Origin: an uncultured Rhodospirillaceae bacterium
GTDB taxonomy: Bacteria; Pseudomonadota; Alphaproteobacteria; Rhodospirillales; UBA2165
Assembly: GCA_964574215.1 (NCBI GenBank)
Contig: CAZNLR010000010.1
Coordinates: 9,954-73,953 of the forward strand
Direction of reading: 5' to 3'
Length of the DNA stretch: 64,000 nt
Below, in pieces: positions 1-64,000 of this stretch. The notes under the pieces are model-generated. The model made no database searches and was not told where the DNA came from. It was given only the letters and a program-made list of their open reading frames with translations. Both the position numbers and the translations under genes were made by a program. Positions within the stretch are counted from its first letter, which is position 1. Each line of letters begins with the position of its first letter.

Positions 1-1
1 G

Positions 2-259
2 GCGCGGGGCGAATTTTTGGTTATCCGCCATATCGTCACCAATATCCAAATTACCGTTGAGGACGAAAATAATGCGTCGTCCGCAGAGTATGTAACCGTC
101 TACCGGTACGATAGTGACGAGAAACTCGATGGCCCGGCGCCCCTCGACGGTCCCGGAGTGATATTTCTCTATCAGGACAAACTGGTCAGAACCGGCGATG
201 GCTGGAAAATCAAAGACAAGCGGGGCCGGCCCATTATGCTTAAGAAAAAGAAAGACTAA
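2..259 (+). CDS. NTF2-fold (SnoaL-like) protein, C-terminal part; 5' end outside window
   Basis: The frame is open from the window edge to TAA 257-259. The tail HIVTNIQITVED...LVRTGDGWKIKDKRG resembles the C-terminal sheet of SnoaL_4/NTF2-like proteins. Family call is from motif memory; no search was run. Confidence 0.45.
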   Translation, partial: ARGEFLVIRHIVTNIQITVEDENNASSAEYVTVYRYDSDEKLDGPAPLDGPGVIFLYQDKLVRTGDGWKIKDKRGRPIMLKKKKD

Positions 260-288
260 AAAAAACTCCCCGGTTTTGAACCGGGGAG
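258..288 (-). terminator. Rho-independent terminator of the minus-strand binding-protein gene
   Basis: 8-bp stem CTCCCCGG/CCGGGGAG (266-273 / 281-288) with a 7-nt loop. On the minus strand it is followed immediately by a run of 8 T (258-265). It lies just past the stop at 315. Confidence 0.7.
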
Positions 289-314
289 CGCCGTCAGGTT
301 GGTATTTCGATTTT

Positions 315-1856
315 CTATTTCCAGGACATGTGATTCAGCACGGCACCGTAGGGCGACAGCGAGCCTTCCTCGATGGACAGGGATTTGTCATGGACAAATA
401 CCGTCGGCAAGGTCGAGATCGGCAGGATGTAGTTCATCTTGTTGACGTGGTCATAGGCCTGCTTGTAGTGCGCGCGCCGTTTCGCTTCATCCATTTCGGC
501 GCCGCCGAGTTTCCTGAACTTTTGCAGCACCGGATCGCGCCAGTAGTCGCTGGGGCTGCCGGAGAAGAAGCGGTTCATGGTAGAGGACGCGTCGGGCAGG
601 CCGCCGGAACTCCACAGGCTCACCAGAATTTGGAACTTGCCGGAACGGTCCTTTTTGCGGAAGACACCGAAATTGACCGGATCGACTTTGCCTCTGATGC
701 CGATTTTCCGAAGTTCACCGGCTACCGCAACGGCCATGTGCCGGGAAAAACCAAGGGCGGTTATTTCCACGTCAAAACCATTGGCGTACCCGGCTTCGGC
801 CATCAGCTTTTTCGCCGCCGCCCGGTCGAATGCCGGCGGTTTGGTGCTGTAGTCGCAGCCTTTCTGGACCCTGAAGCACATGGCGTCGATTACCTTGACC
901 TTGTCGCCGCCGGCCAGTACCGCATTGGCAACCGCCTTGCGGTCGATGGCCATGGAGATGGCTTTGCGTACCCGTTGATCGGACAGCATTTTCTTACCCG
1001 ACCGGTTGACCGAATCCATCGACAGATAGCTGTAAAGCAGACCATTGGTCGCCGTGCTCGCCAATTTGGAGTTAGCTCTCAAGGCCTCGACCTGATCCTT
1101 GGGGACGCTTCGGACTAGGTCCACATTACCGGTAATCAACTGGGCGATACGGGATTGCAGGTCGGGATAATGTCTCGCTGTAACCGTTTTGATGGCCGGG
1201 AGAGGTTTCCACGTGCCGCCATGTTTGTAGGCGTCGTGGCGCACCATGACGATGCCCTGGTTGGGATTGACCTGGGTTACCTTATACGGCCCGGTACCGA
1301 CGGGATTTTTGCCGAAATCACTTTTGGCTTTAAGCTTGCCGTGGGTGTCCGACGGATAAATGGGAATGGACTTGGCCAGCCGCATCAAGCCGACGGCCGT
1401 CGGACGTTTTGACGTAATCCGTACTTTATAGCGACCTAATTTCTCGACACTTTTGATCCAGTTGTAATTGGTTTTGAAACGGATTTTGGTTTTCGGATGG
1501 ATCAGCCAGTTGACGGTGTAAACCACATCATCGGCATCGAAATCGGAACCGTCGTGGTATTTCACGTCGTCCCGGAGATCGAACTCCAACGTATTGATGT
1601 CGATACGCTTCCAGGACTTCGCCAACAGGGGATGGAACGTGCCCTTAAAGTCGTCATAAAACACCAGCCCGTCATAGACGATACGGGCGGTGAGGGCCGA
1701 TTCCGGTTTAGGGTCGTAAACCAGATCGACTTTTGAAATCGGGTGTTCGAATGCAATCCTCAACGTATCCTTGGCTTTCTGAGCGACTGCCGGTAAAGCC
1801 ACAGCAATTGTGGTCAGGGTGAATAAGCTGAATTTAAATAATCTTAGACTATTCAT
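315..1856 (-). CDS. ABC transporter periplasmic substrate-binding protein, family 5 (DppA/OppA-like)
   Basis: 513 aa with a signal peptide ending AVA/QK. Length and motifs (DTLRIAF, GTGPYKV) are typical of SBP_bac_5. No permease or ATPase genes are adjacent, so it is an orphan binding protein. Confidence 0.8.
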   Translation of the reverse strand: MNSLRLFKFSLFTLTTIAVALPAVAQKAKDTLRIAFEHPISKVDLVYDPKPESALTARIVYDGLVFYDDFKGTFHPLLAKSWKRIDINTLEFDLRDDVKYHDGSDFDADDVVYTVNWLIHPKTKIRFKTNYNWIKSVEKLGRYKVRITSKRPTAVGLMRLAKSIPIYPSDTHGKLKAKSDFGKNPVGTGPYKVTQVNPNQGIVMVRHDAYKHGGTWKPLPAIKTVTARHYPDLQSRIAQLITGNVDLVRSVPKDQVEALRANSKLASTATNGLLYSYLSMDSVNRSGKKMLSDQRVRKAISMAIDRKAVANAVLAGGDKVKVIDAMCFRVQKGCDYSTKPPAFDRAAAKKLMAEAGYANGFDVEITALGFSRHMAVAVAGELRKIGIRGKVDPVNFGVFRKKDRSGKFQILVSLWSSGGLPDASSTMNRFFSGSPSDYWRDPVLQKFRKLGGAEMDEAKRRAHYKQAYDHVNKMNYILPISTLPTVFVHDKSLSIEEGSLSPYGAVLNHMSWK

Positions 1857-1963
1857 TGGTATACCTCCGCACGGTGATTATTGGTCAAAGGGTTTAATTG
1901 TAATAACTCAAGATTGGCACTGGTCGTGTTTGGTGGTTCTCTCCATTCTAGCTGCTTCGCCTT

Positions 1964-3406
1964 TTAAGCGGCGGCGGATTGACTGGCTAAAAGATTTTTT
2001 ACGTCCTGTTCGATGATTGTGCCCGTAAAGAAGTCGGGGTTCTGACGGGCGAAAAAGGATACCGGATTGGTGAACATGAAATCTTCGAAATCCAAATCGG
2101 TGAATAATCCCTTTTCGATATTCTTGTAGGCGCTGGGCACGCAGCTGGTCATGTCCTCCACATCCCAATGGCCGATGTCCGAACCGAAAAACGCCTTAAG
2201 CCTGGCGCCATAGTGATTAAGTTTGTCGTTGAAGGCGACGGCGTTCATGGCGTCGTCGGCTTCGCATCCGAAATAAAAGGGCTCCACGAAGAGGTCGTAA
2301 ATGTCCCTCTTATCCGTGATCCCGCACCGCTTGAATTCGTCGATATCCGTGTCATCGGTGGTGAAGCCGCCCATGGCATTGATATTCATGTCTTCGCGGA
2401 TGGCCGCACCGGTGATGATGCCATCGCCGTATTTTTCCGCCATTTCCGACAGCAAATCCAGGTCCAATTTGGCCGGGTCCAAATTATCTTTCATAAAATC
2501 GAGATTGCGTTTCTCCCAATGCTCGAACAGATCGTTATAGAGCTGGGCCGCCCAGCCGACACCGCCTTCGAGAAAAGCGAAATTAAGGCCGGGGAAACGG
2601 CGGGTTACGCCATCCAGGAAAATGTTACGGCAGAAATAGTCGCCGGACGTGGCGAATCCGCCAAGATGATTAAAAACGAAATTCGTCGGAGACGAATGCC
2701 GGGAGCCGCCGGCGCGCGCCGCCGTGTGGCAGGCGACGGGTATTTTTAAGTCCAGGCAACGTTGCCAGACCGGATCGTAGTCATAAAGCGCATCGAGCGC
2801 GACGGGATAAACGCGTTCGGTAAACTTTCCCAATTCCGGTGCTTGAGCGGCAATTTCGGGTGGCGCCAATCTGACCTCAGTACCGAAGGTCGCGGCTTTG
2901 AACCCCAATTCGTTGACCGCGTGGTCGAGCTCAGCCAACGCCTCCTCGGGAGAAAACATGGGAATGCCGGCCGACGGGATGAGCCGGTCGCCTACCTCGC
3001 TGAAGACATCGGCCAGCATGGTGTTTAATGCCCGGTGGCCGACCTGACGCAATTCGTCGTCCCGGACATGCATGAGCGGCAAAATTGCTGTCGAGTATAC
3101 AATGGAGACATCGATGCCCCCTTCATCCAGCCGCTCCCGGAAAAGTTTGGGCAGCATGGCCGTTGCCCGATCCAAAGAGTTAGGCCCCGAAGGCATGCCC
3201 CAGAATATGGATTTGACGTCGTGATACTTCCAGGGCGAGTCCATGGTTTCGTATCGGCGCGCAATATCAGGACCGGCCACCTGCTTGACATAATCAAGCA
3301 GGGTCAAGGATGTTTCCAGAATATGGGCATCTCCATCGACGATGGGGTGTCCTACCTTTGCCCTGATCTCACTGGCATCCGTAGAATTACTTTTGGTCTC
3401 CGCCAA
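1964..3406 (-). CDS. Amidohydrolase-2 superfamily protein, long form; substrate unknown
   Basis: 480 aa. It has the N-terminal metal-site-like motif PIVDGDAHILE and the general pattern of the ACMSD/LigW/LigJ superfamily. It is clearly longer than the two other Amidohydro_2 genes in the window. Confidence 0.6.
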   Translation of the reverse strand: MAETKSNSTDASEIRAKVGHPIVDGDAHILETSLTLLDYVKQVAGPDIARRYETMDSPWKYHDVKSIFWGMPSGPNSLDRATAMLPKLFRERLDEGGIDVSIVYSTAILPLMHVRDDELRQVGHRALNTMLADVFSEVGDRLIPSAGIPMFSPEEALAELDHAVNELGFKAATFGTEVRLAPPEIAAQAPELGKFTERVYPVALDALYDYDPVWQRCLDLKIPVACHTAARAGGSRHSSPTNFVFNHLGGFATSGDYFCRNIFLDGVTRRFPGLNFAFLEGGVGWAAQLYNDLFEHWEKRNLDFMKDNLDPAKLDLDLLSEMAEKYGDGIITGAAIREDMNINAMGGFTTDDTDIDEFKRCGITDKRDIYDLFVEPFYFGCEADDAMNAVAFNDKLNHYGARLKAFFGSDIGHWDVEDMTSCVPSAYKNIEKGLFTDLDFEDFMFTNPVSFFARQNPDFFTGTIIEQDVKNLLASQSAAA

Positions 3407-3482
3407 ATGTACCTCCTCAATTGTCTACGGTTTATTCTTATTATTCCTATTTCATTCCCTGGGACCGATGCGGTCTGCGCTC

Positions 3483-4253
3483 CTAGCAGATGCCGTCAAC
3501 GGCCTTTTTTTCATCGGCATCTAAGGTGTGCCGTCTTTGGTCAATATGATCCAGATGTTGATACATTAACTTACCCGCGCCATCGCTGTCGCCGGTTTTA
3601 ATTTTACCATATATCTCCCGATGGACGCCCATTACGCGCTCCGGGATATCCGGGCTGGCGGCGCCGTTGGTATCCGACCAGATGACGAACCGGCAGGCCC
3701 TGAGTTGCATTGCCAGCACCCGGTTGTGGGAGGCATCGGCAATGGCGAGATGGAACTCCCGGCTCGACCGGGTAAATGCAGATCGGTCGTCGACGAGATT
3801 ATCAGCTTCATCCAGCAGTGATTTCAGGCGTTCCAGATCCTGCTCCGTGGCATTGATGGCGGCCATTTCCGCCGCCGTCCTTTCGATTGATTTCTGCACC
3901 TGGAGAATTTCCTGGCTGCTGACTCCGACCAGATTCAATTGAATGGCCATGGCGTCGGCAATGCGATCCAAATTGCCTTCCGCAATCCGGACACCGCCCC
4001 TTGCACCGACCCTAATTTCAACAATACCCATGGCTTCCAATGTGCGCAGAGCGTCCCGTGCCGTCATCCGGCTGACGCCGAAATCCTTGGCGATATCCTT
4101 TTCCGAGCCCAGAAAATCCCCCGGGTTGAGCTTGCGGCTGAACAGGGCTTCGCGAATGCGCGCCACAATTTTGGACGAAAAAGTGCTCGCTTCATAACTG
4201 CGACCGGGATTGGCGAGATCATCGCCGTCTGAGATCAGGGAAACCAAACTCAC
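3483..4253 (-). CDS. GntR-family (FadR-subfamily) transcriptional regulator
   Basis: 256 aa. It has the winged-helix segment SEKDIAKDFGVSRMTARDALRTLEAMGIVEIRVGARGG followed by an all-helical FadR-type C-terminal domain. Confidence 0.85.
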   Translation of the reverse strand: MSLVSLISDGDDLANPGRSYEASTFSSKIVARIREALFSRKLNPGDFLGSEKDIAKDFGVSRMTARDALRTLEAMGIVEIRVGARGGVRIAEGNLDRIADAMAIQLNLVGVSSQEILQVQKSIERTAAEMAAINATEQDLERLKSLLDEADNLVDDRSAFTRSSREFHLAIADASHNRVLAMQLRACRFVIWSDTNGAASPDIPERVMGVHREIYGKIKTGDSDGAGKLMYQHLDHIDQRRHTLDADEKKAVDGIC

Positions 4254-4489
4254 GGCACCTACCTTCTACTAATATATTATTGATATGATTTTTATGCTTT
4301 GATTGTGCCTGAATGCTATTTTTAGTCAAGTGGATGAGGTTTGGATAACCCGTCTAATCCGATTTATGAGTAATACGGCTGGGTCCTTTTTTCACCATTA
4401 TCTTTGAGTGATTCAAATATACACTTGACGCCGGAAAGTTTAAATATCATATATATCATATCATTATACATTTGAGGCGGATGGGCTGA

Positions 4490-5275
4490 ATGAATCGCGT
4501 TGAATTGGCCAAAATTGCCAAGGGATATGGTGGGGGATCTGAGGGAGGAGACGGCCCTACCTGGGCGCCTGTCAGAGCGACCTCCGTCGCCAGCAAGATT
4601 GTCGTTCAAATTCGTGACGCTTTGTTTTCCGGCGCCTTGAAACCCGGTGACGCCTTGGGCTCGGAGAAGGATCTGGTTCAGCAATTCAATGTCAGCCGCA
4701 TCACCGTGCGCGATGCCTTGAGAACGCTGGAAACCATGGGAATTGTCGAAATCCGCGCCGGGGCAGGCGGCGGTGCGCGCATCGCCGCAGGTAATCTGGA
4801 ACGCATATCGGACGCTCTGGCCGTCCAATTCAAGCTAACCGGCGTGACCGAACAGGAAACCGTTGATGCCCAAATCGCCATCGAAGGCGCCGCCATCGTG
4901 CTGGCCGCCGAAAGACGGACTTCAGCGGATTTGGCGCGCCTTTCCGATCTGCTGGCGGAGGCCGAAAGTCATCTCGATAATCCGGTGAATTTCGCCGAAT
5001 CCGGTCATCTCTTTCATCTGGCCTTGATTGAAGCTTCGGGCAATCGGGTTCTGACAGCGCAGTTTAATGCCCTTCGGCATGCCGTATGGCCTCGGAACAG
5101 CGATCGGGCAAAGCCCGATATCGCCCGGCGCACATTGGCCATGCACCAGAAATTATTTGAGGCCGTTAGAGACGGCAAAAGCGCTTTGGCGCGTGAACTG
5201 ATGTGTTCCCATCTGGAGGATATCCGAAAAATTGAATTTTCCGGCGATGAGACGAAGGGAATGGACTGCTGTTAG
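4490..5275 (+). CDS. GntR-family (FadR-subfamily) transcriptional regulator, paralog of 3483-4253
   Basis: 261 aa with SEKDLVQQFNVSRITVRDALRTLETMGIVEIRAGAGGG. It is divergently transcribed from a shared 236-bp AT-rich spacer. Confidence 0.85.
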   Translation: MNRVELAKIAKGYGGGSEGGDGPTWAPVRATSVASKIVVQIRDALFSGALKPGDALGSEKDLVQQFNVSRITVRDALRTLETMGIVEIRAGAGGGARIAAGNLERISDALAVQFKLTGVTEQETVDAQIAIEGAAIVLAAERRTSADLARLSDLLAEAESHLDNPVNFAESGHLFHLALIEASGNRVLTAQFNALRHAVWPRNSDRAKPDIARRTLAMHQKLFEAVRDGKSALARELMCSHLEDIRKIEFSGDETKGMDCC

Positions 5276-5358
5276 ATACCAATTTGGCTTTTTAGGATCA
5301 CCTACGTAATCCTGATGGCTGAAATTAAACACGAACAAGAACCTAAAGGGAGGTCTTA

Positions 5359-6372
5359 ATGATTATTGATTGCCATGCTCATGTCAGCGCACCCGTGGAA
5401 CTTTGGGCGTACAAGGCGTCCTTGCTGTCGCACCGCGGCTCCCACGGTCGGGGCAAGGTCAACGTAACCGACGACCAGATTCGCCACGCAGTAGAAGAGC
5501 ACAAAGAAGCCTTCCCCCATCCACATCTGCCCTATATCGATCTGGTTGGCACCAAGATGCAATTGGTGTCGCCGCGTCCCTTCCAGTTGATGCACAGCGA
5601 ACCCCAGGCCAAGCTGGTTCAGTGGTTCCATGAGGAAGTCAACAACATCATTCACCGTGAAACCCAGATTTATCCGGACCGGTTTATCGGCATCGCCGGT
5701 ATCCCCACTGTTCGTGACAATCCGCTGGATATGGCGATCGCCGAATTGGAGCGCTGCGTCAATGAACTGGGCTTCAAGGGAACCCTGCTCAATCCCGATC
5801 CCTTCGAGAATGACGGCACCCACCCGCCGGCGTTGGGCGACAGATACTGGTACCCCCTGTATGAAAAGCTGTGCGAGCTCGATGTGCCGGCCCATATCCA
5901 CGGCACCGGGTCGCGCTCCGAACGGGAGCCTTATTCCCTGCGCTTTATCAACGAGGAAACCACCGCTATCTTCGGGCTGATCAATTCCAATGTTCTCAAG
6001 GATTTTCCTGATCTGAAAATCGTCGTCTCCCACGGTGGCGGCGCGATCCCTTATCAACTGGGCCGATTCCAGGCGGGATCCATGCGGCGGCCGGAAGGTG
6101 ACCGCTTTATTGACGGTATGAACAAACTGTATTTCGACACCGTCCTTTACACCAAAGACGCCATTGACCTGCTGTTGAAGGTGGTTGGTCCGGACCGCGC
6201 TTTGTTTGGTGCGGAATGTCCGGGCGTGGGATCAAAAGTAAATCCCGAAACAGGCCGGACCATGGACGATATCGCCCCTTACTTCAGCGAAATCGACTGG
6301 TTGACCGACGACGACCGGGAAAAGATTTTTTCCGGCAATGCCAAGAAAGTATTCAAACTCGACATTGACTAA
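5359..6372 (+). CDS. Amidohydrolase-2 family enzyme; candidate 4-oxalomesaconate hydratase (LigJ-like) or related decarboxylase
   Basis: 337 aa, starting MIIDCHAHV (HxH metal motif), with an AAAGGGAGG Shine-Dalgarno upstream. Size and N-terminus fit my recollection of LigJ-type hydratases, and it sits with LigB- and LigK-like genes. The specific activity is inferred from context. Confidence 0.55.
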   Translation: MIIDCHAHVSAPVELWAYKASLLSHRGSHGRGKVNVTDDQIRHAVEEHKEAFPHPHLPYIDLVGTKMQLVSPRPFQLMHSEPQAKLVQWFHEEVNNIIHRETQIYPDRFIGIAGIPTVRDNPLDMAIAELERCVNELGFKGTLLNPDPFENDGTHPPALGDRYWYPLYEKLCELDVPAHIHGTGSRSEREPYSLRFINEETTAIFGLINSNVLKDFPDLKIVVSHGGGAIPYQLGRFQAGSMRRPEGDRFIDGMNKLYFDTVLYTKDAIDLLLKVVGPDRALFGAECPGVGSKVNPETGRTMDDIAPYFSEIDWLTDDDREKIFSGNAKKVFKLDID

Positions 6373-6422
6373 AGCGTGGCGGCGCCTAATCGCCACTGCC
6401 CCATTTTAACAAGGAGGATGTT

Positions 6423-7910
6423 ATGCCTGACGACGCAAAACAAATAATTCATACGCCTTATACCGATAAACCCGCTCAAGGGATTATGGACGGGAAACGT
6501 TTTCTGGAAAGTATCCGGGACGACCGGGAAATCTGGTACCGGGGGGAGCAAATCAAAGATGTGACCACCCACCCGCAATTCGCCGGTATGGCGCAATCCC
6601 TGGCCGATATCTACGACATGCAGCACCAAAAAGAACATCAGGATGTGATGACCTATGTTGAGGATAACGGACTGCGCGTATCCACCTCTTATCTGCGCCC
6701 GACCGAAAAAGAGCACCTGACACAACGTCACGAGAACACCCAGTTCTGGAGCCGCCAGGTGCATGGCATGTGCGGTCGGTTGCCCGATTTTTGCGCCGCC
6801 ATGACGGTTGGTTACGTAGACATCCATGACGAACTGGCGAAGCTCAATCCGGATTTGGCGAAAAACGCCATTTCCTATTACGAATATGCCCGTGATCACG
6901 ATCTGTGTCTGTCTCACGCATTGCATGATCCGTGCATGGACAAGTCTTTGCGTCCAAAAGAAGACCCGGAGCGGTGCGTTCACGTTGTCAAGGAGCGGGA
7001 TGACGGTGTTATTCTCCGCGGCGCCCGTTTCAATACCTTGGGCCCATTCTCCAACGATATTCTGATCTCGCCCACCTATACGTTCACCGAAGACGAACCT
7101 GAGTTCGCCATCTGGTTTATGGTGCCGGCCAACGCACCGGGGCTGAAGCAGATCTGCCGTGAAATTTTCTCAGGCCGCGATCCACTGGATCATCCTATGT
7201 CGGCGCGCTTCGACGAGATTGACACGTTGGTGGTGCTTGATGACGTCTTTGTGCCGTGGGAGCGTATCTTCCTTTATCGCGAACCCCTGGCGGCCAACCG
7301 TTTGTTCCGGGGCGGCGTGATGAGTTGGGCTGGTGACGCCTCGTCGGCGTTGACTGAAGTCAGGTTCGAGACCTTGGTTACCATCGCCTATATGCTGGCG
7401 GAAACATCCGGTATCCAGGAGCGTCCTCATGTGCAGCAGGCTCTGGGCGAAATGTGCACTTATCTGACGTTGCTCAAGAACAGCATCCGCGCCGGTCATG
7501 TCGATTGTCATCAGACGGCGGGCGGCCACTGGTGCCCGGCGCCGTTCTTCGACCGCCGGTCCCTGGTGACCCGGGTTTCCGAACGGTTCTGCGATCTGGT
7601 CGAGCATATCGGTACGTCTTCGACAATCTTCAACCATACGGCCGAAGACTGGGCCAATCCGGAGGTTGCGAAGTATCTGCAAACCTATATGCGGGGCCGT
7701 AAATCTTCCGCCATGGACCGGCACAAAATCACCAAGCTTGCCTGGGAACTGACCGGCGATTCCTATGGCCGCCGGCAGCAGCTCTACGAGCGGCTTCACT
7801 CTGGCGACGCCGAAGTGGTCAAGGCGGGTCCAGGTAAAAGCTTCGATTATTCGGCGGGGCTGGAGCGGATCAGTAACCTTCTGGGTCTGGAAGATACCGA
7901 TATTTCTTAA
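6423..7910 (+). CDS. HpaB-family two-component flavin-dependent monooxygenase, oxygenase component
   Basis: 495 aa with an AAGGAGG SD. Length and motifs (MCGRLPDF region, two-domain layout) match the 4-hydroxyphenylacetate 3-hydroxylase family. No HpaC-like flavin reductase gene is in the window. Confidence 0.7.
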   Translation: MPDDAKQIIHTPYTDKPAQGIMDGKRFLESIRDDREIWYRGEQIKDVTTHPQFAGMAQSLADIYDMQHQKEHQDVMTYVEDNGLRVSTSYLRPTEKEHLTQRHENTQFWSRQVHGMCGRLPDFCAAMTVGYVDIHDELAKLNPDLAKNAISYYEYARDHDLCLSHALHDPCMDKSLRPKEDPERCVHVVKERDDGVILRGARFNTLGPFSNDILISPTYTFTEDEPEFAIWFMVPANAPGLKQICREIFSGRDPLDHPMSARFDEIDTLVVLDDVFVPWERIFLYREPLAANRLFRGGVMSWAGDASSALTEVRFETLVTIAYMLAETSGIQERPHVQQALGEMCTYLTLLKNSIRAGHVDCHQTAGGHWCPAPFFDRRSLVTRVSERFCDLVEHIGTSSTIFNHTAEDWANPEVAKYLQTYMRGRKSSAMDRHKITKLAWELTGDSYGRRQQLYERLHSGDAEVVKAGPGKSFDYSAGLERISNLLGLEDTDIS

Positions 7911-7940
7911 CCTTAATTCTAGATTAAGAAGGAGCTAACA

Positions 7941-8954
7941 ATGGCGAAGATCGTTTTGGGCATGGGAACCTCCCATAGCCCGATGCTGTCGACACCGCCG
8001 GAAGAATGGGGGCAGCGGGCCGAAGCCGATAAGAAAAATCCGGCCCACCCTTTTCGGGGCGATGTCTATACGTTCGAGGAACTGCTGGAAAAGCGGAAGG
8101 GTGAAAATTTCGCCGAGCGGTTCTCGGTTGATATTTGGCGAGAACAGCACGCCACCTGCATGGAAAAAATCGAGAATATGGCGCAAAGCTATGAGCAAGC
8201 AGCACCGGACGTGGCGATTATTTTCGGCAATGACCAAAATGAAGTGATTGTCGATACCAACATGCCGGCGTTCAGTGTTTTCTGGGGTGAAAAGCTCGAA
8301 AATATTCCCTATAGCGATGCCCAAAAGGCGAAACTCAATCCGGGTATCGGTATCGCAGAGCCGGGTCATACCCGCGACCAAACTGACGTGTATGACGGTT
8401 GCCCCGAACTCGGTAAACATATTATCGAACATTTAATTCAGAATGAATTCGATGTCGGCCAATCGAAACGCCTGCCGGAAATAGAAGATCACTGGTGGAG
8501 CGGTGTGCCTCATGCATTTGGCTTTATCTATCGCCAGATCATGAGGGATGAAGTCATTCCCAATGTGCCGGTGTTCACCAATACTTTTTTCCCGCCCAAT
8601 CAGCCGACGGTGGCTCGGTGCTATAAATTCGGCAAGGCCGTCCGCCAGGCGGTGGAAAGCTGGGACAGCGATAAGAAAGTCGCCGCCTTTTGTTCCGGCG
8701 GACTCAGTCATTTCAACATCGACGAAGAGCTTGACCGGCAGGTGATGGACGCCTTGAAAAGCAAGGACGAGACGAAAATCCTGGCGATCCCCGATAAATA
8801 CCTGACGTCGGGAACGTCGGAAGTGAAGAACTGGGTCACCTTGGCGGGGTTTCTTTCCGATACGCCGCTGGAAATGACTGTTTCTGAATATATTCCGTGT
8901 TATCGTTCCGCAGCCGGTACCGGCAACGCCATGGCTTTTGGTATTTGGCAATAG
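7941..8954 (+). CDS. Class III extradiol ring-cleavage dioxygenase (LigB superfamily)
   Basis: 337 aa. The N-terminus MAKIVLGMGTSHSPML is the hallmark start of LigB-type dioxygenases. SD is AAGAAGGAG. There is no separate LigA-like small-subunit gene. Confidence 0.75.
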   Translation: MAKIVLGMGTSHSPMLSTPPEEWGQRAEADKKNPAHPFRGDVYTFEELLEKRKGENFAERFSVDIWREQHATCMEKIENMAQSYEQAAPDVAIIFGNDQNEVIVDTNMPAFSVFWGEKLENIPYSDAQKAKLNPGIGIAEPGHTRDQTDVYDGCPELGKHIIEHLIQNEFDVGQSKRLPEIEDHWWSGVPHAFGFIYRQIMRDEVIPNVPVFTNTFFPPNQPTVARCYKFGKAVRQAVESWDSDKKVAAFCSGGLSHFNIDEELDRQVMDALKSKDETKILAIPDKYLTSGTSEVKNWVTLAGFLSDTPLEMTVSEYIPCYRSAAGTGNAMAFGIWQ

Positions 8955-8967
8955 GAACGGGAATTAT

Positions 8968-9627
8968 ATGAAGGAAAAATTAGTTGACCGGTTGCGTCAA
9001 ATCGACACCTGTGCCGTGTCGGACGCGCTGGACGCTCTGGGATTGATGGGAACAGTGATCGGTATCAAGCCGATCTCCGTCCTGCGCCGGGTCGCCGGAC
9101 GGGTCCAGACGGTAAAACTGGGACCGCCCCGCGACGACATTCCCAAAGTCCACCTTTGCTCGCGGGCGGTGGACGCCGCGGATCAAGGTGATGTCATCGT
9201 GGTCGAAAATCATCATCGCGAAGACGCGGCCGGGTGGGGCGGAATTCTCTCGACCGCCGCAGCTCACAAAGGACTGTCGGCCACCATCGTAGACGGGCCG
9301 GTGCGGGACGCCGACGAAAGCCGGGATGTGGACTATCCCGTGTTCGCCCGATCGGCCATTCCCTTTACCGCCCGGGGGCGCATCGCCGAACACGCCTGGA
9401 ATATTCCCGTTGAAATCGGCGGCGTGACTGTCAATCCCGGTGATTTGGTGCTGGCCGACGGCAGCGGTGTCGTTTTCGTCGATCAAAACCGGGCCGAAGA
9501 TATCGTCGCCAAGGCCGAAGAAATCGCCGCCAAGGAAGCCGCCATGGCGGCGGCGGTCCGCCAGGGTAAGAAAGTCAGCGATGTCATGGGTGGCGATTAC
9601 GAAAATATGTTGATCGAAAAAGATTAA
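8968..9627 (+). CDS. RraA-fold aldolase/decarboxylase paralog 1 (LigK/GalC 4-carboxy-4-hydroxy-2-oxoadipate aldolase family)
   Basis: ATG 8968 is preferred over the track start 8938, which would overlap the upstream gene. It carries the RraA-fold signature GWGGILSTAAAHKGLSATIVDGPVRD. Confidence 0.7.
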   Translation: MKEKLVDRLRQIDTCAVSDALDALGLMGTVIGIKPISVLRRVAGRVQTVKLGPPRDDIPKVHLCSRAVDAADQGDVIVVENHHREDAAGWGGILSTAAAHKGLSATIVDGPVRDADESRDVDYPVFARSAIPFTARGRIAEHAWNIPVEIGGVTVNPGDLVLADGSGVVFVDQNRAEDIVAKAEEIAAKEAAMAAAVRQGKKVSDVMGGDYENMLIEKD

Positions 9628-9671
9628 AGGGGGAGTAACTCTTGATCAAATATCTCTCTAATTCCAATCAG

Positions 9672-9770
9672 CCCCCCCACCCTAACCCTCCCCCTCCAGG
9701 GGGGAGGGGAAATAAAATAATGCCCTCTTTTCTTCCTCCCCCCTGGAGGGGGAGGATAGAGGTGGGGGGG
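9672..9770. repeat. Pair of inverted GC-rich REP-like palindromic units (BIME-like)
   Basis: Unit A is 9672-9709 (CCCCCCCACCCTAACCCTCCCCCTCCAGGGGGGAGGGG). Unit B is 9735-9770 in inverted orientation, with 32 of 36 aligned positions identical after reverse-complementing. Each unit has its own 9-bp stem CCCTCCCCC/GGGGGAGGG. Confidence 0.8.
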
Positions 9771-9799
9771 AAGCTTTCAAAAAACGGGGCTATATATTC

Positions 9800-10453
9800 A
9801 TGAGTGATCAGGCAGTCGAAAAAGCCAAAGGCCTTTCCACTTCAACCGTCAGTGACGCGTTGGACCGTTTGGGCATTGCCGGGCAGTGTCTGGGCATCAA
9901 GCCGGTCGACGTCAAGTTCCGCCTGTGCGGCCGCGCCTACACCATGCGGACAGTGCCGGCGGAGGTGGTCCCCGGCTCGGTCGGCGACTACATTGACGAC
10001 GTTCCCGCCGGTTCGGTGGTGGTCATCGATAATGGCGGCCGCCAGGATAAAACCGTGTGGGGGGATATCCTGACCTTCCTTGCCGACAGGATGGGCGTGG
10101 CGGGAACGGTCATTGACGGTAATTGCCGCGATATCCACCGCTGTATCGAGATCAACTATCCGGTATTTAGCCGGGGCTGGTCCATGCGGACGGGCAAGGA
10201 CCGGGTACAGCTTGATGATATTAATATCCCCGTCTCCATCGGCGACGCCCGGGTCGAGCCCGGCGATATCATGCTGGGTGACGCCGACGGTGTTCTGGTC
10301 ATCCCGAAAGAACACGAAGACAAAGTTATCGAACTGGCCCAGGAAATAGATGAGGCCGAGGAGGCTATTCTGGAAGCCATCGCCGACGGTCTTCGCTTGG
10401 ATGAAGCACGTGAAAAGTTTAAGTATCATCAGCTGCAAAAGCGCGAGAAATAG
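9800..10453 (+). CDS. RraA-fold aldolase/decarboxylase paralog 2
   Basis: 217 aa with the signature VWGDILTFLADRMGVAGTVIDGNCRD. Confidence 0.7.
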   Translation: MSDQAVEKAKGLSTSTVSDALDRLGIAGQCLGIKPVDVKFRLCGRAYTMRTVPAEVVPGSVGDYIDDVPAGSVVVIDNGGRQDKTVWGDILTFLADRMGVAGTVIDGNCRDIHRCIEINYPVFSRGWSMRTGKDRVQLDDINIPVSIGDARVEPGDIMLGDADGVLVIPKEHEDKVIELAQEIDEAEEAILEAIADGLRLDEAREKFKYHQLQKREK

Positions 10454-10455
10454 CT

Positions 10456-11082
10456 ATGTCCAATAGACTGTCCGACGACGTGATCCAGGAAGCAGCGAAG
10501 ATTCCGGCCGCGACTTTGCACGAGGCAGCGGGCAAGATCGGCGCATTGCCGTCCAATCTGAAACCGATTGCCAAGGGCATGAAAATTTGTGGCCGGGCCT
10601 TCACCATCCAGGGGCCTTCGGGGTGCAATTTGTGGCTCCACCGGGCTTTGGCGAAAGCTGAGCCGGGGGATGTCCTGATTGCCGATGTGGGCGGAAATCC
10701 GGAGTTCGGCTACTGGGGCGATATTATGGGAACGGCGGCTTTGAGCCGTGGGATCAATGGCTTGGTCATAGATGGCTGCGTCCGAGATGCGGTCGAACTG
10801 GAGGAAATGAATTTTCCGGTTTTTTCCGCCGGACTTTGCATCCGGGGAACGGACAAGCTGTTCGACGGCAAGGGCGCCCTCAATGAACCCATCACCATCG
10901 GTGAAATCACCGTTAATCCGGGTGATCTGGTTCTCGGTGATAATGACGGCTTGGCTGTCATCCCGGCCGACCAGGTGGCCGATACCATAAGCAAGGCCCA
11001 TGCACGCGAAGCAAAAGAAGACGGCGTAAAAGAACGATTGCGCACCGGAGAAACCACAATGGAAATATACGGCTGGGAATAA
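10456..11082 (+). CDS. RraA-fold aldolase/decarboxylase paralog 3
   Basis: 208 aa, starting 2 nt after the stop of paralog 2. Signature is YWGDIMGTAALSRGINGLVIDGCVRD. Confidence 0.7.
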   Translation: MSNRLSDDVIQEAAKIPAATLHEAAGKIGALPSNLKPIAKGMKICGRAFTIQGPSGCNLWLHRALAKAEPGDVLIADVGGNPEFGYWGDIMGTAALSRGINGLVIDGCVRDAVELEEMNFPVFSAGLCIRGTDKLFDGKGALNEPITIGEITVNPGDLVLGDNDGLAVIPADQVADTISKAHAREAKEDGVKERLRTGETTMEIYGWE

Positions 11083-11113
11083 AGGGCCGCTCTAAAAACC
11101 GAGGGATCATTCA

Positions 11114-12850
11114 ATGCCAAAAGAAACCATCGAATCGGGAATTGTCTCCGACGCCTATCTGCGGCTGCTGGCGGACCGGGGTATCGACTACATGTTTGTT
11201 AACGGCGGCACCGATTTTGCGCCGATTATCGAATCCTTCGCCAAGGCTGATGTTGAAGGCACAAAATTGCCCGAGCCGGTTATCGCGCCCCATGAAAATG
11301 TCGCGGTCAATATGGCCCACGGCTATTACCTGGTAACCGGCAGGCCCCAGGCTGTTATGGTGCATGTCAATGTAGGAACAGCCAACGCCATCTGCGGCGT
11401 GATCAATGCTTATCGGGATCGGGTGCCTATGCTGATGACGGCGGGAAGAACGCCGCTGACTGAAACCGAACTGCCCGGCTCCCGTTCGGGAAGTATCCAC
11501 TGGGCCCAGGAAATGTTCGATCAGGCGGGCATGCTCCGGGAAGCCGTGAAATGGGACTATGAACTGCGCAACGGCGAACAGGTGGAGGCGGTGGTCGACC
11601 GCGCCCTGGAAGTCGCTATGGCGGAGCCCAAAGGTCCTGTCTATCTGTCATTACCCAGGGAAGTTCTGGGCTACGAAATCAAGGATTTTCAATATGAAAC
11701 GCCGTCCCGCCGGGTGACCTCTTCGCCCACAGCGCCCGATCCGGCAGCCATCGAACAGGCTGCGGAAATGCTGGCCGGTGCCGAACGGCCTCTTTTTATC
11801 ACTAGGACAGCCGGACAAAATCCTCTGGCCGCCGAAAAAATGGCTGCTATCGCGGAAGAATATGCCATACCGGTTGGCGAATTCCGGCCCGTTTATAATA
11901 CCTTGCCCAATTCCCACCCCATGAATATCGGGTTCGATCTTAAGGACTATCTGGATCAAGCGGACTGCATCGTTACGTTGGATGCCGATTCACCCTGGTT
12001 GCCGGAGTTCCACGGGCAGCCAGCGGAGGATTGCCCAGTTATTCAAATCGCCGTCGATCCTTTGTTCCAGAACTATCCGATCCGGGGCTTTCCCCGGGAT
12101 CTTTCCATCGCCGCTGATATCGGTCTTGCCTTGGTTTCTTTGGAAAATGCCCTGGAAAAAGCCATGGCTGCGAAAAAAGACCGCATGGTTGATGCCATCG
12201 AAGCCAGGCGGGGCAGACTGGCGGAAAGGAGGAATGAGCGGCTGCGGCGGATTGAAGACGTCATCGGAAAAGTCAAAGCCCAGACCCCCCTCCATCAGGC
12301 CTGGATCACCCGTTGCCTGGACGAGCAGATTGACGATGATGCATTGATCTTCAACGATTATCCGTTGTTGTTGCCGTTTATGAACGAGCGGGAACCCAAT
12401 ACCTATTTCGGCACACCCTTGGCCGGCGGTCTCGGTTGGGGTGTCGGTGCGGCCTTGGGGGCCAAACTGGGCGCGCCGGACAAGCTGGTGGTATCGGCCA
12501 CCGGTGACGGGTCGTACATGTTCGGCAATCCCGTTCCGGCCCATCAGGTGGCCAGCGCCTACGACCTGCCGATTCTTTTTTTGGTGTTCAACAATTCCCT
12601 CTGGGGCGCCGTTAAGCGGTCGACCCTGGGCATGTATCCGGACGGTTACGCAGCCAAAAGCAACAAGATGCCCATCACCGAGATGGAACCGTCGCCGGAA
12701 TACGACAAGATCATGGACATGTTCGGCGGCTATGGGGAAAAGGTGGAAAACCCGGAAGACGTACCCGGCGCCATCGAACGCGCCCTCCATGCCGTCCAGG
12801 TGGAAAAACGCCAGGCCCTGCTCCATTTCGTCACCGGTCTGGCCTGGTAA
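11114..12850 (+). CDS. Thiamine-diphosphate-dependent enzyme (acetolactate synthase large subunit / benzoylformate decarboxylase-like)
   Basis: 578 aa with the three-domain ThDP enzyme length. It has the C-terminal ThDP-Mg motif GDGSYMFGNPVPAHQVASAYDLPILFLVFNN (GDG...NN). Confidence 0.75.
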   Translation: MPKETIESGIVSDAYLRLLADRGIDYMFVNGGTDFAPIIESFAKADVEGTKLPEPVIAPHENVAVNMAHGYYLVTGRPQAVMVHVNVGTANAICGVINAYRDRVPMLMTAGRTPLTETELPGSRSGSIHWAQEMFDQAGMLREAVKWDYELRNGEQVEAVVDRALEVAMAEPKGPVYLSLPREVLGYEIKDFQYETPSRRVTSSPTAPDPAAIEQAAEMLAGAERPLFITRTAGQNPLAAEKMAAIAEEYAIPVGEFRPVYNTLPNSHPMNIGFDLKDYLDQADCIVTLDADSPWLPEFHGQPAEDCPVIQIAVDPLFQNYPIRGFPRDLSIAADIGLALVSLENALEKAMAAKKDRMVDAIEARRGRLAERRNERLRRIEDVIGKVKAQTPLHQAWITRCLDEQIDDDALIFNDYPLLLPFMNEREPNTYFGTPLAGGLGWGVGAALGAKLGAPDKLVVSATGDGSYMFGNPVPAHQVASAYDLPILFLVFNNSLWGAVKRSTLGMYPDGYAAKSNKMPITEMEPSPEYDKIMDMFGGYGEKVENPEDVPGAIERALHAVQVEKRQALLHFVTGLAW

Positions 12851-12888
12851 AATTAAATCCAATTAAATCCCGCCAGTCGGCGATCTGC

Positions 12889-12987
12889 ACCCCCATCCCA
12901 ACCTTCCCCCGTCAAAGGGGGAAGGGGATTTTTTGATATCCTCCCCCCCCATATCCCAATTGGGCGGGAGAGGGTTAGGGTGGGGGA
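12889..12987. repeat. Second pair of inverted REP-like units, same family as 9672-9770
   Basis: Unit C (12889-12927) contains the stem CCTTCCCCC/GGGGGAAGG. The inverted unit D is degenerate, but GAGGGTTAGGGTGGGG (12970-12985) is the exact reverse complement of the CCCCACCCTAACCCTC core of unit A. The pair sits between convergent gene ends. Confidence 0.75.
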
Positions 12988-13812
12988 TTATACCTTCTCG
13001 ATATAGAGATCCGGCAGCAATTCCTGTGAGGGGTCTTGGGCGTAGTGGCTTAGGTCCGTCACGCCTTCCTCCGCCAGGACTTGGTCGTCGATATAGAAAT
13101 TACCGGTGCAGGTGCCGCTGTCCCGGGTCAGGATGGTGTAGGCCGCATCGGCCATGATGTCCGGCTTACGGGCATTTTTGATCTCGACCCCCGGCACCAA
13201 GGCCAGGGCCGCCGTGGCGATGACCGTCCGGGGCCACAAACTGTTGCAGGCGATGCCGTCGTTCCTGAATTCCTCCGCCATGCCCAAGGTGCACATGGAC
13301 ATGCCGTATTTGGCCATGGAATAGGCAACATAGGGCGCAAACCATTTGGGCTGCATATCAAGAGGCGGCGACAGGGTCAGGATATGGGAGTTATCACCCT
13401 CAAGGAGATATTTATGCGCCAGATGACAGCAGGCATAGGTGCCGCGGGCGTTGATCTGGTGCATCAGGTCGTAACGTTTCAGGGGCGTTGCCGTGGTCGG
13501 CGTTAGGCTGATGGCGCTGGCGTTATTGACCAGGATATCGATGCCGTCAAAGGTTTCGGCGGTTTGTTCCATGGCCGCCTCAATCTGATCCTCGTGGCGG
13601 ATGTCGCATTGAATGGCCAAAGCCTTGCCGCCGGCATTTTCAATATCCTCGGCGGCGGTGAAAATTGTGCCGGGAAGTTTCGGGTGCGGTTCCACCGTCT
13701 TGGCGGCGATAGCGACATTGGCCCCTTCTCGGGCGGCCCGCAGTCCGATGGCCAACCCGATACCCCGTGATGCGCCGGTGATGAAGAGTGTTTTATTCTT
13801 GAGATCGCCCAT
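12988..13812 (-). CDS. Short-chain dehydrogenase/reductase (HSDL2-like SDR)
   Basis: 274 aa with the TGASRGIG cofactor motif, NNASAI, and the catalytic YSMAK (YxxxK). Confidence 0.8.
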   Translation of the reverse strand: MGDLKNKTLFITGASRGIGLAIGLRAAREGANVAIAAKTVEPHPKLPGTIFTAAEDIENAGGKALAIQCDIRHEDQIEAAMEQTAETFDGIDILVNNASAISLTPTTATPLKRYDLMHQINARGTYACCHLAHKYLLEGDNSHILTLSPPLDMQPKWFAPYVAYSMAKYGMSMCTLGMAEEFRNDGIACNSLWPRTVIATAALALVPGVEIKNARKPDIMADAAYTILTRDSGTCTGNFYIDDQVLAEEGVTDLSHYAQDPSQELLPDLYIEKV

Positions 13813-13962
13813 TTTCCCAAATCCTTTCTCATTATTTTACTTAAGTGGCGGTTTCGTTGACATGGGCCCGGCCTCTGCCTAACATAAAAACGCTCGTTCG
13901 TATTTTTACTATGTACCGGCCCTGAGAACGAAAGTCCTCGCTGGTTCCGGCAGGGTATAAAA

Positions 13963-14619
13963 ATGAGGCGGGGTAGGGCAATGGAAACCGGAACGATGGA
14001 TAATAATATTTCACCGTCCCTAGGCAGCGACGGCAACAAATACAAAAAAGGCCTCGAAACGCGGGATAAAATTCTCGCCGAAGCCTGCGCATTGTTCGAT
14101 AGCCAGGGCTTCGCCAAAACCTCCATTCGCCGTTTGATCAAGAATCTCGGTAAAAGCAGCTCGGTGGTCTACAACCACTTTGCCGACAAAGAAGACATTC
14201 TGTTCGTCATCACCCACGGCACCGGGGTCAAGGTCGTCAGCCTACTAAACGCGATCATGGATGAGACGGCGGACGCCGACGCGTGCCTGGAAAAAATGAT
14301 TTTGGATATGCTTTTTCTGATGGAGCAGCCTCGGGTAAAAATGGAAATCTCCATCTTCAACAACGAAGCCCACCATTTGCCCGAAGACAGGCGTAAATTG
14401 GTCAATGAGAAACACCTGGAAACCGTCCATCTGTTCGAACAGGCCGTAAAGGCCGTCTATAAAAAAAGAGGGTGTAGCGCCGTCAACGAAAAAATCGCCG
14501 CCTATAATATCCTGGCCGCCATCAATTGGGTCTATGTCTGGTACCGGGAAGACGGACCCTTGAGCCTGGAGGAGATCGCCCAGGACGTGGTTAAATTCAT
14601 ATTCCATGGATTAGATTGA
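13963..14619 (+). CDS. TetR/AcrR-family transcriptional regulator
   Basis: 218 aa, or 212 aa from ATG 13981. The HTH is TRDKILAEACALFDSQGFAKTSIRRLIKNLGKSSSVVYNHFADKEDIL. Confidence 0.85.
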   Translation: MRRGRAMETGTMDNNISPSLGSDGNKYKKGLETRDKILAEACALFDSQGFAKTSIRRLIKNLGKSSSVVYNHFADKEDILFVITHGTGVKVVSLLNAIMDETADADACLEKMILDMLFLMEQPRVKMEISIFNNEAHHLPEDRRKLVNEKHLETVHLFEQAVKAVYKKRGCSAVNEKIAAYNILAAINWVYVWYREDGPLSLEEIAQDVVKFIFHGLD

Positions 14620-15371
14620 TGACTGAAAGCATTCTCTTAAAAGATATCAAAGATCATGTCGCCGTGTTAACCCTCAACCGGCCCGACCAGGCCAATTCCC
14701 TGAGCCAGGATCTTTTTATTGCTCTCAAGGTCACGCTGGCGGAGTTGGACGCCGACGGCGAAGTGCGGGTGGTGGTGATGACTGGGGCCGGGGAACGGTT
14801 TTTTTGCGCCGGTGTCGACCTCAAAGAACGCGGCGCCATGACCGAGGACGAGGTCTGGGAAAACCGGAAAGTCGCCGTCAAACCCTGCTTCGATGCCTTC
14901 CGCACTTTTTCGAAACCGATCATCGCCGCCGCCAATGGCGTGGCCCTGGGCGGCGGCGCGGAGATTGCGCTGGCTTGCGACATTCGGCTGGCTGTACCCC
15001 ATGCCCAATTCGCCCATACGGAAATCAACTGGGGCATGATCCCGGCGGCGGGCGCCCATCAGCGGCTTCGCAATGTGGTCGGTCTCGGCATGGCCAAGGA
15101 GATCATGTTCACGGGCCGTAAGCTGGAGGCAGAAGAGGCCGGGCGGTTGGGCATCTACAATCATATTTACGCTCCCGACCAACTGATGCCGGAAGCTATG
15201 ACGATGGCTTCAACCATCGCCGGGCATTCACCCCTGGCGGTGCGGCAATCGAAAAAGGTCTACGACACCGGTGCTTATTCCGAAGAGGACTTCGAGTTCG
15301 AATACCAGGCCTCCATCGAATGCTATACCGACGGCGAGGCCATGACCGGCGCCAAGAGATTCAAGAAATAG
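14619..15371 (+). CDS. Enoyl-CoA hydratase/isomerase (crotonase fold)
   Basis: ATG 14619 overlaps the TetR stop (TGATG); the track start TTG 14616 is also possible. Motifs are FFCAGVDLKE and ANGVALGGGAEIALACDIRLA. Confidence 0.85.
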   Translation: MTESILLKDIKDHVAVLTLNRPDQANSLSQDLFIALKVTLAELDADGEVRVVVMTGAGERFFCAGVDLKERGAMTEDEVWENRKVAVKPCFDAFRTFSKPIIAAANGVALGGGAEIALACDIRLAVPHAQFAHTEINWGMIPAAGAHQRLRNVVGLGMAKEIMFTGRKLEAEEAGRLGIYNHIYAPDQLMPEAMTMASTIAGHSPLAVRQSKKVYDTGAYSEEDFEFEYQASIECYTDGEAMTGAKRFKK

Positions 15372-15529
15372 TTAATTTATCGACTGTCGATTAATTCATA
15401 CACTTTCACAACTTCGTTAATTCTCAACTGTCGAGAAATTGTCCTCTGGTCTAAAAACGTGAGAATTCAGCGACCAAAGGTTAATTTAACGACTGTCGAT
15501 TAATTCACAGGCTTTCACAACTTGGTTAA
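15371..15529. repeat. Two 50-bp direct repeats carrying CGACTGTCG-centred palindromes
   Basis: Repeats are 15371-15420 and 15480-15529, with 45/50 positions identical. Each begins with the near-palindrome TTAATTTxxCGACTGTCGATTAATT. A third related palindrome, TTCTCAACTGTCGAGAA (15421-15437), lies in the 59-bp spacer. Repeat 1 starts on the last base of the + gene stop, and repeat 2 covers the stop of the - gene. Confidence 0.85.
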
Positions 15530-16410
15530 AGCCCCAGCACTCTAATCGCGTTATCCCGCAGCAGCTTCTTCTTCACCGCATGTTTCAAGCCCAGTTCGTG
15601 GACCTGGGGCAGGATGTGGTCGTGGGTGAAGGCGGTGGGGCCATTGGTGCCCCAGAGGACCTTGTCCTGGCCGCGGGTTTTGACGAAGGTGAGCAGGCTT
15701 TTGTCCCAGTATTTCGGCATATGGGCGTCCATGCCCACATAGACGTTGTCGTGCTTCCAGGCCATGGCGATCATTTCCTCGCACCAGGGCCAGCCGGTGT
15801 GGGTGCCGACGATGGTCAGGCCCGGAAAATCCAGGGCGATGTTGTCCAACAGGATGGGTCGCGCGTGTTCGCTGGGCATGCTTTCCGCCGAATGTCCCAC
15901 CTGCATGGAAACGGGCACCCCCAGTTCCTCGCATTTGGCGTAGAAGGGATAGAGCCGGCGGTGGTCAATGGGAATGTTGAAACCGTAGACATGCAGATAG
16001 GCGGCCTTAAAGCCGAACTCCTTGATGCCCCGTTCCATATCGCGGACACCGTCCATGCCCTTCAGCGGGTTGATGCCGGCGAAACCGATGAAGCGGTCGG
16101 GGTGGGCTTCGATCACTTCGGCCATTTCCTCGTCGGTGACGTCGATGATAATGCGGTCTTCTTTGTAGGACTTCATTTTGAACTGCATCATGCAATGTCT
16201 TTCGACACCCGCCTCGTCCATCAGCGCCACCATTTCGTCCGGGGTCCAGCCCTTGCGGATGACCTCGTCAAACTTCCACCACTCGGCCAGTTTGCGCAGC
16301 TCGTCACTGGCGAACCAGTATTTCTCGAAATACTGCTGGGTAAACATATAGCCCATGAAATCGATGGCCTTAATTTCCTCTTCTTCTTCAATATTTTCCT
16401 TATCGGACAT
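15526..16410 (-). CDS. Amidohydrolase-2 family hydrolase/decarboxylase
   Basis: 294 aa with the Amidohydro_2 pattern (VSMQVGHS, IVGTHTGWPW, GMDAHMP). It is the last gene of a minus-strand CoA-metabolism operon. Confidence 0.65.
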   Translation of the reverse strand: MSDKENIEEEEEIKAIDFMGYMFTQQYFEKYWFASDELRKLAEWWKFDEVIRKGWTPDEMVALMDEAGVERHCMMQFKMKSYKEDRIIIDVTDEEMAEVIEAHPDRFIGFAGINPLKGMDGVRDMERGIKEFGFKAAYLHVYGFNIPIDHRRLYPFYAKCEELGVPVSMQVGHSAESMPSEHARPILLDNIALDFPGLTIVGTHTGWPWCEEMIAMAWKHDNVYVGMDAHMPKYWDKSLLTFVKTRGQDKVLWGTNGPTAFTHDHILPQVHELGLKHAVKKKLLRDNAIRVLGL

Positions 16411-16436
16411 AATGCGTTCCTCTTATTGTAATTTTT

Positions 16437-17189
16437 TTAGAGACCAAACATGCCGCCGTCGACATTGATGACTTGGCCGTGAATATAGTGGCCTTCGTCC
16501 GAGGCCAGATATCTGAACATGGGGGCGATCATGTCGGTGGTGCCGAATTTGCCCATGAGAATGCGGTTGAGGGTCGCCTCCCGGAATTTTTCGTCGCCCC
16601 TGATGGTTTCGGTCATGGCCGTTTCCACCACGCCCGGGCAGACGGCGTTGACGTTAATGTCGTAGCGGGCCAATTCCTTGGCGCAGCTTTTCATCAGACC
16701 CAGCATACCGCCCTTGGCGGCGCCGTAATTGCATTGGCCGATGGTGCCTTCCGATCCGGCGATTGAAGATACGAAAATGATGGAGCCGTAATTCTGCCCC
16801 TTCATGTGGCGCGCCGCCTCCCGTGTACAGAGGAACGACCCGGTTAGGTGGGAGTTGATCACATTAAACCATTTATCCAGCGTCATATTGGTCAGCATGG
16901 CCGGGTCGGAGGCGCCGGCGCAATTGACCAGAATATCCACCTTGCCGTAGGTCTCCACCGTGTGATCCACCAGGGAGATAACCTGGTTTTCATCGCCCAC
17001 ATCGGTTTGGACGAAAATTCCCTTGCCGCCCATGCCTTCGATCTGGGAGAGGGTCTCCTTGACCTCGTCGTGTTCGGCGATATCGGATATGACCACCGTG
17101 GCGCCTTCACGGACGAACTCCAACGCGCCCGCCTTACCGATGCCGCGGCCGCCACCGGTAATGATCGCTACTCTGCCAGCCAGTTTCAT
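16437..17189 (-). CDS. SDR oxidoreductase, FabG-like (3-oxoacyl/3-hydroxyacyl reductase type)
   Basis: 250 aa with TGGGRGIGKA, NCAGA and the catalytic YGAAK. Confidence 0.8.
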   Translation of the reverse strand: MKLAGRVAIITGGGRGIGKAGALEFVREGATVVISDIAEHDEVKETLSQIEGMGGKGIFVQTDVGDENQVISLVDHTVETYGKVDILVNCAGASDPAMLTNMTLDKWFNVINSHLTGSFLCTREAARHMKGQNYGSIIFVSSIAGSEGTIGQCNYGAAKGGMLGLMKSCAKELARYDINVNAVCPGVVETAMTETIRGDEKFREATLNRILMGKFGTTDMIAPMFRYLASDEGHYIHGQVINVDGGMFGL

Positions 17190-17211
17190 GGCCTGCCTCC
17201 CCCGTTCAGTC

Positions 17212-18402
17212 TCAAATTACCCCATCTTCCCTAAGCTGCGCTCGCGCCGTTTCGTCGTAGCCGAGCTCGCTCAAAATTTCATCGGTATGCTGGCCGAAAG
17301 TGGGCGACGGTGAACGCAAGGTGTCCAGCTCGCCGGAAAAGCGGGCCGGGAAATCCAGTTGAACCTGTCGGCCCCGGTCCGGATCGTCCATCTCGGTTAT
17401 CAGTCCCCTCTCCCGAAGATGTTCGTCCTTCAGCATTTGGACAGTATCGAGGACCGGTATGACGCAGGTGTCCACGTCTTTAAGAAGATCGACCCACTCC
17501 TGCTGGGTCTTTCCGCCGATCAATTTCTTGACCGCCTCGGTGCCTTCTTCTCCTTCCCGGTAGTCCTCCAAATGGTGTTCCATCAAATCCATCCGGTCGG
17601 CGGCCTCCAGGAAATTCCGCCAGAATTTTTCCTCGTTGCAGCCCAGGGACATAAAGCGGCCGTCCTTGGTTTCATACGTATTGTAGACGATGCTGCCGCC
17701 TCTGAGATCGACCGGACGGGCGCGTTGGCCCTTTTGAGCGGCGAAGTGTTCGGCCACGCCCAGCAGATTGAAAGATGCCATAACATCGCTTTGGCAAACG
17801 TCGATATACTGGCCCCCGTTTTCATTTGGGCCCGTGTTGGCTTTCCCCATCAAAGCTGCCAAAACGGCAAAAGCGGTAAACAGGCCGCCGCCCGCCAAAT
17901 CGGAGAACAGCGCTCCCGGCACCACAGGGCGGCCGGTATGCTGACCGGTCAGATTGAGAATGCCGGAAAGGGCGAGGTAATTGAGGTCGTGCCCCGGCTT
18001 GTCCCGCAGCGGCCCCGTCTGGCCGAAACCGGTGGTGGAGCAATATATGATGTCCGGTTTAATCTCCTTGACCACATCGTAACCCAAACCCAGCCGTTCC
18101 ATGACTCCTGGCCGGAAACTTTCGATGATGACGTCGTAGTCGGGCACCAGTTTTTTGAAAATGGCAATGCCGTCCTCGTGCTTGAAGTTGAGCTTGAGGC
18201 TCTTTTTGTTGCGGTTGGCGAGAAGGAAGGCAGCGCTTTCATAAGACTGAGTGGCTTCGCCCCATCGGCCGTAATCGCCGACCGTGGGCTCCTCCACTTT
18301 GACCACCTCGGCGCCGAGATCGCCCAACAACATGGTGCAGTAATGATAAGGCAGCAGTCGGGTGCAATCTAGGATGCGGACGCCGGCGAGGGGTTGGTAC
18401 AT
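17212..18402 (-). CDS. Family III CoA-transferase (CaiB/BaiF type)
   Basis: 396 aa. The N-terminus LAGVRILDCTRLLPYHYCTMLLGDLGAEVVKVEEP is typical of the family. Confidence 0.85.
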   Translation of the reverse strand: MYQPLAGVRILDCTRLLPYHYCTMLLGDLGAEVVKVEEPTVGDYGRWGEATQSYESAAFLLANRNKKSLKLNFKHEDGIAIFKKLVPDYDVIIESFRPGVMERLGLGYDVVKEIKPDIIYCSTTGFGQTGPLRDKPGHDLNYLALSGILNLTGQHTGRPVVPGALFSDLAGGGLFTAFAVLAALMGKANTGPNENGGQYIDVCQSDVMASFNLLGVAEHFAAQKGQRARPVDLRGGSIVYNTYETKDGRFMSLGCNEEKFWRNFLEAADRMDLMEHHLEDYREGEEGTEAVKKLIGGKTQQEWVDLLKDVDTCVIPVLDTVQMLKDEHLRERGLITEMDDPDRGRQVQLDFPARFSGELDTLRSPSPTFGQHTDEILSELGYDETARAQLREDGVI

Positions 18403-18423
18403 AAAGGAACTCCGTTAGTAGCT

Positions 18424-19599
18424 CTAATTTACATGGTTCGATAGGATAATCACCACCGAGTTGCTGATGGAGCGGCCGCCCACATTGTGTTGCAACCCGT
18501 AGCCGTTTTTGATTTCCACTTGGCGCTCACCCGCTTCCTCGCGCAGATGCCAATAGAGTTCGCAACATTGGGCGACGCCCGTCGCCCCCAGGGGGTGGCC
18601 CTTGCACAACAGGCCGCCGCTGACATTTACCGGCAGGTCGCCGTCCCGTTCGGTGACGCCTTTTTCGATCAGGTGCTTGGCGTCGCCCCGGTCACAAAAC
18701 CCTAAATCTTCGTAGTCGATGATTTCGGTGATGGAGAAGCAATCATGCACTTCGGCGATATCCAACTGGTCCGGCGCAATGCCCGCCATGGTGTAGGCCT
18801 CTTTGGCGGACTTCACGGTCGCTTCGTAAGACGTATAGGATTCCACCTCGTGCTGATAATAATAATCGGTGCCGCAACCCATGCCCGCAATGTAGACCGG
18901 CTTGTCGGTGAACTTTTCGGCGATGTCGGCGTTGCAGATCAATAAACATGCCGCACCGTCGGTCTGGGGGCAGCAATCGAGAATATTAAGAGGCTCACAG
19001 ACGGTGGGCGATTTCATGACGTCTTCCACGGTGATTTCCGACTGGAACTGGGCATATGGGTCCAGGACGCCGTTTTTTCTGTTTTTAACCGCGACTTGGG
19101 CCATCTGTTCCTTGGTGAGGCCGTATTCGTGCATATAGCGGATGGCTTTGGGGGCGAACATGGTCATAGCCGTCTCGCCCAATGTCAGCAAAGGATGGCC
19201 CTGAACGGCAATGCCCAACAAGCCGCTGGTGGGCGCATCCCGCATTTTTTCGTAGCCGGCCACCAAGGCAACATCGTAGATACCCGACGCCACCCCGAAG
19301 GCGGCGTTGCGCAGCGTGTCGCTGCCGGTGGGGCAGCCGTTTTCCACGCGGGTGCAGGGGATGCCCGCCAATCCCAAATGACCCACCAGGCTGACGCCGC
19401 CCTGGGCGCCCTGGCCGTGCAGTTCGGGCCGTGCCGTGCCGATCCAGGCGGCCTGGATATCCTTGGGGTCCATGCCTTTGTCGACGCTGGCCAGACATGC
19501 CAGATAGGCTTCCTCCAGCATGACCTCCCAGCTTTTCTCAAAAAGCTCGCCAAACGGAATCATGCCCGCGCCGACCAAGGCCACCCGGTTCCAACCCAT
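18424..19599 (-). CDS. SCP-x-type thiolase (thiolase-like, non-AtoB type)
   Basis: 391 aa. The nucleophile context VENGCPTGS and the C-terminal motifs EVHDCF and GGLLCKGHPLGATG are retained. Its start overlaps the upstream gene's stop by 1 nt. Confidence 0.8.
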   Translation of the reverse strand: MGWNRVALVGAGMIPFGELFEKSWEVMLEEAYLACLASVDKGMDPKDIQAAWIGTARPELHGQGAQGGVSLVGHLGLAGIPCTRVENGCPTGSDTLRNAAFGVASGIYDVALVAGYEKMRDAPTSGLLGIAVQGHPLLTLGETAMTMFAPKAIRYMHEYGLTKEQMAQVAVKNRKNGVLDPYAQFQSEITVEDVMKSPTVCEPLNILDCCPQTDGAACLLICNADIAEKFTDKPVYIAGMGCGTDYYYQHEVESYTSYEATVKSAKEAYTMAGIAPDQLDIAEVHDCFSITEIIDYEDLGFCDRGDAKHLIEKGVTERDGDLPVNVSGGLLCKGHPLGATGVAQCCELYWHLREEAGERQVEIKNGYGLQHNVGGRSISNSVVIILSNHVN

Positions 19600-21056
19600 C
19601 AGTTGCTCCCCCCATTAATTCTAACGGGTCTAAAGACGTTGCCGTAGACGGCCACACCCTCCTGGGTGACAATTTTGCGCATCACCAGTTCGACCGGCAT
19701 ATCGATTTCCACATCGTCGGAAGTGCGAATTTCCGTGCCCAGCGCTCGGTAGCGATTGCCGTCATCCAGATCACCGATGATTAACGCCTGTGGCGCGGTA
19801 AGGGGTGGCGGTACATAGAGACTGAGGCAATAAGTGTGAACCGTACCGTTCCGGGACAATACCCAAGGGTCGAAGTCCGTACCACCGCAGCGGACGCATA
19901 TTTTTCTTATGGTGGCGGGATAACAGATATAGCCGCACGCCGTACACTTAATGGCGTCTCGCCGCCTGATTTCCCTGCCGTCCCGCCACAAGGCGGCGGA
20001 TGCAGGGGGCAGGCCGATCTTGGTTGGCGTATCCTGTTTTTCCAGCGTTCCTTTCATTCGGGCAAAGGCGACGTATTCCTCTACAGGGAAATTATCCTCG
20101 ACATAGGAGGAAACAGATTTAGACCGGTCTTTGATCGTTACGATAGCATCGGTCACGCGCAGCGAGACGGCGTCGCTGGCGCCGGACCCATAGGAGAGAA
20201 CCAGCACCCGTTGTCCCGGTTCGGCGTGATCCAAAATATCGGCGAGTCCGACCATTGCCGATGCCGCGCCCAGATCGCCCAAAGAATTAAATATATTACC
20301 GTGGCTAAAATGATCCTGACTGGCGCCAAGGGTTTTGACCATTCCTTTCACCATGCCGGCGTTGGGTTGTTGCAGGACGACATGGTCGAAATCACCAATG
20401 CCGGCCTGGAGTTTTTCCAGCAATCCGGTGGCGGCCGCTTCCATATGCTGCTTGTAACCGTAGTCCCGGGTAAAGCGCGGTTCGTATTCCTTGACGTATG
20501 GGCTGTCCGCATCCCGCCAGCGGTCGACAAAATTTGTAGCGTGGCTATAGGTTGCCTCAATTTCAGCGATAACGTTTTTCGTTCCCAACAGGAACGCCGC
20601 CGCGCCATCGCCGCAGTTCAGCTCCTCCTGGCTGCCCGCCGCTGCCGCACGCTCCTCGGCGCCGACCACCAGCCCGCTTTTGATGCGGCCCGACGCCACC
20701 GCGTCCTGGCAGGCTTTGAAAGCAGCGAAACTGGCCCGGGGTGAAGCGGTGAAATCGGCGTAATCGATCTCGTTACCGGCCCGCAGAACTTCGCCGATCA
20801 CACCCAGGGAAGAATGTTCGAAATCGAGGGCGGAGCCGGTGCCGAAATAGAGAGCGTTAAGGTCGGTGGCGCAGTCGATACCGGCATGGCTGACGGCGTT
20901 AAAGGCGGCCTCGGCGGCCATGGTGATGACATCTTCATCCGGACCGGCCACGGCATTGTTACCACGTCCACGGGACGACCATGCCTGGCCGATGACCGCG
21001 CGGTCGATGCGGTATTTGGGGATATAGACCCCGTATCCGGTAATGCCCACTGCCAT
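19599..21056 (-). CDS. HMG-CoA-synthase/KAS-III-fold domain fused to a DUF35 (Zn-ribbon + OB-fold) module
   Basis: 485 aa. The N-terminal ~345 aa align by eye to HMG-CoA synthase (FGTGS, NCGDGAAAFLLG, LSYGSGAS). The C-terminus has CTAC-x12-CVRC followed by an OB-fold-like segment, as in DUF35 proteins. Confidence 0.7.
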   Translation of the reverse strand: MAVGITGYGVYIPKYRIDRAVIGQAWSSRGRGNNAVAGPDEDVITMAAEAAFNAVSHAGIDCATDLNALYFGTGSALDFEHSSLGVIGEVLRAGNEIDYADFTASPRASFAAFKACQDAVASGRIKSGLVVGAEERAAAAGSQEELNCGDGAAAFLLGTKNVIAEIEATYSHATNFVDRWRDADSPYVKEYEPRFTRDYGYKQHMEAAATGLLEKLQAGIGDFDHVVLQQPNAGMVKGMVKTLGASQDHFSHGNIFNSLGDLGAASAMVGLADILDHAEPGQRVLVLSYGSGASDAVSLRVTDAIVTIKDRSKSVSSYVEDNFPVEEYVAFARMKGTLEKQDTPTKIGLPPASAALWRDGREIRRRDAIKCTACGYICYPATIRKICVRCGGTDFDPWVLSRNGTVHTYCLSLYVPPPLTAPQALIIGDLDDGNRYRALGTEIRTSDDVEIDMPVELVMRKIVTQEGVAVYGNVFRPVRINGGSN

Positions 21057-21065
21057 GGGAATATC

Positions 21066-21938
21066 TTAGCCTTTTTTACTGTGGTCGTAGAATCCTTTGC
21101 CGGTTTTAATGCCCAGATGACCCGCCGACACCATTTGACGCAGCAGCGGCGACGGCCGGAACCTGTCCCCCAATTTATGGGTCAGGTCGTCCAAGATCAT
21201 CAGGATGGTTTCCAAACCGATCAAATCGGAAAGTTCCAACGGACCCATCGGCCAATTGAACCCGTAACGGCAGGCCGCGTCGATATCTTCGGGCGAACTG
21301 ACGCCGTCGGCCAGGGTGTGGATGCCTTCGTTGATCATAATGATGCCGACCCGAGACGAGACAAAGCCGGGATAATCCTTGCAGGGGACGGGCGCCTTGC
21401 CGACCTCGGCCAGGAATTTGATCATCGTTTCCGTCGTTTCCGGGGCAGTGGAAAATCCATTGACCACCTCGACCAGTTTCATCACCGCGGGCGGGTGGTG
21501 AAAATGAGTGCCGATGGTCCGCCCCGGGTGTTTGGTCTGGTTCATCACATCGGTAATGGGCAACGCCGACGTGGTGGTCGCCAGGATAACGTTCTCCGGC
21601 ATCAGGGCATCCAAATCCGTCGCGATTTTGCGCTTGATATCGACGTTTTCGGGCGCCGCTTCGATAACCATATCGACATCCGCTGCCTCTTCGTAACTTT
21701 TGACCAAAGAAAGCCGTGAGGCGATGTCCTTGAAATCGGCCTCCGTGTATCTGCCTTTTTCGACGCCGCGGTTGACCGCCGCCAGAATTTTATCGTGGCC
21801 CTTTTGAGCGGCTTCTTCGGAGGCATCGAATAATTTGACCTCGGCGCCGCCGGTGACACAAACCTGGGCGATGCCGTGGCCCATTTGCCCTGCGCCCACA
21901 ACCAGTACTTTTTTAATATCCAAGGTGATCCCTCCCAT
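21066..21938 (-). CDS. 3-hydroxyacyl-CoA dehydrogenase (Hbd-like)
   Basis: 290 aa with VLVVGAGQMGHGIAQV. ATG 21938 has no SD. The sequence ATGGGAGGGATCACCTTG suggests the true start may be the TTG five codons downstream, using GGGAGGG as its SD. Confidence 0.85.
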   Translation of the reverse strand: MGGITLDIKKVLVVGAGQMGHGIAQVCVTGGAEVKLFDASEEAAQKGHDKILAAVNRGVEKGRYTEADFKDIASRLSLVKSYEEAADVDMVIEAAPENVDIKRKIATDLDALMPENVILATTTSALPITDVMNQTKHPGRTIGTHFHHPPAVMKLVEVVNGFSTAPETTETMIKFLAEVGKAPVPCKDYPGFVSSRVGIIMINEGIHTLADGVSSPEDIDAACRYGFNWPMGPLELSDLIGLETILMILDDLTHKLGDRFRPSPLLRQMVSAGHLGIKTGKGFYDHSKKG

Positions 21939-22198
21939 AAATATAACAAAAAACGAACGACCGTTTTTAAAATATTATGTGCTTAATTTAACCTTGTCAA
22001 CGGCGTCCGGCCAAGCCGGAAATTCGGTTTCGAAAGCCGTGAATGGAGTGATTTTTTACCTGAATTGCCGGACAAGTAAGTTGTATTTCAAGGTACGATT
22101 AGACAATAATAGCGATCCGGTTGTATTTTTACAGTCGGTTAAATGCTCGTCAGTCCACGCTTTATCGGCGTTGGGTATGATTGTAGGGAAAATTAACA

Positions 22199-22564
22199 AT
22201 GCCTAGAATTTTGGTAATTGACGATGAGGAAATGGTCCGGGAAACGCTGCGTTTGGTTCTTGAAAACAAGGGCTATGAGGTTGAAGAAGCGGAGAACGGC
22301 GCCGATGGCATTGATTTGCAGCGGAAAAATCCTTTTGATCTGATCATTACGGACATTCTTATGCCCACCCAAGAAGGGATAGGAACCATCGTCGAGTTGA
22401 AAAAAGAATTTAAAGACATCCGGATCATCGCAATTTCCGGCGGTGGACGGACCGATAAAGTCGACTATTTGGAAAGCGCGTCCATGCTGGGCGCCAACAA
22501 GGTCCTGGCCAAGCCTTTTTCCAACGAAGAGCTTGTTTTATCGGTGGAGGAATGTCTTCAATAA
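22199..22564 (+). CDS. Single-domain response regulator (CheY-like receiver)
   Basis: 121 aa with ILVIDDE, the phospho-acceptor context LIITDILMP, and KPF. There is no output domain, and no histidine kinase in the window. Confidence 0.85.
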   Translation: MPRILVIDDEEMVRETLRLVLENKGYEVEEAENGADGIDLQRKNPFDLIITDILMPTQEGIGTIVELKKEFKDIRIIAISGGGRTDKVDYLESASMLGANKVLAKPFSNEELVLSVEECLQ

Positions 22565-22667
22565 GGGACATTGATCTGCGACGTACAAAAATTTAGCTCA
22601 ATAGCTGTCGTTTTTTCGAAAAGCCGAAGAACTAAAAAAAATGCTCGGACTTTAAGGGGGCGTATAA

Positions 22668-24215
22668 ATGTTGAATCTCTGGCAGGCCTTGGACCGCACC
22701 ATTCGCCACAATTTGGATCGCACGGCGATCGTCGAAAAAATCGATGGCACCGCTTCCACCATGTCTTGGCGCGAGTTCGGCGAACGCGTTGGAAAATCTT
22801 CCGGTGTTTTGAAAGACCAAGGCGTATCCGAAGGGGCTGGATACGGCATATGTATGAAAAATTCCGCTCGTTTCGATGAGATCAAGTGGGCCGGATTTAG
22901 AGCCGGTGCCATCCCGGTGCCCATCAACTGGCGGCTGGCGCCACCCGAGATCGTGCATATCCTGGAAGACTCGGGCGCCGAAACGGTTTTTGTCGAAGCC
23001 GATTTTCTGCCGCTGTTCGAGGCGCCGGAATTGCAGCCGTGGCGCGACAAGCTGATATGCACCGATACGCCGGAGAATGGATCGGACTATTTGGTTTACG
23101 ACGATTTGTTCGAAAAGGCGGGGACCCCCGCGGCGGCTGATGTCGATCCGGAAGAAGACGCCATCCTTCTCTACACTGGCGGCACCACCGGCCGCAGCAA
23201 AGGCGTACGGCTTAGCCACACCAATATCTACACCTGCGCGGTGGCTTATACGATGGGACTGCAGGGCAAACCGGATGATGTCTATCTGCACGTGGCGCCC
23301 ATGTTTCATTCAGCTGATTTGCTGGCGACCGGCTGGTTTCTAATCGGCGCCGGGCAGGCCTATCTGCCCATGTTTTCGCCGCCCGCTCTCTTCGATGCCA
23401 TTGAAATATGCAGCGTAACCGTCGTCATATTGGTCCCGACGATGGTCATTATGACGCTCAACGATCCAAGTTTTGCCGCCTTTGACAGATCGAGCCTGCG
23501 CCGCATCGCCATTGGATCGGCGCCGCTCGCCCCGGAGCTTTCCAAAGGGCTGGCGGACAACTTCCCCGATGTCGGATTGTCCAATACTTACGGTCTGACG
23601 GAAGTGGCGCCCGATTTGACCATATTCGAACCCGATGAATTCAGGGAAGCCATTGATAAGGATTTGCCCCACCGGGCGTCGGTGGGTAAGCCAAACGTGT
23701 TTGTCGATCTCAAAGTCGTGGACGAGGACGGACAGGAAGTCGAACAGGGCGAGAGTGGTGAATTGTGGGCGCGCGGACCCAATATTATGAAAGGATATCT
23801 GAACCTGCCGGAACAAACGGCAGAGGTTCTGGTGGATGGCTGGTTCAAAACCGGCGATGTCGCGCGGTTTGACGAAAACGGTTACGTTTATCTGCTGGAC
23901 CGCACCAAGGATATGATCATCACCGGCGGCGAGAACGTCTATTCCACCGAAGTGGAAAACGTGTTGTACAAACACCCCGATGTTATGGAATGCGCCGTCA
24001 TCGGCGTCGCCGACGACAAGCTAGGCGAAAAACTGATGGCGGTGATTGTCCGGCGGCCCGATACCGACCCGACCCCGGTGGACATCATTGCGCATTGCCG
24101 GGAATCCATCGGCGGCTATAAGATACCGAGGCATATCGAATTTGTCGACGCCATGCCCAAAAACGCCATGGGAAAAATTCTCAAGAACGAATTGAGGGAA
24201 ATCTATAGCCAATGA
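22668..24215 (+). CDS. AMP-forming acyl-CoA synthetase/ligase
   Basis: 515 aa. AMP-binding motifs are LLYTGGTTGRSKGV, YGLTE and WFKTGDVARFDENGYVYLLDRTKDMIITGGENV. Confidence 0.85.
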   Translation: MLNLWQALDRTIRHNLDRTAIVEKIDGTASTMSWREFGERVGKSSGVLKDQGVSEGAGYGICMKNSARFDEIKWAGFRAGAIPVPINWRLAPPEIVHILEDSGAETVFVEADFLPLFEAPELQPWRDKLICTDTPENGSDYLVYDDLFEKAGTPAAADVDPEEDAILLYTGGTTGRSKGVRLSHTNIYTCAVAYTMGLQGKPDDVYLHVAPMFHSADLLATGWFLIGAGQAYLPMFSPPALFDAIEICSVTVVILVPTMVIMTLNDPSFAAFDRSSLRRIAIGSAPLAPELSKGLADNFPDVGLSNTYGLTEVAPDLTIFEPDEFREAIDKDLPHRASVGKPNVFVDLKVVDEDGQEVEQGESGELWARGPNIMKGYLNLPEQTAEVLVDGWFKTGDVARFDENGYVYLLDRTKDMIITGGENVYSTEVENVLYKHPDVMECAVIGVADDKLGEKLMAVIVRRPDTDPTPVDIIAHCRESIGGYKIPRHIEFVDAMPKNAMGKILKNELREIYSQ

Positions 24216-26938
24216 CTTCGATCCCTCGGGACAAAAAACGGATACCAGTTTACTGCCATCAGTGCACGTCGGGACCCGACATGCTGACCGTAGAGGTGGA
24301 CGACGGCATTGCCACCCGTATTGAATCGAATTACGAGCTCGCCGGCATTCACCCGGGTGACGGCCGGGTCTGCGTCAAGGCGTATGGTTTGATCCAGAAA
24401 ACCTACAATCCCAACCGCATCAAACAGCCCATGAAACGGACCAATCCCAAAAAGGGGCGGGAGCATGACCCCGGCTTTGCACCGATATCATGGGAAGAAG
24501 CCTTTGACATCGTCGGCGAAAAATTGCGTTCGATCCGCGCCAAGGGTGTACGCGACGAGACCGGTGCACCGCGTCTGGCTGCCAGCTTCGGCGGCGGCGG
24601 CACGCCTATCCGCTATATGGGAACCTTGCCCGCTTTTTTGGCGGCTTGGGGACCGGCGGATTTGGGCTTCGGTTCGGGCCAGGGGGTGAAATGCTATCAT
24701 TCGGAGCATCTTTACGGTGAATTATGGCACCGGGCCTTTATCGTTGCTCCGGACACCCCCTATGTCCGCTATGTAATAAATTGCGGCAACAACGTCGAAG
24801 CGGCGGGCGGCGTCGCCGGTGTCAAACGTCATGCCGATGCGCGGGTTCGGGGACAGAAAAGGGTGCAGGTGGAACCTCACCTGTCGGTAACCGGCGCGGT
24901 TTCCGCCGAATGGGTGCCGATCAAACCAAAAACCGACGCGGCGTTTTTGTTCGGCCTGATCCACCGGATCATCATCGAGCGCGACTGGCAGGATGTGTGC
25001 GACGTGCCCTTCCTGAAAGACATGTCCAACTCGCCCTATCTGGTGGGCCCCAACGGCTACTATCTGCGCGATCCGGAAAGCGAAAAGCCGCTGGTCTGGG
25101 ACCAGACGGAAAATTCGGCCAAATCATACGATCAGGAAAGAAACGATCCCGCCATGACCGGACATTATGAAGTCTCGGGATTGGAAATCGGGCCGGACAA
25201 TCAGCGGTGGTCGCACGATGCAATTTCGGCCAGTCCGTCATTCCAGGTTCTGATCGACCATATGGCACCCTATTCACCGGACTGGGCTGCCGATGAGTGC
25301 GAGGTGCCGGCGGAGACCATTCGCCGCATTGCCGATGAATATCTGGACAACGCCTGCATCGGCGAGACCATTGAGATCGAGGGGGAGACCATGCGCTTCC
25401 GGCCGGTCGCCGTGACCCTGGGTAAGACGGTCAACAACGGCTGGGGCGGCTATCACGCCTGCTGGGCCCGGACCATGCTGGCGGTTTTGGTGGGGGCGCT
25501 GGAAACACCGGGTGGCATCATAGGATGCCGCGTCCAGTTGGTCAGACCGGCCGACAGCCGGACCGGTTCGGCATTGCCGGGACCGGACGGCTTTATGAAC
25601 TATAAATTCAATGAAACCTCCGCCAACGGATGGATACGGACGCCGGAAATCCGCAACGCTTTTTCGACATTGGTGCCGCTGGTGTCGAATTCGCCTTGGT
25701 CGCCGGCGCTGGGTCCAGCCCATTTGCCGTGGTTGTTCCAAAAAGAGCCGCCCAAAAACTGGCCGCGCCAGAGCCTGCCGGAAATGTGGATATGCTACCG
25801 CACCAATCCGGCCATATCGTCCTGGAAAGCGGCGGACGTGGCCGAAAGGATCGCCGAATTCCCCTTTACCGTGGCCTTCGCCTACACCGATGATGAAACC
25901 AACCACATGGCGGATATTCTGCTGCCCGAGGCGACTGATCTGGAAAGCCTGCAGCTGATTCGCATCGGTGGTACCACCTACACCGAAAATTTCTGGCGCC
26001 AGGAAGGGTGGGCCATCCGCCAGCCGGCGGTGGATCCGGTTCACGACAACAGGGATATGACCGACATCGCCACGGAACTGGCGCGCCAGGCGGGTGTGCT
26101 GGAGGAATACAACAAGGCGGTCAATTCGGGGGCTGCGGGGGCCAAGCTCAAAGACGAGGATTTCGACTATTCTCTCGATCCCGGAACCGTTCATAGCCGG
26201 GACGACATCTGGGACGCTCATTGCAAGTCGGCCAGCCACCAATTGTCGGATGGCGATGAGGTCAACGGTCTGGACTGGTTCAAGGATAACGGTTTCATGC
26301 TGCGCGATTTTTCCCAGTTGCAGTGGTATCTCCAGCCGTTCCTTGAGCGCCAGAATCTGCGTTTTGAATTACCCTATCAGGAAAGGCTGACCCGTCACGG
26401 ACGGGAACTTGCTAACCGGCTGAAAGAGACCGGTATCGATTGGTGGGACAGCCAGTTGGAGGAGTACGAGTTCCTACCCACCTATCATTCATTTTCCGAT
26501 ATCTGGCTGAATTACGCCGAAGAATATGACCGGGATCCGGGCGAATTCCCGTTTTGGGCGCTGACTTCCCATACCATGCAGTATCAATGGGGCGGTAACG
26601 TCGGCATTCCGATTATCAAGGAAGTCGCCGACAACGTCACCGGACACAAAGGTATCATCATCAACCGATCCAAGGCGCATTCCATGGGCATCGAAGACGG
26701 CGACCAGGTGACGATTGAATCCGTTGCCGGGGAAACGTCCGGCCGGGCGCAACTCCGCGAAGGTATTCGTCCCGACACGGTCTTGATGATCGGGCAATTT
26801 GACCACTGGAAAACGCCGGTTGCCAAGGATTTCAATCTGCCGAGTTTGAACTCGGTTACCGATTTATCGCTCAAACTGACGGATTCTTCCGGCAGCGGCG
26901 CTGATCTCATGCGGGTAAAGATTTCCCCCTGCTTGTGA
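24212..26938 (+). CDS. Molybdopterin (bis-MGD, DMSO-reductase superfamily) oxidoreductase, cytoplasmic, stand-alone catalytic subunit
   Basis: 908 aa. The start ATG overlaps the ligase stop (ATGA). The N-terminal Cys segment is C15-x2-C18...C54. The C-terminal beta-barrel segment is INRSKAHSMGIEDGDQVTIESVAGETSGRAQLREGIRPDTVLM. There is no twin-arginine signal and no adjacent FeS or cytochrome subunit genes. Confidence 0.75.
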   Translation: MTSIPRDKKRIPVYCHQCTSGPDMLTVEVDDGIATRIESNYELAGIHPGDGRVCVKAYGLIQKTYNPNRIKQPMKRTNPKKGREHDPGFAPISWEEAFDIVGEKLRSIRAKGVRDETGAPRLAASFGGGGTPIRYMGTLPAFLAAWGPADLGFGSGQGVKCYHSEHLYGELWHRAFIVAPDTPYVRYVINCGNNVEAAGGVAGVKRHADARVRGQKRVQVEPHLSVTGAVSAEWVPIKPKTDAAFLFGLIHRIIIERDWQDVCDVPFLKDMSNSPYLVGPNGYYLRDPESEKPLVWDQTENSAKSYDQERNDPAMTGHYEVSGLEIGPDNQRWSHDAISASPSFQVLIDHMAPYSPDWAADECEVPAETIRRIADEYLDNACIGETIEIEGETMRFRPVAVTLGKTVNNGWGGYHACWARTMLAVLVGALETPGGIIGCRVQLVRPADSRTGSALPGPDGFMNYKFNETSANGWIRTPEIRNAFSTLVPLVSNSPWSPALGPAHLPWLFQKEPPKNWPRQSLPEMWICYRTNPAISSWKAADVAERIAEFPFTVAFAYTDDETNHMADILLPEATDLESLQLIRIGGTTYTENFWRQEGWAIRQPAVDPVHDNRDMTDIATELARQAGVLEEYNKAVNSGAAGAKLKDEDFDYSLDPGTVHSRDDIWDAHCKSASHQLSDGDEVNGLDWFKDNGFMLRDFSQLQWYLQPFLERQNLRFELPYQERLTRHGRELANRLKETGIDWWDSQLEEYEFLPTYHSFSDIWLNYAEEYDRDPGEFPFWALTSHTMQYQWGGNVGIPIIKEVADNVTGHKGIIINRSKAHSMGIEDGDQVTIESVAGETSGRAQLREGIRPDTVLMIGQFDHWKTPVAKDFNLPSLNSVTDLSLKLTDSSGSGADLMRVKISPCL

Positions 26939-27034
26939 TTATTCTTTCGAAAAATCAGGGTGGTCTTGGTTTTTTGCCAAATTTGCGAATAATATAGCAT
27001 CCAATTAATTGAGTGCCGGTCCTTTTGGGGGGAC

Positions 27035-27781
27035 ATGATGAATAAATCGGGTAGCAAAAAGAAACAGACATCTCGGGAGACGGCCGAGCTGCAAAATCTC
27101 GACGGCGTAGAACGTGGGCTCGATGGCGTCCTCTTGTTTGCCGATCTCAATGCAGAGGATCGGCAGCATCTCGAAAAAAGATGCCGGTGGCACGAATTTA
27201 AAAGAAATTCCGGGGTTATTCAGAAGGGCGAAGAAAATAGCGACGTTTATATCCTGGTGTCCGGCGCCGCCCATGTTTTGAACTACTCCGACAAGGGGCG
27301 GGTTATCGATTACGCGACATTGGGAGCGGGAGACGTTTTCGGTGAATTGGCGGCCATCGACGGGTTGCCCCGGTCGGCTTCGGTCGTGACGACGAAGCAA
27401 AGCTTGATTGCATCTCTCGCCGGTAGCGATTTTCTGGATTTTGTCACCGAACATCCGGAGGTCAGCCTTGCATTGTTTCGAAAGCTGGCGGGTATCATCC
27501 GCATGGGCGACGATCAAATTTCGGATCTCAGTCTTTTGGGAGCTGAGCAACGGGTCTGCCTTGAACTCCTGCGTATGGCCGAGCCCGACCCGGCCTATTT
27601 TGAAAATCTGATAATATTTCCCATACCCACCCAATCGCACATCGCCAACGGCGTCGGTGTGGCGCGGGAGACCGTGGCCAGAATTTTCAGTAAACTGACC
27701 CAGGACAATATCATCGAGCGCAAAGAAAAAACCCTCTATATCCGCGATCCCGAGAAGCTGGAAAATATTGCCCTCAATTGA
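27035..27781 (+). CDS. CRP-like transcriptional regulator (cNMP-binding domain + HTH)
   Basis: 248 aa with the cNMP-binding segment GDVFGELAAIDGLPRSASVVT. The C-terminal HTH IANGVGVARETVARIFSKLTQDNIIE resembles the CRP RE..R recognition helix. It has no FNR-type Cys cluster. Confidence 0.8.
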   Translation: MMNKSGSKKKQTSRETAELQNLDGVERGLDGVLLFADLNAEDRQHLEKRCRWHEFKRNSGVIQKGEENSDVYILVSGAAHVLNYSDKGRVIDYATLGAGDVFGELAAIDGLPRSASVVTTKQSLIASLAGSDFLDFVTEHPEVSLALFRKLAGIIRMGDDQISDLSLLGAEQRVCLELLRMAEPDPAYFENLIIFPIPTQSHIANGVGVARETVARIFSKLTQDNIIERKEKTLYIRDPEKLENIALN

Positions 27782-27886
27782 AGTCCGGTTTGATTTTCCT
27801 TTTCGGCAGTCTATTCACTGAATCTATCTTTGATGGGCAAAATGTCTTACAACCATGCGTCAACGTAAGTAAACGGCTGAGCCTTA

Positions 27887-28864
27887 ATGAAAAAAATTCT
27901 TGTCACCGGCGGCGCCGGCTATATCGGCAGTCACACTTGCAAATTGCTGGCCGCAAACGGGTACGACCCGGTTGTTTATGACGACCTCTCAACCGGGTAC
28001 GAATGGGCGGTGAAATGGGGAGAGTTGGAAATCGGCGGCCTCCGGGACGAAGCGCGTCTGTTAGAGGTTTGCCGGCTTCATAAACCGGAAGTGGTTTTGC
28101 ACTTTGCCTCTTTTATCAATGTCGGTGAATCGGTCTCCAATCCCATCAAGTATTACTCGAATAATGTCGGCGGCACGATGGCTCTGCTTAGGGTCATGCA
28201 GCAGTGCGGTATGAAGAATTTGGTCTATTCCTCGTCCTGCGCCGTCTATGGATTGCCGGAGTTTCTGCCCCTGACAGAAGGGCATAACCAGGCCCCGCAC
28301 AATCCATACGGCTGGAGCAAATTCATGTGCGAAAGGGTGATCGAAGATTACCAACAAGCCTTTGGGTTGCGTCACGTCGCGCTACGTTATTTCAATGCTG
28401 CCGGCGCCGATCCCGAGGGTGAAATCGGCGAAGCCCATTTGCCGGAAACCCATATCATTCCCCTGGTGCTGGATGTCGCCAAGGGACAGCGAGACGTCTT
28501 CACCGTTAACGGTAATGATTACGATACCGAGGACGGCACCTGCGTCAGGGATTACATTCACGTCAACGATCTGGCGTCGGCTCATCTGTTGGCTTTGGAG
28601 TATTTGTTAAACGGCGGCGACTCGCAGGCTTTCAATTTGGGCAACGGCGCGGGATATTCCATCCAGCAAGTTGTTGAAACGGCCCGGAAAATTACCGGCC
28701 ATACCATTCCTACCCGAGTCGGGGAGCGGCGCGCCGGAGATACACCGATGCTGATAAGCGATTCATCACGCGCCCATGATATATTGGGCTGGTCACCGTC
28801 TCGTGCGGATTTAGCCATCCAAATTGAAGACGCCTGGCGCTGGCACAAGAATTTCGAACATTAA
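27887..28864 (+). CDS. galE: UDP-glucose 4-epimerase
   Basis: 325 aa with KILVTGGAGYIGSH and the catalytic YGWSK. Full-length similarity to GalE from memory. Confidence 0.85.
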   Translation: MKKILVTGGAGYIGSHTCKLLAANGYDPVVYDDLSTGYEWAVKWGELEIGGLRDEARLLEVCRLHKPEVVLHFASFINVGESVSNPIKYYSNNVGGTMALLRVMQQCGMKNLVYSSSCAVYGLPEFLPLTEGHNQAPHNPYGWSKFMCERVIEDYQQAFGLRHVALRYFNAAGADPEGEIGEAHLPETHIIPLVLDVAKGQRDVFTVNGNDYDTEDGTCVRDYIHVNDLASAHLLALEYLLNGGDSQAFNLGNGAGYSIQQVVETARKITGHTIPTRVGERRAGDTPMLISDSSRAHDILGWSPSRADLAIQIEDAWRWHKNFEH

Positions 28865-28865
28865 T

Positions 28866-30659
28866 ATGTGCGGCGTAACGGCAATCTTTTCCTACGGCAA
28901 TGACGCCCCACCGGTGGACAGGCGACAGCTAGCGCGTATCAATGAAGCCATGGCGGTACGGGGTCCGGACGGCGAAGGTGAATGGATATCCGGTGACGGA
29001 AGAATAGGTCTGGGCCACCGCCGTCTGGCGATTATCGATCCCGGTCCCAGCGGCGCCCAGCCCATGACGCTGTGCGAGGATGACGGCCTGGTACAGCTGG
29101 CCATCACCTACAACGGTGAGATCTACAATTTTCGTGAGATTCGCCGGGAATTGATTAATCAGGGCCGCCGGTTGGTGACTCAATCGGATACCGAAGTCTT
29201 GCTTCATCTTTATGACCGCGACGGTCCGGATATGGTCCGGCGGTTGCGCGGCATGTTCGCCTTCGTAATTTGGGACGCCGAAAAAAAGGGCCTTTTTATG
29301 GCCCGTGATCCCTACGGCATTAAGCCGCTTTATTATGCCGATGACGGAAAGACGTTTTTTGCGGCGTCTCAGGTGAAGGCGCTTTCCGCCGGTGAGGTGG
29401 AAAAAGGGGACGCCAATCCGGCTGGCCATGTAGGATTTTTCCTGCTGGGATACGTGCCCGAACCCCATACATTGTTCGCCGCCATAAAGGCTTTGCCGGC
29501 CGGGTCGACCTTATGGCAGGGAAGGGATGGCAGCTTCAAACTGGACCGCTACTTCGATATACCGGACGTGCTGTCCAGGAACGATTTGCCTATGGACGGG
29601 CAGGATTTAAAAGAAATGGTCGCCGATTCCTTGGCTGAAAGCATCCGGCATCATCTCGTGTCCGACGTGCCGGTGGGGATGTTTCTTTCAGCCGGGCTGG
29701 ATTCCGCGACGGTGGCGGCCCTGACCTCCCAATGTTCCGAAACTCCTCTGGACAGCATGACCCTGCGGTTTGATGAATTTGCCGGAGGCGAAAATGACGA
29801 GGTGCCGTTAGCGGAGACTATCGCCAAACAGTACGGTACACGTCACACAACCCGGACCGTGAAAGGGGCGGATTTTCACAATGATCTGGACAATCTGATG
29901 GCAGCCATGGATCAGCCTTCCGTAGACGGCGTGAACACGTATTTCGTCGCCAAGGAAGCGGCCTCAATGGGGCTAAAGGTCGCTTTGTCGGGATTGGGCG
30001 GCGATGAGTTGTTCGGCGGCTATAATACGTTTCGCCAGGTACCGGCATTGGTGGGTACGCTTGGATGGATTCCCGGGATCAGCCAGGTTGGCGCCGTCTT
30101 AAGAAAATTCAGCGCGCCGCTTGTGTCGCAATTTACATCGCCAAAATATGCGGCAATGCTGGAATATTCCGGAAGTTACGCCAGCGCCTACTTTCTGCGG
30201 CGGGGGCTCTTTATGCCTTGGGAACTATTTAAGATCCTCGATCCCGATTTGGTGCGGTCCGGATGGAAAAATCTAAATTTGTTTACGAACTTGGAAACCA
30301 CGGTGCACGGAATCGATTCCGGTCACCGCAAAGTGGCGGCGCTTGAGAACGTTTGGTATATGCGCAATCAACTTTTGCGCGACGCCGATTGGGCGGGAAT
30401 GGCGCATTCACTGGAAATTCGCACACCCTTGGTCGATGCGGAACTGCTGCACCAATTGGGCGGCAGGGGCGCCACCAAGCAAATTATGGCGGCGGCTCCG
30501 AAAACGGCGCTTCCCGAAGCTGTACTCAACCGGCCGAAAACCGGCTTTTATGTTCCGGTGCAGGAGTGGCTGCTTGGCAACCAAGGGAATGGAGTTCCAG
30601 ACGAACGGGGGCTCCGCGGTTGGGCGAAAATCGTTTACGAAAATGCGCTAAAAGCGTAA
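28866..30659 (+). CDS. asnB: Asparagine synthase (glutamine-hydrolysing) family amidotransferase
   Basis: ATG 28866 gives the N-terminus MCGV, i.e. the Cys2 nucleophile of class II amidotransferases. The track start 28824 would bury it and overlap galE. It has the SGGLDS-type PP-loop variant SAGLDSA. Confidence 0.8.
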   Translation: MCGVTAIFSYGNDAPPVDRRQLARINEAMAVRGPDGEGEWISGDGRIGLGHRRLAIIDPGPSGAQPMTLCEDDGLVQLAITYNGEIYNFREIRRELINQGRRLVTQSDTEVLLHLYDRDGPDMVRRLRGMFAFVIWDAEKKGLFMARDPYGIKPLYYADDGKTFFAASQVKALSAGEVEKGDANPAGHVGFFLLGYVPEPHTLFAAIKALPAGSTLWQGRDGSFKLDRYFDIPDVLSRNDLPMDGQDLKEMVADSLAESIRHHLVSDVPVGMFLSAGLDSATVAALTSQCSETPLDSMTLRFDEFAGGENDEVPLAETIAKQYGTRHTTRTVKGADFHNDLDNLMAAMDQPSVDGVNTYFVAKEAASMGLKVALSGLGGDELFGGYNTFRQVPALVGTLGWIPGISQVGAVLRKFSAPLVSQFTSPKYAAMLEYSGSYASAYFLRRGLFMPWELFKILDPDLVRSGWKNLNLFTNLETTVHGIDSGHRKVAALENVWYMRNQLLRDADWAGMAHSLEIRTPLVDAELLHQLGGRGATKQIMAAAPKTALPEAVLNRPKTGFYVPVQEWLLGNQGNGVPDERGLRGWAKIVYENALKA

Positions 30660-30703
30660 GCAGGCAGAGCCTGATTAATTTTGCGGTAGGGGACGGATAA
30701 TTC

Positions 30704-31768
30704 ATGTCAGATAAAATTGCTTTGATAACCGGCGTAACGGGTCAGGACGGCGCTTATTTGGCGGAGTTTCTGCTGAACAAGGGGTATACGGTGCACGGAA
30801 TCAAACGCAGGTCGTCTTCCTTTAACACCGGCCGGGTCGATCATCTATACAGCGATCCCCACTTGGATGACGTCCGGTTTTTCATGCATTTCGGTGATAT
30901 GACCGACGCTACCAATCTGATCAGGCTGGTGCAATCCACGCAGCCCACCGAAATTTATAATCTTGCCGCCCAAAGTCACGTGCAGGTTAGTTTCGAGACG
31001 GCGGAATATACTGCCAATGCGGACGGGCTGGGCGCTCTACGTTTGTTGGAAGCCATGCGCATCCTGGGTTTGGAGAAAACGACCCGGTTTTATCAGGCCT
31101 CGACGTCGGAACTCTATGGCGATGCGGTTGAATCACCACAATCCGAAGCCACGCCTTTCCGGCCCCGCAGTCCCTATGCGGCGGCGAAAATCTATGCCTA
31201 TTGGATCACGGTCAATTACCGCCAGGCCTATGACATGCATGCGTCAAACGGCATTTTGTTTAACCATGAAAGTCCTCTCCGTGGGGAAACCTTTGTTACC
31301 AGGAAAATCACCCGCGCCATTGCGGCCATGGAATTGGGATTGGAGAACAAGCTCTTCCTGGGAAACCTAAACGCCGAGAGAGATTGGGGGGATGCGCGGG
31401 ACTATGTGGAAGGCATGTGGTTGATGCTGCAGCAGGATCAACCCGACGACTATGTTCTGGCAACCGGCGAGCAGCACTCGGTCCGGGAATTTGTGGAGCT
31501 GGTCTTCGCCGAATTCGGCCGGACCATCGAATGGCGGGGAGAGGGTATCGAGGAAAAAGGCTACGACCGGTCAAGTGGCGACGTTGTGGTCGAAGTGGAC
31601 CCGCGCTATTTCCGCCCGACCGAAGTCGATTCACTGCTCGGCGATCCTTCCAAGGCGGAACGGGAACTGGGCTGGAAACACCAAACGCCGTTCAAAAAAT
31701 TGGTAACGGACATGGTTCAGTATGATTTTGAATTGCTGAAAAACGGCGGCGGTTACGAGAAATCCTAG
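30704..31768 (+). CDS. gmd: GDP-mannose 4,6-dehydratase
   Basis: 354 aa with [37 protein letters not shown] and YAAAK. Classic Gmd sequence. Confidence 0.9.
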
Positions 31769-31779
31769 GGACTACTTGA

Positions 31780-32487
31780 TCAAGTCTGGTCCGCCAGCAT
31801 CTGTAGCCGTGTGTGATCTTTTATCACCAGTGATTTGTGTTTTCGCTCAACCACACCTTCGCGGGCCAGATTGCCGATGGCGTCGGCGACCACTCCTTTT
31901 TCCGCACCTACCCAACTGGCAATTTCGGCGTGGGCCGGAATATTGGCGATGATCCAGGACCCGTCGCCAATGGCATTGGGTTCCGATATGCGCAAAAGTT
32001 CGAAGTAAACCCGCTGGCGGGGCGTCATGGTGCTGAGATTGGTCACTCGGGTATTGAGCGTCCGGATAAGGCCGGCAAATCGTTTCAGCAGGATCAACGA
32101 GATTTCCGGACACATGATCAAATAGTGTCTGAAATCCTTCCCTTCCATGGATGCCAGGAGTGTCGGTTCCAGGGCCGTTACCCGCGCCGACCGTTTTTTG
32201 GAATCGATCGCCGATAATTCACCGAAGGCGTCGCCGGTTGTCAACTCGGCCAGCGCCACTTCCCGGTTTTCGTGCAGGAAATCCATGGCGCGGAGGCGTC
32301 CATGAACAACGAAATAGACGCAAGTCGTCGTATCAGCCTGGCCGACGACGATATCGCCGTCATCGTATTCCAGCCACTCAACTTGGTCTTCCATGCGCGA
32401 AAGAAGGGTGGGAGACGCCTCGGTCAGAAGTCTAATGCCGGACAGATTCCGAGGAACTTGGCTTAGGTCAGTAATCTCGTCCGTCAT
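31780..32487 (-). CDS. CRP-like transcriptional regulator, paralog of 27035-27781
   Basis: 235 aa with GDAFGELSAIDSKKRSARVTA and the C-terminal HTH EIASWVGAEKGVVADAIGNLAREGVVE. Confidence 0.8.
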   Translation of the reverse strand: MTDEITDLSQVPRNLSGIRLLTEASPTLLSRMEDQVEWLEYDDGDIVVGQADTTTCVYFVVHGRLRAMDFLHENREVALAELTTGDAFGELSAIDSKKRSARVTALEPTLLASMEGKDFRHYLIMCPEISLILLKRFAGLIRTLNTRVTNLSTMTPRQRVYFELLRISEPNAIGDGSWIIANIPAHAEIASWVGAEKGVVADAIGNLAREGVVERKHKSLVIKDHTRLQMLADQT

Positions 32488-32582
32488 TTGAACTTTTCTC
32501 TACACTTGCCCGCTGGATTTCCGGTGAGAGATATTTGGTTACGATTACCGGAAATGCAACAATTGGTACCGTCACAAAGCGG

Positions 32583-33329
32583 TTATCTAAGAATATTCGA
32601 GCCCTTAGGCGGACCCTTTCTATTAAAGCTATAATAAACTGAAAGATTATGCTGAACCGATTCTTCATCCAAATCTATCCGGGAGAGGGCTTTGGCTTCA
32701 TCGTAATTGCCCCTTATCCCCTTGAACAGGGCCAGATTCTGTCTGATTTGGACGTTGTTCCGGTCGATCCGTGCGGCCTTCTCGGCAATACGAATGGCTT
32801 CCGTGATATCGCCGGCGGAGGCGGATGAAATGGACAAATTGTTCAGTACTTTCGGATTGTCGGGCGACAGGGACAGGGCCATGTCGTAAGCATTGCGGGC
32901 ATTGCGATAGGATTTCATTAAGTCATATGCAATGCCGAGTGATGAATAAATAATCCAATTGTCGGGATCCAGTTCGATCGCCTTGGCCAGGGGCTTGATG
33001 GCCTTTTTAGCTTTTCCGGCAGCCAATTGCGCCTTGCCGAATTCCAGCCACAAATTCGCATTTTCGGGGAAAGAATCGATATTTTTCTGCAAAAGGGCAA
33101 CCGATTCGGCAGCCAGACCAATGTAACGCATGTTTCGCGCTAATCCCAAAAGCGCTTTATCGTCATTCGGCTGCCGGTCCCAATACTTCCGATAATGGCT
33201 GACCGCCGCTAGATAGTTCTTCTGATTTTCGGCTTCGACAGCCGCCAGCAACAGCGAAGATTCAACCACGTCATTGTCGACATTGTTTGTCAGGCAACCG
33301 GTCAAAGTGATCGCCATGCAACATCTCAA
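32583..33329 (-). CDS. TPR-repeat protein, probable lipoprotein
   Basis: 248 aa with a lipobox-like LTGC near the N-terminus, though the signal peptide is unusually short. Multiple TPR-like A..Y..AL repeats follow. The start is uncertain (33329 or 33317). Confidence 0.6.
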   Translation of the reverse strand: MRCCMAITLTGCLTNNVDNDVVESSLLLAAVEAENQKNYLAAVSHYRKYWDRQPNDDKALLGLARNMRYIGLAAESVALLQKNIDSFPENANLWLEFGKAQLAAGKAKKAIKPLAKAIELDPDNWIIYSSLGIAYDLMKSYRNARNAYDMALSLSPDNPKVLNNLSISSASAGDITEAIRIAEKAARIDRNNVQIRQNLALFKGIRGNYDEAKALSRIDLDEESVQHNLSVYYSFNRKGPPKGSNILR

Positions 33330-33465
33330 TCGCCTGGGCGCCGTTTTCCGCTGTCTGTAAATTTTCGATGCCGATGGAATTGAGGACTCGCGTCACGAAC
33401 CTCTGGGCAAAGGGTTCGTCATCGATCACCATTACCTTTACCGTTTGTAGGGACGCATTACTCAT
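33271..33465 (-). pseudogene. Truncated response-regulator receiver domain (N-terminal ~50 residues only)
   Basis: The 64-aa ORF VKVMVIDDEPFAQRFVTRVLNSIGIENLQTAENGAQAIEML matches beta1-alpha2 of a receiver. It ends before the phospho-acceptor Asp and overlaps the start of the TPR gene. Confidence 0.5.
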
Positions 33466-33667
33466 TGTCAGACCACTCGATAGTTAAGCGGTTCAGAAAT
33501 AACACATTGTCGCGGCAAAGGGTACCGGCCTGTTTTTAATCAGCGCCCCGGTAATGCCTCAATTGGGCGATACTGAGAACGGATCGCAAAGATAACTTTA
33601 CACTTCCGTTTCCGTGGGTACGCGCTTATAAATTTAGACAAATAAATTAAATACAGAGGAGGACACC

Positions 33668-34936
33668 ATGACAGATAAGCCAAAATCACCGAAATTAGGA
33701 AAGACCAGCGGCCCGAAAATCAGCCGCCGTCAATTCACGGCTGGGGCAGCAGCGGTTGGTGCCGCCGCTTCCGTCGGCCCCTTTTACATCAAGAATGCCC
33801 GCGCCGCCGCGCCTTTGAATGTCGGCGTTCTGTTACCCCGTTCCGGCGGTCAGGCTCAGATCGGCATCGACTGCCAACGGGGCGCCGATGCCGCGCTGCC
33901 GATCTTAAAGGAACTGGGCTATCCCGACTTGAAATTTATGCTGGGAGATTTTGAAACCAAGGTCGACGTCGCCCGCACCCAAACGGCCAAATTGATCGAC
34001 GAAGGCGCAAATCTGATCGTCGGTTGTTTTGATTCGGGCGCCACCATGGCGGCAGCGCAGGTTTGCGAACAAAGAAATATTCCGTTGGTCGTAAACATCG
34101 CCGCCGTGCCGAAGCTGACCGGCATCGGCCTCAAATGGGTATTCCGTAATTTCCCCCATGGCCCGATGATCGTAAAAGACGCCTTTCTCAATCAGAAGGC
34201 TCTCTTCAAAATGACCGGAGCGACGCCGAAGACGGTTACACTCATGCACGTCAACGATACCTTCGGATCCAGCTTGGCGGGCGCCTTGTTTAAGTTGGCG
34301 CCGAAATTCAAGATGCCTTACAAGATCGTCGAAAAAATTTCCTACGATCCGTACGGCAAAGATCTGTCGGCGGAAGTCAGAAAAGCCAAAGGCGCAAAGG
34401 CCGACGCCCTTTGGGTGGTCAGTCGTTTGAACGACGCCATTCTGATGACCAAGGAGATGGTTAAACAGCGCTTCGAGCCCATGGGCATTATGAGCACCGG
34501 TCCCGGTTGGTATGACCAGGAGTATATGAAAGCCACCGGAAAATTCGGCGACGATGTCGTCAGTCTGGTGCCCTGGCACGATTCCAATAAACCGCTGTCC
34601 AAAACACTGGAAGCCTACTTCGCTAAACATCATCCGGACCGGCAGGTGAACCCCAATCATACCTATACGTTTGAGGGTATTATGATTGCGGCGGACGCGT
34701 ATCGGCGGGCGGGGTCGACCAATCCGCACGCTCTACAAGCGGCGCTGAAAACCACTAACATTACAAATAATGTAACCACGGCTGAACGTATCGCTTTCGA
34801 TAAAAACGGTCAGAATCCACATGTGAAGAACTCAGCGGTGCAAAACCGGGGTGGCAAGAATTTGGTAATTCTGCCCAAAAGCGCGGCGGTGGCCAAACCG
34901 ATTTGGCCGATGCGTCCGTGGAGGAAACGGGGCTAA
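33668..34936 (+). CDS. LIV-type (family 4) ABC transporter substrate-binding protein with Tat signal
   Basis: 422 aa with a GAGGAGG SD. The twin-arginine motif is SRRQFTAGAAAVGAAASV...ARA. The body is LivK/amide-urea-type. Confidence 0.8.
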   Translation: MTDKPKSPKLGKTSGPKISRRQFTAGAAAVGAAASVGPFYIKNARAAAPLNVGVLLPRSGGQAQIGIDCQRGADAALPILKELGYPDLKFMLGDFETKVDVARTQTAKLIDEGANLIVGCFDSGATMAAAQVCEQRNIPLVVNIAAVPKLTGIGLKWVFRNFPHGPMIVKDAFLNQKALFKMTGATPKTVTLMHVNDTFGSSLAGALFKLAPKFKMPYKIVEKISYDPYGKDLSAEVRKAKGAKADALWVVSRLNDAILMTKEMVKQRFEPMGIMSTGPGWYDQEYMKATGKFGDDVVSLVPWHDSNKPLSKTLEAYFAKHHPDRQVNPNHTYTFEGIMIAADAYRRAGSTNPHALQAALKTTNITNNVTTAERIAFDKNGQNPHVKNSAVQNRGGKNLVILPKSAAVAKPIWPMRPWRKRG

Positions 34937-34976
34937 CGCCTGTTTCTTTGAGTAAAATAGAGTAAGGGGAGTAACC

Positions 34977-35849
34977 GTGGACTTTTGGACGCTGGCCAAC
35001 GCGCTGGCAACCGGCCTTTTGACAGGGCTCGTCTACGGGCTCTCCGCGCTCGGCCTTTCCGTTATTTTTGGCGTTATCCGCATCGTTAATTTCGCTCATG
35101 GCGAGATTATGGTGATCGGCATGTTTTTCGCCCTCGTTTTGTTTCGGGGCTTCGGCATCGATCCGCTGCTGAGCGTGCCCCTGGCTGCGGCAGTCCTGTT
35201 TGTTTTCGGTTACTTTCTGCAAAGCACGGTGATCAGCCGGGTCGCCCATCTGCCGGATCATATGCAGTTTCTTTTGTTGGCGGCCATCGCCGTGATGATC
35301 GTCAATGGCTCTTTGCTTATCTTCGGCCCTGATCCCCAATCGATTAATATTTCCTATTCTTTCGATTCTTTCGAATTCGGGGAGTTGTTGATCGATAAAA
35401 CACGGGCTTATGCCGCCATTGCGGCGATTGTCGTGGGGGTTATATTGCTGGCCTTTTTCAAATATTCCCGTACCGGTAAGGCCATCCGCGCCTGCGCCGA
35501 TAATTATCTGGGCGCACAGGTGGTCGGCCTCCGGGTCAATCATCTCTATGCGCTGACCTTCGGTATCGGCTCGGCCTGTCTGGGCGCCGCCGGTTGCATC
35601 CTGTTGCTGCTGGTGGAAGTGCATCCTTATCTGGCGCCTGGCTATACGTTGCTGGCCTTCGTCATCGTCATCATCGGCGGTCTCGGCAGCATGACCGGCG
35701 CCTTGGTGGGCGGTGTATTGATCGGTGTGTCCGAAGCGTTGGCCGCGATCGTTCTGCAACCTTCCATGAAATCGGCCTTTAGTTTCGGCTTGCTGATCCT
35801 GGTGCTGTTGCTCAGACCGCAGGGATTGCTGGGGAAATCGGTCAAATGA
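34977..35849 (+). CDS. Branched-chain-amino-acid-type ABC permease (LivH-like)
   Basis: 290 aa, polytopic, with a GTG start after AAGGGGAG. It has the typical LivH pattern (NFAHGE). Confidence 0.85.
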   Translation: MDFWTLANALATGLLTGLVYGLSALGLSVIFGVIRIVNFAHGEIMVIGMFFALVLFRGFGIDPLLSVPLAAAVLFVFGYFLQSTVISRVAHLPDHMQFLLLAAIAVMIVNGSLLIFGPDPQSINISYSFDSFEFGELLIDKTRAYAAIAAIVVGVILLAFFKYSRTGKAIRACADNYLGAQVVGLRVNHLYALTFGIGSACLGAAGCILLLLVEVHPYLAPGYTLLAFVIVIIGGLGSMTGALVGGVLIGVSEALAAIVLQPSMKSAFSFGLLILVLLLRPQGLLGKSVK

Positions 35850-36883
35850 TGGGATTTTTGGGGGCCGATCTTTCGGGCAGAGGCCGTACCGCGCTGGCGC
35901 TTGTCCTGTTGATACTTGTATCGTTACCTTATTGGTCGAGCTCCTACATACTATCCGTGGCGACTATTACTCTTTATTTGGCCATTGTCGGGCAATCCTG
36001 GAATTTGATGCTGGGATTCGCCGGTCTCCTTTCCATCGGCCATGCCTTGTTCGTCGGTGTCAGTGCCTATACGGCCGCCTATCTGTTTTCCGCTTTCGGC
36101 TTGCCGCCGGTGGTGGGCATTGTGCCAGCGGTGGTGTTGGCCATTCTCGTCGGCATGTTCATCGGTTATCTCGGCTTCCGGTTTTCCATCGGTGGCGTTT
36201 ATTTTGCGCTGTTGACCATCGCCTTCGCCGAGTTGGTGCGAATCTCGGTAGACCATATGGGTTTCATCGGCGGCACCGAAGGATTGTTCCTGCAGGTGAG
36301 CGAAAGTGACCGGCACGGGTTTGATTTGATCAATCTCCGCGGCCATCCCTTCATGTTTTACTACCTCGCCATGGCGCTGACGTTTATCACACTGGCTGGC
36401 TGCCGCTATCTGCTTAAAAGCAAGCTCGGCTATTACTGGCAGGCCATCCGGGACGATCAGGATGCGGCCCAAGCCCTGGGTATCAATGTCTTCAAGTATA
36501 AAATGTACGCGGTGGTCTATTCATCGGGCATTGCCGGTGTCGCAGGCGTGTTTTACGCCTTTTATCAGAACAGCTTGTTTCCCGAATCGGTTTTCGGCAT
36601 CGAGCGTTCCATCGAAATTACCCTGGGGCCCATCGTCGGCGGTGTCGGCAGTCTTTTCGGTCCGGTGTTGGGCGCCTTTATCCTGACGCCATTGGGCGAA
36701 GGTTTGACCGAATTGATCGATTTCCTGAAAGACACGGAGATCATCGACCCCAAGCTGAAATTGAACGGTTTGAAATTGCTGATTTGGGGACTGGTGGTTT
36801 CCATGATCGTTCTGTTCAAACCCACCGGGATTTGGCCCTGGCTGAACGACAAGTTGGGATTTAGCCGCAAGGAGGGCGAGTAG
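35846..36883 (+). CDS. Branched-chain-amino-acid-type ABC permease (LivM-like)
   Basis: 345 aa, polytopic, with a 4-nt overlap with the previous gene. It carries the GQ.SLGHA-type motif GLLSIGHALF. Confidence 0.85.
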   Translation: MMGFLGADLSGRGRTALALVLLILVSLPYWSSSYILSVATITLYLAIVGQSWNLMLGFAGLLSIGHALFVGVSAYTAAYLFSAFGLPPVVGIVPAVVLAILVGMFIGYLGFRFSIGGVYFALLTIAFAELVRISVDHMGFIGGTEGLFLQVSESDRHGFDLINLRGHPFMFYYLAMALTFITLAGCRYLLKSKLGYYWQAIRDDQDAAQALGINVFKYKMYAVVYSSGIAGVAGVFYAFYQNSLFPESVFGIERSIEITLGPIVGGVGSLFGPVLGAFILTPLGEGLTELIDFLKDTEIIDPKLKLNGLKLLIWGLVVSMIVLFKPTGIWPWLNDKLGFSRKEGE

Positions 36884-37612
36884 ATGCCGGCACTCCTTGA
36901 AATCGAAAACGTCAGCAAAAGTTTCCGGGGCCTAAAGGCTGTCTCCAACGTCTCTTTGAGCGTCGAAGAAGGCGGATTGATGGCGTTGATCGGTCCCAAC
37001 GGCGCCGGCAAGACAACGCTCTTCAATTTAATCGCCGGGGTCTATCCCGCCGATGAAGGCCGGATCGCTTTGGGCGGCACGGATATTCTGGGGATGAGGC
37101 CGGACCAGATCTGCGATGCCGGGATTGGGCGGACCTTTCAATTGGTGAAACCGTTTCCCGACATGACGGTGCTGGAAAACGTCACCGTCGGCGCGCTGCA
37201 CGGCACCCATGACATCGGCGCCGCCCGCGACGCCGCCCGGGGACATGTGGAATTGCTCGATCTCGCCGATAAAATTTACCAACCGGCTCACAGTCTGACC
37301 CTGCCGGACCGCAAGCGGTTGGAAGTGGCGAGGGCGCTGGCGACCAATCCGCGTCTTCTGTTGCTTGACGAAGTGATGGCCGGATTGCGGCCGACGGAAA
37401 CCGACGAAATGGTGGCGGTTTTTAAAACCCTCAACCAGGAAACCGGGATCACGATCTTACTGATCGAACATGTCATGCGGGCGGTGATGTCGCTGTCCCA
37501 TCATGTGGCGGTGCTTCATCACGGTGAAAAAATCAGCGAAGGTACGCCGGAGCACATCTCCCAGGACCCGGCCGTCCTCGACTGCTATCTGGGTGAGGAG
37601 GAGGACGTCTGA
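36884..37612 (+). CDS. ABC transporter ATP-binding protein (LivG-like)
   Basis: 242 aa with Walker A GPNGAGKTT, signature/Walker B LLLLDEVMAGL, and the C-terminal LivG-type extension. Confidence 0.9.
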   Translation: MPALLEIENVSKSFRGLKAVSNVSLSVEEGGLMALIGPNGAGKTTLFNLIAGVYPADEGRIALGGTDILGMRPDQICDAGIGRTFQLVKPFPDMTVLENVTVGALHGTHDIGAARDAARGHVELLDLADKIYQPAHSLTLPDRKRLEVARALATNPRLLLLDEVMAGLRPTETDEMVAVFKTLNQETGITILLIEHVMRAVMSLSHHVAVLHHGEKISEGTPEHISQDPAVLDCYLGEEEDV

Positions 37613-38316
37613 TGCTGAAAGTCAAAGACGTCGACCTTTACTACGGTGACGCCCAGGCGCTGGGGGATATATCCCTTCATGTGGATGAAGGGGAGATCAT
37701 TGCCATTGTCGGAGCCAACGGCGCCGGCAAGACGTCGCTGATCAAGGCCATTGCCGGCATCCATACGCCGTCAAAAGGTTCCATTTCCTACCGCGACCGG
37801 GAGATCACCCAAATGCGGTCGAGCGCTATTTGCGAACTGGGCATCGGTCAGGTAGCCGAAGGCCGCCAGATTTTCCCCAGCATGACCGTGCAGGAAAATC
37901 TGGAAATGGGCGCTGTTATCAAGCGGGCCCGTGAAAAGGAAACGGATACCATAGAGCAAATTTTCAACATGTATCCCATTCTGAAAGAACGACGCACCCA
38001 GGCGGCGGGCACATTGTCGGGCGGCGAACAGCAAATGCTGGCCATCGGCCGATGTCTTATGGGACAGCCCGAACTGATCATGTTCGACGAACCAAGCCTG
38101 GGGCTGGCCCCGGCCATTGTCCAGGAAGTGTTCCGGACCATCCACCATCTCAGCGACGAGGGCCATACGATTATCCTGGTCGAACAAAATGTCGCCGTTT
38201 CCCTCAAACTGGCCAACCGTGCTTACGTCTTGGAAAACGGCCGCATGACTCTTGAAGGCACGGGCGACGAACTCCTCCACGACGACCGGGTGCGCCAAGC
38301 CTATATGGGGCTTTAA
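37612..38316 (+). CDS. ABC transporter ATP-binding protein (LivF-like)
   Basis: 234 aa with Walker A GANGAGKTS, signature LSGGEQQML and Walker B LIMFDEPS. Confidence 0.9.
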   Translation: MLKVKDVDLYYGDAQALGDISLHVDEGEIIAIVGANGAGKTSLIKAIAGIHTPSKGSISYRDREITQMRSSAICELGIGQVAEGRQIFPSMTVQENLEMGAVIKRAREKETDTIEQIFNMYPILKERRTQAAGTLSGGEQQMLAIGRCLMGQPELIMFDEPSLGLAPAIVQEVFRTIHHLSDEGHTIILVEQNVAVSLKLANRAYVLENGRMTLEGTGDELLHDDRVRQAYMGL

Positions 38317-38403
38317 AAAAGGGGACGGTCCCTGTTTTTCCGGATAATACGTACTCCCAATTTTTTTAGGGTCTTTTTTCCTCCTTGTTTTTGGGTTAAA
38401 ATG

Positions 38404-38427
38404 TTCGTAATACGAACAAAATTTTGT
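38404..38427. promoter_or_regulatory. Two abutting perfect palindromes upstream of the Mo-subunit gene (candidate operator)
   Basis: TTCGTAATACGAA (38404-38416) and ACAAAATTTTGT (38416-38427) lie 22-45 nt upstream of ATG 38449 in an AT-rich spacer. Confidence 0.3.
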
Positions 38428-38448
38428 TGATGATTTAATGGGTGAAAA

Positions 38449-40791
38449 ATGAGTGGCCATGATATGGGGCGCGAAGTGCGCCGCGACGCGAAAATGAACA
38501 AGGCGGCGGGTGACCGTATTCCGTTGCTGGACGGAGTCGACAAGGTTACGGGCTCAGCCAAATATACGGCTGATCTGGACTTCACCGGCGCGCTGGTGGG
38601 TAAAATTTTGCGCAGTCGCTGGTCCCACGCGGAAATCGTCAGCATCGATATTTCGAAGGCCCGGGCTTTGCCCGGCGTGGTCACGGTAATCACCGGCGAA
38701 GACTGCGGCATGCCATTCGGCGTGCTGCCCATTGCGGAAAATGAATATCCCCTGGCCAAGGGTAAGGTCCGCTACCGCGGCGATCCCATGGTCGCCCTGG
38801 CGGCGGTCGATGAAGAGACGGCGGAGGAAGCCCTTAAGCTGATCGAAATCGAGGTCAAGGAACTGCCCGCCTATTTCACCTCCAAAGACGCCCGCGCCAC
38901 GGATGCGGTGCCGCTTCACGATGACAATCCGGACAATCTGCTCAGGGATCAGGATTACGAACTGGGCGATCTAGACGGCGAGTTCGAAAAATCCGAATTG
39001 ATCATGGAATCGTCATTCAGTTGTTCCGAAGTCAACCACATGCAGATGGAACTGAACGGCAGCCTGGCCGAATTTGACGAACATCGGGGCTGGTTGACCA
39101 TTCAAACCGTGACGCAAGTTCCCTACTATTTGCACCTGATGCTGGCCCAGTGCCTGGGCATCGACGCCTCAAGGGTGCGGGTGATTAAGCCTTTTGTCGG
39201 CGGCGGCTTCGGCGCCCGGGTGGAAGCGCTCAATTTCGAGATTATCACCGCGCTTTTGGCCAAATCCTGTGGCGGTACGGTGCGCCTGATGCAAACCCGT
39301 GAGGAATGTTTCATCAACCACCGGGGACGGCCGCAGACGGATATCTGGGTCAAGCTCGGCGTTAAAAAGGACGGTTCCATCCTGGCCTGTGATTCCAAAG
39401 TCGTTCAGGCGGGCGGCGCTTACGCCAGCTACGGTATCATCACGCTCCTCTATTCCGGCGCTACAATGAACGCGCTCTACGATATGAAAGCCATGCGCTT
39501 TAACGGTGAGCGGGTCTTTACCAACACCCCGGCCTGCGGCGCCATGCGCGGCCACGGCACGGTGGACAGCCGTTATGCCTTCGATACGCTGCTGGATGAA
39601 GTGGCCGAAGAACTGGAGATCGACCCCTTCGAAATCCGCCGCAAGAACTTCGTCGACGTACCGTGCGAAACTTTGAACGGTGCCAAGATTACGTCTTACG
39701 GTTTGCCCGAAGCCCTTGATTGGTGCGAAGAAGCCTCCGACTGGAAAGCCCGCATCGGTAAAATGCCCAAAGGTAAGGGACTGGGCCTCGGTTGTTCTCA
39801 TTTTATCTCCGGCGCGCCCAAGCCTATCCACTGGACCGGTGAGCCCCACGCCACCATCAATTTGAAACTGGATTTCGATTGCGGCATTACCATCATGACC
39901 GGCGCCTCCGATATCGGTCAGGGCTCCTCCACCATCCTGGTGCAGGCGGTGGCCAATCAGCTTGGCGTGGATTACGATCGCATCCGTCTGGTCGCCAACG
40001 ACAGCGCCATCACGCCCAAGGACAACGGGTCTTATTCATCACGGGTTACTTATATGTGCGGTAACGCGGCCATCGATGCGGCGGATAATTTGAAAGAAAT
40101 TCTCGTCAAGGCGGCGGCGGAAAAGCTGGATTGCAATCCTGCCGACATCGAATGTCTGGGCGAGGTCTACCGGGTTTCCGGCAGCCAGGACCCGGGTATT
40201 TCCTTCAACGAAGTGGTGGCCCAGGCTTTGGTGGACACCGGCACCCTCACGGTCAAGGGCACCTACACGACAACCCGCGATTTCCAGGGTACGGTGAAAT
40301 ACCGGGGCGCCGCGGTTGGGCCGTCCATGGGTTTCTCATACGGCGCAACCGTCGCCGAGGTAACGGTGGACGAGGAAACCGGTCATCTGACGGTGGACCA
40401 TCTATGGTCAGCCCTGGATGTGGGTTTCGCCATCAATCCGCTGTCCGTTGAAGGGCAGATCGAAGGCTCCGTCTGGATGGGATTGGGCCAGGCCATCAGC
40501 GAGGAAACCTGGTTCCACGAAGGCTTGCCGCTGCACGCCAGCGTACTCGACTACAAGGTGCCGACCATCATGGAATCACCGCCCATCGACGTGAAAATCG
40601 TCGAGAGCATCGATCCCAACGGCCCCTTTGGCGCCAAGGAAGCCAGTGAAGGTGCGCTTGCCAGCGCCATCGCGGCGGTCGGCAACGCCATCTATGACGC
40701 CGTCGGCATCCGCATGTATCAGACTCCTTTCAGCCCGGAACGCATTCTCGAAGCGCTGATGGAAAAAGAAAAGCGGGAAAAAGCGGCATAA
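38449..40791 (+). CDS. Xanthine dehydrogenase/aldehyde oxidase-family molybdopterin-binding large subunit (4-hydroxybenzoyl-CoA reductase alpha / CoxL-like)
   Basis: 780 aa with the N-terminal a/b-hammerhead pattern [11 protein letters not shown], the FVGGGFGAR motif and the C-terminal GAKEASEG. No 2Fe-2S or FAD subunit genes are adjacent. Confidence 0.8.
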
Positions 40792-40811
40792 AATTTAGAT
40801 TGAAAATAAGT

Positions 40812-40844
40812 GGGCGGGGCGTCAGGTCCCGCCCGTTTTCTTTG
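40812..40844 (+). terminator. Rho-independent terminator of the Mo-subunit gene
   Basis: The stem GGGCGGGGC/GTCCCGCCC (9 bp including one G-U) has a 5-nt loop and is followed by GTTTTCTTT. The 3' arm overlaps the last codons of the convergent TRAP permease gene. Confidence 0.65.
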
Positions 40845-42705
40845 GGACGACCATTCTACGATTGGCGAGAATGATCACGGCGTAAATTGCCAATCCGGTC
40901 AAATCCGTTAGCATTCCCTGGTAAAGCAGCAATAAGCCACCGCCGCCCATGGCAAGCCGTTGCCATAGGGGCACGGCCTCTTTCATGCAGCCGATGACAA
41001 AAACAGCAATACCGTAGACACCGATAAAGGCTGAAACAACCGCCAGGACGATATCCGGCAAGGCGCCGTTCAGCATGATGCCAGGGCCGAAGAAGAACAT
41101 GAAAGGCAAAATATAGCTGGTGATGCCGTAGAAAAAAGCGGTCCAGCCCACCTGATTGATGTCAGCCTTGGCGATCCCCGCTGCCACGTAAGACGCCAGC
41201 GCCACCGGTGGCGTGATGGTGGAAACGCAGCCGTAGAAAAAGACGAACATGTGGGCGGTCAGCATGGGAACGCCGACTTTCGACAAGGCCGGGGCCACCA
41301 CCGTCGCCAGGATCAAATAAGCCGCCGTGGTGGGCAGACCCATGCCTAGAATAATCGCCACCACCATGGTCAGCAGCAGGGCAAAGAACGGAATGCCGCC
41401 CGACGTTGTGATGATGAGCCCGGATATTTTCGAGCCCAATCCGGTAATGCCCAGGGTGCCGGCGATGATGCCGGCGGCGGCGCAGGCGGCCGCGATGGGA
41501 ACGACGCTTTTGGCGCCTTCCGTTATCGCCCTTGCCGATTTGGCGAAGAATTCCCAATCGATACGCCGCTTCCAGATGATATGGGTCGCCATCAAAAGCA
41601 GGATGGCGACGAACGACGCTTTAAAGGGCGAAAAGCCGTGGACCATCATGGCGATCAAGGCGACAAAGGGAATGATGTACTGGCCGCCCTTGATCAGGAT
41701 CGAGATCATCGGTTCGCCGTCGTCTTCGGGCCGCTCCGGCTTGAAGCCGCTTTTGACCGCCTGCAAGTGTACGACGAAGCAAATTGAGGTGAAGAACAAC
41801 AGGGCCGGGATCAACCCCACCCGCATCACATTGGTGTAGGGCGTACCGACGATCTCGGCCATGATAAAGGCTGCTGCTCCCATGACTGGCGGCATGATCT
41901 GCCCACCGGTTGAAACCACGGCCTCGATGGCGCCGGCCTGGTAGGGTTTGTAGCCCTCCCGCTTCATCATGGGGATCGTCAGGGTGCCCGTCACCGCAAC
42001 GTTGCCCGCCGCCGATCCGGAAATCATACCGAGCAAGGTGGAAAAAATAACCGCCGTCTTGGCGCCCGCCGCCAGCATGTTTTTGGTGATGCGGCTGGAG
42101 AGCTTGAAAAAGAAATCGCCGGCGCCGAATTCGCTGAGGAAAGAGCCGAAAATAGTGAAAAGGATAATGTAGGTCGCCGAAACGCCGATGGGGATGCCGT
42201 ATATCCCCTCGCTGGTCGTGGTCAGAAATTCCGCCAGGCGGAGCGGGGCGTACCCCCGACTTTCGAAGACGCCCGGCAGGTACGCGCTGTAAAACGGGTA
42301 GGTAAAAAAAACCAAACAGATGCAGGCCAAAACCATACCAACGCCGCGGCGCGCACCCTCCAGCACCATCACCAGTATGATCAAGCCGATCCAGGAATCC
42401 AGCGGTTCGGTTTCGCCGCCGCTCATGGCGATATCCTGCCAGCGGGTCAGCATATAGATGCTGGCGGCCACCGAGATGGCCACCAGGATTAGGCTGGACA
42501 ATCGGTCGTAGAGATTGCCCTCCAGCCGCTTAAGTGTCGGCTTGGTCAAAAACAGAATGGCCAGCATCATCAACAGATGAAACATGCGGATGTCCGGCGT
42601 CGACAGGACGAACAGTCCGGAGACGCTCAGCAAATGAAAAGCGCCGATCAAGAAGGCGATGGCGTTTACCGTGTGATCCAGATACTTGTCGATCGCAGCG
42701 GCCAT
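40822..42705 (-). CDS. TAXI-type TRAP transporter fused permease (DctQ-DctM fusion)
   Basis: 627 aa and highly hydrophobic. The length and pattern fit fused 4TM/12TM TRAP permeases encoded next to TAXI receptors. Confidence 0.8.
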   Translation of the reverse strand: MAAAIDKYLDHTVNAIAFLIGAFHLLSVSGLFVLSTPDIRMFHLLMMLAILFLTKPTLKRLEGNLYDRLSSLILVAISVAASIYMLTRWQDIAMSGGETEPLDSWIGLIILVMVLEGARRGVGMVLACICLVFFTYPFYSAYLPGVFESRGYAPLRLAEFLTTTSEGIYGIPIGVSATYIILFTIFGSFLSEFGAGDFFFKLSSRITKNMLAAGAKTAVIFSTLLGMISGSAAGNVAVTGTLTIPMMKREGYKPYQAGAIEAVVSTGGQIMPPVMGAAAFIMAEIVGTPYTNVMRVGLIPALLFFTSICFVVHLQAVKSGFKPERPEDDGEPMISILIKGGQYIIPFVALIAMMVHGFSPFKASFVAILLLMATHIIWKRRIDWEFFAKSARAITEGAKSVVPIAAACAAAGIIAGTLGITGLGSKISGLIITTSGGIPFFALLLTMVVAIILGMGLPTTAAYLILATVVAPALSKVGVPMLTAHMFVFFYGCVSTITPPVALASYVAAGIAKADINQVGWTAFFYGITSYILPFMFFFGPGIMLNGALPDIVLAVVSAFIGVYGIAVFVIGCMKEAVPLWQRLAMGGGGLLLLYQGMLTDLTGLAIYAVIILANRRMVVPKKTGGT

Positions 42706-42811
42706 ATTTTCCTGTTTCAGTAAATGAGGGGCTCAAGATGCGCAGGGCCTCCAATGGAGGCCCTGCTTAATTATTTAGTGCATTGTGACATAAAATTTTC
42801 TTCCGGCTTTT

Positions 42812-43750
42812 CTATTTTTTCCAGTATTTCGCCGCACCCGGATGCAACGGGATTTTCAGCTTCAAGGAATTGGCCGGTTTGATCTGTTTGGCGTGGGCAT
42901 TGTTGGCTCGGAACTCGTTCATATTGTCGTAAATCGCTTTGGTGATTTTATAGACTTTGTCGGCGTTCATACCGCTTTTGACCACCAGCATATTGTTGAC
43001 GCCCAGAACGTTACCGGCTTCAGAGGTTTTATAGACGCCCTTTGGCACGACCACGTGATTATAGTTTTTGTATTTCGCCAAAGCCGCTTGCATTTTTCCC
43101 GAGCCGAGTTTGATGTATTTCAGTGCTTTGTTGACCCGTGCCTGTACCACTGCGCCGGCGGGATAGCCCGAGAGAGCAAAGGCCGCGTCAACGTTGCCGT
43201 CTGCCAACTGGCTGAAACCGTCACTGTAGGATAGGAAACTGGGATTGATGTCTTTGATGGTCAATCCGTGCAATCCCAATACCTGCTTGAGGAACGGAAT
43301 GGTGCCGCCTCCGGCGGGACCAACGGCGATCCTTTTGCCCTTGAGATCACTGATGGTGTTTATCGACGAATTCTTCAAGGTCATCATATGCAGGATGGAA
43401 AAGTGAAGGGAGCCGACGGCGCGCAAGTTCATTTTGCCGCCTTTTTTGTACATGGCGATGCCTTTGTTGGCGAAGACCGATAGATTGTTGTTGGTGATGC
43501 CGATATCCACCTCACCCTTGTTGACCAGGCGCGGGTTTTGGACCGACCCCTGAGTGACGACCGGTACCATGGTGAGGCCGTCGGCGTGTTTGTTCACTAG
43601 ATTGGAAATAGCTTGGCCGACCGGATAGAAGGCGCCGCCCTGACTGGCCGTACCGATCCGAAGTTCTTCGGATTTGGCCGTTGTCGACAGCAAAGCCAAA
43701 CCCATAGCGACGGCACAAGTGGCCGTCATTGACGTTTTTAGAATTCTCAT
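42812..43750 (-). CDS. TRAP transporter solute receptor, TAXI family
   Basis: 312 aa with a signal peptide and the motif RIGTASQGGAFYPVGQAISNL typical of TAXI receptors. Confidence 0.8.
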   Translation of the reverse strand: MRILKTSMTATCAVAMGLALLSTTAKSEELRIGTASQGGAFYPVGQAISNLVNKHADGLTMVPVVTQGSVQNPRLVNKGEVDIGITNNNLSVFANKGIAMYKKGGKMNLRAVGSLHFSILHMMTLKNSSINTISDLKGKRIAVGPAGGGTIPFLKQVLGLHGLTIKDINPSFLSYSDGFSQLADGNVDAAFALSGYPAGAVVQARVNKALKYIKLGSGKMQAALAKYKNYNHVVVPKGVYKTSEAGNVLGVNNMLVVKSGMNADKVYKITKAIYDNMNEFRANNAHAKQIKPANSLKLKIPLHPGAAKYWKK

Positions 43751-43894
43751 TTTTCATCCTCGTTTGGTTGTTTATCTGGGGAACACAACCTTGGTTTCCC
43801 CATTTTTTAGTGCAGCAATAGTATCCATCTGGAAAAATTAATCAATGAAAACGGACACTAATTGTGTTCTTTTAAATTGATTCCAAAAGTCGGA

Positions 43895-45979
43895 TTATCG
43901 GCCAATAATTTTCTTCACCTGGTAGGCACCCCAGGTTTTACCGTCGCCCGATAGCCGCTCAAATTGATTGCGATGACTTTCCATCCATTCAAGTTCAAAA
44001 GACCCGGGTCCCAACGTGACAATTGTATCGATGTTCGCGTTCAACAGCCTCTGCCGCCAAGAAGCGTAGTCTGCCGTCTTTTCGATCCCGGCGATTAGCG
44101 GCGCCAGGGAGCCGTCTTTGGTTGCTGGAATATAGTGCAATTCGTTTTGATAGCGGCGGCCGAGGAAATAATAGAGGGGCCAGCCTCTCAGCAACGAATC
44201 CACGCCGGCGGTGACGGCAATGCGATGCGGTTCCGCAACTTGATCCAAGATTTTGGCGCCTTCCGCCCAATACCGGGCATGATTGGGAAAAACCGATGTC
44301 CGCTGAAGCAGGGAATATCGGACGCTGTCGCGGACCAGGCCGAGAGAAAGCGTGACGATCATGGAGAAACCGATAAAGAGTATCGGTTTGTAAAATCGTG
44401 GCATGCTCTGCCAAAGGGCATATGCTAATCCCAGTACGGCGAGAACGCCCAGGGATAGCCAAAAGTCGAGGCCCGGCCAAAATACGAGATTGAGCCCCAT
44501 ATGGAGGAAGCTCCAAATAATGACGACGATAAAAAGGGGTGTATTTAAATGCCTCCACGAATCCAGAAGATAAATGCTGAAAACAGTGCTCAACACGATG
44601 GCCGGAAGAAGGAATCGTCCGGAAAGCCGGTTGAACATCAATCGCGTGTAAGAGAAATCCGGCGAAAAGTAGGCGAACAGGGTTCCCACCAGCACGGCCG
44701 CTGCTAACAAGGCGTATTTCGGGTTAACAAAATAAAGTTTAGCCATGCCGAAAATGCCAACGGCTAGAAATGCCGCCGTTGGCCATCCTATATAAGTGAT
44801 GGTATTGGCGAGCGCCCGAAATTCGGTTTTCAAATCGTAGGGGTTCAGATCGGCAATCTGCTTCAGCCAGTCGAAATAAAGGCTTTCGGCACCAAGCCTC
44901 ACGCCGGCTACCTGCAAAGGAACAAAGCCGAATAGATAGCCGGTTTTCATATATTCCCGGATGGGCCAGGGGATGAAAACGGCGGCGAGAACGCAGCATG
45001 CCAGCAGGTAAAATATAAAATTTCCGGATTTTTTGTCGGCCTCGGTAGCCATTGCCCACGTCACAAGGCAAAACAGGAGCGCGACCGTGGTCATTGCCGA
45101 TAGCTTCAAACCGGCGGTCAGTCCCAGAGCCATAAAGCAGATGATCAAGTCGGCGCGGTTCCGGTTTCTGAGCCACCGCAAAGCGAACAAGAAGGATGCT
45201 GAAATAAAGACCGTTAGCGCCGTATCGTTCTTGCCGGTGCCGACGGCAAGATAAACAGCAGGGATCAGCATCAGATAGGTAACGGCGGTCCAGCGGCCCA
45301 AACCACGAATGCCTAGTTCACTGCATATGGCGATGATTGCAATGGCCAGAAAAATCCAGGCGGCTATATCCAATAGTGGCAATAGAAGATCGCTGTGAAA
45401 GGGCAGCATCAGCCACGCCATCAGAGATTCGTATCCACCGGGAAAACTGGCGTGCATGGAAAAATAGGCGGGGATCTGCAGCGAAAATCCGGTTCCCTCC
45501 TTGACCCACAAGGCCGCCCTTACGGCATGATAGGCCAGGGCGTCACCACCGATCACCGGGAGAATGAGAATGCGGGCCACGGTGAAAATGATGATGGCGA
45601 AGACCACATAGGCAAGCGGCCGGTAGGGTGATGAGCCAGCCATCCGAAGGACACGATACCAGCAACACAGATCGCTATGAACGGCGCGGCTGAAGGCTGT
45701 TGGCGTAAACTGCAGGTAGGTCCGACCGGCCAGCGCCAAGGCGGTTAGCACCAGGCAGGCCCAGGTAAGTGTAAAAGCGCCAAAGGCGAGCAGAATATGA
45801 AAGCAAAGGCTGGCGGTCCAGGCGCCGACAATGAAAGCGGCGCACCAGCGGACGGCGATGTTTGCTTGGGGTAACAGTTTCTGCACCGCGCCACAGGCGA
45901 TAAAAATAAATACCGACAGAATATAGACGGCTGGTAACGACCGGAGGAGAATATCGATTGTCAAATTGCCCAAAGTCAC
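43895..45979 (-). CDS. Large polytopic membrane protein with C-terminal soluble domain; possibly GT-C-type glycosyltransferase
   Basis: 694 aa with more than 12 predicted TM segments, followed by ~130 soluble residues. The first loop GGDALAYHAVRAALW is faintly reminiscent of ArnT/PMT-type GT-C enzymes. The functional call is weak. Confidence 0.3.
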   Translation of the reverse strand: MTLGNLTIDILLRSLPAVYILSVFIFIACGAVQKLLPQANIAVRWCAAFIVGAWTASLCFHILLAFGAFTLTWACLVLTALALAGRTYLQFTPTAFSRAVHSDLCCWYRVLRMAGSSPYRPLAYVVFAIIIFTVARILILPVIGGDALAYHAVRAALWVKEGTGFSLQIPAYFSMHASFPGGYESLMAWLMLPFHSDLLLPLLDIAAWIFLAIAIIAICSELGIRGLGRWTAVTYLMLIPAVYLAVGTGKNDTALTVFISASFLFALRWLRNRNRADLIICFMALGLTAGLKLSAMTTVALLFCLVTWAMATEADKKSGNFIFYLLACCVLAAVFIPWPIREYMKTGYLFGFVPLQVAGVRLGAESLYFDWLKQIADLNPYDLKTEFRALANTITYIGWPTAAFLAVGIFGMAKLYFVNPKYALLAAAVLVGTLFAYFSPDFSYTRLMFNRLSGRFLLPAIVLSTVFSIYLLDSWRHLNTPLFIVVIIWSFLHMGLNLVFWPGLDFWLSLGVLAVLGLAYALWQSMPRFYKPILFIGFSMIVTLSLGLVRDSVRYSLLQRTSVFPNHARYWAEGAKILDQVAEPHRIAVTAGVDSLLRGWPLYYFLGRRYQNELHYIPATKDGSLAPLIAGIEKTADYASWRQRLLNANIDTIVTLGPGSFELEWMESHRNQFERLSGDGKTWGAYQVKKIIGR

Positions 45980-46009
45980 AACCGATATTTAATCACCGAA
46001 ACCGGCGCG

Positions 46010-46046
46010 GGAAAAGAAAAACGGGCGGGACCGTAGGGTCCCGCCC
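46010..46046 (-). terminator. Rho-independent terminator of nirS
   Basis: Perfect 10-bp stem GGGCGGGACC/GGTCCCGCCC (46023-46032 / 46037-46046) with a 4-nt loop. On the minus strand it is followed by GTTTTTCTTTTC. Confidence 0.8.
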
Positions 46047-46070
46047 GCAAAAAATGTACCGGCGTACGAT

Positions 46071-47834
<1,764 letters not shown>

Positions 47835-47873
47835 CTAGCGGCGAAACATTGCTATTTGCTTGGGTATACGTCC

Positions 47874-47887
47874 TTGACTTAAATCAA
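47874..47887. promoter_or_regulatory. FNR/NNR/Dnr-type box in the nirS-nirI divergent spacer
   Basis: TTGAC-TTAA-ATCAA (TTGAT-N4-ATCAA consensus family), 45 nt upstream of the nirS ATG within the 201-bp divergent spacer. Confidence 0.7.
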
Positions 47888-48029
47888 GGCTGGGAAGGCC
47901 TAATTTGTGGATTAAGCGAGTAGTGTTATTTGATTTTACCGCTGAACCTTGCAGCAATTATGAATATGATTCGGTTGTGCTGATTCTGTTTGATAATACA
48001 TTAGAATAAAATGATATGAGAAACATATA

Positions 48030-50231
48030 GTGTATCAATTCACTAGGACTTTGTTTTATCCGATTCTGATATTGGCGGCGGTGATGCTGCCGGCCTGTAT
48101 GGGCTCGGGTTCCTTTGGCACCGCAGCATATGGCGCTGAGAAAATTCAGGGAGCCGACCAAGAAAAATACGCAAAATTTTTTCCTCACTTATTTCCCAAG
48201 GCGACTTATTTCGGCGGAATCTCCGGTTCGCCTCCTTCGGTGCCGGTCTTTAACGATCAATCACTAATCGGCTATGTATTTTTCTCTCGGCAAGTATCCG
48301 CTTCTGTCGGTTATTCGGGGAAACCGTTGAATGTCTTGGTCGGGCTTGATTTAGAAGGAACCATTACCGGCGTCAGGATCGTCGAGCATCATGAACCAAT
48401 TTTGGCCATCGGGATTACGGACAAGGATCTAAAAGAATTTACGCGGCAATATGTCGGGCTTAATGTCCGCAATCCCGTGCGCATCACCCGAAACCGGGAA
48501 GGAGACCAGGATGACAATACGCTGGATGCGGTCAGCGGCGCTTCAATTTCTTCTATCGTACTGAATGACGCCATAATTCGTTCGGCCAGAGCGGTGGCTC
48601 GTAGCCGCGGTCTATTGGGTAAGGCCGGCCAGCTTTTAGATTTCGATCAGTATTCCCCAGCCAGTTGGCAGGAACTGCTCGAAGAAGGTTCAATTGTCGA
48701 GCGTCATTTGACCATCAAACAGGCCGCGTCAATATTAGCTTCGAAGAAGGCAAGATTGTTCCCAGGCGGAGGCGGGCCGACCAACCTAATGTCATCTTTT
48801 ATTGACCTATCCTTTGGCTTGGCGACGCCGGCTCGGGTCGGACGTAACCTTATCGGCAGACACAGCATCAATGAAATTGTGGCGGGGTTATCGAATGGCG
48901 ACCAGTTATTGTTCCTTGCCGCCAATGGCTACTATTCTTTTCGTGGGCGGGCGTTTCGAAAAATCGGTTATTTCGACCGCATCAGTGTCGTTCAGGGAGA
49001 GCAGAGTTTTCGGCTAACTAAGAATGACTATGTGAGAATTGATCAGTTGCAGGTGGCCGGTGCTCCGGAATTTCGTGAAATTGCGATATTTAAAATTAGA
49101 AAATCAAGCGGTTTTAAAGCAAGCGAACCCTGGCGCCTGGACCTAACCATTGGCGGTGAAAAAGCGAACGGGGAAAAGGCCTTCTCCACCATATCTACAC
49201 TATATAAATTGCCAAAACGCTATTTTCGCAAGCTTGATCCATCGATCAGCATGGACGAACGCATTTGGCTTCAGGTTTGGGAAGAACGATTTGTCGAAAT
49301 CGTTGTCCTGGTTCTCGCTTTAACGGCGCTTACCGGATTTTTCTTTTTTCAGGACTGGGGCGCGCAGCGCCAGCGACTCTATGACATTACCCGCCTCTTT
49401 TTCCTGGTCTTCACGGTGATTGGCCTGGGCTGGTATACGGATGCCCAATTGTCGGTCATTAACGTTCTTACATTTATGCAATCATTATTGACCGAATTTC
49501 GCTGGGATTTCTTCCTGCTGGAACCGCTCATATTTATATTGTGGGGCGGAACGGCATTGTCTTTATTATTCTGGGGGCGGGGCGCTTTTTGCGGCTGGCT
49601 TTGTCCCTTTGGCGCTATGCAGGAATTGTTGGCCAAGTTTGCCCAATTCGTCCGCCTTCCCCAGCTTTCCTTACCCTGGGGCGTTCACGAAAGGCTTTGG
49701 CCTCTCAAATACATTGTTTTTGTCGGCCTGTTCGCCCTGTTCCTTGGTGACGAAGATTTGGCGTTGATGGGTACCGAGATAGAGCCCTTCAAAACAGCCA
49801 TCGTCATGGGATTTGACCGGGCTTGGCCATTTGTACTATATGCCGCAGTTTTGCTCGGTGTCGGCCTTTTTATTAACCGGTTTTTTTGCCGCTACATTTG
49901 TCCCCTCGGCGCTGCCCTAGCGATACCGGCGCGCGTTCGAATGTTCGAGTGGTTGAAAAGGCGTTGGCAGTGCGGCCTGCAGTGTCATATCTGTGCCGAC
50001 AAATGTCCCATTCAGGCCATTCATCCCGACGGACATATTAATCCCAACGAATGTATTTACTGCCTCAATTGTCAGGTTATTTATCATGACGATTCGGTGT
50101 GCCCGCCCCTCGTCGAGAAGCGCAAACGAAACGAAATGCGTCTCGACAAAAGTTTAGTAAAAAGGTTTGAAAAAGCCGAGCAGAAGGGAGAACAGGCGGA
50201 TTCGGTGGAAAGGTCCGAAAATCGTGAATAA
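48030..50231 (+). CDS. nirI: NirI/NosR-family membrane FMN/FeS protein
   Basis: 733 aa. It has a periplasmic FMN-bind motif (LDAVSGASISS), TM helices with CGWLCPFG / CRYICPLG motifs, and C-terminal ferredoxin-type CxxCxxCxxxCP motifs. It is divergent from nirS, as nirI is in Paracoccus. The GTG start at 48030 is uncertain. Confidence 0.85.
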   Translation: MYQFTRTLFYPILILAAVMLPACMGSGSFGTAAYGAEKIQGADQEKYAKFFPHLFPKATYFGGISGSPPSVPVFNDQSLIGYVFFSRQVSASVGYSGKPLNVLVGLDLEGTITGVRIVEHHEPILAIGITDKDLKEFTRQYVGLNVRNPVRITRNREGDQDDNTLDAVSGASISSIVLNDAIIRSARAVARSRGLLGKAGQLLDFDQYSPASWQELLEEGSIVERHLTIKQAASILASKKARLFPGGGGPTNLMSSFIDLSFGLATPARVGRNLIGRHSINEIVAGLSNGDQLLFLAANGYYSFRGRAFRKIGYFDRISVVQGEQSFRLTKNDYVRIDQLQVAGAPEFREIAIFKIRKSSGFKASEPWRLDLTIGGEKANGEKAFSTISTLYKLPKRYFRKLDPSISMDERIWLQVWEERFVEIVVLVLALTALTGFFFFQDWGAQRQRLYDITRLFFLVFTVIGLGWYTDAQLSVINVLTFMQSLLTEFRWDFFLLEPLIFILWGGTALSLLFWGRGAFCGWLCPFGAMQELLAKFAQFVRLPQLSLPWGVHERLWPLKYIVFVGLFALFLGDEDLALMGTEIEPFKTAIVMGFDRAWPFVLYAAVLLGVGLFINRFFCRYICPLGAALAIPARVRMFEWLKRRWQCGLQCHICADKCPIQAIHPDGHINPNECIYCLNCQVIYHDDSVCPPLVEKRKRNEMRLDKSLVKRFEKAEQKGEQADSVERSENRE

Positions 50232-50364
50232 AACAATGCTTTAATCCCTAAAATATGACGCTTTTTCTGAAATCCTTGCCGAAATCCAGGTAATTTCCCG
50301 GAATCTGGAGTTCGAATACCCGACGAATTTGATCGGATTTTTTTTCGGGGAATCTCAAAGGTCT

Positions 50365-50378
50365 TTGACTTAGGTCAA
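50365..50378. promoter_or_regulatory. FNR/NNR/Dnr-type box upstream of the heme-copper oxidase operon
   Basis: Perfect palindrome TTGAC-TTAG-GTCAA. It shares TCxTTGACTTA with the nirS box and lies 99 nt upstream of the first ATG (50478) of the operon. Confidence 0.65.
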
Positions 50379-50477
50379 GGACAGTCCTTTACCCCCCATG
50401 TTCAGTTGCAGGCTTAATGCGCTGGATCTGACGTCAGATGCCGGGGCTTTGTGGCAATCTAAACGAGGGGGACCATC

Positions 50478-50636
50478 ATGACGCCTTCCGACCAACCAAT
50501 GGATGAGCCGATTCCGTTCATGCAGCGGCTATTGGATAATCATTTCTTACTACTTTTTTTAGGAGTTGCTGTACCCACGGTACTTTATATCGTGTGGGGG
50601 ATCGTTGAGATCACGGCAATTCCCGTAGCTAAATAA
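50478..50636 (+). CDS. 52-aa single-pass membrane peptide (not in ORF track; candidate small oxidase subunit)
   Basis: ATG 50478 is preceded by GAGGGGGA (50465-50472). The product is MTPSDQPMDEPIPFMQRLLDNHFLLLFLGVAVPTVLYIVWGIVEITAIPVAK, ending at TAA 50634-50636. It has one clear TM helix and ends 17 nt before the subunit II start. Confidence 0.55.
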   Translation: MTPSDQPMDEPIPFMQRLLDNHFLLLFLGVAVPTVLYIVWGIVEITAIPVAK

Positions 50637-50653
50637 TAGAAGGGAGACACCAT

Positions 50654-51196
50654 ATGTCTATATTTCCTCCCGAAGAGCGCGTCTGGTGGAACACGCCTGT
50701 AGAGAAAACCGAAGTTCTCTGGGTCACCATCGCCTTCATCTGGGGTTTGATCATGTTCTTCATGATGCCCTATTGGCATTTCACCGGTAACCAGAATATG
50801 TCCAACGAGGCATATCAAATCAGCACTGACAGATATTCCGACCTCACTGAAGCTTTCGCGAAAAAATACAAAGTCCGTGAAGAAGGTGACACCGGCGTTC
50901 CCGTTGTTCGCCCGCCGGCAGGTTCCGACGTTTACCTGTTAGGTCGTCTTTGGGAGTGGTGGCCAATCCTCGAGCTTGAGAAAGGCAAAAGCTACCGCCT
51001 GCATCTTTCCTCGATGGATTACCAGCACGGCTTCTCCTTACAGCCGGAAAACATCAATATTCAGGTTCACCCCGGTTATGAATCGGTAATGACCGTAACA
51101 CCCACGACATCGGGTGAATTCGGCCTTATCTGTAACGAATTTTGCGGCATCGGCCATCACACCATGGTCAGCAAAATGTATGTCACCGATAAATAG
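50654..51196 (+). CDS. Heme-copper oxidase subunit II, CuA cupredoxin (ba3-like short form)
   Basis: 180 aa with one N-terminal TM helix. The complete CuA site is YQHGF ... CNEFCGIGHHTM. It aligns closely with my recollection of Thermus ba3 subunit II (ICNQYCGLGHQNM). Confidence 0.85.
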   Translation: MSIFPPEERVWWNTPVEKTEVLWVTIAFIWGLIMFFMMPYWHFTGNQNMSNEAYQISTDRYSDLTEAFAKKYKVREEGDTGVPVVRPPAGSDVYLLGRLWEWWPILELEKGKSYRLHLSSMDYQHGFSLQPENINIQVHPGYESVMTVTPTTSGEFGLICNEFCGIGHHTMVSKMYVTDK

Positions 51197-51209
51197 GAGG
51201 GCATGATAA

Positions 51210-52907
51210 ATGAGTAACGGTAATTTCCGTATCTGCCCGGACACCGGGTTTAAAGTTGATCTTCCCGGCGAAAAGCTGATCAAGATCAATGCTGTAACTG
51301 CTGTCGTCTTCCTTTTGATCGGCGGTCTCTTCGGCGTTCTCGTCGCCTTGACCCGTTGGCCGGAACTTCACATTCTGCCGGCTGACCTGTTCTACCTGGC
51401 GCTGACGGCGCATGGTCTCGATATCCTGCTGGTCTGGATTATCTTCTTCGAAATCGCCTTGTTGTATTTCTGTTCGTCGATTCTGCTGAATGTCAGATTG
51501 GCGATGCCGAAAATCGCCTGGCTGGCTTATTGGCTGATGCTGATTGGCGCTTTGATCACCAACGTCATCGTTTTGATGGGTGATTCGAATGTGATGTTCA
51601 CCTCTTATGTGCCGATGCAGGCCCATCCCGGGTTTTACCTTGGCATCATCATATTCGCCGTCGGCGCCTTGGTTGGTTGCGGTATCTTCTTCGGTACCCT
51701 GGTGATCGCCAAAAAGGAAAAAACCTATGAAGGTTCAGTTCCGCTGGTTACTTTTGGTGCGATAACGGCTGCCATTATTGCCGTATTCACCATCGCCTCC
51801 GGCGCGGTCATCCTGATCCCGACCTTGTTATGGTCGATGGATTTGATCTCCTACATCGATCCCTTGATGTACAAGATCGTCTGGTGGGCCATGGGACACT
51901 CTTCTCAGCAGATCAACGTTTCCGCCCATATCGCCGTATGGTACGCCATTGCCGCGATCCTGTTCGGCGCCAAACCGCTCTCTGAGAAAGTCAGCCGTTT
52001 CGCCTTCCTGATGTACATCCTGTTCCTGCAACTTGCTTCGGCTCACCACCTTCTGGTGGAACCGGCGCTCAGTTCCGAATGGAAAATCGTCAACACCTCC
52101 TACATGCTCTATCTGGCGGTGATGGCTTCCATGATCCACGGTCTGACAGTTCCGGGCGCGATCGAAGCTGCCCAGAGGAAAAAAGGTTACACCAACGGCT
52201 TGTTCGAATGGCTCCGCAAGGCGCCCTGGAGCAATCCGGTGTTCTCCGGCATGTTCCTGTCCTTGATCATGTTTGGCTTCCTCGGTGGTATCACCGGCGT
52301 CATCATGGGCGTCGAGCAGGTTAACATCATCATCCATAATACGCTGTACGTGCCAGGGCACTTCCACGGTACGGTTGCCGCGGGTACCACCTTGGCCTTC
52401 ATGGCGATAACCTACTGGCTGGTGCCGGTCCTCTTCCGGCGCGAGTTGATCCTGCCGGGTTGGGCCAAATGGCAGCCCTACATCTTCGCCATCGGCATCT
52501 CTTTGCTGTCTTTGGCTATGATGGGCGCTGGTACGTTGGGTGTTTCCCGCCGTCACTGGGACATCACCTTCGCCGACGCGGCGATCAAGTTTGATCACCC
52601 GGCCTTGGCGCATCTGATGATGGGTCTCAATGGTGTTGCGGCATTGATCTGCATGGTCGGTGGCTTCATGTTCATTGCCGTGATCGTGGGCTCCCTTCTG
52701 TGGGGTAAACATCGCGGATACGAACCGGCTCCGGAAGCGGCGGCCGAGGCCGAAGCGCCTCCTGCTTCGGCGATGTCGGCCCACGGCGATGCGGGCACCA
52801 TGGAAGTACCAGGGACATTTGTCCTGGCATTGGTCTTCCTGGCGACCTTCGTCCTCTACTACTTCGTGAACTGGAAGTTCTTGGCTTCCACGTGGGGTCT
52901 CAGCTAG
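51210..52907 (+). CDS. Heme-copper oxidase subunit I, B-family-like, lacking the cross-linked Tyr (candidate NO reductase catalytic subunit)
   Basis: 565 aa. The His ligands are retained (LTAHGLD; WWAMGH; SAHHLL; VPGHFHGTV). The helix VI motif reads GHSSQQINVSAH where ba3 has GHPIVYFWLLPAY. Confidence 0.75.
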   Translation: MSNGNFRICPDTGFKVDLPGEKLIKINAVTAVVFLLIGGLFGVLVALTRWPELHILPADLFYLALTAHGLDILLVWIIFFEIALLYFCSSILLNVRLAMPKIAWLAYWLMLIGALITNVIVLMGDSNVMFTSYVPMQAHPGFYLGIIIFAVGALVGCGIFFGTLVIAKKEKTYEGSVPLVTFGAITAAIIAVFTIASGAVILIPTLLWSMDLISYIDPLMYKIVWWAMGHSSQQINVSAHIAVWYAIAAILFGAKPLSEKVSRFAFLMYILFLQLASAHHLLVEPALSSEWKIVNTSYMLYLAVMASMIHGLTVPGAIEAAQRKKGYTNGLFEWLRKAPWSNPVFSGMFLSLIMFGFLGGITGVIMGVEQVNIIIHNTLYVPGHFHGTVAAGTTLAFMAITYWLVPVLFRRELILPGWAKWQPYIFAIGISLLSLAMMGAGTLGVSRRHWDITFADAAIKFDHPALAHLMMGLNGVAALICMVGGFMFIAVIVGSLLWGKHRGYEPAPEAAAEAEAPPASAMSAHGDAGTMEVPGTFVLALVFLATFVLYYFVNWKFLASTWGLS

Positions 52908-52931
52908 AGGGCTTTGCCACATATAATGTTC

Positions 52932-52965
52932 GGGGGCGGACTGAGAAATTTCTCAGTCCGCCCTC
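52932..52965 (+). promoter_or_regulatory. Strong intercistronic hairpin between subunit I and senC
   Basis: Perfect 13-bp stem GGGCGGACTGAGA/TCTCAGTCCGCCC (52934-52946 / 52951-52963) with an AATT loop. It is followed after 5 nt by only TTTT. It could be an attenuating terminator or an mRNA-stabilising element. Confidence 0.5.
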
Positions 52966-53036
52966 AGCATTTTGGGGTAAAATTTCCCTGCTGACTGTAG
53001 GGTTATTTTTGAATTTAAATAAAGTAAAATAGTACG

Positions 53037-53951
53037 ATGTTCAAAATTGAGATACGCAGAATACTGATGTTGGCTGGTTTGGCGCTGGCAGTGGCACCGA
53101 TGCTGGCGGCGCCGGAAAATCTGAGCATCGTTACACCGGCCTTCGGTGATGAAAACGGAAAACGCAAGTTCACCCGCGAATCGTTCCCGGGAGCGTCCAA
53201 GTTCAATCCCGAATCGGCCTACAAGTACAGCCAATCGGCCGTCGGGAAGACCATCGGCAATTACCGGTTCCTCGGTACTGACGGAAAAAGACTGAACCTG
53301 GATCAGTTCAGGGGAGAACCTTTGATCATCAGTATGGTTTATTCCAGCTGTTTCGATATCTGTCCGGCCATTACCATGAATCTGGCTTCCGCCGTCGACA
53401 AGGCGCGGAAAGTTTTGCCTGATAAAAAGTTCAACGTGATATCCATTGGTTTCGACACGTTGCACGATTCGCCCGCGGCCATGAAATTGTTCGCCCGCCA
53501 ATATGACGTCAGCGGCGACAATTGGAAGGTGGTCAGCGGCTCACCCGATGCGGTGGAGCGTTTGGCCGCCGATACCGGCTTCATATATTACAGGTCAGCC
53601 AGAGGATTCGACCATCTGATGCAGACCACCCTGGTGGACGCCGACGGCAAAGTGGACACCCAGATTTACGGCGAAAACTTCGACGCCACCCTTTTGGTTG
53701 AGCCCCTAAAACAACTTTATTTCGGCGGTATTGCCTCGGTGACGAACGTCGAATCCTTTGTCAATCGCGTGCGCCTGTTCTGCACCATCTATGATCCCAA
53801 GACAGACGCTTATAAATTTGATTACTCTTTTTTCATCGGCATGGCGTTAAGCGCTATCGTCCTCTTGCTGATGGGGAATTTTGTCGTCCGCAATGTGTGG
53901 CGGTTGTGGTTTTCCGATCACAAATCCGGCAACGGAACAGCAATGTCTTGA
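53037..53951 (+). CDS. senC: Sco1/SenC-family copper chaperone/thiol-disulfide protein with C-terminal TM extension
   Basis: 304 aa with a signal/anchor, the thioredoxin-fold CxxxCP motif (SSCFDICPAI) and the conserved His context GFDHL. An extra C-terminal TM segment is present (FFIGMALSAIVLLLMGNFVV). Confidence 0.8.
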   Translation: MFKIEIRRILMLAGLALAVAPMLAAPENLSIVTPAFGDENGKRKFTRESFPGASKFNPESAYKYSQSAVGKTIGNYRFLGTDGKRLNLDQFRGEPLIISMVYSSCFDICPAITMNLASAVDKARKVLPDKKFNVISIGFDTLHDSPAAMKLFARQYDVSGDNWKVVSGSPDAVERLAADTGFIYYRSARGFDHLMQTTLVDADGKVDTQIYGENFDATLLVEPLKQLYFGGIASVTNVESFVNRVRLFCTIYDPKTDAYKFDYSFFIGMALSAIVLLLMGNFVVRNVWRLWFSDHKSGNGTAMS

Positions 53952-53981
53952 TCTCCTGAAACTTTAAATTAGAATTGTCTA

Positions 53982-55586
53982 ATGTTAGAAAAAATCCAAA
54001 CTCCGCTGCAGGCGGCACTGTTAATCTTTGAGGGCTGGTTCGACCGCCCGTTAGGTCCCGACTGGAATCCGCTCCGCCATCTGGGCGCTTTGTCCTTCTT
54101 CTTTTTCTGGGTGGTCGTGGTTAGCGGCATTTATGTGTACATCTTTTTTGAAACCAGCGTATCCGGTGCCTACAGCTCTATCGAGCGCATGACCGTCGAT
54201 CACTGGTATTTCAGCGGCGTTATGCGAAGTTTTCACCGTTATGCCTCTGACGCCATGGTGGTGGTCGTTCTGCTGCATATGTTCCGTGAATTTATCATGG
54301 ACCGGTATCGCGGTATCCGCTGGTTTACCTGGGTCAGCGGAATTCCCACCATCTGGCTGCTTTATGCGTCGGGCATCGGCGGCTATTGGCTGGTGTGGGA
54401 CGAATTCGCCCAGTATCTCATCATCGCGTCTTCCGAATGGCTCGACTGGTTGGGTATTTTCGGTGAGCCTCTGGCCAATAATTTCCTGACCCGTGAAGCC
54501 TTCACGGACCGGATGTTTTCGCTGTTGCTGTTTCTCCATATCGCCATTCCGCTGTTCCTGCTGATCGCCAGTTGGATTCACGTCATCAAGATTTCCCGGC
54601 CCCGGATCAATCCGCCCAAAGGATTGGCCATCGGCACCATCGCCATGATGACCGTGTTGTCCTTGATAAAGCCGGCCGTCAGCGATACGCCCGCCGACCT
54701 CAGCATTGTGCCGCAGGAACTCAACCTGGATTGGTTCTATGCCCTGCTTTATCCGTTGTATGACAAGTGGGGCGCAGGGGCGCTGTGGATGATCACGGTC
54801 GGTGTGTCGTCCTTCTTGACCATCCTGCCTTGGTTGCCGCCGCAGAAAATCAATGATTCCGCCGAAGTCGACAATCTGAACTGCAACGGTTGTTCCCGTT
54901 GCTACACGGACTGCCCGTTCGGCGCCGTCACCATGCAGCCGCGAACCGACGGCAGGCCTTATCCGCGTATCGCCGAAGTCAATCCGGATATCTGTACGGC
55001 GTGCGGCATCTGCGTCGGGGCTTGCCCGACGGCGACACCGTTTCGCAGTCAGGATATGCTGGTAACGGGGATCGACCTGCCCAGGTACCGGTTGACGGAA
55101 CTGCGGGAAAGCACGGACAAGTCACTGGCGCAGTTGAAAGAGAAAGTATCCGGCGATAAGCCGCGCATCATTGTCTATGGCTGTGATTTCGGTATCGACG
55201 TTAAGCAGATCGACGCGCCCAACGTGGTGGTCACCAAACTCCCCTGTATCGGTATGCTGCCGCCGTCGTTTGTCGACTACATCCTGATGCGCGGTAAGGC
55301 CGACGGGGTCATGTTGACCGGTTGCCGGGAGGGTGATTGTTTCCACCGCTTCGGCATTCAATGGACGGAGCAGCGGATGGCCGGTGACCGGGATCCTTAC
55401 CTGAGAAAACGGGTGCCGGTTGAACGGGTGCGCACCTGCTGGGGTGCGGTAACAGACTCCAAAAAGCTTCATCAGGAAATAGCCGAGTTCGAGGCGCATT
55501 TGTCGGCGTTGCCGACGATCGAGGTTCTATCTCCTGAAAAACCGCGCAAACCCGTTGCGGACAAACCGAAAGGGGAGGCTGCGTGA
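53982..55586 (+). CDS. Fusion protein: di-heme cytochrome b (bc1/b6 N-terminal type) + 2x[4Fe-4S] ferredoxin + MvhD/FlpD-like domain
   Basis: 534 aa. The four His are in the cyt b pattern (RSFHRY, VLLHMF..GYWLVW, LFLHIA, SWIHVI). The ferredoxin motifs are CNGCSRCYTDCP and CTACGICVGACP. The MvhD-like segment is PRIIVYGCDFG...LPCIGMLPPSFVDYILMRGKADGVMLTGCREGDCFHRFG. Confidence 0.75.
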   Translation: MLEKIQTPLQAALLIFEGWFDRPLGPDWNPLRHLGALSFFFFWVVVVSGIYVYIFFETSVSGAYSSIERMTVDHWYFSGVMRSFHRYASDAMVVVVLLHMFREFIMDRYRGIRWFTWVSGIPTIWLLYASGIGGYWLVWDEFAQYLIIASSEWLDWLGIFGEPLANNFLTREAFTDRMFSLLLFLHIAIPLFLLIASWIHVIKISRPRINPPKGLAIGTIAMMTVLSLIKPAVSDTPADLSIVPQELNLDWFYALLYPLYDKWGAGALWMITVGVSSFLTILPWLPPQKINDSAEVDNLNCNGCSRCYTDCPFGAVTMQPRTDGRPYPRIAEVNPDICTACGICVGACPTATPFRSQDMLVTGIDLPRYRLTELRESTDKSLAQLKEKVSGDKPRIIVYGCDFGIDVKQIDAPNVVVTKLPCIGMLPPSFVDYILMRGKADGVMLTGCREGDCFHRFGIQWTEQRMAGDRDPYLRKRVPVERVRTCWGAVTDSKKLHQEIAEFEAHLSALPTIEVLSPEKPRKPVADKPKGEAA

Positions 55587-56089
55587 TGGGCCGTATTTTT
55601 GATATTCTCGGACAAGGCGTTGCTTATCTTCTGTTTGCGTTGTTTGTCGGGTATTTCGCCAACTCACCGCCTTACAGCCCGTTGGAAAAGGATCAGGCGC
55701 TGGTCAGGCTGAGCATCTCCTACCCCGGACAGCGCATTGCCGAATGCCGCAAGCTGTCGGCCAAGGAACTGCGCGCGAAGGCTCACAACATGCGCAAAGC
55801 CTTCGATTGCCCGCGGGAGCGTCACGCCGTGCGGATCGAGGTGCTGATGGATGGCAAGCCGTTATACGACGGCATCGTCTCGCCCTCGGGTTTGGCCAAT
55901 GACGGTAAATCCCTTTTCTACGAAAACTTTCCCGTTCCCGCCGGCGAACATACGCTGATGGCCCGGCTTTACGACAACGGCGCTAATAAAAAAGCCGGGT
56001 TTCAGGGTGAAAGAGCAGTGCAGCTTGCACCCGGCAAAGTCGCCATCGTCGGTTTCGACCATCGGGATCATAAAATTATGATCAAGTAG
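55583..56089 (+). CDS. Membrane-anchored protein of unknown function
   Basis: 168 aa. GTG 55583 or ATG 55586 overlaps the upstream stop, and AAAGGGGAGG SD lies upstream. It has one N-terminal TM helix (VAYLLFALFVGYF) followed by a soluble domain with no motif I recognise. Confidence 0.6.
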   Translation: MMGRIFDILGQGVAYLLFALFVGYFANSPPYSPLEKDQALVRLSISYPGQRIAECRKLSAKELRAKAHNMRKAFDCPRERHAVRIEVLMDGKPLYDGIVSPSGLANDGKSLFYENFPVPAGEHTLMARLYDNGANKKAGFQGERAVQLAPGKVAIVGFDHRDHKIMIK

Positions 56090-56103
56090 GGCGGCCCAAA
56101 AAT

Positions 56104-56323
56104 GGGGACAGGATCGTTTAGTATCCCCGCTACCGCCAATACCCAACCGAGTTCACAAAGCACACAGAGGCTGCCGGAATGGGACGGGGACATGAACTTG
56201 TTTCGTGTCCCCGAACCGTCCATCGGGAATTAAGTTAAGTATCGTGTCCCCGAACCGTCGTCCCCGAACAGTCCTGTCCTTTTTTCAAGCCTATTAACGG
56301 CCTGTCCCCCTCTCGGAGGACAG
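56104..56323. repeat. Cluster of short GGGGACA / TGTCCCC repeats including an 18-nt direct repeat
   Basis: TCGTGTCCCCGAACCGTC occurs at 56203-56220 and 56242-56259, with a partial third copy GTCCCCGAACAGTC at 56260-56273. GGGGACA occurs at 56104-56110 and 56186-56192. TGTCCCC also occurs at 56303-56309. Confidence 0.7.
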
Positions 56324-56509
56324 ACGCTGGCTGCGCGTGCGCCTATGAATCACCGTTAGAATTTCAATTTTGCCCATTTATATGGCTGAAATTAAACCTT
56401 TTCCTCCCATTTTTCAAATAATTCTAAAATTAACTAAAAAATTCTAACTTCTATTTGATTTTTTACTAAAGGTTTGATATCTTGTTGGCTGATTGACGAG
56501 GCCCCAAAA

Positions 56510-57157
56510 ATGCAAGAATTAAAATCAACTTATAAAACCGAGAAAAAAAGCCGCCGCCGCCGGGAAATTCTGGATGGGGCCGCTGCCGTAATTGCCGAGC
56601 ACGGCTATTTTGCCGCCTCAATGAAAGATATCGCTGATCGGCTCGATCTGAGACCCGGCAGTCTTTACTATTATCTCAAATCGAAGGAAGCCGCCCTCGA
56701 AGAAATCTGCTGGGACGGTGGCATGGAATATGTCTATTACGTCGAACGACTGGCCAAAAGCGGCGCGCCCGCCATGGAAATAATAAGATCAGCCATTAGT
56801 CATCACCTGAGAAATGAAAAACGCGATTACGTTGAATGTTTCGTTTACAACCGGCGTCATCTCGGTGGTGCAGTGGCCGATGGGTTGAACGATGTGGCGC
56901 GGCGATATCTGCGCGCCTGGATTGGGGTTTTTGAACAAGGCATAGAGGAAGGCGTTTTTTCGCTGGGTCTTGATTGCCGATTTGCTGCCACGACGGCGTT
57001 GTCGGTGGTAAACGGCGCGACGCTTGCCTTGAGGGGCAAAGGATCGGAGGAATCGGACCGGTATATTCGTCAAACCACGGAATTTTTTCTCACGGGACTG
57101 GGTGTCTCCGGATGCGGTGAGCCCGCCTACGTAAAAAAGAAAGTTGCCATCGGATAG
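56510..57157 (+). CDS. TetR/AcrR-family transcriptional regulator
   Basis: ATG 56510 is preferred over the TTG 56474 of the track. The HTH is RRREILDGAAAVIAEHGYFAASMKDIADRLDLRPGSLYYYLKSKEAAL. Confidence 0.85.
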   Translation: MQELKSTYKTEKKSRRRREILDGAAAVIAEHGYFAASMKDIADRLDLRPGSLYYYLKSKEAALEEICWDGGMEYVYYVERLAKSGAPAMEIIRSAISHHLRNEKRDYVECFVYNRRHLGGAVADGLNDVARRYLRAWIGVFEQGIEEGVFSLGLDCRFAATTALSVVNGATLALRGKGSEESDRYIRQTTEFFLTGLGVSGCGEPAYVKKKVAIG

Positions 57158-57223
57158 TAAGAGTTTTGATCAAGGGGAGGGGGTTTTCTCCCATTTAACA
57201 TTTCCAGGAAGGAGGAAATTAAC

Positions 57224-57871
57224 ATGACTGACCAATCAAAATTAGTAGACCTAATCGCCGGTATGGACGAAGAGCCCGCCGTCAAATTATCGGTCGAACT
57301 CATGGATGCGGGTACGCCGCCGGAAGATATTCTGGCCGCCTGCCGCCAAGCCATGGATATCGTCGGTAAGAAATTCGAGGAAGGCGAATTCTTTATTCCC
57401 GAGTTGATTCTGGCCGGTGAAATGCTGGAACAGATCGGTAACGAGGTGAAACCTCGCATTAAGGACACTGCCGGCCCGGCCAAGGAAACGTTGGGTACGG
57501 TGATCATCGGTACGGTGCACGGTGATTTGCACGATATCGGTAAAAATATCGTGACCTTCATGTTGGACGTGAACGGCTACGAAGTCATTGATCTTGGCGT
57601 CGACGTCAAACCGCAGGCTTTCATCGATGCTATCAAGGAAAGCTCGGCGCCCGTGGTGGGTCTCAGCGGTTTCCTGACCTTGGCGTTCGATTCCATGAAA
57701 GAAACGGTTGAAGCCATTACCGAGGCCGGTCTCCGCGATAACATTAAAATCATGATCGGCGGCGGACAGGTCGATGAACAAATCCGGACTTACACCGGCG
57801 CCGATTCCTTCGGTCTCAATGCCATGACCGCGGTATCGCAATGCCGGGAATGGATTGCCGAAGCCGCCTAA
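57224..57871 (+). CDS. Corrinoid (cobalamin-binding) protein of a methyltransferase system
   Basis: 215 aa with a GGAAGGAGG SD. It has an N-terminal helical cap plus a B12-binding Rossmann domain with DxHxxG (GDLHDIGKN) and GGG (IMIGGGQV). Confidence 0.85.
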   Translation: MTDQSKLVDLIAGMDEEPAVKLSVELMDAGTPPEDILAACRQAMDIVGKKFEEGEFFIPELILAGEMLEQIGNEVKPRIKDTAGPAKETLGTVIIGTVHGDLHDIGKNIVTFMLDVNGYEVIDLGVDVKPQAFIDAIKESSAPVVGLSGFLTLAFDSMKETVEAITEAGLRDNIKIMIGGGQVDEQIRTYTGADSFGLNAMTAVSQCREWIAEAA

Positions 57872-57896
57872 GCGGTAAACATGACACCAATCTAAG

Positions 57897-59321
57897 ATGG
57901 GTGGGGAAATGCTCGCACTACGAACATGGTCGGCACAGCATGCGCGTTTGGTCGAGATCGTCTATACGGCGTTCTCGCAGGCGGTAAAGCTGTTTACGCC
58001 CATTTTCCGGCGGGTTCCCCAATCCCTTTTAGAGGGGCCGGTCAAAGGCGTCGAACGTTGGGCCAAAGGCTTGATGTTCGATTGCCAGATGTGCGGCCAA
58101 TGCGTGCTCAGTGAAACGGGTATGTCGTGCCCCATGAACTGCCCCAAAAGTCTGCGCAACGGTCCCTGCGGCGGGGTATTCGAAGACGGCGGCTGCGAAG
58201 TGAAGCCGGAAATGCGCTGTGTCTGGTTTAACGCCTGGGACGGCGCCGGCCTGATGAAAAAAGGTGATACGATAAAAGATATCCGCCGACCACTGCGCCA
58301 AAGAATGGCTGGTAAATCAACCTGGGTTCCGATCATGCGGGGCGAGGGTGCCCGCCCGCCGTGGCTGGAGGATGATGACATTGACAGCGACTCCTCTGTC
58401 ACAAAACCGCCGCTCAGCCGTCTTCAGGAAATTTTGCAGGCGGGCGAGTTTGCCGTTACCTGCGAATATAATCCCCCGAATACGGTGATAACCGCCGATA
58501 TTGTGTCCAAAGCGGCATCGTTGGTCGAGGCGTGTGACGCCGTCAATGTCACCGATTGCGCCGGCGCGTATGTCCACATCTCCAGTCTGGCCACCTGCGC
58601 TATCTTGACCCGGGAAGGCGCCGAGCCGGTCATGCAGATGACGTGCCGAGACCGCAATCGCCTGGCCGTTCAGGCTGATATCATGGGGGCCGCGGCGCTG
58701 GGAATTAAGAACATTTTATGCATGACCGGTGATGCGGTCGAGGGCGGTGATCATCCCGACGGCAAGCCGGTTTTCGATCTGGATTCGTCTTCCCTGATCA
58801 GGACCGTTAAGCATATGCGGGATGAAAAAAGTTTTGTGACGGGGAAAGATCTGAAATCAGCCCCCAACCTTTTTATCGGTGGCACGGCCAATCCCATGGC
58901 GCCCTCGACGGAGATCGAAATCAACCGGATGATTAAAAAAGCCGCTGCCGGGGCGCAGTTTTTCCAAACTCAGTTCTGCTATGACATGGAACGGTTCGAG
59001 GCTTTCATGAGCGCCTACCGCGAAACCGGACTGCAAAAATCACGTCACCTGATTATCGGGATCGGCCCTTTGAATTCTGCCCGGGCGGCGCGTTGGATGA
59101 GGGAAAATATTCCCGGTGTCAGAATCCCGCGGGCCATCATCGACCGAATGGAAAGCGTCACAGACCAGAAAGCCGAAGGCCGCGAAATCTGCATAGAAAC
59201 CATCAACCAGTTGAAACATATAGACGGCGTATCCGGCGTTCACATCATGGCCATCAACCAGGAAAGCGCCATTCCGGAAATTGTAAAACGGGCTGAAATC
59301 GGCCCACAATTTAGGAACTAG
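57897..59321 (+). CDS. metF: Fusion of a MetV-type Cys-rich (MTHFR_C) domain with methylenetetrahydrofolate reductase (MetF)
   Basis: 474 aa. The N-terminal ~150 aa carry CQMCGQC-x8-CPMNCPK-x5-PCGG. The remainder is a MetF TIM barrel (FAVTCEYNPP, VNVTD, MQMTCRDRNR, NILCMTGD). Confidence 0.75.
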   Translation: MGGEMLALRTWSAQHARLVEIVYTAFSQAVKLFTPIFRRVPQSLLEGPVKGVERWAKGLMFDCQMCGQCVLSETGMSCPMNCPKSLRNGPCGGVFEDGGCEVKPEMRCVWFNAWDGAGLMKKGDTIKDIRRPLRQRMAGKSTWVPIMRGEGARPPWLEDDDIDSDSSVTKPPLSRLQEILQAGEFAVTCEYNPPNTVITADIVSKAASLVEACDAVNVTDCAGAYVHISSLATCAILTREGAEPVMQMTCRDRNRLAVQADIMGAAALGIKNILCMTGDAVEGGDHPDGKPVFDLDSSSLIRTVKHMRDEKSFVTGKDLKSAPNLFIGGTANPMAPSTEIEINRMIKKAAAGAQFFQTQFCYDMERFEAFMSAYRETGLQKSRHLIIGIGPLNSARAARWMRENIPGVRIPRAIIDRMESVTDQKAEGREICIETINQLKHIDGVSGVHIMAINQESAIPEIVKRAEIGPQFRN

Positions 59322-59328
59322 GGATATT

Positions 59329-60567
59329 ATGAATAAAGACTCCAAAGAATTATTCGACGAACGCCGTCAGCGCATTGCCGATCAAGTGGCGTTGAAAGAG
59401 ACCGACCGGATTCCGTTTTTCTATTCGACCCGGTTCTGGGCGGCGACCTTGGACGGCATTACCTTTGAAGAATCCATGTACGACGTGGAAAAAGCCGTCA
59501 AATCCAATACAAGAGCCATTGAACTGTTGCAGCCGGACGCTTTCTCACCGGCCTGCCATCCCTTCGGCCAGGCCATGGAAATAATGGACTACCATCCTGT
59601 TGAGTGGCCGGGTCATGGCACCGATCCCAATGCTTGTTTTCAATATATCGACAAGGAGTTTATGCCCGCCGATGAATACGACGAGTATCTGACCGACCCG
59701 ACAAATTTCTACATGCAGAAATATCTGCCCAGGATCGGCGGCGCTTTCGAAGGGCTCAAGCACTTTCCCGAATTCACCACCTTATCGGAATGGAGCCTGA
59801 TCAGCGGTATGCGGGCTTTCGCCAATCCTGAACTGCAGGAATCCTTTAAGCGCCTGATGGAGGCCGGCGAACTGGTCGATGCCGCCATGAACCGGGTGAC
59901 CGAGTTTATGAAGGAGATGATCGCGTTGGGTTATCCCATGGCTGCCGGCGGGTTCTGCAAGGCACCCTACGACCACATCGTCGACTTTCTGCGGGGCTCC
60001 AAGGGCGGCATGCTGGATATGTTCCGCCACAAGGACAAGATGCTGGAAGTGATCGAAAAAGCGCGGCTCAAACTGATCAAGGGTGTCGCCGAAGGGGCCA
60101 AGAAAGTCGACTGCCCGTATGTCTTTATCCCTCTTCATTGGGGGCTGGACGGGTTCATGTCGCCGGATCAGTTTAAGACCTTCTATTGGCCGGGACTGCA
60201 CAGGACCCTCATGTATTTTATCGAGCAGGACATTGTCCCCGTCGTTCTGTGGGAAGGTGATTGCACCACGCGCTTGGAAATGATCGGGGACGTTCCCGCC
60301 GGCAAGGCCGTCTATTGGTTTGAACGCACCGATCTGGTTCAAGCCAAGGAAGTGCTCGGCGACGTTGTCTGCCTGCGGGGCAATGTGCCTGCCTCACTGC
60401 TCAACACCGGTACGCCCGATGAAGTAGATGACTACTGCAAAAATTTAATTGAGAAAGTCGGTAAGGGCGGCGGCTTCATGCTGGACGGTGCCGCCAGTAT
60501 CCCAGATGAATCACCGACGGAAAACATCGTCGCCATGGCCGAGTCGGTCAGAAAGTATGCCAATTAA
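59329..60567 (+). CDS. Uroporphyrinogen-decarboxylase (URO-D)-family methyltransferase, paralog 1
   Basis: 412 aa. It has a URO-D/MtaA-like TIM-barrel pattern with a C-terminal block (VFIPLHWGLDGFMSPDQF...LWEGDC...LRGNVP) shared with the next gene. Confidence 0.65.
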   Translation: MNKDSKELFDERRQRIADQVALKETDRIPFFYSTRFWAATLDGITFEESMYDVEKAVKSNTRAIELLQPDAFSPACHPFGQAMEIMDYHPVEWPGHGTDPNACFQYIDKEFMPADEYDEYLTDPTNFYMQKYLPRIGGAFEGLKHFPEFTTLSEWSLISGMRAFANPELQESFKRLMEAGELVDAAMNRVTEFMKEMIALGYPMAAGGFCKAPYDHIVDFLRGSKGGMLDMFRHKDKMLEVIEKARLKLIKGVAEGAKKVDCPYVFIPLHWGLDGFMSPDQFKTFYWPGLHRTLMYFIEQDIVPVVLWEGDCTTRLEMIGDVPAGKAVYWFERTDLVQAKEVLGDVVCLRGNVPASLLNTGTPDEVDDYCKNLIEKVGKGGGFMLDGAASIPDESPTENIVAMAESVRKYAN

Positions 60568-60586
60568 TTTTAAGGAGGGGGAACCC

Positions 60587-61834
60587 ATGTCAGATAAAAG
60601 CGGTGAAGAACTTTATGCGGAGCGCGTGCAACGCATTCGGGACAATATTGACCTGAAGGAAACCGACCGGGTTCCCTACACATTTTTCTCCCACTTCTGG
60701 TCGGCGACGCTGGCGGAGATGACGTTCGAAGACGCGATGTATGATTACGACCGCTACAACGACGCCATGCGCAAGACCATGGAAGTCCTCAATCCCGACG
60801 ACTACGCCATGACGCAAATATTTATCAGTCTGGGACCGACCCTGGAACGCATGGGTTTCAAGCAACTGGAATGGCCGGGCCACGGCACCGATCCCAACGT
60901 GTCCTATCAGTTTTTGGATCAGGAATATATGTCGGCGGACGAATACGACGACTATTTGCGCGACCCGACGGGCTTTTTCCTGCGTAAATATATGCCGCGG
61001 GTGGCGACGGCGTTTGAGCCTTTGGCCATGCTGCCCAATTTCTCCTCGCTTTATTACACCAAGATGATCCGGGCGACGACGGCTTTCGCCAATCCCAAAC
61101 TGATGGCGGGGTTCGAGGAAATTGCCGAAGCCGGCCGGGAAATGCGCAAAATGATGGGGGGCGCCATCGCCTTCACCCAGGAAATGGAGGCGCTTGGTTA
61201 TCCGCAGAGCATCGGCGGTACGGCGGCGGCACCGTTCGATCATTTCGCCGACTATCTGCGCGGCTCCAAGGGCGCCATGCTGGATATGTTCCGTCACAAA
61301 GACAAGCTTTTGGAAGCCATGGACAAGGCGGCTTACTTCATCGCCGAAGACACCATCGAAGCCACCAAGCACAATCCCTGTAAGCAGGTGTTTATTCCTC
61401 TCCATTGGGGATTGGATGGCTTTATGTCACCGGATCAGTTCAACACCTTCTTCTGGCCGCAATTGCGAAAAATCATCCTGATGCTAATCGAAGCAGATTT
61501 GACGCCTTGCGTATTGTGGGAAGGTGACTGCGATACGCGGCTTGAATTCATCGGCGATATTCCGGAGAAAAAAGCCGTTTACTGGTTCGAAAAAACCGAT
61601 CTCAAAAAAGCCAAAGACGTGCTGGGCGATGTGGTTTGCCTGCGCGGTAACGTGCCGTCCTCCATGTTGACCACCGGTACGCCCGACGATGTCGATGAGT
61701 TCTGCAAGGACCTCATCAAATATGTGGGTAAGGGTGGCGGCTTTATTTTGGACGGCGCCATCGGCGTGCCGGACGAGGCGAAGACCGAGAATGTGGTCGC
61801 CATGGCGCAATCCGTTCACAAATACGCCAACTAG
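60587..61834 (+). CDS. URO-D-family methyltransferase, paralog 2
   Basis: ATG 60587 after AAGGAGGGGG is preferred. The track start 60449 lies inside the previous gene. 415 aa, collinear with paralog 1. Confidence 0.65.
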   Translation: MSDKSGEELYAERVQRIRDNIDLKETDRVPYTFFSHFWSATLAEMTFEDAMYDYDRYNDAMRKTMEVLNPDDYAMTQIFISLGPTLERMGFKQLEWPGHGTDPNVSYQFLDQEYMSADEYDDYLRDPTGFFLRKYMPRVATAFEPLAMLPNFSSLYYTKMIRATTAFANPKLMAGFEEIAEAGREMRKMMGGAIAFTQEMEALGYPQSIGGTAAAPFDHFADYLRGSKGAMLDMFRHKDKLLEAMDKAAYFIAEDTIEATKHNPCKQVFIPLHWGLDGFMSPDQFNTFFWPQLRKIILMLIEADLTPCVLWEGDCDTRLEFIGDIPEKKAVYWFEKTDLKKAKDVLGDVVCLRGNVPSSMLTTGTPDDVDEFCKDLIKYVGKGGGFILDGAIGVPDEAKTENVVAMAQSVHKYAN

Positions 61835-61844
61835 GAAACGAAGC

Positions 61845-62528
61845 ATGCCCGTCGTCACTCAATGGCCCGCTCTGCTGTCTCTGGAGAACCTCTGGAAATG
61901 GCACGGCATCAAATGCCGGGGCGGCCTGCATCCCAAGTTCAAGGAGATGGCGCCGGACGTGTTGGCGGAAGCTGAGGAAATGCAACTGCTACAGCCGAAA
62001 ATGGTCTACGAGGTGCTTCCGGTGGAGGACATGGGCGATTTGCTGTCTGAAATGCCCAATGCGGCGGCACGCATTAAGGATGCATCGAAATTGGCGGTAG
62101 CGGTAGCCACCATTGGGCCGGGTATCGAAAACCGGATCAATGAGCTGTTCGTTCAGAAAAAGGCGATGAAGGCTCTGGTCTACGAGGAACTTGGCGTTGC
62201 CGCCATGTTCAAACTTTCCAACGAAGTGCTGAAATACCTTCAACGGCAGGCGTCGGAACTGGACCTTGATCCCAGCGGTCCTCTCCATCCCGGTGATAAC
62301 GATGCCGATATTTTTCTCCAACACCAGGTCCATGAATTGGTGGATGGCGGCCTCATCGATGTGTCGGTGATCGAATCGGGTATGTTGAAACCGGCCAAAT
62401 CGCTTTCGATTCTTGTCGGCTACGGCGAAGGACTAATCAGGTGGCGGAGAGAAGAAAACTGCGAGACCTGCCAGATACGGGATGTTTGCCGCTACAGAAA
62501 TAATGAAACGGAACTGGCACTAGCATGA
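61845..62528 (+). CDS. Methionine-synthase-activation-domain-like protein (Met_synt_B12-like); function uncertain
   Basis: ATG 61845 is used, because the track start 61689 lies inside the previous gene. 227 aa. The segments GPLHPGDND and SGMLKPAKSLSILVGYG resemble the RPAPGYP and SVSG elements of the MetH reactivation domain. The C-terminus has CETCQIRDVC. Confidence 0.45.
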   Translation: MPVVTQWPALLSLENLWKWHGIKCRGGLHPKFKEMAPDVLAEAEEMQLLQPKMVYEVLPVEDMGDLLSEMPNAAARIKDASKLAVAVATIGPGIENRINELFVQKKAMKALVYEELGVAAMFKLSNEVLKYLQRQASELDLDPSGPLHPGDNDADIFLQHQVHELVDGGLIDVSVIESGMLKPAKSLSILVGYGEGLIRWRREENCETCQIRDVCRYRNNETELALA

Positions 62529-64000
62529 GCGCATTAAAAAAAGAGGAACCGAACAATAAAATCGCTTTTCTGCCGATGGAGGAAACCATCGACAACGTGC
62601 CGGGCGAGACCGTTCTCGATTCGGCCCGGCGGTCGCGTATTCGGATTGCCAGTTCGTGCGGCGGTCACGGCACCTGTGTCTCCTGCGCCGTACAATTTAC
62701 CGGTGGAATGATTCCCGAACCGGCGCAAGCCGACCGTGACGTATTCTCCGAACGCCGCCTCGAAGAAGGCTGGCGGCGGGCCTGCCTAACCAAGCTGGAA
62801 GGCGACTGCACCATTTTTGTTCCGCCCCGTGCGACGGCGGCGCCGGTGAGGACCCAGGTCGACGGCCAGGCGGAATTGATCGATTTCGAACCGGCGGTTC
62901 AGGTTATTCCCTTCGAACTACCGCCCGCCGATCTGGAAGATTGCCGGTCCGACGATCAGCGCTTGCGGGATGCGCTCGAAGGAGAACATCCCGGCGCCTG
63001 TGACAAGTTCGACGCCGCCCTGCTGCGGACCCTCGCCGATGACCTTCGAGCCTGGAAGTGGCATGGTTGGATCGCGTCCTGCGAAAGCGAAGTTATCGCC
63101 GCCGGTCCCAAAGACGGACATGTTCTTGGACTGGCGGTTGATCTCGGCACCACCAATGTATCCGGTTTTCTGGTCGATATGGCGACGGGGGAGACCCTGG
63201 CGGCTGAAGGCTTGGCCAATCCCCAGACGGTCTATGGGGCTGATTTGATAACCTACGCCTCCCAAATCAGGCGCAATCCGGAAGTCGCGGTGACCTTGCA
63301 GCAATTGGCCATTGATGCGCTCAATCAGCTGGCTGACGATCTTTGCGACTCATGCGGTATGGAAAAGGAGAATATCGTCGAGGTAACGGTGGCGGGTAAT
63401 ACCATGATGCATCATCTGCTGCTGGGTCTGCCGGTTCGTCAATTGGCCATGTCGCCCTTTGTCTCGGCCCTTAGTGACGCCTTCGACCTTAAAGCCCGCG
63501 GCCTGGGCGTCGATATAGCGCCAGGTGCCTACATTCATCTTTTGCCCAACATCGCCGGCTTTATCGGCGGCGACCATGTGGCAAGCCTCCTGGCCTCTCC
63601 GCCGGAAGACGACCGGCCGGTGATCATCATGGACATCGGCACCAATACGGAAATCTCCCTGGTGGAGGGCGAAAACATCACCTCCGTTTCCTGCCCGTCC
63701 GGTCCGGCCTTCGAGGGCGGTCACATCACCTGCGGCATGCGGGCGGCCAATGGCGCCATCGAGATGGTCAGGATCAAGGAAAACGACGTCCAGCTGGATG
63801 TGATCGGTGACGAAGCACCCGTGGGCCTGTGTGGTTCCGGCGTGCTTGACGTTACCGCGCAAATTCATCTGGCGGGCGTATGCGATGAGCGAGGACGGCT
63901 CTTGGAAGACAACCCCCATGTCCGCGTTATCGACGGTAAACGCCATTTTGTCTTGGCCGATGAAGAAAAGGCGGGCGGTCCTACGGCCATTACTTTCTCC
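62525..64000 (+). CDS. RACo-type reductive activase of corrinoid enzymes (2Fe-2S ferredoxin + ASKHA ATPase), 3' end outside window
   Basis: Not in the ORF track because no stop is reached. ATG 62525 overlaps the upstream stop (ATGA), and the frame is open for 492 codons to the window end. It has the N-terminal plant-type 2Fe-2S motif SSCGGHGTCVSCAV...C and the ASKHA phosphate motifs AVDLGTTN and IMDIGTNTE. Confidence 0.8.
   Translation, partial: MSALKKEEPNNKIAFLPMEETIDNVPGETVLDSARRSRIRIASSCGGHGTCVSCAVQFTGGMIPEPAQADRDVFSERRLEEGWRRACLTKLEGDCTIFVPPRATAAPVRTQVDGQAELIDFEPAVQVIPFELPPADLEDCRSDDQRLRDALEGEHPGACDKFDAALLRTLADDLRAWKWHGWIASCESEVIAAGPKDGHVLGLAVDLGTTNVSGFLVDMATGETLAAEGLANPQTVYGADLITYASQIRRNPEVAVTLQQLAIDALNQLADDLCDSCGMEKENIVEVTVAGNTMMHHLLLGLPVRQLAMSPFVSALSDAFDLKARGLGVDIAPGAYIHLLPNIAGFIGGDHVASLLASPPEDDRPVIIMDIGTNTEISLVEGENITSVSCPSGPAFEGGHITCGMRAANGAIEMVRIKENDVQLDVIGDEAPVGLCGSGVLDVTAQIHLAGVCDERGRLLEDNPHVRVIDGKRHFVLADEEKAGGPTAITFS

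Follow-up and report, generated by a model that had tools for sequence, protein, structure and literature searches.

Here we describe a pair of adjacent genes that most probably (a probability of about 0.8) encodes a heteromeric degradative thiolase, in which an intact thiolase would be the catalyst and a catalytically dead HMG-CoA synthase-like (HMGCS-like) domain fused to DUF35 would be the structural partner. The pair is located inside a beta-oxidation-like operon of an uncultured Rhodospirillaceae bacterium, within a 64,000-nucleotide stretch of DNA (the window). The arrangement is not novel because it was characterised in 2026 (PMC12960953) and had been flagged as an anomaly in 2020 (PMC7793797). 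The window pair is thus a new example of a published kind of complex, and not a new kind of enzyme.

Organization of the gene pair

The boundaries of both genes (Table 1) are those that had been read from the sequence alone, and the E-values of their matches are so low that both ORFs must be real genes rather than chance ORFs. The junction reads ACTGATGG, where the TGA stop of the fusion gene and the ATG start of the thiolase gene have one base in common, and the two genes are translationally coupled. The sequence-only reading had placed an HMGCS-like domain and DUF35 in one 485-aa polypeptide whose stop overlaps the thiolase start, and the ORFs, the domain matches and the one-base junction bear this out.

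Residues 1-339 of the fusion match the archaeal-type HMG-CoA synthase model NF003274 (272 bits, E 6.5e-81), PDB 6ESQ_I (E 3e-52 with phmmer) and PhlA (E 1e-42 to 2e-44). Residues ~355-478 match DUF35, as represented by 6ESQ_E (E 5e-7), the ChsH2 DUF35 6OK1_B (E 9e-6), Pfam OB_ChsH2_C and PF01796; the Pfam matches of the protein are ACP_syn_III_C and OB_ChsH2_C. The HMGS-like domain is therefore first and DUF35 second in the polypeptide. The four zinc-ribbon cysteines are invariant among 97 fused homologs. The single-chain AF2 model of the fusion has a pLDDT of 93.6 and a pTM of 0.93, and the beta-strand content of its DUF35 region is consistent with the assignment.

Table 1. Positions in the window of the gene pair, its diagnostic residues and the neighboring genes
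Feature	Position	Strand	Basis or remark
TetR regulator	13963-14619	plus	convergent with operon
Crotonase-type enoyl-CoA hydratase	14616-15371	plus	NCBIfam enoyl-CoA hydratase; convergent with operon
Amidohydrolase_2, last gene of operon	15526..16410	minus	Pfam PF04909, E 1e-38
FabG-like SDR (3-oxoacyl or (3R)-hydroxyacyl-CoA type)	16437..17189	minus	Pfam/NCBIfam
Family III CoA-transferase	17212..18402	minus	Pfam CoA_transf_3, E 3.5e-97; 21 nt downstream of thiolase
SCP2/archaeal-type thiolase gene	18424..19599	minus	ORF/translation, 391 aa
Thiolase G-H335-P	18592-18600	minus	motif table
Thiolase H285-D-C287-F	18736-18747	minus	motif table
Thiolase Cys89 (C-P-T)	19333-19335	minus	motif table
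Fusion gene (HMGCS-like, linker, DUF35)	19599..21056	minus	ORF/translation, 485 aa
DUF35 domain	19602..19997	minus	aa ~354-485; zinc ribbon, then OB fold
Zinc ribbon C371/C374/C387/C390	19887-19946	minus	four Cys within DUF35
HMGCS-like domain	20037..21056	minus	aa 1-340; phmmer, MAFFT, hhalign; Foldseek to 6ESQ_I
D261 for catalytic Asn	20274-20276	minus	codon coordinates checked
Q229 for catalytic His	20370-20372	minus	codon coordinates checked
P106 for nucleophile Cys	20739-20741	minus	codon coordinates checked
G74 for catalytic Glu	20835-20837	minus	codon coordinates checked
3-Hydroxyacyl-CoA dehydrogenase, first gene of operon	21066..21938	minus	Pfam 3HCDH_N and 3HCDH; NCBIfam PRK05808, 319 bits
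Promoter-like site TTGACA-17-TAATAT upstream of operon	21972..22000	minus	consensus match only
Acyl-CoA ligase, divergent from operon	22668-24215	plus	Pfam/NCBIfam
Molybdopterin oxidoreductase, 908 aa	24212-26938	plus	Pfam/NCBIfam; 4 nt overlap with acyl-CoA ligase

Loss of the synthase tetrad

The Glu/Cys/His/Asn tetrad of the synthase is replaced by G74/P106/Q229/D261 in the fusion. All four residues are substituted, and the alignments agree: a phmmer pairwise alignment with 6ESQ_I, a MAFFT alignment of 270 homologs with 6ESQ_I and PhlA, and an hhalign profile-profile comparison of 97 fused with 34 catalytic homologs (Prob 100, E 1.1e-81). The fold agrees as well, with the AF2 model superposing on 6ESQ_I with a Foldseek TM of 0.94 and an rmsd of 1.3 A (TM 0.91 for PhlA).

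Three of these losses had been proposed from an ungapped alignment. Catalytic Glu to Gly and catalytic His to Gln were recovered by phmmer, MAFFT and hhalign alike. The proposed change of the nucleophile Cys to Ser has to be corrected to Pro106, as the ungapped alignment was off by one and Ser105 precedes the nucleophile position. The profile alignment suggested at that time as a check confirms the loss of the tetrad and does not restore Cys, His or Glu. The fourth residue of the tetrad, Asn, is also lost, with Asp261 in its place. The motifs NCGDGAAAF (residues 147-155) and SYGSG (residues 288-292) are kept, in agreement with the earlier description.

NF003274 is an equivalog model for "hydroxymethylglutaryl-CoA synthase" and the fusion passes its cut-off (272 versus 244 bits). 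However, the catalytic residues are absent and the name would therefore be a misannotation. The synthase domain of the fusion appears to be catalytically dead, a loss of activity that is also suggested by its homologs.

The partner thiolase

The thiolase matches Pfam Thiolase_N and Thiolase_C_1. Its PDB matches include 6ESQ_A (E 2.8e-83, 283 bits), the SCP2-thiolase 6HSJ (E 2e-62), 7PXP_C of BbsAB (E 4.8e-51), 6OK1_A (Ltp2; E 4e-36) and PhlC (108-112 bits, E 1e-30 to 1e-31). The Cys/His/Cys motifs that had been described as intact are present as Cys89, HDCF and GHP. The CxS motif of Liao et al. 2026 reads C-P-T here, and Thr is common among the partner thiolases. C-x-T, HDCF and GHP are kept in the window thiolase and in each of the 35 thiolases that partner fused proteins.

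Operon and neighboring genes

The operon is tight and beta-oxidation-like, in the order 3-hydroxyacyl-CoA dehydrogenase, fusion, thiolase, CoA-transferase, SDR and amidohydrolase. The dehydrogenase is of the NAD, (S)-3-hydroxyacyl-CoA type and its gene lies 9 nt upstream of the fusion gene. Much of the module recurs at another locus (L005), where the dehydrogenase also adjoins the pair (92% identity), the SDR is kept (85% identity), the TetR regulator and crotonase stay with the module, and the ligase and molybdopterin oxidoreductase are present in a rearranged position (80% and 87% identity). The CoA-transferase is not found in L005, though this locus is otherwise syntenic. The acyl-CoA ligase and the molybdopterin oxidoreductase are probably part of the operon's pathway module.

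The amidohydrolase belongs to a superfamily of metal-dependent hydrolases and decarboxylases. It has no NCBIfam match, and its top PDB match is the uncharacterised 3IRS. Homologs of this gene adjoin fusion-thiolase pairs in L005, L039 and L040, and a Pfam Amidohydro_2 gene is present in L086. By Pfam and NCBIfam annotation the ORFs of the window are catabolic, transport and respiratory only, with no PKS or NRPS genes within ~20 kb of the pair and no mevalonate-pathway genes in the window. Promoter-like sites are not more numerous in the region than in shuffled sequence, and the one upstream of the operon is suggestive by its position alone.

The family of fused homologs

The catalytic Cys is gone in 201 of 201 homologs fused in the HMGS-then-DUF35 order, and no substitute conserved Cys was found in the HMGCS-like domain of these proteins. 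The full ECHN tetrad is present in all of the unfused ~350-aa relatives that retain the Cys (36/36). Only one fused protein has ECHN and its domains are in the opposite order. The A-C-K around the lost Cys has become S-x-R in 171-176 of the 201 fused proteins. Several members of the family carry the NCBI name HMG-CoA synthase.

Gene coupling is conserved: of 46 fused cases, 39 have the thiolase gene -8 to +67 nt past the fusion gene. Together with the translational coupling in the window, this adjacency lends indirect support to the formation of a complex. Beta-oxidation or activation genes are neighbors at 24 of 42 fused loci; where the synthase-like gene is unfused, and mostly an active archaeal one, the count is 2 of 36 loci. 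In L086, L087 and L088 the pair is embedded in a full beta-oxidation operon. Fused relatives are also found near acyl-CoA dehydrogenases and ETF and in an estrogen-degradation-type cluster. The presence of such pairs in beta-oxidation-like operons of many phyla, on catabolic megaplasmids and in the estrogen-degradation-type cluster indicates thiolases that are dedicated to unusual acyl-CoAs.

The residues at the tetrad positions differ by subfamily (x-P-Q-D, which includes the window, T-L-Y-N, T-L-P-F and T-V-D-Q), as do the operon contexts. The T-L-Y-N group is more distant (~30% identical to the window fusion). In the window subfamily Ser105, Pro106, Arg107, Gln229 and Asp261 are above the average column conservation, a measure that is partly circular because the subfamily is partly defined by these residues. 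With that proviso, the conserved replacements hint at a pocket under selection for more than folding. Conservation at the His and Asn positions is among the lowest of all columns in the 140 more distant fused proteins.

Relationship to characterised complexes

The closest known system is PfACAT/HMGS-DUF35 of Pseudomonas fluorescens, in which an intact thiolase accompanies a fused HMGS-DUF35 that lacks the tetrad (Liao et al., Nat Commun 2026, PMC12960953). This complex thiolytically cleaves acetoacetyl-CoA, makes neither HMG-CoA nor acetoacetyl-CoA, and loses its cleavage activity when the HDxF His is mutated. The authors saw it as an evolutionary intermediate without a defined pathway. As in the window, the tetrad-less HMGS and DUF35 are in one chain, the thiolase has Cys, HDxF and GHx, and there are no PKS/NRPS neighbors; the window pair differs in being inside a tight catabolic operon. 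The comparison is with the published description, under which the P. fluorescens protein may belong to the x-P-Q-D group of the window or to the distant T-L-Y-N group. Its nearest proxy, the Pseudomonadales locus L070, is 32% identical to the window fusion and has T-L-Y-N versus G-P-Q-D.

Novosphingobium (Caenibius) tardaugens has an "HMG-CoA synthase" (EGO55_13555) directly beside a thiolase (EGO55_13550) in its edc cluster for estrogen degradation, and this was noted as an unexplained anomaly (Ibero et al. 2020, PMC7793797). A similar cluster is located on plasmid p3 of Novosphingobium sp. ES2-1. The ES2-1 protein, in which rather than in N. tardaugens the fusion was verified, is fused and tetrad-less (T-L-S-F), and its thiolase has CAT, HDCF and GHP. 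The edc-type cluster shares with the window an HMGCS-like gene adjoining a thiolase in a beta-oxidation-like operon beside a hydroxyacyl-CoA dehydrogenase. However, its protein is ~30% identical to the window fusion, the replacement residues are different, and the steroid context of P450, extradiol dioxygenase, Ltp/DUF35 and FadD3 is absent from the window.

The archaeal thiolase/HMG-CoA synthase/DUF35 complex 6ESQ (2018 work) has an active synthase with E82, C114, H238 and N270. It is the top PDB match for all three modules, and the fold, the gene order of synthase then thiolase, the thiolase motifs and the four-Cys zinc ribbon and OB fold of DUF35 are shared. The archaeal complex has a separate DUF35 chain and is anabolic (mevalonate), whereas the window pair has a synthase domain stripped of its tetrad, a fused DUF35 and a catabolic context.

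PhlACB (PpATase, PDB 5M3K/5MG5) and MucABC (SmaATase, 9VBO/9VBT) likewise contain a dead, non-catalytic HMGCS-like subunit that is needed for a folded complex; in PhlACB only PhlC residues are catalytic, and PhlA and PhlB are required for proper folding (PMC6392133). The tetrad positions of PhlA read C-G-Q-D (Glu to Cys83, Cys to Gly115) versus G-P-Q-D in the window. In these systems the genes are in biosynthetic clusters, DUF35 is separate, and the thiolase-like subunit, which acylates phenols or tetramic acids, lacks the HDxF seen in the window as HDCF. The benzoylsuccinyl-CoA thiolase BbsAB (PDB 7PXP) combines a DUF35 zinc-finger subunit with an SCP2-type HDxF thiolase acting on a bulky beta-oxidation intermediate, but has no HMGCS-like module. 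The window pair is far below equivalog level for the NCBIfam models BbsA (24.7 bits versus 250) and BbsB (187 versus 750). The steroid side-chain aldolases Ltp2-ChsH2(DUF35) and Sal-Shy(DUF35) also pair a thiolase fold with a DUF35 fused to another enzyme. They differ in their aldolase chemistry, with YDHF in Ltp2 and YDCY in Sal (PMC12329534) where the window keeps thiolase motifs, and in having DUF35 on a MaoC hydratase.

Alternative interpretations

The dead synthase pocket may have been re-purposed, either to bind the bulky acyl part and set specificity or to perform a new reaction by way of Ser105, Arg107, Gln229 and Asp261. This interpretation is compatible with the thiolase as the C-C-cleaving catalyst. 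We consider it rather unlikely. The S-x-R that replaces A-C-K, the highly conserved Pro, Gln and Asp of the window subfamily, the other sets and contexts of other subfamilies, and the continuous cavity between the PhlA and PhlC sites in PhlACB (PMC6392133) are in its favor. However, the subfamily measure is partly circular, the poorly conserved His and Asn positions of the 140 distant proteins speak against shared chemistry, and PhlA-like domains have no known ligand or activity (PMC12960953, PMC6392133). Operation in the condensing direction, by Claisen condensation in a reverse beta-oxidation like that of an archaeal ketothiolase/DUF35 fatty-acid synthase, is highly improbable. Thiolase reactions are reversible, the operon includes a FabG-like SDR, and archaeal ketothiolase/DUF35 pairs have been proposed for fatty-acid synthesis (bioRxiv 10.1101/2024.07.05.601840), but the fused homolog does not condense acetyl-CoA (PMC12960953). 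The acid-activating enzymes, TetR regulator and NAD-type (S)-3-hydroxyacyl-CoA dehydrogenase of the operon also argue against condensation, as do the relatives beside acyl-CoA dehydrogenases and ETF and in the estrogen-degradation-type cluster.

A Friedel-Crafts C-acyltransferase of the PhlACB/MucABC type, transferring acetyl to a small-molecule acceptor, is less probable again. The three-module composition is identical and the HMGCS-like domain is near PhlA in sequence (E 1e-42 to 2e-44) and fold (TM 0.91), with the Gln and Asp substitutions in common. The window thiolase, however, has an HDCF where PhlC and MucB have no HDxF (PMC12960953), is nearer the archaeal thiolase (283 bits) than PhlC (108-112 bits), and has beta-oxidation genes rather than PKS/NRPS genes as neighbors; moreover, the fused P. 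fluorescens complex acted as a thiolase, unlike the acyltransferases (PMC12960953). Non-thiolytic cleavage of a 3-hydroxyacyl-CoA by a retro-aldolase complex of the Ltp2-ChsH2 or Sal-Shy kind is more doubtful still. Such a complex has the DUF35 partner and thiolase fold in common with the window pair (6OK1_A, E 4e-36), but the aldolases carry YDHF/YDCY and Tyr residues (PMC12329534) where the window enzyme has Cys89, HDCF and GHP, and their DUF35 rides on a MaoC hydratase and not on an HMGCS-like domain. In addition, the 3-hydroxyacyl-CoA dehydrogenase gene directly before the pair indicates that a 3-oxo substrate is supplied. The sequence-only reading had proposed a condensing-enzyme fold as non-catalytic partner of a thiolase or a retro-aldolase. 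The first part is sustained by the loss of the tetrad, the lack of an alternative Cys in the 201 proteins and the biochemistry of the fused homolog, and the retro-aldolase option is not supported, given Cys89 and HDCF versus YDHF/YDCY. The NF003274 score and the NCBI names of several family members would imply a true channeling complex of thiolase and HMG-CoA synthase that serves the mevalonate pathway, but the sequence effectively refutes this. All four catalytic residues are gone, the archaeal enzyme mutated at all four tetrad positions has no activity, the fused homolog does not produce HMG-CoA (PMC12960953), and mevalonate-pathway genes were not found nearby.

Proposed function and implications

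In the degradative thiolase proposed here the 391-aa thiolase would be the sole catalyst, with Cys89 as the nucleophile, His and an acid/base Cys contributed by the HDCF loop and a second His by GHP. Its 485-aa partner would descend from an archaeal HMG-CoA synthase/DUF35 pair merged into one chain. By homology, the zinc-ribbon/OB part of DUF35 may clamp the thiolase, and the dead synthase part may dimerise and line the CoA/acyl cavity that the subunits share where they meet. In the pathway envisaged, either the CoA-transferase or the CoA ligase would activate the acid, the nearby crotonase would carry out the hydration, and the complex would then cleave the 3-oxoacyl-CoA produced by the dehydrogenase encoded upstream. 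The gene context and one homolog suggest cleavage rather than condensation. As substrate a bulky carboxylic acid is probable, whether aromatic-derived, alicyclic or of another kind.

A broader proposal is offered tentatively, as possible but doubtful. In a widespread class of catabolic thiolases the fused dead synthase may be the module that sets specificity, neither a leftover nor an "evolutionary intermediate". The degenerate pocket would be continuous with the thiolase active site and accommodate acyl groups that are bulky, cyclic or aromatic, with different residue sets (x-P-Q-D, T-L-Y-N, T-V-D-Q and others) adapted to different pathways. The window complex would act in an uncharacterised pathway together with the orphan amidohydrolase_2 and with a cytoplasmic molybdenum enzyme whose gene is translationally coupled to that of the acyl-CoA ligase.

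Automatic naming as HMG-CoA synthase can yield false mevalonate-pathway calls in bacterial MAGs, and a check of the four tetrad residues is a simple filter for such misannotation. The collected contexts are at odds with the published view of fused complexes as intermediates without pathway recruitment. In this marine denitrifying alphaproteobacterium, the conserved module of dehydrogenase, fusion, thiolase, SDR, amidohydrolase, hydratase, ligase and molybdenum enzyme may encode a degradation pathway of an uncharacterised kind.

The fusion protein and its domains

The 485-aa fusion protein is composed of two domains. The archaeal-type HMG-CoA synthase model NF003274 scores 272 bits over residues 1-339, against a cut-off of 244, and the same residues match 6ESQ_I (E 3e-52), which is the synthase subunit of the thiolase/HMGCS/DUF35 complex from Methanothermococcus. 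The next-best matches are to subunits of Friedel-Crafts acyltransferases, PhlA of PhlACB (E 1e-42 to 2e-44) and MucA (9VBO_A). Residues ~355-478 constitute a DUF35 domain, with matches to 6ESQ_E, the ChsH2 DUF35 and Pfam OB_ChsH2_C. This domain carries a four-Cys zinc ribbon (C371/C374/C387/C390) that is invariant among 97 homologs. An AlphaFold2 monomer, modelled from the alignment of homologs with the invariant ribbon, is confident as a single body (pLDDT 93.6, pTM 0.93) and weaker only at the linker (~340-353). The model superposes on 6ESQ_I with a TM of 0.94 and an rmsd of 1.3 A, and on PhlA and MucA with TMs of 0.91 and 0.88.

Loss of the catalytic tetrad

The archaeal synthase has the catalytic residues E82, C114, H238 and N270, and their quadruple replacement kills activity (PMC12960953). 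In the fusion protein these positions are occupied by G74, P106, Q229 and D261. All alignments (phmmer, two MAFFT alignments of up to 270 homologs, and hhalign) agree on this assignment, and the profile-profile comparison of 97 fused with 34 catalytic homologs (hhalign, Prob 100, E 1.1e-81) does not restore the catalytic residues. The sequence-only reading had proposed Glu to Gly, His to Gln and Cys to Ser substitutions. The first two hold by every method; the third was off by one, Ser105 being the residue before the Pro106 that replaces the nucleophile. PhlA has C/G/Q/D at the same positions in the MAFFT alignments, in agreement with the published replacement of Cys by Gly115 and of Glu by Cys83 (PMC6392133).

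A relocated nucleophile was sought, and no conserved Cys was found in any other column of the HMGCS-like domain of the fused family. The A-C-K around the lost Cys has become S-x-R in 171-176 of the 201 fused proteins. The flanks are kept though the centre varies (P, L, T, V); in the window protein the triplet is S105-P106-R107. A binding role is possible for the replacement residues S105, P106, R107, Q229 and D261, which are conserved in its subfamily.

The family of fused proteins

A search of 5.8 billion clustered proteins and 1.84 billion representatives recovered hundreds of ~470-490-aa relatives with the fused architecture. The Cys is retained in none of the 201 proteins in which the HMGCS-like domain precedes DUF35, and the full E-C-H-N is present in all 36 unfused ~350-aa relatives that keep the Cys. 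The sole long protein with an intact tetrad (P0212) has the reversed order, OB/DUF35 before HMGCS. Some 20-odd unfused relatives are degenerate, and in that respect PhlA-like. By average-linkage clustering, which is rough and not a phylogeny, the group of the window protein, in which the four residues are mostly x-P-Q-D, lies closer to the active archaeal enzymes and PhlA than does a second, larger fused group (T-L-Y-N and other sets).

Unfused tetrad-less HMGCS-like genes (ALQD and SLQD) occur at loci L013 and L018 in the order DUF35, thiolase, HMGCS-like. A third locus, L025, has DUF35 and thiolase genes; there the contig ends in a region that tblastn matches to the HMGCS-like part, and a separate fused pair lies alongside. 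These three loci are from Dehalococcoidia, Thermodesulfobacteriota and Chloroflexi. In Odinarchaeota (L017) the thiolase gene is followed by a degenerate HMGCS-like gene (STQD). Because of these cases, tetrad loss is not strictly tied to fusion or to bacteria. A 723-aa relative (P0197) combines HMGCS-like, ATP-grasp and molybdopterin-binding domains, and is possibly a chimeric gene call.

The thiolase and a proposed mechanism

The closest structure to the thiolase is 6ESQ_A, the thiolase of the archaeal complex (E 2.8e-83), followed by SCP2-type thiolases and BbsB; PhlC is far weaker. The Cys/His/Cys motifs noted from the sequence were all found: Cys89 (C-P-T), H285-D-C287-F and G-H335-P. C-x-S/T, HDCF and GHP are likewise kept in 35 of 35 thiolases encoded beside fused proteins in other genomes. 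HDCF is the version of the motif seen in SCP2 thiolases; at this site the aldolase Ltp2 carries YDHF and the aldolase Sal YDCY (PMC12329534), and PhlC and MucB are without HDxF (PMC12960953). On these motifs the enzyme looks like a thiolase rather than an aldolase or a Friedel-Crafts acylase, and the retro-aldolase option raised earlier is not supported.

By analogy, the thiolase would most likely perform the chemistry: Cys89 would be acylated and CoA would then attack, with acid/base and oxyanion help to the Cys89 step from HDCF and GHP. The fusion protein would be a scaffold of the kind known from 6ESQ, PhlACB (5M3K) and MucABC (9VBO), in which DUF35 would be the bridge between the two dimers of thiolase fold, and the shared cavity and CoA site would be lined by the synthase-like domain. 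The 3-oxoacyl-CoA would be delivered by the dehydrogenase encoded upstream, and earlier steps may come from the crotonase, CoA-transferase and ligase, as placed from homology and gene order.

Gene organization

Six minus-strand genes are tightly packed (Table), with intergenic gaps of -1 to 26 nt (window ORFs, Pfam/NCBIfam). The overlap of the fusion stop with the thiolase start, previously proposed, is evident in the junction TGATG, in which one base is shared. Just 5' of the dehydrogenase gene is a promoter-like TTGACA-17-TAATAT, a consensus match only. A TetR regulator and a crotonase are convergent to the operon; a response regulator, an acyl-CoA ligase and a 908-aa molybdopterin oxidoreductase are divergent from it.

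Features of the window
Feature	Position	Strand	Remarks
3-Hydroxyacyl-CoA dehydrogenase (HCDH)	21938-21066	-	first of six genes
485-aa fusion protein	21056-19599	-	second of six genes
S105-P106-R107	20736-20744	-	within fusion gene
391-aa thiolase	19599-18424	-	third of six genes
Family III CoA-transferase	18402-17212	-	fourth of six genes
FabG-like SDR	17189-16437	-	fifth of six genes
Amidohydrolase_2 protein	16410-15526	-	last of six genes
Acyl-CoA ligase and 908-aa molybdopterin oxidoreductase	22668-26938	+	oxidoreductase of the bis-PGD family; genes overlap by 4 nt
Aerobic aromatic-catabolism block	6423-12850	+
HpaB-like flavin monooxygenase, LigB-like extradiol dioxygenase	within 6423-12850	+
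Three tandem RraA/CHA-aldolase-like paralogs	within 6423-12850	+
TPP enzyme	within 6423-12850	+	uncharacterised PRK08327 family, 686 bits
694-aa ORF	43895-45979	-	no Pfam match
Denitrification-type genes	46071-55586		cd1 nitrite reductase (NirS-like), NosR-like FMN/4Fe-4S membrane protein, heme-copper NorB-like oxidase
Cytochrome b/4Fe-4S/FlpD fusion protein	53982-55586		after the denitrification-type genes

The Mo enzyme lacks a Tat motif, and the usual third Cys is missing from the C15-x2-C18 ... C54 motif at its N terminus. Its PDB similarity is only to ArrA and PsrA, and weak. Coupling of such an enzyme to CoA activation is unusual. For the amidohydrolase_2 protein NCBIfam gave no match, and the top PDB hit is the uncharacterised 3IRS; the protein is possibly a hydrolase or decarboxylase dedicated to this pathway.

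Genomic context in other genomes

The context was sampled at 80 loci of species-representative genomes, from Desulfobacterota, Chloroflexota, Syntrophorhabdus, Spirochaetota, Myxococcota, Binatia, Actinomycetota and Alphaproteobacteria. Archaea have mostly the active unfused form. In 39 of the 46 fused cases a distance of -8 to +67 nt separates the fusion gene from the thiolase gene on its 3' side. Homologs of the window hydratase, dehydrogenase, SDR, CoA-transferase, ligase or amidohydrolase flank 24 of 42 fused loci, but only 2 of 36 loci with an unfused synthase-like gene alone (most of these active archaeal).

Complete beta-oxidation sets were seen around the pair on Pfam-annotated contigs. 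One (L087) has an SDR, two MaoC, fusion, thiolase, HCDH, acyl-CoA dehydrogenases, ETF and ECH; a Chloroflexi contig (L086) has a similar set and an amidohydrolase_2 gene. On another (L085), ligases, an ABC transporter, a carboxyltransferase and 2-hydroxyacyl-CoA-dehydratase-like genes surround the pair. Fused homologs are also found on catabolic megaplasmids of Rhodococcus, Sphingobium, Novosphingobium, Variovorax and Azoarcus. On plasmid p3 of Novosphingobium sp. ES2-1 the pair (tetrad T-L-S-F; thiolase CAT/HDCF/GHP) lies within an estrogen-degradation-type cluster that includes a P450, VOC dioxygenases, an indolepyruvate-ferredoxin-oxidoreductase-family enzyme, Ltp/DUF35 and a FadD3 ligase.

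In the closest genome, a Rhodospirillaceae MAG (L005), the fusion is 77% and the thiolase 92% identical. The module is kept but rearranged (HCDH, fusion, thiolase, SDR, amidohydrolase, ECH, TetR, ligase, Mo enzyme), and the CoA-transferase is missing. The ligase and Mo enzyme there are 80% and 87% identical.

The window's accessory gene set recurs in a sulfate reducer. In the uncultured Desulfobacterium sp. TRIP AH-1 and a Desulfobacteraceae MAG (L039/L040), a distant pair (29% identical, tetrad A-T-Y-N) neighbours homologs of the window SDR (46%), HCDH (61-63%), amidohydrolase (46%), ECH and ligase.

Possible substrates

With HpaB-like, LigB-like and three RraA/CHA-aldolase-like genes upstream and denitrification genes downstream, it can reasonably, though only weakly, be guessed that the substrate is an aromatic-derived or alicyclic acid used by a facultative anaerobe. 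A phloroglucinol-type pathway, with the SDR as phloroglucinol reductase, the amidohydrolase as ring hydrolase and the Mo enzyme as transhydroxylase, was considered and dropped: the SDR best matches generic FabG or (3R)-hydroxyacyl-CoA dehydrogenases, and neither the amidohydrolase nor the Mo enzyme has matches beyond those described for it. An alicyclic ring-cleavage pathway like that of the thn operon of anaerobic naphthalene degraders was also considered: that operon contains the enzyme families that surround the L039/L040 pair as well as those of the window (PMC12016498 for the operon), and the TRIP-culture Desulfobacterium has several common neighbours. No direct link to this pathway was found, and we keep it as a loose analogy only.

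Relation to previous work and annotation

In the edc estrogen cluster of N. tardaugens, Ibero et al. 2020 described an "HMG-CoA synthase" (EGO55_13555) adjoining a thiolase; it falls in a separate phylogenetic group and was given no step, condensation being judged senseless there (PMC7793797). Liao et al. 2026 reported 1,030 bacterial HMGS+ACAT+DUF35 loci, 1,001 of them without adjacent secondary-metabolite genes, and expressed P. fluorescens PfACAT/HMGS-DUF35, a fused tetrad-less HMGS-DUF35 with a Cys/HDxF/GHx thiolase. It cleaved acetoacetyl-CoA, dependent on the HDxF His, and made neither HMG-CoA nor acetoacetyl-CoA; they labelled it an evolutionary intermediate with pathway recruitment yet to come (PMC12960953). 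In light of these two studies the idea reached from the sequence is correct, and for homologs it is already in print. Apart from one corrected residue the observation is confirmed, and its interpretation is supported as a scaffold with an intact thiolase but not as an aldolase.

The fusion protein passes the NF003274 equivalog for HMG-CoA synthase though no catalytic residue is left, and NCBI names several fused tetrad-less relatives 'hydroxymethylglutaryl-CoA synthase' (P0005, P0031, P0033, P0035 and P0040). This looks like systematic misannotation, which could yield false mevalonate-pathway calls. This warning is a useful by-product of the analysis, as is the evidence placing such complexes within catabolic pathways.

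Follow-up and report, generated by a model that had tools for sequence, protein, structure and literature searches.

To our knowledge, PadBCD is the only molybdenum enzyme that oxidizes CoA thioesters at the alpha-carbon in an O2-independent reaction. Among the other members of the DMSO-reductase superfamily, acetylene hydratase is a stand-alone cytoplasmic enzyme that carries an FS0 cluster and has no known electron-transfer partner, and enzymes of the BisC/DorA type are not known to carry the FS0 cysteine motif. PadBCD itself is the phenylacetyl-CoA:acceptor oxidoreductase of Thauera aromatica and Aromatoleum (Rhee and Fuchs, 1999, as cited in PMC9765128 and PMC4453571). The searchable literature places the enzyme only in a small number of denitrifying Betaproteobacteria and in anaerobic degraders related to them; searches of the PDB returned no structure of it. 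The reference loci of Thauera and Azoarcus DN11 included in this analysis (L083 and L085) carry canonical pad clusters of the form FdhD-PadB-PadC-PadD-PadEFGHI-PadJ, with PaaX, and this architecture agrees with the published pathway (PMC5109826, PMC4453571).

The locus described here lies in a 64-kb stretch of DNA from an uncultured Rhodospirillaceae bacterium (referred to below as the window), in which three plus-strand genes run in one direction: a receiver gene (22199-22564), a gene for a FadD-type acyl-CoA ligase (22668-24215), and a gene for a Mo-bisPGD protein (24212-26938). The ligase, of 515 aa, has AMP-binding (249 bits) and AMP-binding_C (79 bits) domains; its top NCBIfam match is PRK06187, at 447 bits and under the cut-off of 476, and its closest solved structures are the fatty-acyl/feruloyl-CoA synthetases 8weu/8wev and FadD5. 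With domains of the FadD type, it is not a ligase of the PaaK/PadJ type (PF14535) that belongs to the canonical pad clusters. The TGA stop of the ligase gene overlaps the ATG of the Mo gene as ATGA at 24212-24215 (read from the sequence as agccaATGActtcg), and relatives have the overlap too, L003 and L004 with the same ATGA and L088/L092 with GTGA. Its conservation in these relatives argues that it is more than a chance four-nucleotide overlap, and the ligase and Mo genes are predicted to be translationally coupled. The original prediction had described the three open reading frames and the ligase-Mo overlap in the same terms, and the comparison with relatives adds conservation to that description.

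The 908-aa product of the Mo gene (PF00384 and PF01568) is 57% identical to Thauera PadB over 903 aa, which is effectively the full length of the two proteins (908 versus 917 aa). This identity, the verified canonical clusters of the reference loci, and the absence of a Tat signal in both proteins together identify it by homology as a cytoplasmic catalytic subunit of the PadB type, the one lineage of the DMSO-reductase family for which a CoA thioester is a known substrate; phenylacetyl-CoA:acceptor oxidoreductase had been among the examples first given of Mo enzymes for CoA thioesters or activated organic acids. The N-terminus, MTSIPRDKKRIPVYCHQC, is without a twin-arginine motif, and its cluster-binding CxxC begins at residue 15 and leaves no space for a signal peptide, in keeping with the earlier reading that the protein is not exported; a more distant relative, P0129, does possess an RRRF motif, unlike the Mo protein. 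The putative FS0 ligands are C15, C18, D23, and C54 (C15-x2-C18-x4-D23...C54) and the putative Mo ligand is C161, within a VKC motif. Both motifs are kept in relatives of as little as 38% identity, Thauera PadB included, and it is on this conservation that the Mo-ligand and Asp-ligand assignments are putatively made. An AF2 model (27-sequence alignment) has a mean pLDDT of 67 and falls below 50 at 431-448 and at 152-181, the presumed Mo ligand region. Of the earlier suggestion that a structural model would identify the Mo ligand, C161 stands as a candidate through its conserved motif, the model being too poor at that position, and the model was used for fold search alone, where ArrA was the top match.

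Among solved structures, ArrA (6cz7) and PsrA (2vpw) come closest by both sequence and fold. The Mo protein shares the architecture of the Psr/Phs/Arr reductases and has a cysteine near the position of the Mo-ligand cysteine of PsrA, but identity in structural alignment is 16-18%, and these enzymes work on inorganic substrates as reductases of the periplasm, to which Tat exports them. Membership of that group was rejected on profile scores (PhsA 147 versus a cut-off of 694; ArrA 109 versus 1600) and on the missing Tat motif. Type II DMSO reductases (ethylbenzene dehydrogenase, steroid C25 dehydrogenase, Nar/Pcr) were rejected likewise (TIGR03479 85.9 versus 984.75; EbdA 20.8 versus 2000; PDB 2ivf at E 5e-5), as were pyrogallol transhydroxylase and resorcinol hydroxylase, no transhydroxylase chain appearing among the 17 PDB sequences at E <= 1e-3 or among the profile hits.

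The Mo protein falls within a large sister clade of PadB from Alpha- and Betaproteobacteria, whose members are 66-73% identical to it and which is separate from the PadB of Rhodocyclales. At least 120 homologs were listed, all of them at least 66% identical, and relatives are encoded in 377 of the 185,579 species genomes scanned. Proteins of the clade are labelled 'phenylacetyl-CoA:acceptor oxidoreductase' by IMG; no paper on the clade was found, a literature search on PadB and PadBCD having given papers on the canonical pathway only. The gene order of the clade is its own. Directly 3' of PadB, in 77 of 78 informative loci, is a single gene of about 540 aa in which PadC and PadD are fused, unlike the two genes of PadBCD, and in 31 of 81 loci the gene immediately preceding PadB encodes a FlK-type hotdog thioesterase. 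Some CoA-activating enzyme is encoded within 4 kb of PadB in 44 of the 81; the neighbors include FadD-type ligases at 25 loci (19 of them orthologous to that of the window), CaiB-type CoA-transferases at 13, and PaaK-type ligases at 10. The orthologous ligase, at 43-54% identity, is upstream of PadB in about a quarter of informative loci (19 of 68), such that the pairing of ligase and Mo enzyme that was proposed as a unit does recur in other genomes. On sequence grounds, the PadB catalytic subunit has a much larger sister clade, in which the conserved architecture joins PadB and the fused PadCD to a CoA-activating enzyme and a FlK thioesterase.

The recurrence of FadD-type and PaaK-type ligases, CaiB CoA-transferases, and the FlK thioesterase beside PadB across the 81 loci points to a CoA ester as the substrate. 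A smaller number of neighbors suggests that the acyl group is of the arylacetyl type, namely PaaX regulators (L011, L041, L051, and L070), an IorAB-like 2-oxoacid:ferredoxin oxidoreductase (L017, L032, L074, and L077, the last from the cultured Lacisediminimonas profundi), and an XDH-type aldehyde oxidase together with PaaK (L045, L049, L072, L080, and L081), to which can be added the HpaB-like and LigB-type genes that the 64-kb window also has. SDRs and enoyl-CoA hydratases recur near PadB in distant loci, at eight loci each. Together, the size and the gene order of the clade suggest that arylacetate-type acids are widely alpha-oxidized as CoA esters among Alpha- and Betaproteobacteria.

Nested inside this PadCD-bearing clade, the window lineage shares its upstream ligase but differs in lacking the thioesterase and PadC::PadD and in the four-nucleotide overlap by which the ligase gene is joined. 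Using tblastn, none of PadC, PadD, fused PadCD, FdhD, FlK thioesterase, PadE-J, PaaX, IorAB, or the XDH small subunit was found in the 64-kb window (the PadE-J and PaaX queries being Azoarcus DN11 proteins), and genes for FeS proteins, membrane proteins, or chaperones are absent from the vicinity of the Mo gene, as had been noted for FeS and chaperone genes beforehand. The sole tblastn exception is a generic ferredoxin similarity at 54.8-55.0 kb. In comparison with PadBCD, the window is therefore without PadC, PadD, FdhD, PadEFGHI, and PaaX, and a FadD-type ligase coupled by stop and start codons takes the place of PaaK-type PadJ, the shared feature being an associated CoA-activating enzyme. 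At E <= 100, a search for padCD remnants in the DNA that follows the Mo gene gave only noise, both for the window and for L003, L087, and L004. In the sister lineage L088/L092, at 85% identity, the order ligase-PadB-PadCD is intact. The original description 'stand-alone' hence applies to this locus and not to the enzyme type; the absence of PadCD and thioesterase is, as judged from the sequences, a derived loss specific to the marine lineage of the window.

Loss of the partner has not been accompanied by relaxation of the catalytic subunit. The dN/dS of the Mo protein is 0.036-0.058 (0.036 at a dS of about 1.6, where dS is saturated) and that of the ligase is 0.05-0.06; 350 of 362 columns conserved in the clade (97%) are intact. 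In the remaining 12, the replacements are clade-specific, and four of these form a cluster at 432-442; comparable numbers are changed on other long branches in which PadCD is retained (9 of 355 and 7 of 353). PadB of the window lineage is under strong purifying selection. Taken with the nested position of the lineage and the gene order of L088/L092, the low dN/dS and the preserved columns argue that PadCD was lost and that function was kept.

The interpretation that we regard as probable is that the two genes represent, in trimmed form, a widespread 'acid alpha-oxidation' module, in which an acid is activated and the alpha-carbon of its CoA ester is then oxidized independently of O2. The FadD-type ligase, whose domain family is clear, would convert a carboxylic acid to its CoA thioester, the acid being most likely arylacetate-like with a free alpha-methylene. 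The cytoplasmic PadB-type enzyme would then oxidize the alpha-carbon of the acyl-CoA with water as oxygen donor, leading towards 2-hydroxy- and 2-oxo-acyl-CoA without O2; here it is the homology that is observed, and the chemistry is drawn from PadBCD of Thauera and Aromatoleum. Mo, for which Cys161 is the probable ligand, would give up its electrons to the FeS cluster at the N-terminus (Cys15, Cys18, Asp23, and Cys54), and in nearly all relatives they would go from there to the fused PadC::PadD, with its predicted four [4Fe-4S] clusters and membrane anchor, and on to quinone. Where a FlK-type thioesterase is present, it would release the 2-oxoacid. Translational coupling would keep the amounts of ligase and Mo enzyme at a fixed ratio. 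Substrate and reaction are in this way inferred from gene neighbors and from an enzyme of 57% identity, and several features count against them: the ligase is a generic FadD type and not a phenylacetate-CoA ligase; PaaX, Ior, and thioesterase were absent from the 64 kb searched; and without PadCD, no electron route is visible in these 64 kb, a divergent partner elsewhere being possible.

Since the window lineage has lost PadCD and the thioesterase and has yet kept PadB under purifying selection, it must use another electron acceptor and another means of product release, neither of which is encoded at the locus. A tentative reading of this, which may well prove wrong, is that the window PadB has become independent of PadC::PadD, as a soluble, ligase-coupled Mo enzyme that oxidizes or hydroxylates the acyl-CoA alpha-carbon and passes electrons to some other acceptor, soluble or borrowed. 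The same chemistry could instead be performed by a classical membrane-bound, quinone-reducing complex, for which a CISM beta/gamma pair, of the PadC/PadD type or another, would be supplied in trans from some other part of the genome. Dependence on PadCD is the rule in the clade and holds in the sister lineage, the window PadB still has its FS0 motif and almost all of the conserved residues, and the genome was inspected over 64 kb only, which all favor a distant partner. However, among 5.8 billion proteins, a collection in which PadB of the PadCD-less lineage is amply represented, there is no PadCD at more than 74% and less than 100% identity to that of the sister lineage, and so no ortholog in the 75-99% range; the closest PadCD proteins, at 74% identity, are all behind their own PadB, and a trans arrangement occurs in none of the 78 loci. 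A partner in trans is accordingly considered unlikely.

Rated lower again is a change of job following the loss of PadCD, to a non-redox or self-contained reaction or to reduction of a substrate that may not be the ligase product. Acetylene hydratase, stand-alone in the same way, is among the PDB matches (2e7z), the thioesterase was lost along with PadCD, and the 12 replacements, with their cluster at 432-442, could reflect altered function. The match to acetylene hydratase is nevertheless weak and very distant (E 1.5e-6), and that enzyme contains W, catalyzes a non-redox reaction, and has no known connection with CoA ligases; the stop/start coupling to the ligase is kept in both the PadCD-bearing sister and the PadCD-less lineages, and the proportion of unchanged columns is comparable to that of other long branches that have PadCD. 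It is very improbable that the Mo gene is a non-functional relic of padCD deletion. The dedicated partner and thioesterase are gone and the neighboring CRP gene is decaying in relatives, but the reading frame is intact in four independent assemblies, the ligase overlap is conserved, and the dN/dS values, at saturated dS, effectively refute decay. Least probable of all is a soluble S-/N-oxide reductase of the BisC/TorZ kind, unrelated to CoA esters. A cytoplasmic, partnerless protein of the DMSO-reductase superfamily might suggest one, and clustering with BisC/TorZ had been named as the outcome that would overturn the original prediction; scores for the BisC/TorZ/DorA group are far below cut-off (bisC_fam 59.6 bits versus 1017.55; torA 23 versus 1465), the FS0 cysteine motif is present, and the nearest relatives are PadB, Psr, and Arr. 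The scores and the similarity to PadB already refute this reading.

The window can be regarded as a natural experiment, in which PadB has long been kept without its electron-transfer subunit, and raises the question of what receives the electrons. If PadB is here independent of PadCD, as tentatively proposed, it would represent a naturally minimized complex iron-sulfur molybdoenzyme and would point to a large unstudied family of O2-independent acyl-CoA alpha-oxidation modules in marine and soil Alpha- and Betaproteobacteria. Expression and crystallization might also be easier with a soluble two-gene version than with the membrane complex.

The flanks of the unit are as first described, with a divergent, beta-oxidation-like operon upstream and a CRP-like gene downstream. 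The minus-strand operon (15526-21938) encodes an amidohydrolase_2 protein, an SDR, a CaiB-type CoA-transferase, an SCP-x-type thiolase, an HMGS-like/OB-fold fusion, and a 3-hydroxyacyl-CoA dehydrogenase (Pfam and NCBIfam). A TetR regulator and an enoyl-CoA hydratase (13963-15371, plus strand) go with this operon in close relatives, and in L004 both of their genes are directly 5' of the ligase. The operon's gene set is beside ligase-PadB in L003 and L004 also, in rearranged form, and its proposed link to the pair is thereby retained in the closest MAGs, and in those only. The CRP/FNR-family regulator (27035-27781, plus strand; 248 aa, cNMP_binding and HTH_Crp_2) is adjacent to the ligase-Mo unit but probably not part of it. 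As a conserved partner it does not hold up, being a 48-aa N-terminal stump in L003/L087 and two split ORFs in L086; the stump shows that the common ancestor already had the order PadB-CRP-GalE, which adds to the evidence for a derived loss of PadCD.

The receiver, first gene of the plus-strand unit, is a single-domain response regulator of 121 aa (Response_reg PF00072, 90 bits) in which an acidic pocket, D52, S80, and K105 are recognizable in the translation. A sigma-70-like site at 22100-22129, ahead of the receiver gene, is a weak consensus match only, and in the promoter and terminator scan, counts were not above the shuffled expectation. L003 has the receiver as well, 80% identical and conserved ahead of its ligase gene, and at four other loci (L047, L056, L062, and L063), an unrelated-looking receiver gene is immediately 5' of PadB.

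The Mo protein encoded at 24212-26938 (+) belongs to the known PadB family, the molybdenum subunits of phenylacetyl-CoA:acceptor oxidoreductase, and what sets the window lineage apart is a ligase-coupled PadB that lacks the FeS and membrane-anchor partners, PadC and PadD. Three consecutive plus-strand ORFs encode a response-regulator receiver of 121 aa (22199-22564), a FadD-type ligase of 515 aa with AMP-binding and AMP-binding_C domains (22668-24215), and the 908-aa Mo protein with its Molybdopterin and Molydop_binding domains. The ligase TGA overlaps the Mo-gene ATG as ATGA at 24212-24215, and the same stop/start overlap is found in related contigs from other genomes (ATGA in L003 and L004; GTGA in L088 and L092), so that the coupling of the two genes is conserved. 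The Mo protein, which begins MTSIPRDKKRIPVYCHQC, is cytoplasmic; its N-terminus carries no twin-arginine motif, and a cluster-binding CxxC starts at residue 15. FeS, membrane-anchor, chaperone and FdhD-like genes neither adjoin the Mo gene nor occur elsewhere in the 64-kb window. The original prediction had described the ORFs, the overlap, and the absence of a Tat signal and of an adjacent partner gene correctly. Different single-domain receivers (153-173 aa, 27% identical to that of the window) lie 134-143 bp upstream of PadB in the related loci L047, L056, L062, and L063, and small orphan receivers thus recur next to PadB-type Mo enzymes.

All NCBIfam matches to the Mo protein are sub-threshold, with the Psr/Phs/Arr branch scoring best (PhsA, 147 bits; cut-off, 694), and among solved structures ArrA (6cz7) and PsrA (2vpw) come closest, both in sequence and in fold. 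BisC/TorA and type II enzymes were rejected as its family, as they scored far below even the Psr/Phs/Arr matches; the clustering with BisC/TorZ-like reductases that had been raised as an alternative is not seen, with NCBIfam matches far below the cut-offs. The family is very large in the protein collection; the 120 matches listed are all 66-91% identical to the Mo protein, originate from Alpha- and Betaproteobacteria (genomes as well as metagenomes), and in many cases bear the IMG label "phenylacetyl-CoA:acceptor oxidoreductase." An exhaustive search of 50%-identity representatives returned as best match a 917-aa Thauera protein (57% identity across 903 aligned residues). This reference protein is a genuine PadB by its cluster context: the Thauera locus L083 reads FdhD-PadB-PadC (215 aa, Fer4_11)-PadD (301 aa)-PaaX, and L085 from Azoarcus sp. 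DN11 has the same core followed by five PadEFGHI genes and a PaaK-type PadJ, the FdhD-PadB-PadC-PadD-PadEFGHI-PadJ arrangement being that of the published pad cluster (PMC4453571, PMC5109826). The family membership of both the ligase and the PadB-type Mo enzyme is established.

Two motifs are common to the whole family, down to members of 38% identity, namely an unusual N-terminal C-x2-C-x4-D...C and VKC. The former, the motif of the N-terminal FeS cluster FS0 (residues 15-54; window 24254-24373), has only three cysteines, and D23 occupies the region where a third Cys is normally seen. Since this position is Cys in one distant relative (P0125) and His in another (P0129), D23 is regarded as a putative fourth ligand, and the motif hints at either an Asp-ligated [4Fe-4S] or a [3Fe-4S] cluster. 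The VKC cysteine (Cys161) is invariant in the family and, in a profile alignment, falls within a few residues of the PsrA cysteine that ligates Mo. A Tat motif is carried by more distant relatives such as P0129, but not by the PadB clades.

A genome scan in which each species was represented once yielded 377 loci encoding a relative, of which the best 80 were analyzed. Of the 78 loci whose sequence extends far enough past PadB, 77 have a gene of ~540 aa directly behind it. The N-terminal half of this gene product matches Thauera PadC (59% identity) and the C-terminal half PadD (35%), identifying it as a PadC::PadD fusion; the "stand-alone" Mo enzyme of the original prediction is a member of a family that ordinarily has its partners. 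Within 4 kb of PadB, 44 of 81 loci had a CoA-activating enzyme of some kind: a FadD-type ligase in 25, a CaiB-family CoA-transferase in 13, and a PaaK-type ligase in 10. The ligase-Mo pair recurs in other genomes, 19 of the 25 FadD-type ligases (19/81 loci) being orthologous to that of the window (43-54% identity). An FlK-type hotdog thioesterase (PF22636) lies directly upstream of PadB on the same strand in 31/81 loci. PaaX regulators (L011, L041, L051, L070), IorAB-like 2-oxoacid:ferredoxin oxidoreductases (L017, L032, L074, L077), and an XDH-family aldehyde-oxidase pair beside a PaaK-type ligase (L045, L049, L072, L080, L081) point to aryl-substituted acids as substrates. Genes for CoA activation, for thioesterases, and for regulators and enzymes of arylacetate type thus recur beside the PadB of this clade, and its typical module would convert an acid to its CoA ester, oxidize the ester by PadB with electrons passing to PadC::PadD, and hydrolyze the resulting product thioester. 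This sequence agrees with the PadBCD reaction, in which phenylglyoxylyl-CoA is formed and then hydrolyzed (PMC9765128). The large, uncharacterized thioesterase-PadB-PadC::PadD clade is a by-product of more value than the window variant itself.

The best-supported reading for the window, as originally proposed, is that the Mo enzyme takes as its substrate the CoA ester that the coupled ligase produces; it would oxidize the alpha-carbon, as in PadBCD, of a probably arylacetate-like substrate. The window lineage differs from the usual module in having neither the FlK thioesterase nor PadC::PadD, and its gene context (the ring-cleavage-like block, the divergent operon, the nirS and nor-like genes, and the XDH-family subunit described below) is compatible with alpha-oxidation but not diagnostic of it. 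Two neighbors that had been included in the system, the beta-oxidation-like operon and the CRP-like gene, are not conserved as parts of it.

The absence of the partners reflects a recent loss confined to this lineage. A neighbor-joining tree groups the window with L003 and L004 in a clade that falls within the one bearing PadCD. PadCD is absent from the window, from L086 (an independent assembly with an identical Mo protein), and from the 91%-identical L003 and L087; in these loci a CRP-like gene, or what is left of one, lies between the Mo gene and galE-asnB-gmd. The L004 contig ends 94 bp past its Mo gene and does not cover the region. In the 85%-identical sister lineage that forms the outgroup (L088, L089, L092-L094), the order is ligase-PadB-PadC::PadD, with a GTGA overlap and PadCD beginning 14 nt past the PadB stop. 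The CRP-like gene (window 27035-27781) is decaying in relatives, being split into two ORFs in L086 (3814-4556) and reduced to a 48-aa N-terminal stump in L003 (12828-12974) and L087 (4051-4197), and this stump indicates that the order PadB-CRP-galE, lacking PadCD, was already in place in the ancestor that the window shares with L003. No padCD remnant was detectable downstream of the Mo gene in the window lineage. An IS-type transposase (DDE_3 and HTH; L094 2678-3735) directly follows PadC::PadD in the sister lineage and might have brought about the rearrangement by which padCD was lost from the window lineage.

Loss of the partners has not been accompanied by decay of PadB. Since the window/L003 ancestor dS is ~1.6, dN 0.057, and dN/dS 0.036 (0.058 against L004), and of the 362 columns that the rest of the clade conserves, 350 are kept here; the gene is clearly functional and under purifying selection. 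The other 12 columns carry replacements specific to the window/L003/L004 clade (the L004 contig stops short of the PadCD position), and four cluster at residues 432-442 (V432T, L437I/M, T439C, K442Q; 25505-25537), where the AF2 model is unreliable. A functional PadB might be served by a PadCD that has moved elsewhere in the genome. When the sister lineage's PadCD was used as query against the protein collection, its own cluster (100%) was followed by no match above 74%, and the 74%-identical proteins sit directly behind their own PadB, which is 64-65% identical to the window Mo protein. As the PadCD-less lineage is well represented in that collection, a relocated ortholog is unlikely; a divergent PadCD substitute may be encoded outside the 64 kb examined.

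Among the other genes, an aerobic aromatic-ring-cleavage-like block (5359-12850) lies 10-18 kb upstream of the gene pair and comprises an amidohydrolase_2, an HpaB-like hydroxylase (under the TIGR02309 cut-off), a LigB-type extradiol dioxygenase, three tandem RraA-like aldolase paralogs, and a ThDP enzyme of family PRK08327. A divergent CoA-transferase/thiolase/3-hydroxyacyl-CoA dehydrogenase operon adjoins the ligase-Mo unit. At 18424-21056 (-), a 485-aa HMG-CoA-synthase-like protein with a C-terminal OB-fold/DUF35 (ChsH2_C/BbsA-like) lies beside an SCP-x-type thiolase, an arrangement that resembles the archaeal-type thiolase/HMGS/DUF35 trio in fused form. A lone XDH-family Mo-binding subunit (38449-40791), with no matching [2Fe-2S] small subunit in the window, follows a branched-chain-type ABC transporter and is 58% identical to the large subunit accompanying PadBCD and the PaaK-type ligase in L045, L049, L072, L080, and L081. 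Downstream of the gene pair, 46071-56089 encodes nirS (cytochrome cd1), a NosR-like FMN_bind+Fer4_5 protein, a 565-aa COX1-family NorB-like protein, SCO1, and an unusual 534-aa protein in which cytochrome b, two [4Fe-4S] motifs, and an FlpD domain are fused, the nirS and nor-like genes indicating a capacity for denitrification. Behind a TetR regulator, a corrinoid methyltransferase set (57224-61834; a B12-binding protein, MTHFR fused to DUF5981, and two URO-D/MtaA-like proteins) hints at a metabolism of methyl groups or of O-demethylation. The asparagine-synthase-like ORF at 28824-30659 has as its mechanical start a TTG inside galE (41-nt overlap), and its true start is probably downstream of 28824, as the gene calls in L086 and L087 give 597 aa starting just past galE.

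Follow-up and report, generated by a model that had tools for sequence, protein, structure and literature searches.

A probable FNR/Dnr-controlled eNOR-family nitric oxide reductase operon beside nirS and nirI in an uncultured Rhodospirillaceae bacterium

The DNA analysed here is a 64-kb stretch (hereafter referred to as the window) from an uncultured Rhodospirillaceae bacterium (GCA_964574215.1, contig CAZNLR010000010.1, positions 9,954–73,953). It includes nirS (46071–47828, minus strand), encoding the cytochrome cd1 nitrite reductase that is the source of NO (Pfam Cytochrom_D1, 4.4e-148, plus a cytochrome c domain), and a nirI/nosR-type gene (48030–50231, plus strand) for a membrane FMN-binding FeS protein (NCBIfam NosR, 3.5e-217; Pfam FMN_bind and Fer4_5). 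Since its NosR score lies under the equivalog cutoff, the latter is regarded as a NosR-family paralogue. These genes stand directly upstream of six plus-strand open reading frames, encoding a 52-residue peptide (pep52), a CuA subunit II, a subunit I, Sco, a cytochrome b/FeS/MvhD fusion and a protein named p168, and this agrees with an earlier note on this DNA, which had described six co-directional genes downstream of nirI. Pfam and NCBIfam searches bore out the domain assignments of that note, identifying COX1 (1.9e-65), COX2 (weak), SCO1-SenC, and Cytochrome_B with Fer4 and FlpD/MvhD; pep52 and p168 have no match in either database. That note had also reported no norCB or norZ in the window, and a tblastn search with 80+ heme-copper oxidase (HCO) subunit I queries indeed found no second HCO there (best E-value 0.036). 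A canonical norCB or norZ may be located outside the 64 kb.

An FNR/Dnr-type box, the perfect palindrome TTGACTTAGGTCAA (50365–50378), is found 134 nt past the nirI stop codon, with 100 nt separating it from the pep52 ATG downstream. The near-copy that the earlier note had placed before nirS was located in the nirS-nirI divergent region (TTGACTTAAATCAA, 47874–47887), upstream of the nirS ATG and 46 nt away from it. The number of such boxes in the window is not significant on its own (three seen, 1.7 expected, with one mismatch allowed). In 51 of 74 related loci, however, the 320 nt upstream of the peptide gene contain TTGAY-N4-RTCAA, for an estimated chance occurrence in that span of ∼0.001 per locus. 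The window also encodes two CRP/FNR regulators. From homology and published biochemistry, I would expect the operon to be expressed at low O2 or in response to NO.

The first gene, pep52 (50478–50636, plus strand), has a good ribosome binding site and encodes a single-helix peptide, with a homologue in 78 of 80 related loci. A similar gene precedes subunit II in the eNOR-type operons of Defluviimonas, Magnetospirillum, T. roseum (51 aa) and a Thermus plasmid (41 aa), and these peptides have in common the motif LLDNxFLLL...LYLxWG...IP. Pep52 occupies the gene position of the ba3 subunit IIa (cbaD), and is probably a small third eNOR subunit. Subunit II (50654–51196, plus strand) consists of one TM helix and a cupredoxin domain, with matches to the NCBIfam CoxB/NosZ C-terminal models, and its alignment with B-family subunits II reveals a complete CuA site (H...CNEFCGIGHHTM). 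The Sco/SenC copper chaperone (53037–53951, plus strand; Pfam SCO1-SenC, 1.9e-13) possesses a CFDIC motif and an extra C-terminal TM helix, and is found in all 80 related loci.

The gene order peptide, II, I, (ctaB), sco, cytochrome b/FeS/MvhD, p168, (hemerythrin) is kept across these 80 proteobacterial loci. Heme O synthase is present in 63 of them and hemerythrin in 59, and 28 have cd1-family genes within 8 kb. Magnetospirillum and a Defluviimonas plasmid carry this gene cluster as well. Heme O synthase and hemerythrin are absent both from the operon studied here and from the rest of the window, and the cofactors must therefore be supplied by genes in other parts of the genome. At the site where ctaB stands in most relatives, just past the subunit I stop codon, there is instead a very stable intercistronic hairpin (52925–52971, plus strand) with a 15-bp perfect stem; the 96-nt fold of this region has an energy of −48.1 kcal/mol (z −7.4). 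GC-rich hairpins of other sequence are seen at the same site in three of the loci (L001, L003 and L004).

Subunit I (51210–52907, plus strand) possesses the six canonical histidines (H68, H230, H279, H280, H384 and H386). Its closest solved structures are B-family ba3 oxidases (E ∼1e-47), among which Thermus thermophilus ba3 (cbaDBA; PDB 1EHK/1XME), with ∼28% identity, is the nearest; the likeness extends to the order of small peptide, subunit II (one TM helix and CuA) and subunit I, and to equivalents of Y248, S309 and T315. These PDB matches, together with the CuA subunit, Sco, the K-channel-like residues, the FNR box and the database annotation as cytochrome c oxidase subunit I, would suit a ba3-like high-affinity O2 reductase for micro-oxic conditions, with the proximity of nirS reflecting shared low-oxygen regulation only. 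The active site, however, makes this very improbable. In the alignment, ba3 H233 and Y237 correspond to H230 and Q234, so that the cross-link tyrosine is replaced by glutamine, as the earlier note had claimed in describing a subunit I devoid of the His-Tyr cofactor tyrosine. V236, W239 and T312 of ba3, which is an O2 reductase, are likewise changed, to Q, N and H respectively. The motif reads GHSSQQIN, as against GHPxVYFW in the ba3, Haloarcula, Deinococcus and Geobacillus enzymes. The 80 closest genomic relatives share the pattern GH[SG][SA]QQ[IV]N, with Q233, Q234 and N236 invariant in all 80. Nor is there a tyrosine at the helix VII site that C-family enzymes use instead; L273 stands there.

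Sequence identity gives the same picture, with 71% to the Magnetospirillum protein and 43–46% to the Thermus and T. roseum enzymes, which are of the Gln type, compared to 27–32% to Tyr-bearing B-family members. In an NJ tree, the phylogenetic check that had been suggested for this gene, subunit I groups with the Magnetospirillum, Defluviimonas, T. roseum and Thermus plasmid enzymes, with the Tyr-bearing enzymes apart. The Thermus plasmid relative carries HFK, corresponding to His/Lys ligation of the low-spin heme, which has been reported in some eNORs (Murali et al., PMC11214002).

The residue at the tyrosine position is diagnostic among the alternative NO reductases, being Gln in eNOR, Asn in sNOR and bNOR, and Asp in gNOR (PMC8756737, Table A4). 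The Gln marker and the B-family matches uphold the proposal that this is a CuA-containing, B-family-derived enzyme among the alternative NOR families of Hemp, Gennis and co-workers. Its nearest analogue, however, is eNOR and not the sNOR cluster that had been put forward with it. The sNOR cluster predicted in ammonia oxidisers has the arrangement norSY-senC-orf1, and the outline is shared: a CuA subunit, a subunit I without the tyrosine, senC/sco and one additional ORF. However, Gln rather than Asn at the diagnostic residue refutes membership, the K-channel Ser309 missing in sNOR is invariant here as S307, sNOR forms a separate clade in the published tree, and the operon content fits a published eNOR operon (see below). 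Assignment to sNOR is even less credible than a ba3-like oxidase.

The purified eNOR of Rhodothermus marinus reduces NO and is unable to reduce O2 (Murali et al. 2024, PMC11214002). That enzyme, from strain DSM 4252, is also a B-family-derived HCO with a CuA subunit, K-channel-like residues and no cross-link tyrosine, and its host also has nirS (PMC11214002), a likeness drawn from published features rather than from alignment. The earlier remark that these families had barely been tested has to be restricted, as it does not apply to eNOR. Together, the Gln marker and the properties of the R. marinus enzyme place the protein in a known family, one with demonstrated conversion of NO to N2O, rather than making it an sNOR-like novelty. 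I conclude that it very probably belongs to the eNOR family, and homology and published biochemistry suggest that it is likely to function in NO reduction. Overall, I estimate a probability of roughly 0.8 that this region is an FNR/Dnr-type-controlled eNOR-family NO reductase operon, paired with nirS/nirI.

The purified "cytochrome a1-like hemoprotein" of Magnetospirillum magnetotacticum MS-1 has also been assigned to eNOR (Murali et al., PMC11214002). Magnetospirillum sp. WYHS-4 has the same peptide-II-I-sco-cytochrome b/FeS/MvhD-p168 operon, and its subunit I, 71% identical, carries GHSSQQIN; the MS-1 enzyme and this gene are from different strains. In Ferrigenium straubiae KS, the eNOR operon comprises eNOR II, eNOR I, heme o synthase, sco1, a "scaffold protein of unknown function" and cytochrome b/[Fe-S], and eNOR is transcribed and found in the proteome under denitrifying conditions (bioRxiv 10.64898/2026.01.22.701106). 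Unlike that operon, the one in the window has no heme o synthase; it carries neither ctaA nor ctaB, even though heme A(s) is the heme of this family. The preprint terms the cytochrome b/[Fe-S] genes "rather unusual", whereas here they are found in essentially all 80 related loci, the fusion being present in every one whose sequence extends that far. One F. straubiae paralogue has FAD/NADH domains in place of MvhD.

The fusion (53982–55586, plus strand) begins with six TM helices, carrying the heme histidine pairs H85/H99 and H186/H200. Its N-terminal 210 residues resemble cytochrome b6 (7e-24), with two His-x13-His patterns. The cytoplasmic part consists of a 2x[4Fe-4S] ferredoxin domain followed by an MvhD-type domain with four conserved cysteines, and residues 293–512 match HdrA2 and MvhD chains over their ferredoxin and MvhD unit. 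In total, there are four heme-ligand histidines and 12 conserved cysteines. In contrast to bc1 and b6f complexes, no Rieske or cytochrome c1/f gene lies beside it, and the heme ci cysteine is absent. A functional analogy may be seen in QmoC, which combines FeS and a NarI-type cytochrome b.

The last gene, p168 (55586–56089, plus strand; 167/168 aa), more likely starts at ATG 55586 than at 55583, overlapping the TGA of the preceding gene (TGATG). It encodes an N-terminal TM anchor and a predicted periplasmic beta-sandwich (AF2, pLDDT 92), for which no specific PDB fold match was found. C55 and C76-x-R-x-R are invariant, and one Met is conserved. Natural fusions exist, both cytochrome b-FeS-MvhD-p168 (∼690 aa) and cytochrome b-p168 (∼460 aa), the latter seen twice, on independent contigs and each time in a ctaB-sco setting. 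From their sequences, the fusion and p168 appear to be a translationally coupled pair, and both are near-universal in this clade. The description of the accessory genes as uncharacterised holds, and to my knowledge no described complex joins a bc-type cytochrome b with an MvhD wire and a p168 partner.

The eNOR-type operons of Thermus and T. roseum manage without this unit, which is therefore dispensable for eNOR catalysis as such. The enzyme could be an eNOR with the pair acting as maturation factors outside the respiratory electron path, for example by delivering or withdrawing electrons through the membrane when heme O/heme A(s) is modified, or by keeping Sco/Cu or the non-heme metal reduced at insertion. 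Such a role is favoured by the position of the two genes in most relatives, after the biogenesis genes ctaB and sco and before hemerythrin. The invariant cysteines and conserved Met of p168 are compatible with it, and synthesis of the modified heme A of eNOR needs O2, making a near-anoxic route a puzzle. Furthermore, ctaA is found in only five of the 80 flanks, and the T. roseum operon, lacking the pair, has a ctaA-ctaB fusion. However, Proteobacteria usually have ctaA elsewhere for aa3 oxidases, and its absence from the operon therefore says little; no resemblance of p168 to Sco, PCuAC or other known chaperones was detected, and the fusion keeps a complete di-heme cytochrome b of bc type, including cd and ef-loop elements and, where PEWY would stand, an invariant D-W, an elaborate make-up for a chaperone. 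I consider maturation a serious rival but the less probable role, and tentatively prefer a dedicated electron-transfer module for eNOR.

In the proposed working, NirS would release NO in the periplasm, and an eNOR complex of subunit I, the CuA subunit II and probably pep52 would convert it (2 NO + 2 e− + 2 H+ → N2O + H2O) at a heme/non-heme-metal site that keeps three histidines and has Gln for the cross-link Tyr. CuA, putatively loaded by Sco, would be the electron entry point. Protons are probably taken from the cytoplasm via a K-channel analogue (Y245, S307, H310 and T313), and the NO reduction step would therefore be electrogenic. The fusion and p168 may form one membrane unit, in which a di-heme cytochrome b connects with FeS clusters in the cytoplasm and is joined by the anchored periplasmic beta-sandwich; this unit would most likely serve eNOR by linking the periplasmic side with the quinol pool, a cytoplasmic reductant or both.

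The operon was examined in the ORF list and by Pfam and NCBIfam domain searches, and the six co-directional genes that had been proposed to follow nirI are all present. The NosR/NirI-type gene (48030-50231, + strand), which lies directly before the operon, is divergent from nirS (46071-47828, - strand). The operon, entirely on the + strand, starts with pep52 (50478-50636), encoding a 52-residue single-helix peptide with no Pfam or NCBIfam match. This is followed by subunit II (50654-51196; weak COX2/CoxB/NosZ-C-terminal matches in Pfam and NCBIfam), subunit I (51210-52907; Pfam COX1, 1.9e-65), a Sco gene (53037-53951; SCO1-SenC match), a gene encoding a 534-residue fusion (53982-55586; Cytochrome_B, two 4Fe-4S motifs and FlpD/MvhD, hereafter cytb-FeS-MvhD), and p168 (55583/55586-56089), encoding an anchored protein of 167/168 residues, again with no Pfam or NCBIfam match. 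The intergenic gaps are 17, 13, 129 and 30 nt, and the last gene pair overlaps as TGATG. No second heme-copper enzyme is detectable across the 64-kb window, and no further obvious NO-handling gene was found among the larger window ORFs scanned. Heme d1 biosynthesis and nirN/nirF-like genes are likewise not detectable within the window.

Two features of the flanking DNA can be mentioned here. Directly downstream of nirS, and on the same strand, is a gene for a 694-residue polytopic membrane protein (43895-45979, - strand), which is unmatched in Pfam and NCBIfam and lacks a homologue in all 80 related loci. The DNA directly past the operon (56474-62528) encodes a TetR regulator, together with a corrinoid methyl-transfer cluster whose products are a B12-binding protein, two URO-D/MtaA-like methyltransferases and an MTHFR carrying DUF5981 at its N-terminus; among the related loci compared, this TetR gene is common only to the window and its 97% relative, L001.

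A multiple alignment was generated from subunit I, its 80 closest genomic relatives, plasmid-borne homologues of cultured organisms, and Tyr-bearing B-family enzymes. The genomic relatives, recovered by contig scan from GTDB species genomes of Alpha-, Beta- and Gammaproteobacteria, are MAGs with 65-97% subunit I identity, R. marinus being outside this set. The six canonical His (H68, H230, H279, H280, H384, H386) are present, and invariant in 80/80 relatives. The nearest solved structures are the T. thermophilus ba3 oxidases (E ~1e-47), and in the alignment to solved structures the ba3 CuB ligand H233 corresponds to H230, and the cross-link Y237 to Q234. The surrounding motif, GHSSQQIN in the window protein, takes the form GH[SG][SA]QQ[IV]N throughout the window clade and in the enzymes of Defluviimonas, Magnetospirillum, Thermomicrobium roseum and the Thermus plasmid, and GHPxVYFW in the ba3, Haloarcula, Deinococcus and Geobacillus enzymes. 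Residues Q233, Q234, N236, Y245, S307 and H310 are invariant (80/80), and the Q233-Q234 pair is also kept in the relatives from Thermus, T. roseum, Magnetospirillum and Defluviimonas. The alignment shows no Tyr in subunit I at the helix VII position used by C-family oxidases. K-channel-like residues are conserved (Y245, S307 and T/S313, matching ba3 Y248, S309 and T315), and ba3 T312 is replaced by the invariant His310 in the window clade. The CuA site of subunit II is intact (H...C-x-E-x-C-x3-H-x2-M). The earlier note had described a Tyr-less, CuA-containing enzyme, and both parts of that description hold, with Q234 at the Tyr position and the CuA ligands present.

In a NJ tree, which includes no verified R. 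marinus sequence, the window protein groups with all Gln-type enzymes, apart from the Tyr-bearing B-family. Its identity is 71% to the Magnetospirillum enzyme, 43-46% to those of T. roseum and Thermus, and 27-32% to O2 reductases. The Thermus plasmid relative (46% identical) possesses an HFK motif, corresponding to the His/Lys ligation of the low-spin heme reported for some eNORs (PMC11214002).

The residue at the Tyr position serves as a family marker in heme-copper oxidases, being Y in O2 reductases, Q in eNOR, N in sNOR and bNOR, D in gNOR, and E in cNOR and qNOR (PMC8756737 Table A4, after Hemp & Gennis 2008). In gNOR, an active-site His is also replaced and CuA is absent (PMC11214002). 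I conclude that the window enzyme is most probably an eNOR, and neither sNOR-like nor a ba3 oxidase. Each of the other families was considered and rejected: sNOR and bNOR, as Asn is expected where Gln is found; gNOR, as all three metal-ligand His and the CuA site are in place; cNOR, qNOR and nNOR, as the residue is Gln rather than Glu, the best relatives belong to the B-family and not to the C-family type of c/qNOR, and a cytochrome c subunit is missing; and the ba3-type B-family O2 reductases, as both the cross-link Tyr and a helix VII Tyr are missing. The Deinococcus and Geobacillus plasmid homologues, tried as sNOR anchors, proved to be Tyr-bearing O2 reductases. The proposal of an alternative NO reductase of the Hemp/Gennis families was right in kind, but the suggested likeness to the norSY-senC-orf1 cluster of sNOR was wrong, since Gln marks eNOR and sNOR has Asn.

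The purified R. marinus eNOR reduces NO at 0.68 s-1 at 25 C, does not reduce O2, and contains heme A(s) (PMC11214002). By analogy, the window enzyme is likely an NO reductase, activity without O2 reduction being known for the R. marinus enzyme only. The same study placed the 'cytochrome a1-like' protein of M. magnetotacticum in the eNOR family, identified eNOR in 547 GTDB genomes and 2709 IMG metagenome sequences, and reported its expression in Accumulibacter and Gallionellaceae KS (PMC11214002). For F. straubiae, a 2026 preprint gives an operon with eNOR II and eNOR I, a heme o synthase gene, sco1, the gene of an 'eNOR scaffold protein of unknown function', and those of two cytochrome b/[Fe-S] proteins termed rather unusual, and both its transcripts and its proteins are found in denitrifying conditions (bioRxiv 10.64898/2026.01.22.701106). 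Because of this published biochemistry and the description of the family and of a large part of its operon, the novelty claimed for the module was overstated; the accessory cytochrome b/p168 unit is, as the note stated of the accessory genes, uncharacterised.

The gene order peptide-II-I-sco-cytb-FeS-MvhD-p168 is found in the 80 loci wherever the contig extends, the apparent exceptions being contig ends, an assembly gap (in locus L047) and frameshifts (in locus L015). Most loci possess two further genes: ctaB, for a heme O synthase of the UbiA type, lies between I and sco in 63/80, and a hemerythrin gene follows p168 in 59/80. Neither was found anywhere in the 64 kb, nor was ctaA. The eNORs have heme A(s) cofactors, and ctaA/ctaB are often, though not as a defining feature, in the operon. 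Together with its closest relatives (L001-L004), the window represents a reduced variant, without ctaB and hemerythrin. Genes of the cd1 family occur within 8 kb in 28 of the 80 loci, nirS being adjacent in the window, and nirN/nirF-like or heme d1 paralogues flank the eNOR operon in several related loci. The full eight-gene operon occurs on a plasmid of a Defluviimonas isolate, and Magnetospirillum sp. WYHS-4 has the reduced version, as in the window. In contrast, the eNOR-type operon of Thermus consists of peptide, II and I only, and that of T. roseum of these three genes with a ctaA-ctaB fusion; sco, cytb and p168 are missing from both.

A number of individual loci show additional features. 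The hemerythrin gene is located at 13377-13766 in L011 and at 14529-14933 in L081; in L011 a weak cytochrome c'-like ORF (6336-6806) also lies upstream. Hemerythrin and cytochrome c'-like proteins both bind O2 or NO. In Ralstonia norA adjoins norB, which I take to be a parallel to the hemerythrin at eNOR operons. In Magnetospirillum sp. WYHS-4 (L088, 2866-3941), genes for another Sco and for an LpqE-like PCuAC lie divergently, upstream of the eNOR operon, so that a single CuA enzyme has two Sco paralogues encoded around it. The T. thermophilus SNM6-6 plasmid pTthSNM6-6b (L082, 6307-8668) carries a Gln-type peptide-II-I operon with HFK. The Thermus megaplasmid eNOR-like operon adjoins genes for an Rrf2 regulator, a cytochrome P460 and a multicopper oxidase, and is annotated as a cbb3- or b(o/a)3-type oxidase. 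Finally, a contig labelled 'uncultured Halobacteria archaeon' (L074, CAWKAE010000009.1) holds a full proteobacterial-type operon with 65% subunit I identity, and nirS and nirI nearby; this is probably a binning or labelling error, and not an archaeal eNOR of the proteobacterial clade.

The gene pep52 has a good RBS and a homologue in 78/80 loci, and further homologues are found in Thermus (41 residues) and T. roseum (51 residues), with a common motif around the single TM helix. It is a genuine gene. In the ba3 operon, cbaD (subunit IIa) stands at the corresponding position, and the window subunit II is likewise single-TM. Judged from position and conservation only, pep52 probably encodes a third eNOR subunit.

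An FNR-type box, TTGACTTAGGTCAA, is located at 50365-50378, 100 nt upstream of pep52, and another, TTGACTTAAATCAA, at 47874-47887, 46 nt upstream of nirS. Within the window taken alone, the box count is not significant. TTGAY-N4-RTCAA is present <=320 nt upstream of the peptide-gene homologue in 51/74 related loci, mostly 80-160 nt before its start, with an estimated chance expectation of ~0.001 per locus. Two CRP/FNR-family regulators (cNMP_binding and HTH_Crp_2 domains; 27035-27781, + strand, and 31780-32487, - strand) are candidates for binding both window boxes. From the recurrence of the box and these two regulators I infer, with good support, that the operon would be under low-oxygen or NO control. 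A promoter/terminator consensus scan across the operon performed no better than shuffles. Directly past the subunit I stop codon is a very stable hairpin with a 15-bp perfect stem (52925-52971), followed by AGCAUUUUGGGG, the 96-nt context having a stability of -48 kcal/mol (z -7.4). GC-rich hairpins of differing sequence occur at the same site in L001, L003 and L004, and all four hairpin carriers are without ctaB. This element may act as an attenuator, or on RNA stability, setting the ratio of structural to accessory transcript.

The fusion protein possesses conserved His pairs, H85/H99 and H186/H200, in a two-heme cytochrome b pattern, as well as two CxxCxxCxxxCP motifs, four more conserved Cys in the MvhD-like part, and, between helices E and F, an invariant D250-W251, about where bc-type cytochromes b have PEWY. 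Foldseek and profile searches identified similarity to cytochrome b6/bc1 for the N-terminal part, and to HdrA-type ferredoxin and MvhD for the C-terminal part; unlike cytochrome b6, the fusion lacks the heme ci cysteine. In its AF2 model (pLDDT 77), a soluble domain comes after six TM helices; from cytochrome b topology, this domain must be cytoplasmic. For p168, the model (pLDDT 92) consists of a TM anchor and a beta-sandwich, with C55 and C76-x-R-x-R conserved. Foldseek against the PDB returned only generic beta-sandwiches (E > 1e-3) and no specific structural relative, and hhalign gave no match to a PCuAC. The cytochrome b domain does not belong to a canonical Rieske/cytochrome b complex (bc1, b6f), as the conserved cluster has no Rieske or cytochrome c gene. 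Neither of the two Cys of p168 has an adjacent His, as in the Rieske CxH...CxxH.

A profile search revealed 1485 representatives of the p168 family at 50% clustering. Four representatives are natural cytb-FeS-MvhD-p168 fusions (~690 residues) and two are cytb-p168 fusions without FeS/MvhD (~460 residues), one of the latter being seen in a ctaB-sco context on two independent contigs. The fusion topology is compatible with an N-in/C-out p168. Natural fusions with and without FeS/MvhD indicate that cytochrome b and p168 form one predicted functional unit, to which the FeS/MvhD wire would be an optional add-on. These fusions, and the near-universality of the cytb/p168 unit and pep52 in Proteobacteria, are what the present survey adds. 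Among the papers listed by a literature search, none combines MvhD with NOR.

My preferred reading, with a probability of about 0.45, is that the fusion and p168 constitute a dedicated electron path serving eNOR. A role in eNOR maturation is a somewhat less probable alternative, favoured by the placement of the cytb/p168 genes after ctaB and sco, and by their being missing from non-proteobacterial eNOR operons. An O2-independent heme A synthase is retained only as a form of this maturation role, since the complementary pattern with ctaA comes from too few non-proteobacterial operons. The boldest proposal, which I regard as improbable, is that cytb(-FeS-MvhD) and p168 form an undescribed, Rieske-less bc-like complex dedicated to eNOR. 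In such a complex p168 would sit on the periplasmic face, in the place of the Rieske head, and quinol would be oxidized there; one electron would pass to eNOR, NO/N2O being a very strong acceptor, and the other, by way of both b hemes, to the FeS/MvhD wire in the cytoplasm, so that NO reduction would drive the reduction of a low-potential cytoplasmic carrier. In reverse, a cytoplasmic reductant would feed eNOR directly. A similar speculation was made by the F. straubiae authors, for a paralogue with FAD/NADH domains (bioRxiv 10.64898/2026.01.22.701106). If true, this would be a new way to couple denitrification to energy or redox balance.

A likely N2O-forming step can now be assigned to a marine Rhodospirillaceae-like lineage, close relatives of the window operon being found in MAGs from the Arabian Sea, Saanich Inlet and the North Pacific. 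Public databases list eNOR subunit I as 'cbb3-type cytochrome c oxidase subunit I' or as 'cytochrome C oxidase subunit I'; for the accessory fusion the name given is 'hydrogenase iron-sulfur subunit'. Standard annotation labels the enzyme a cytochrome c oxidase, so that such nirS carriers would be scored as NOR-less, and name-based surveys of denitrification genes will overlook eNOR. The remaining interest is in the small peptide and in the unit of cytochrome b and p168, which is tightly conserved and uncharacterised. Proteobacterial eNOR operons have fixed partners, namely the peptide, Sco, cytb-FeS-MvhD and p168, usually with ctaB and hemerythrin. Cultured carriers exist in Magnetospirillum and Defluviimonas, and this fixed set of partners provides a handle on the electron source and maturation of eNOR near anoxia.
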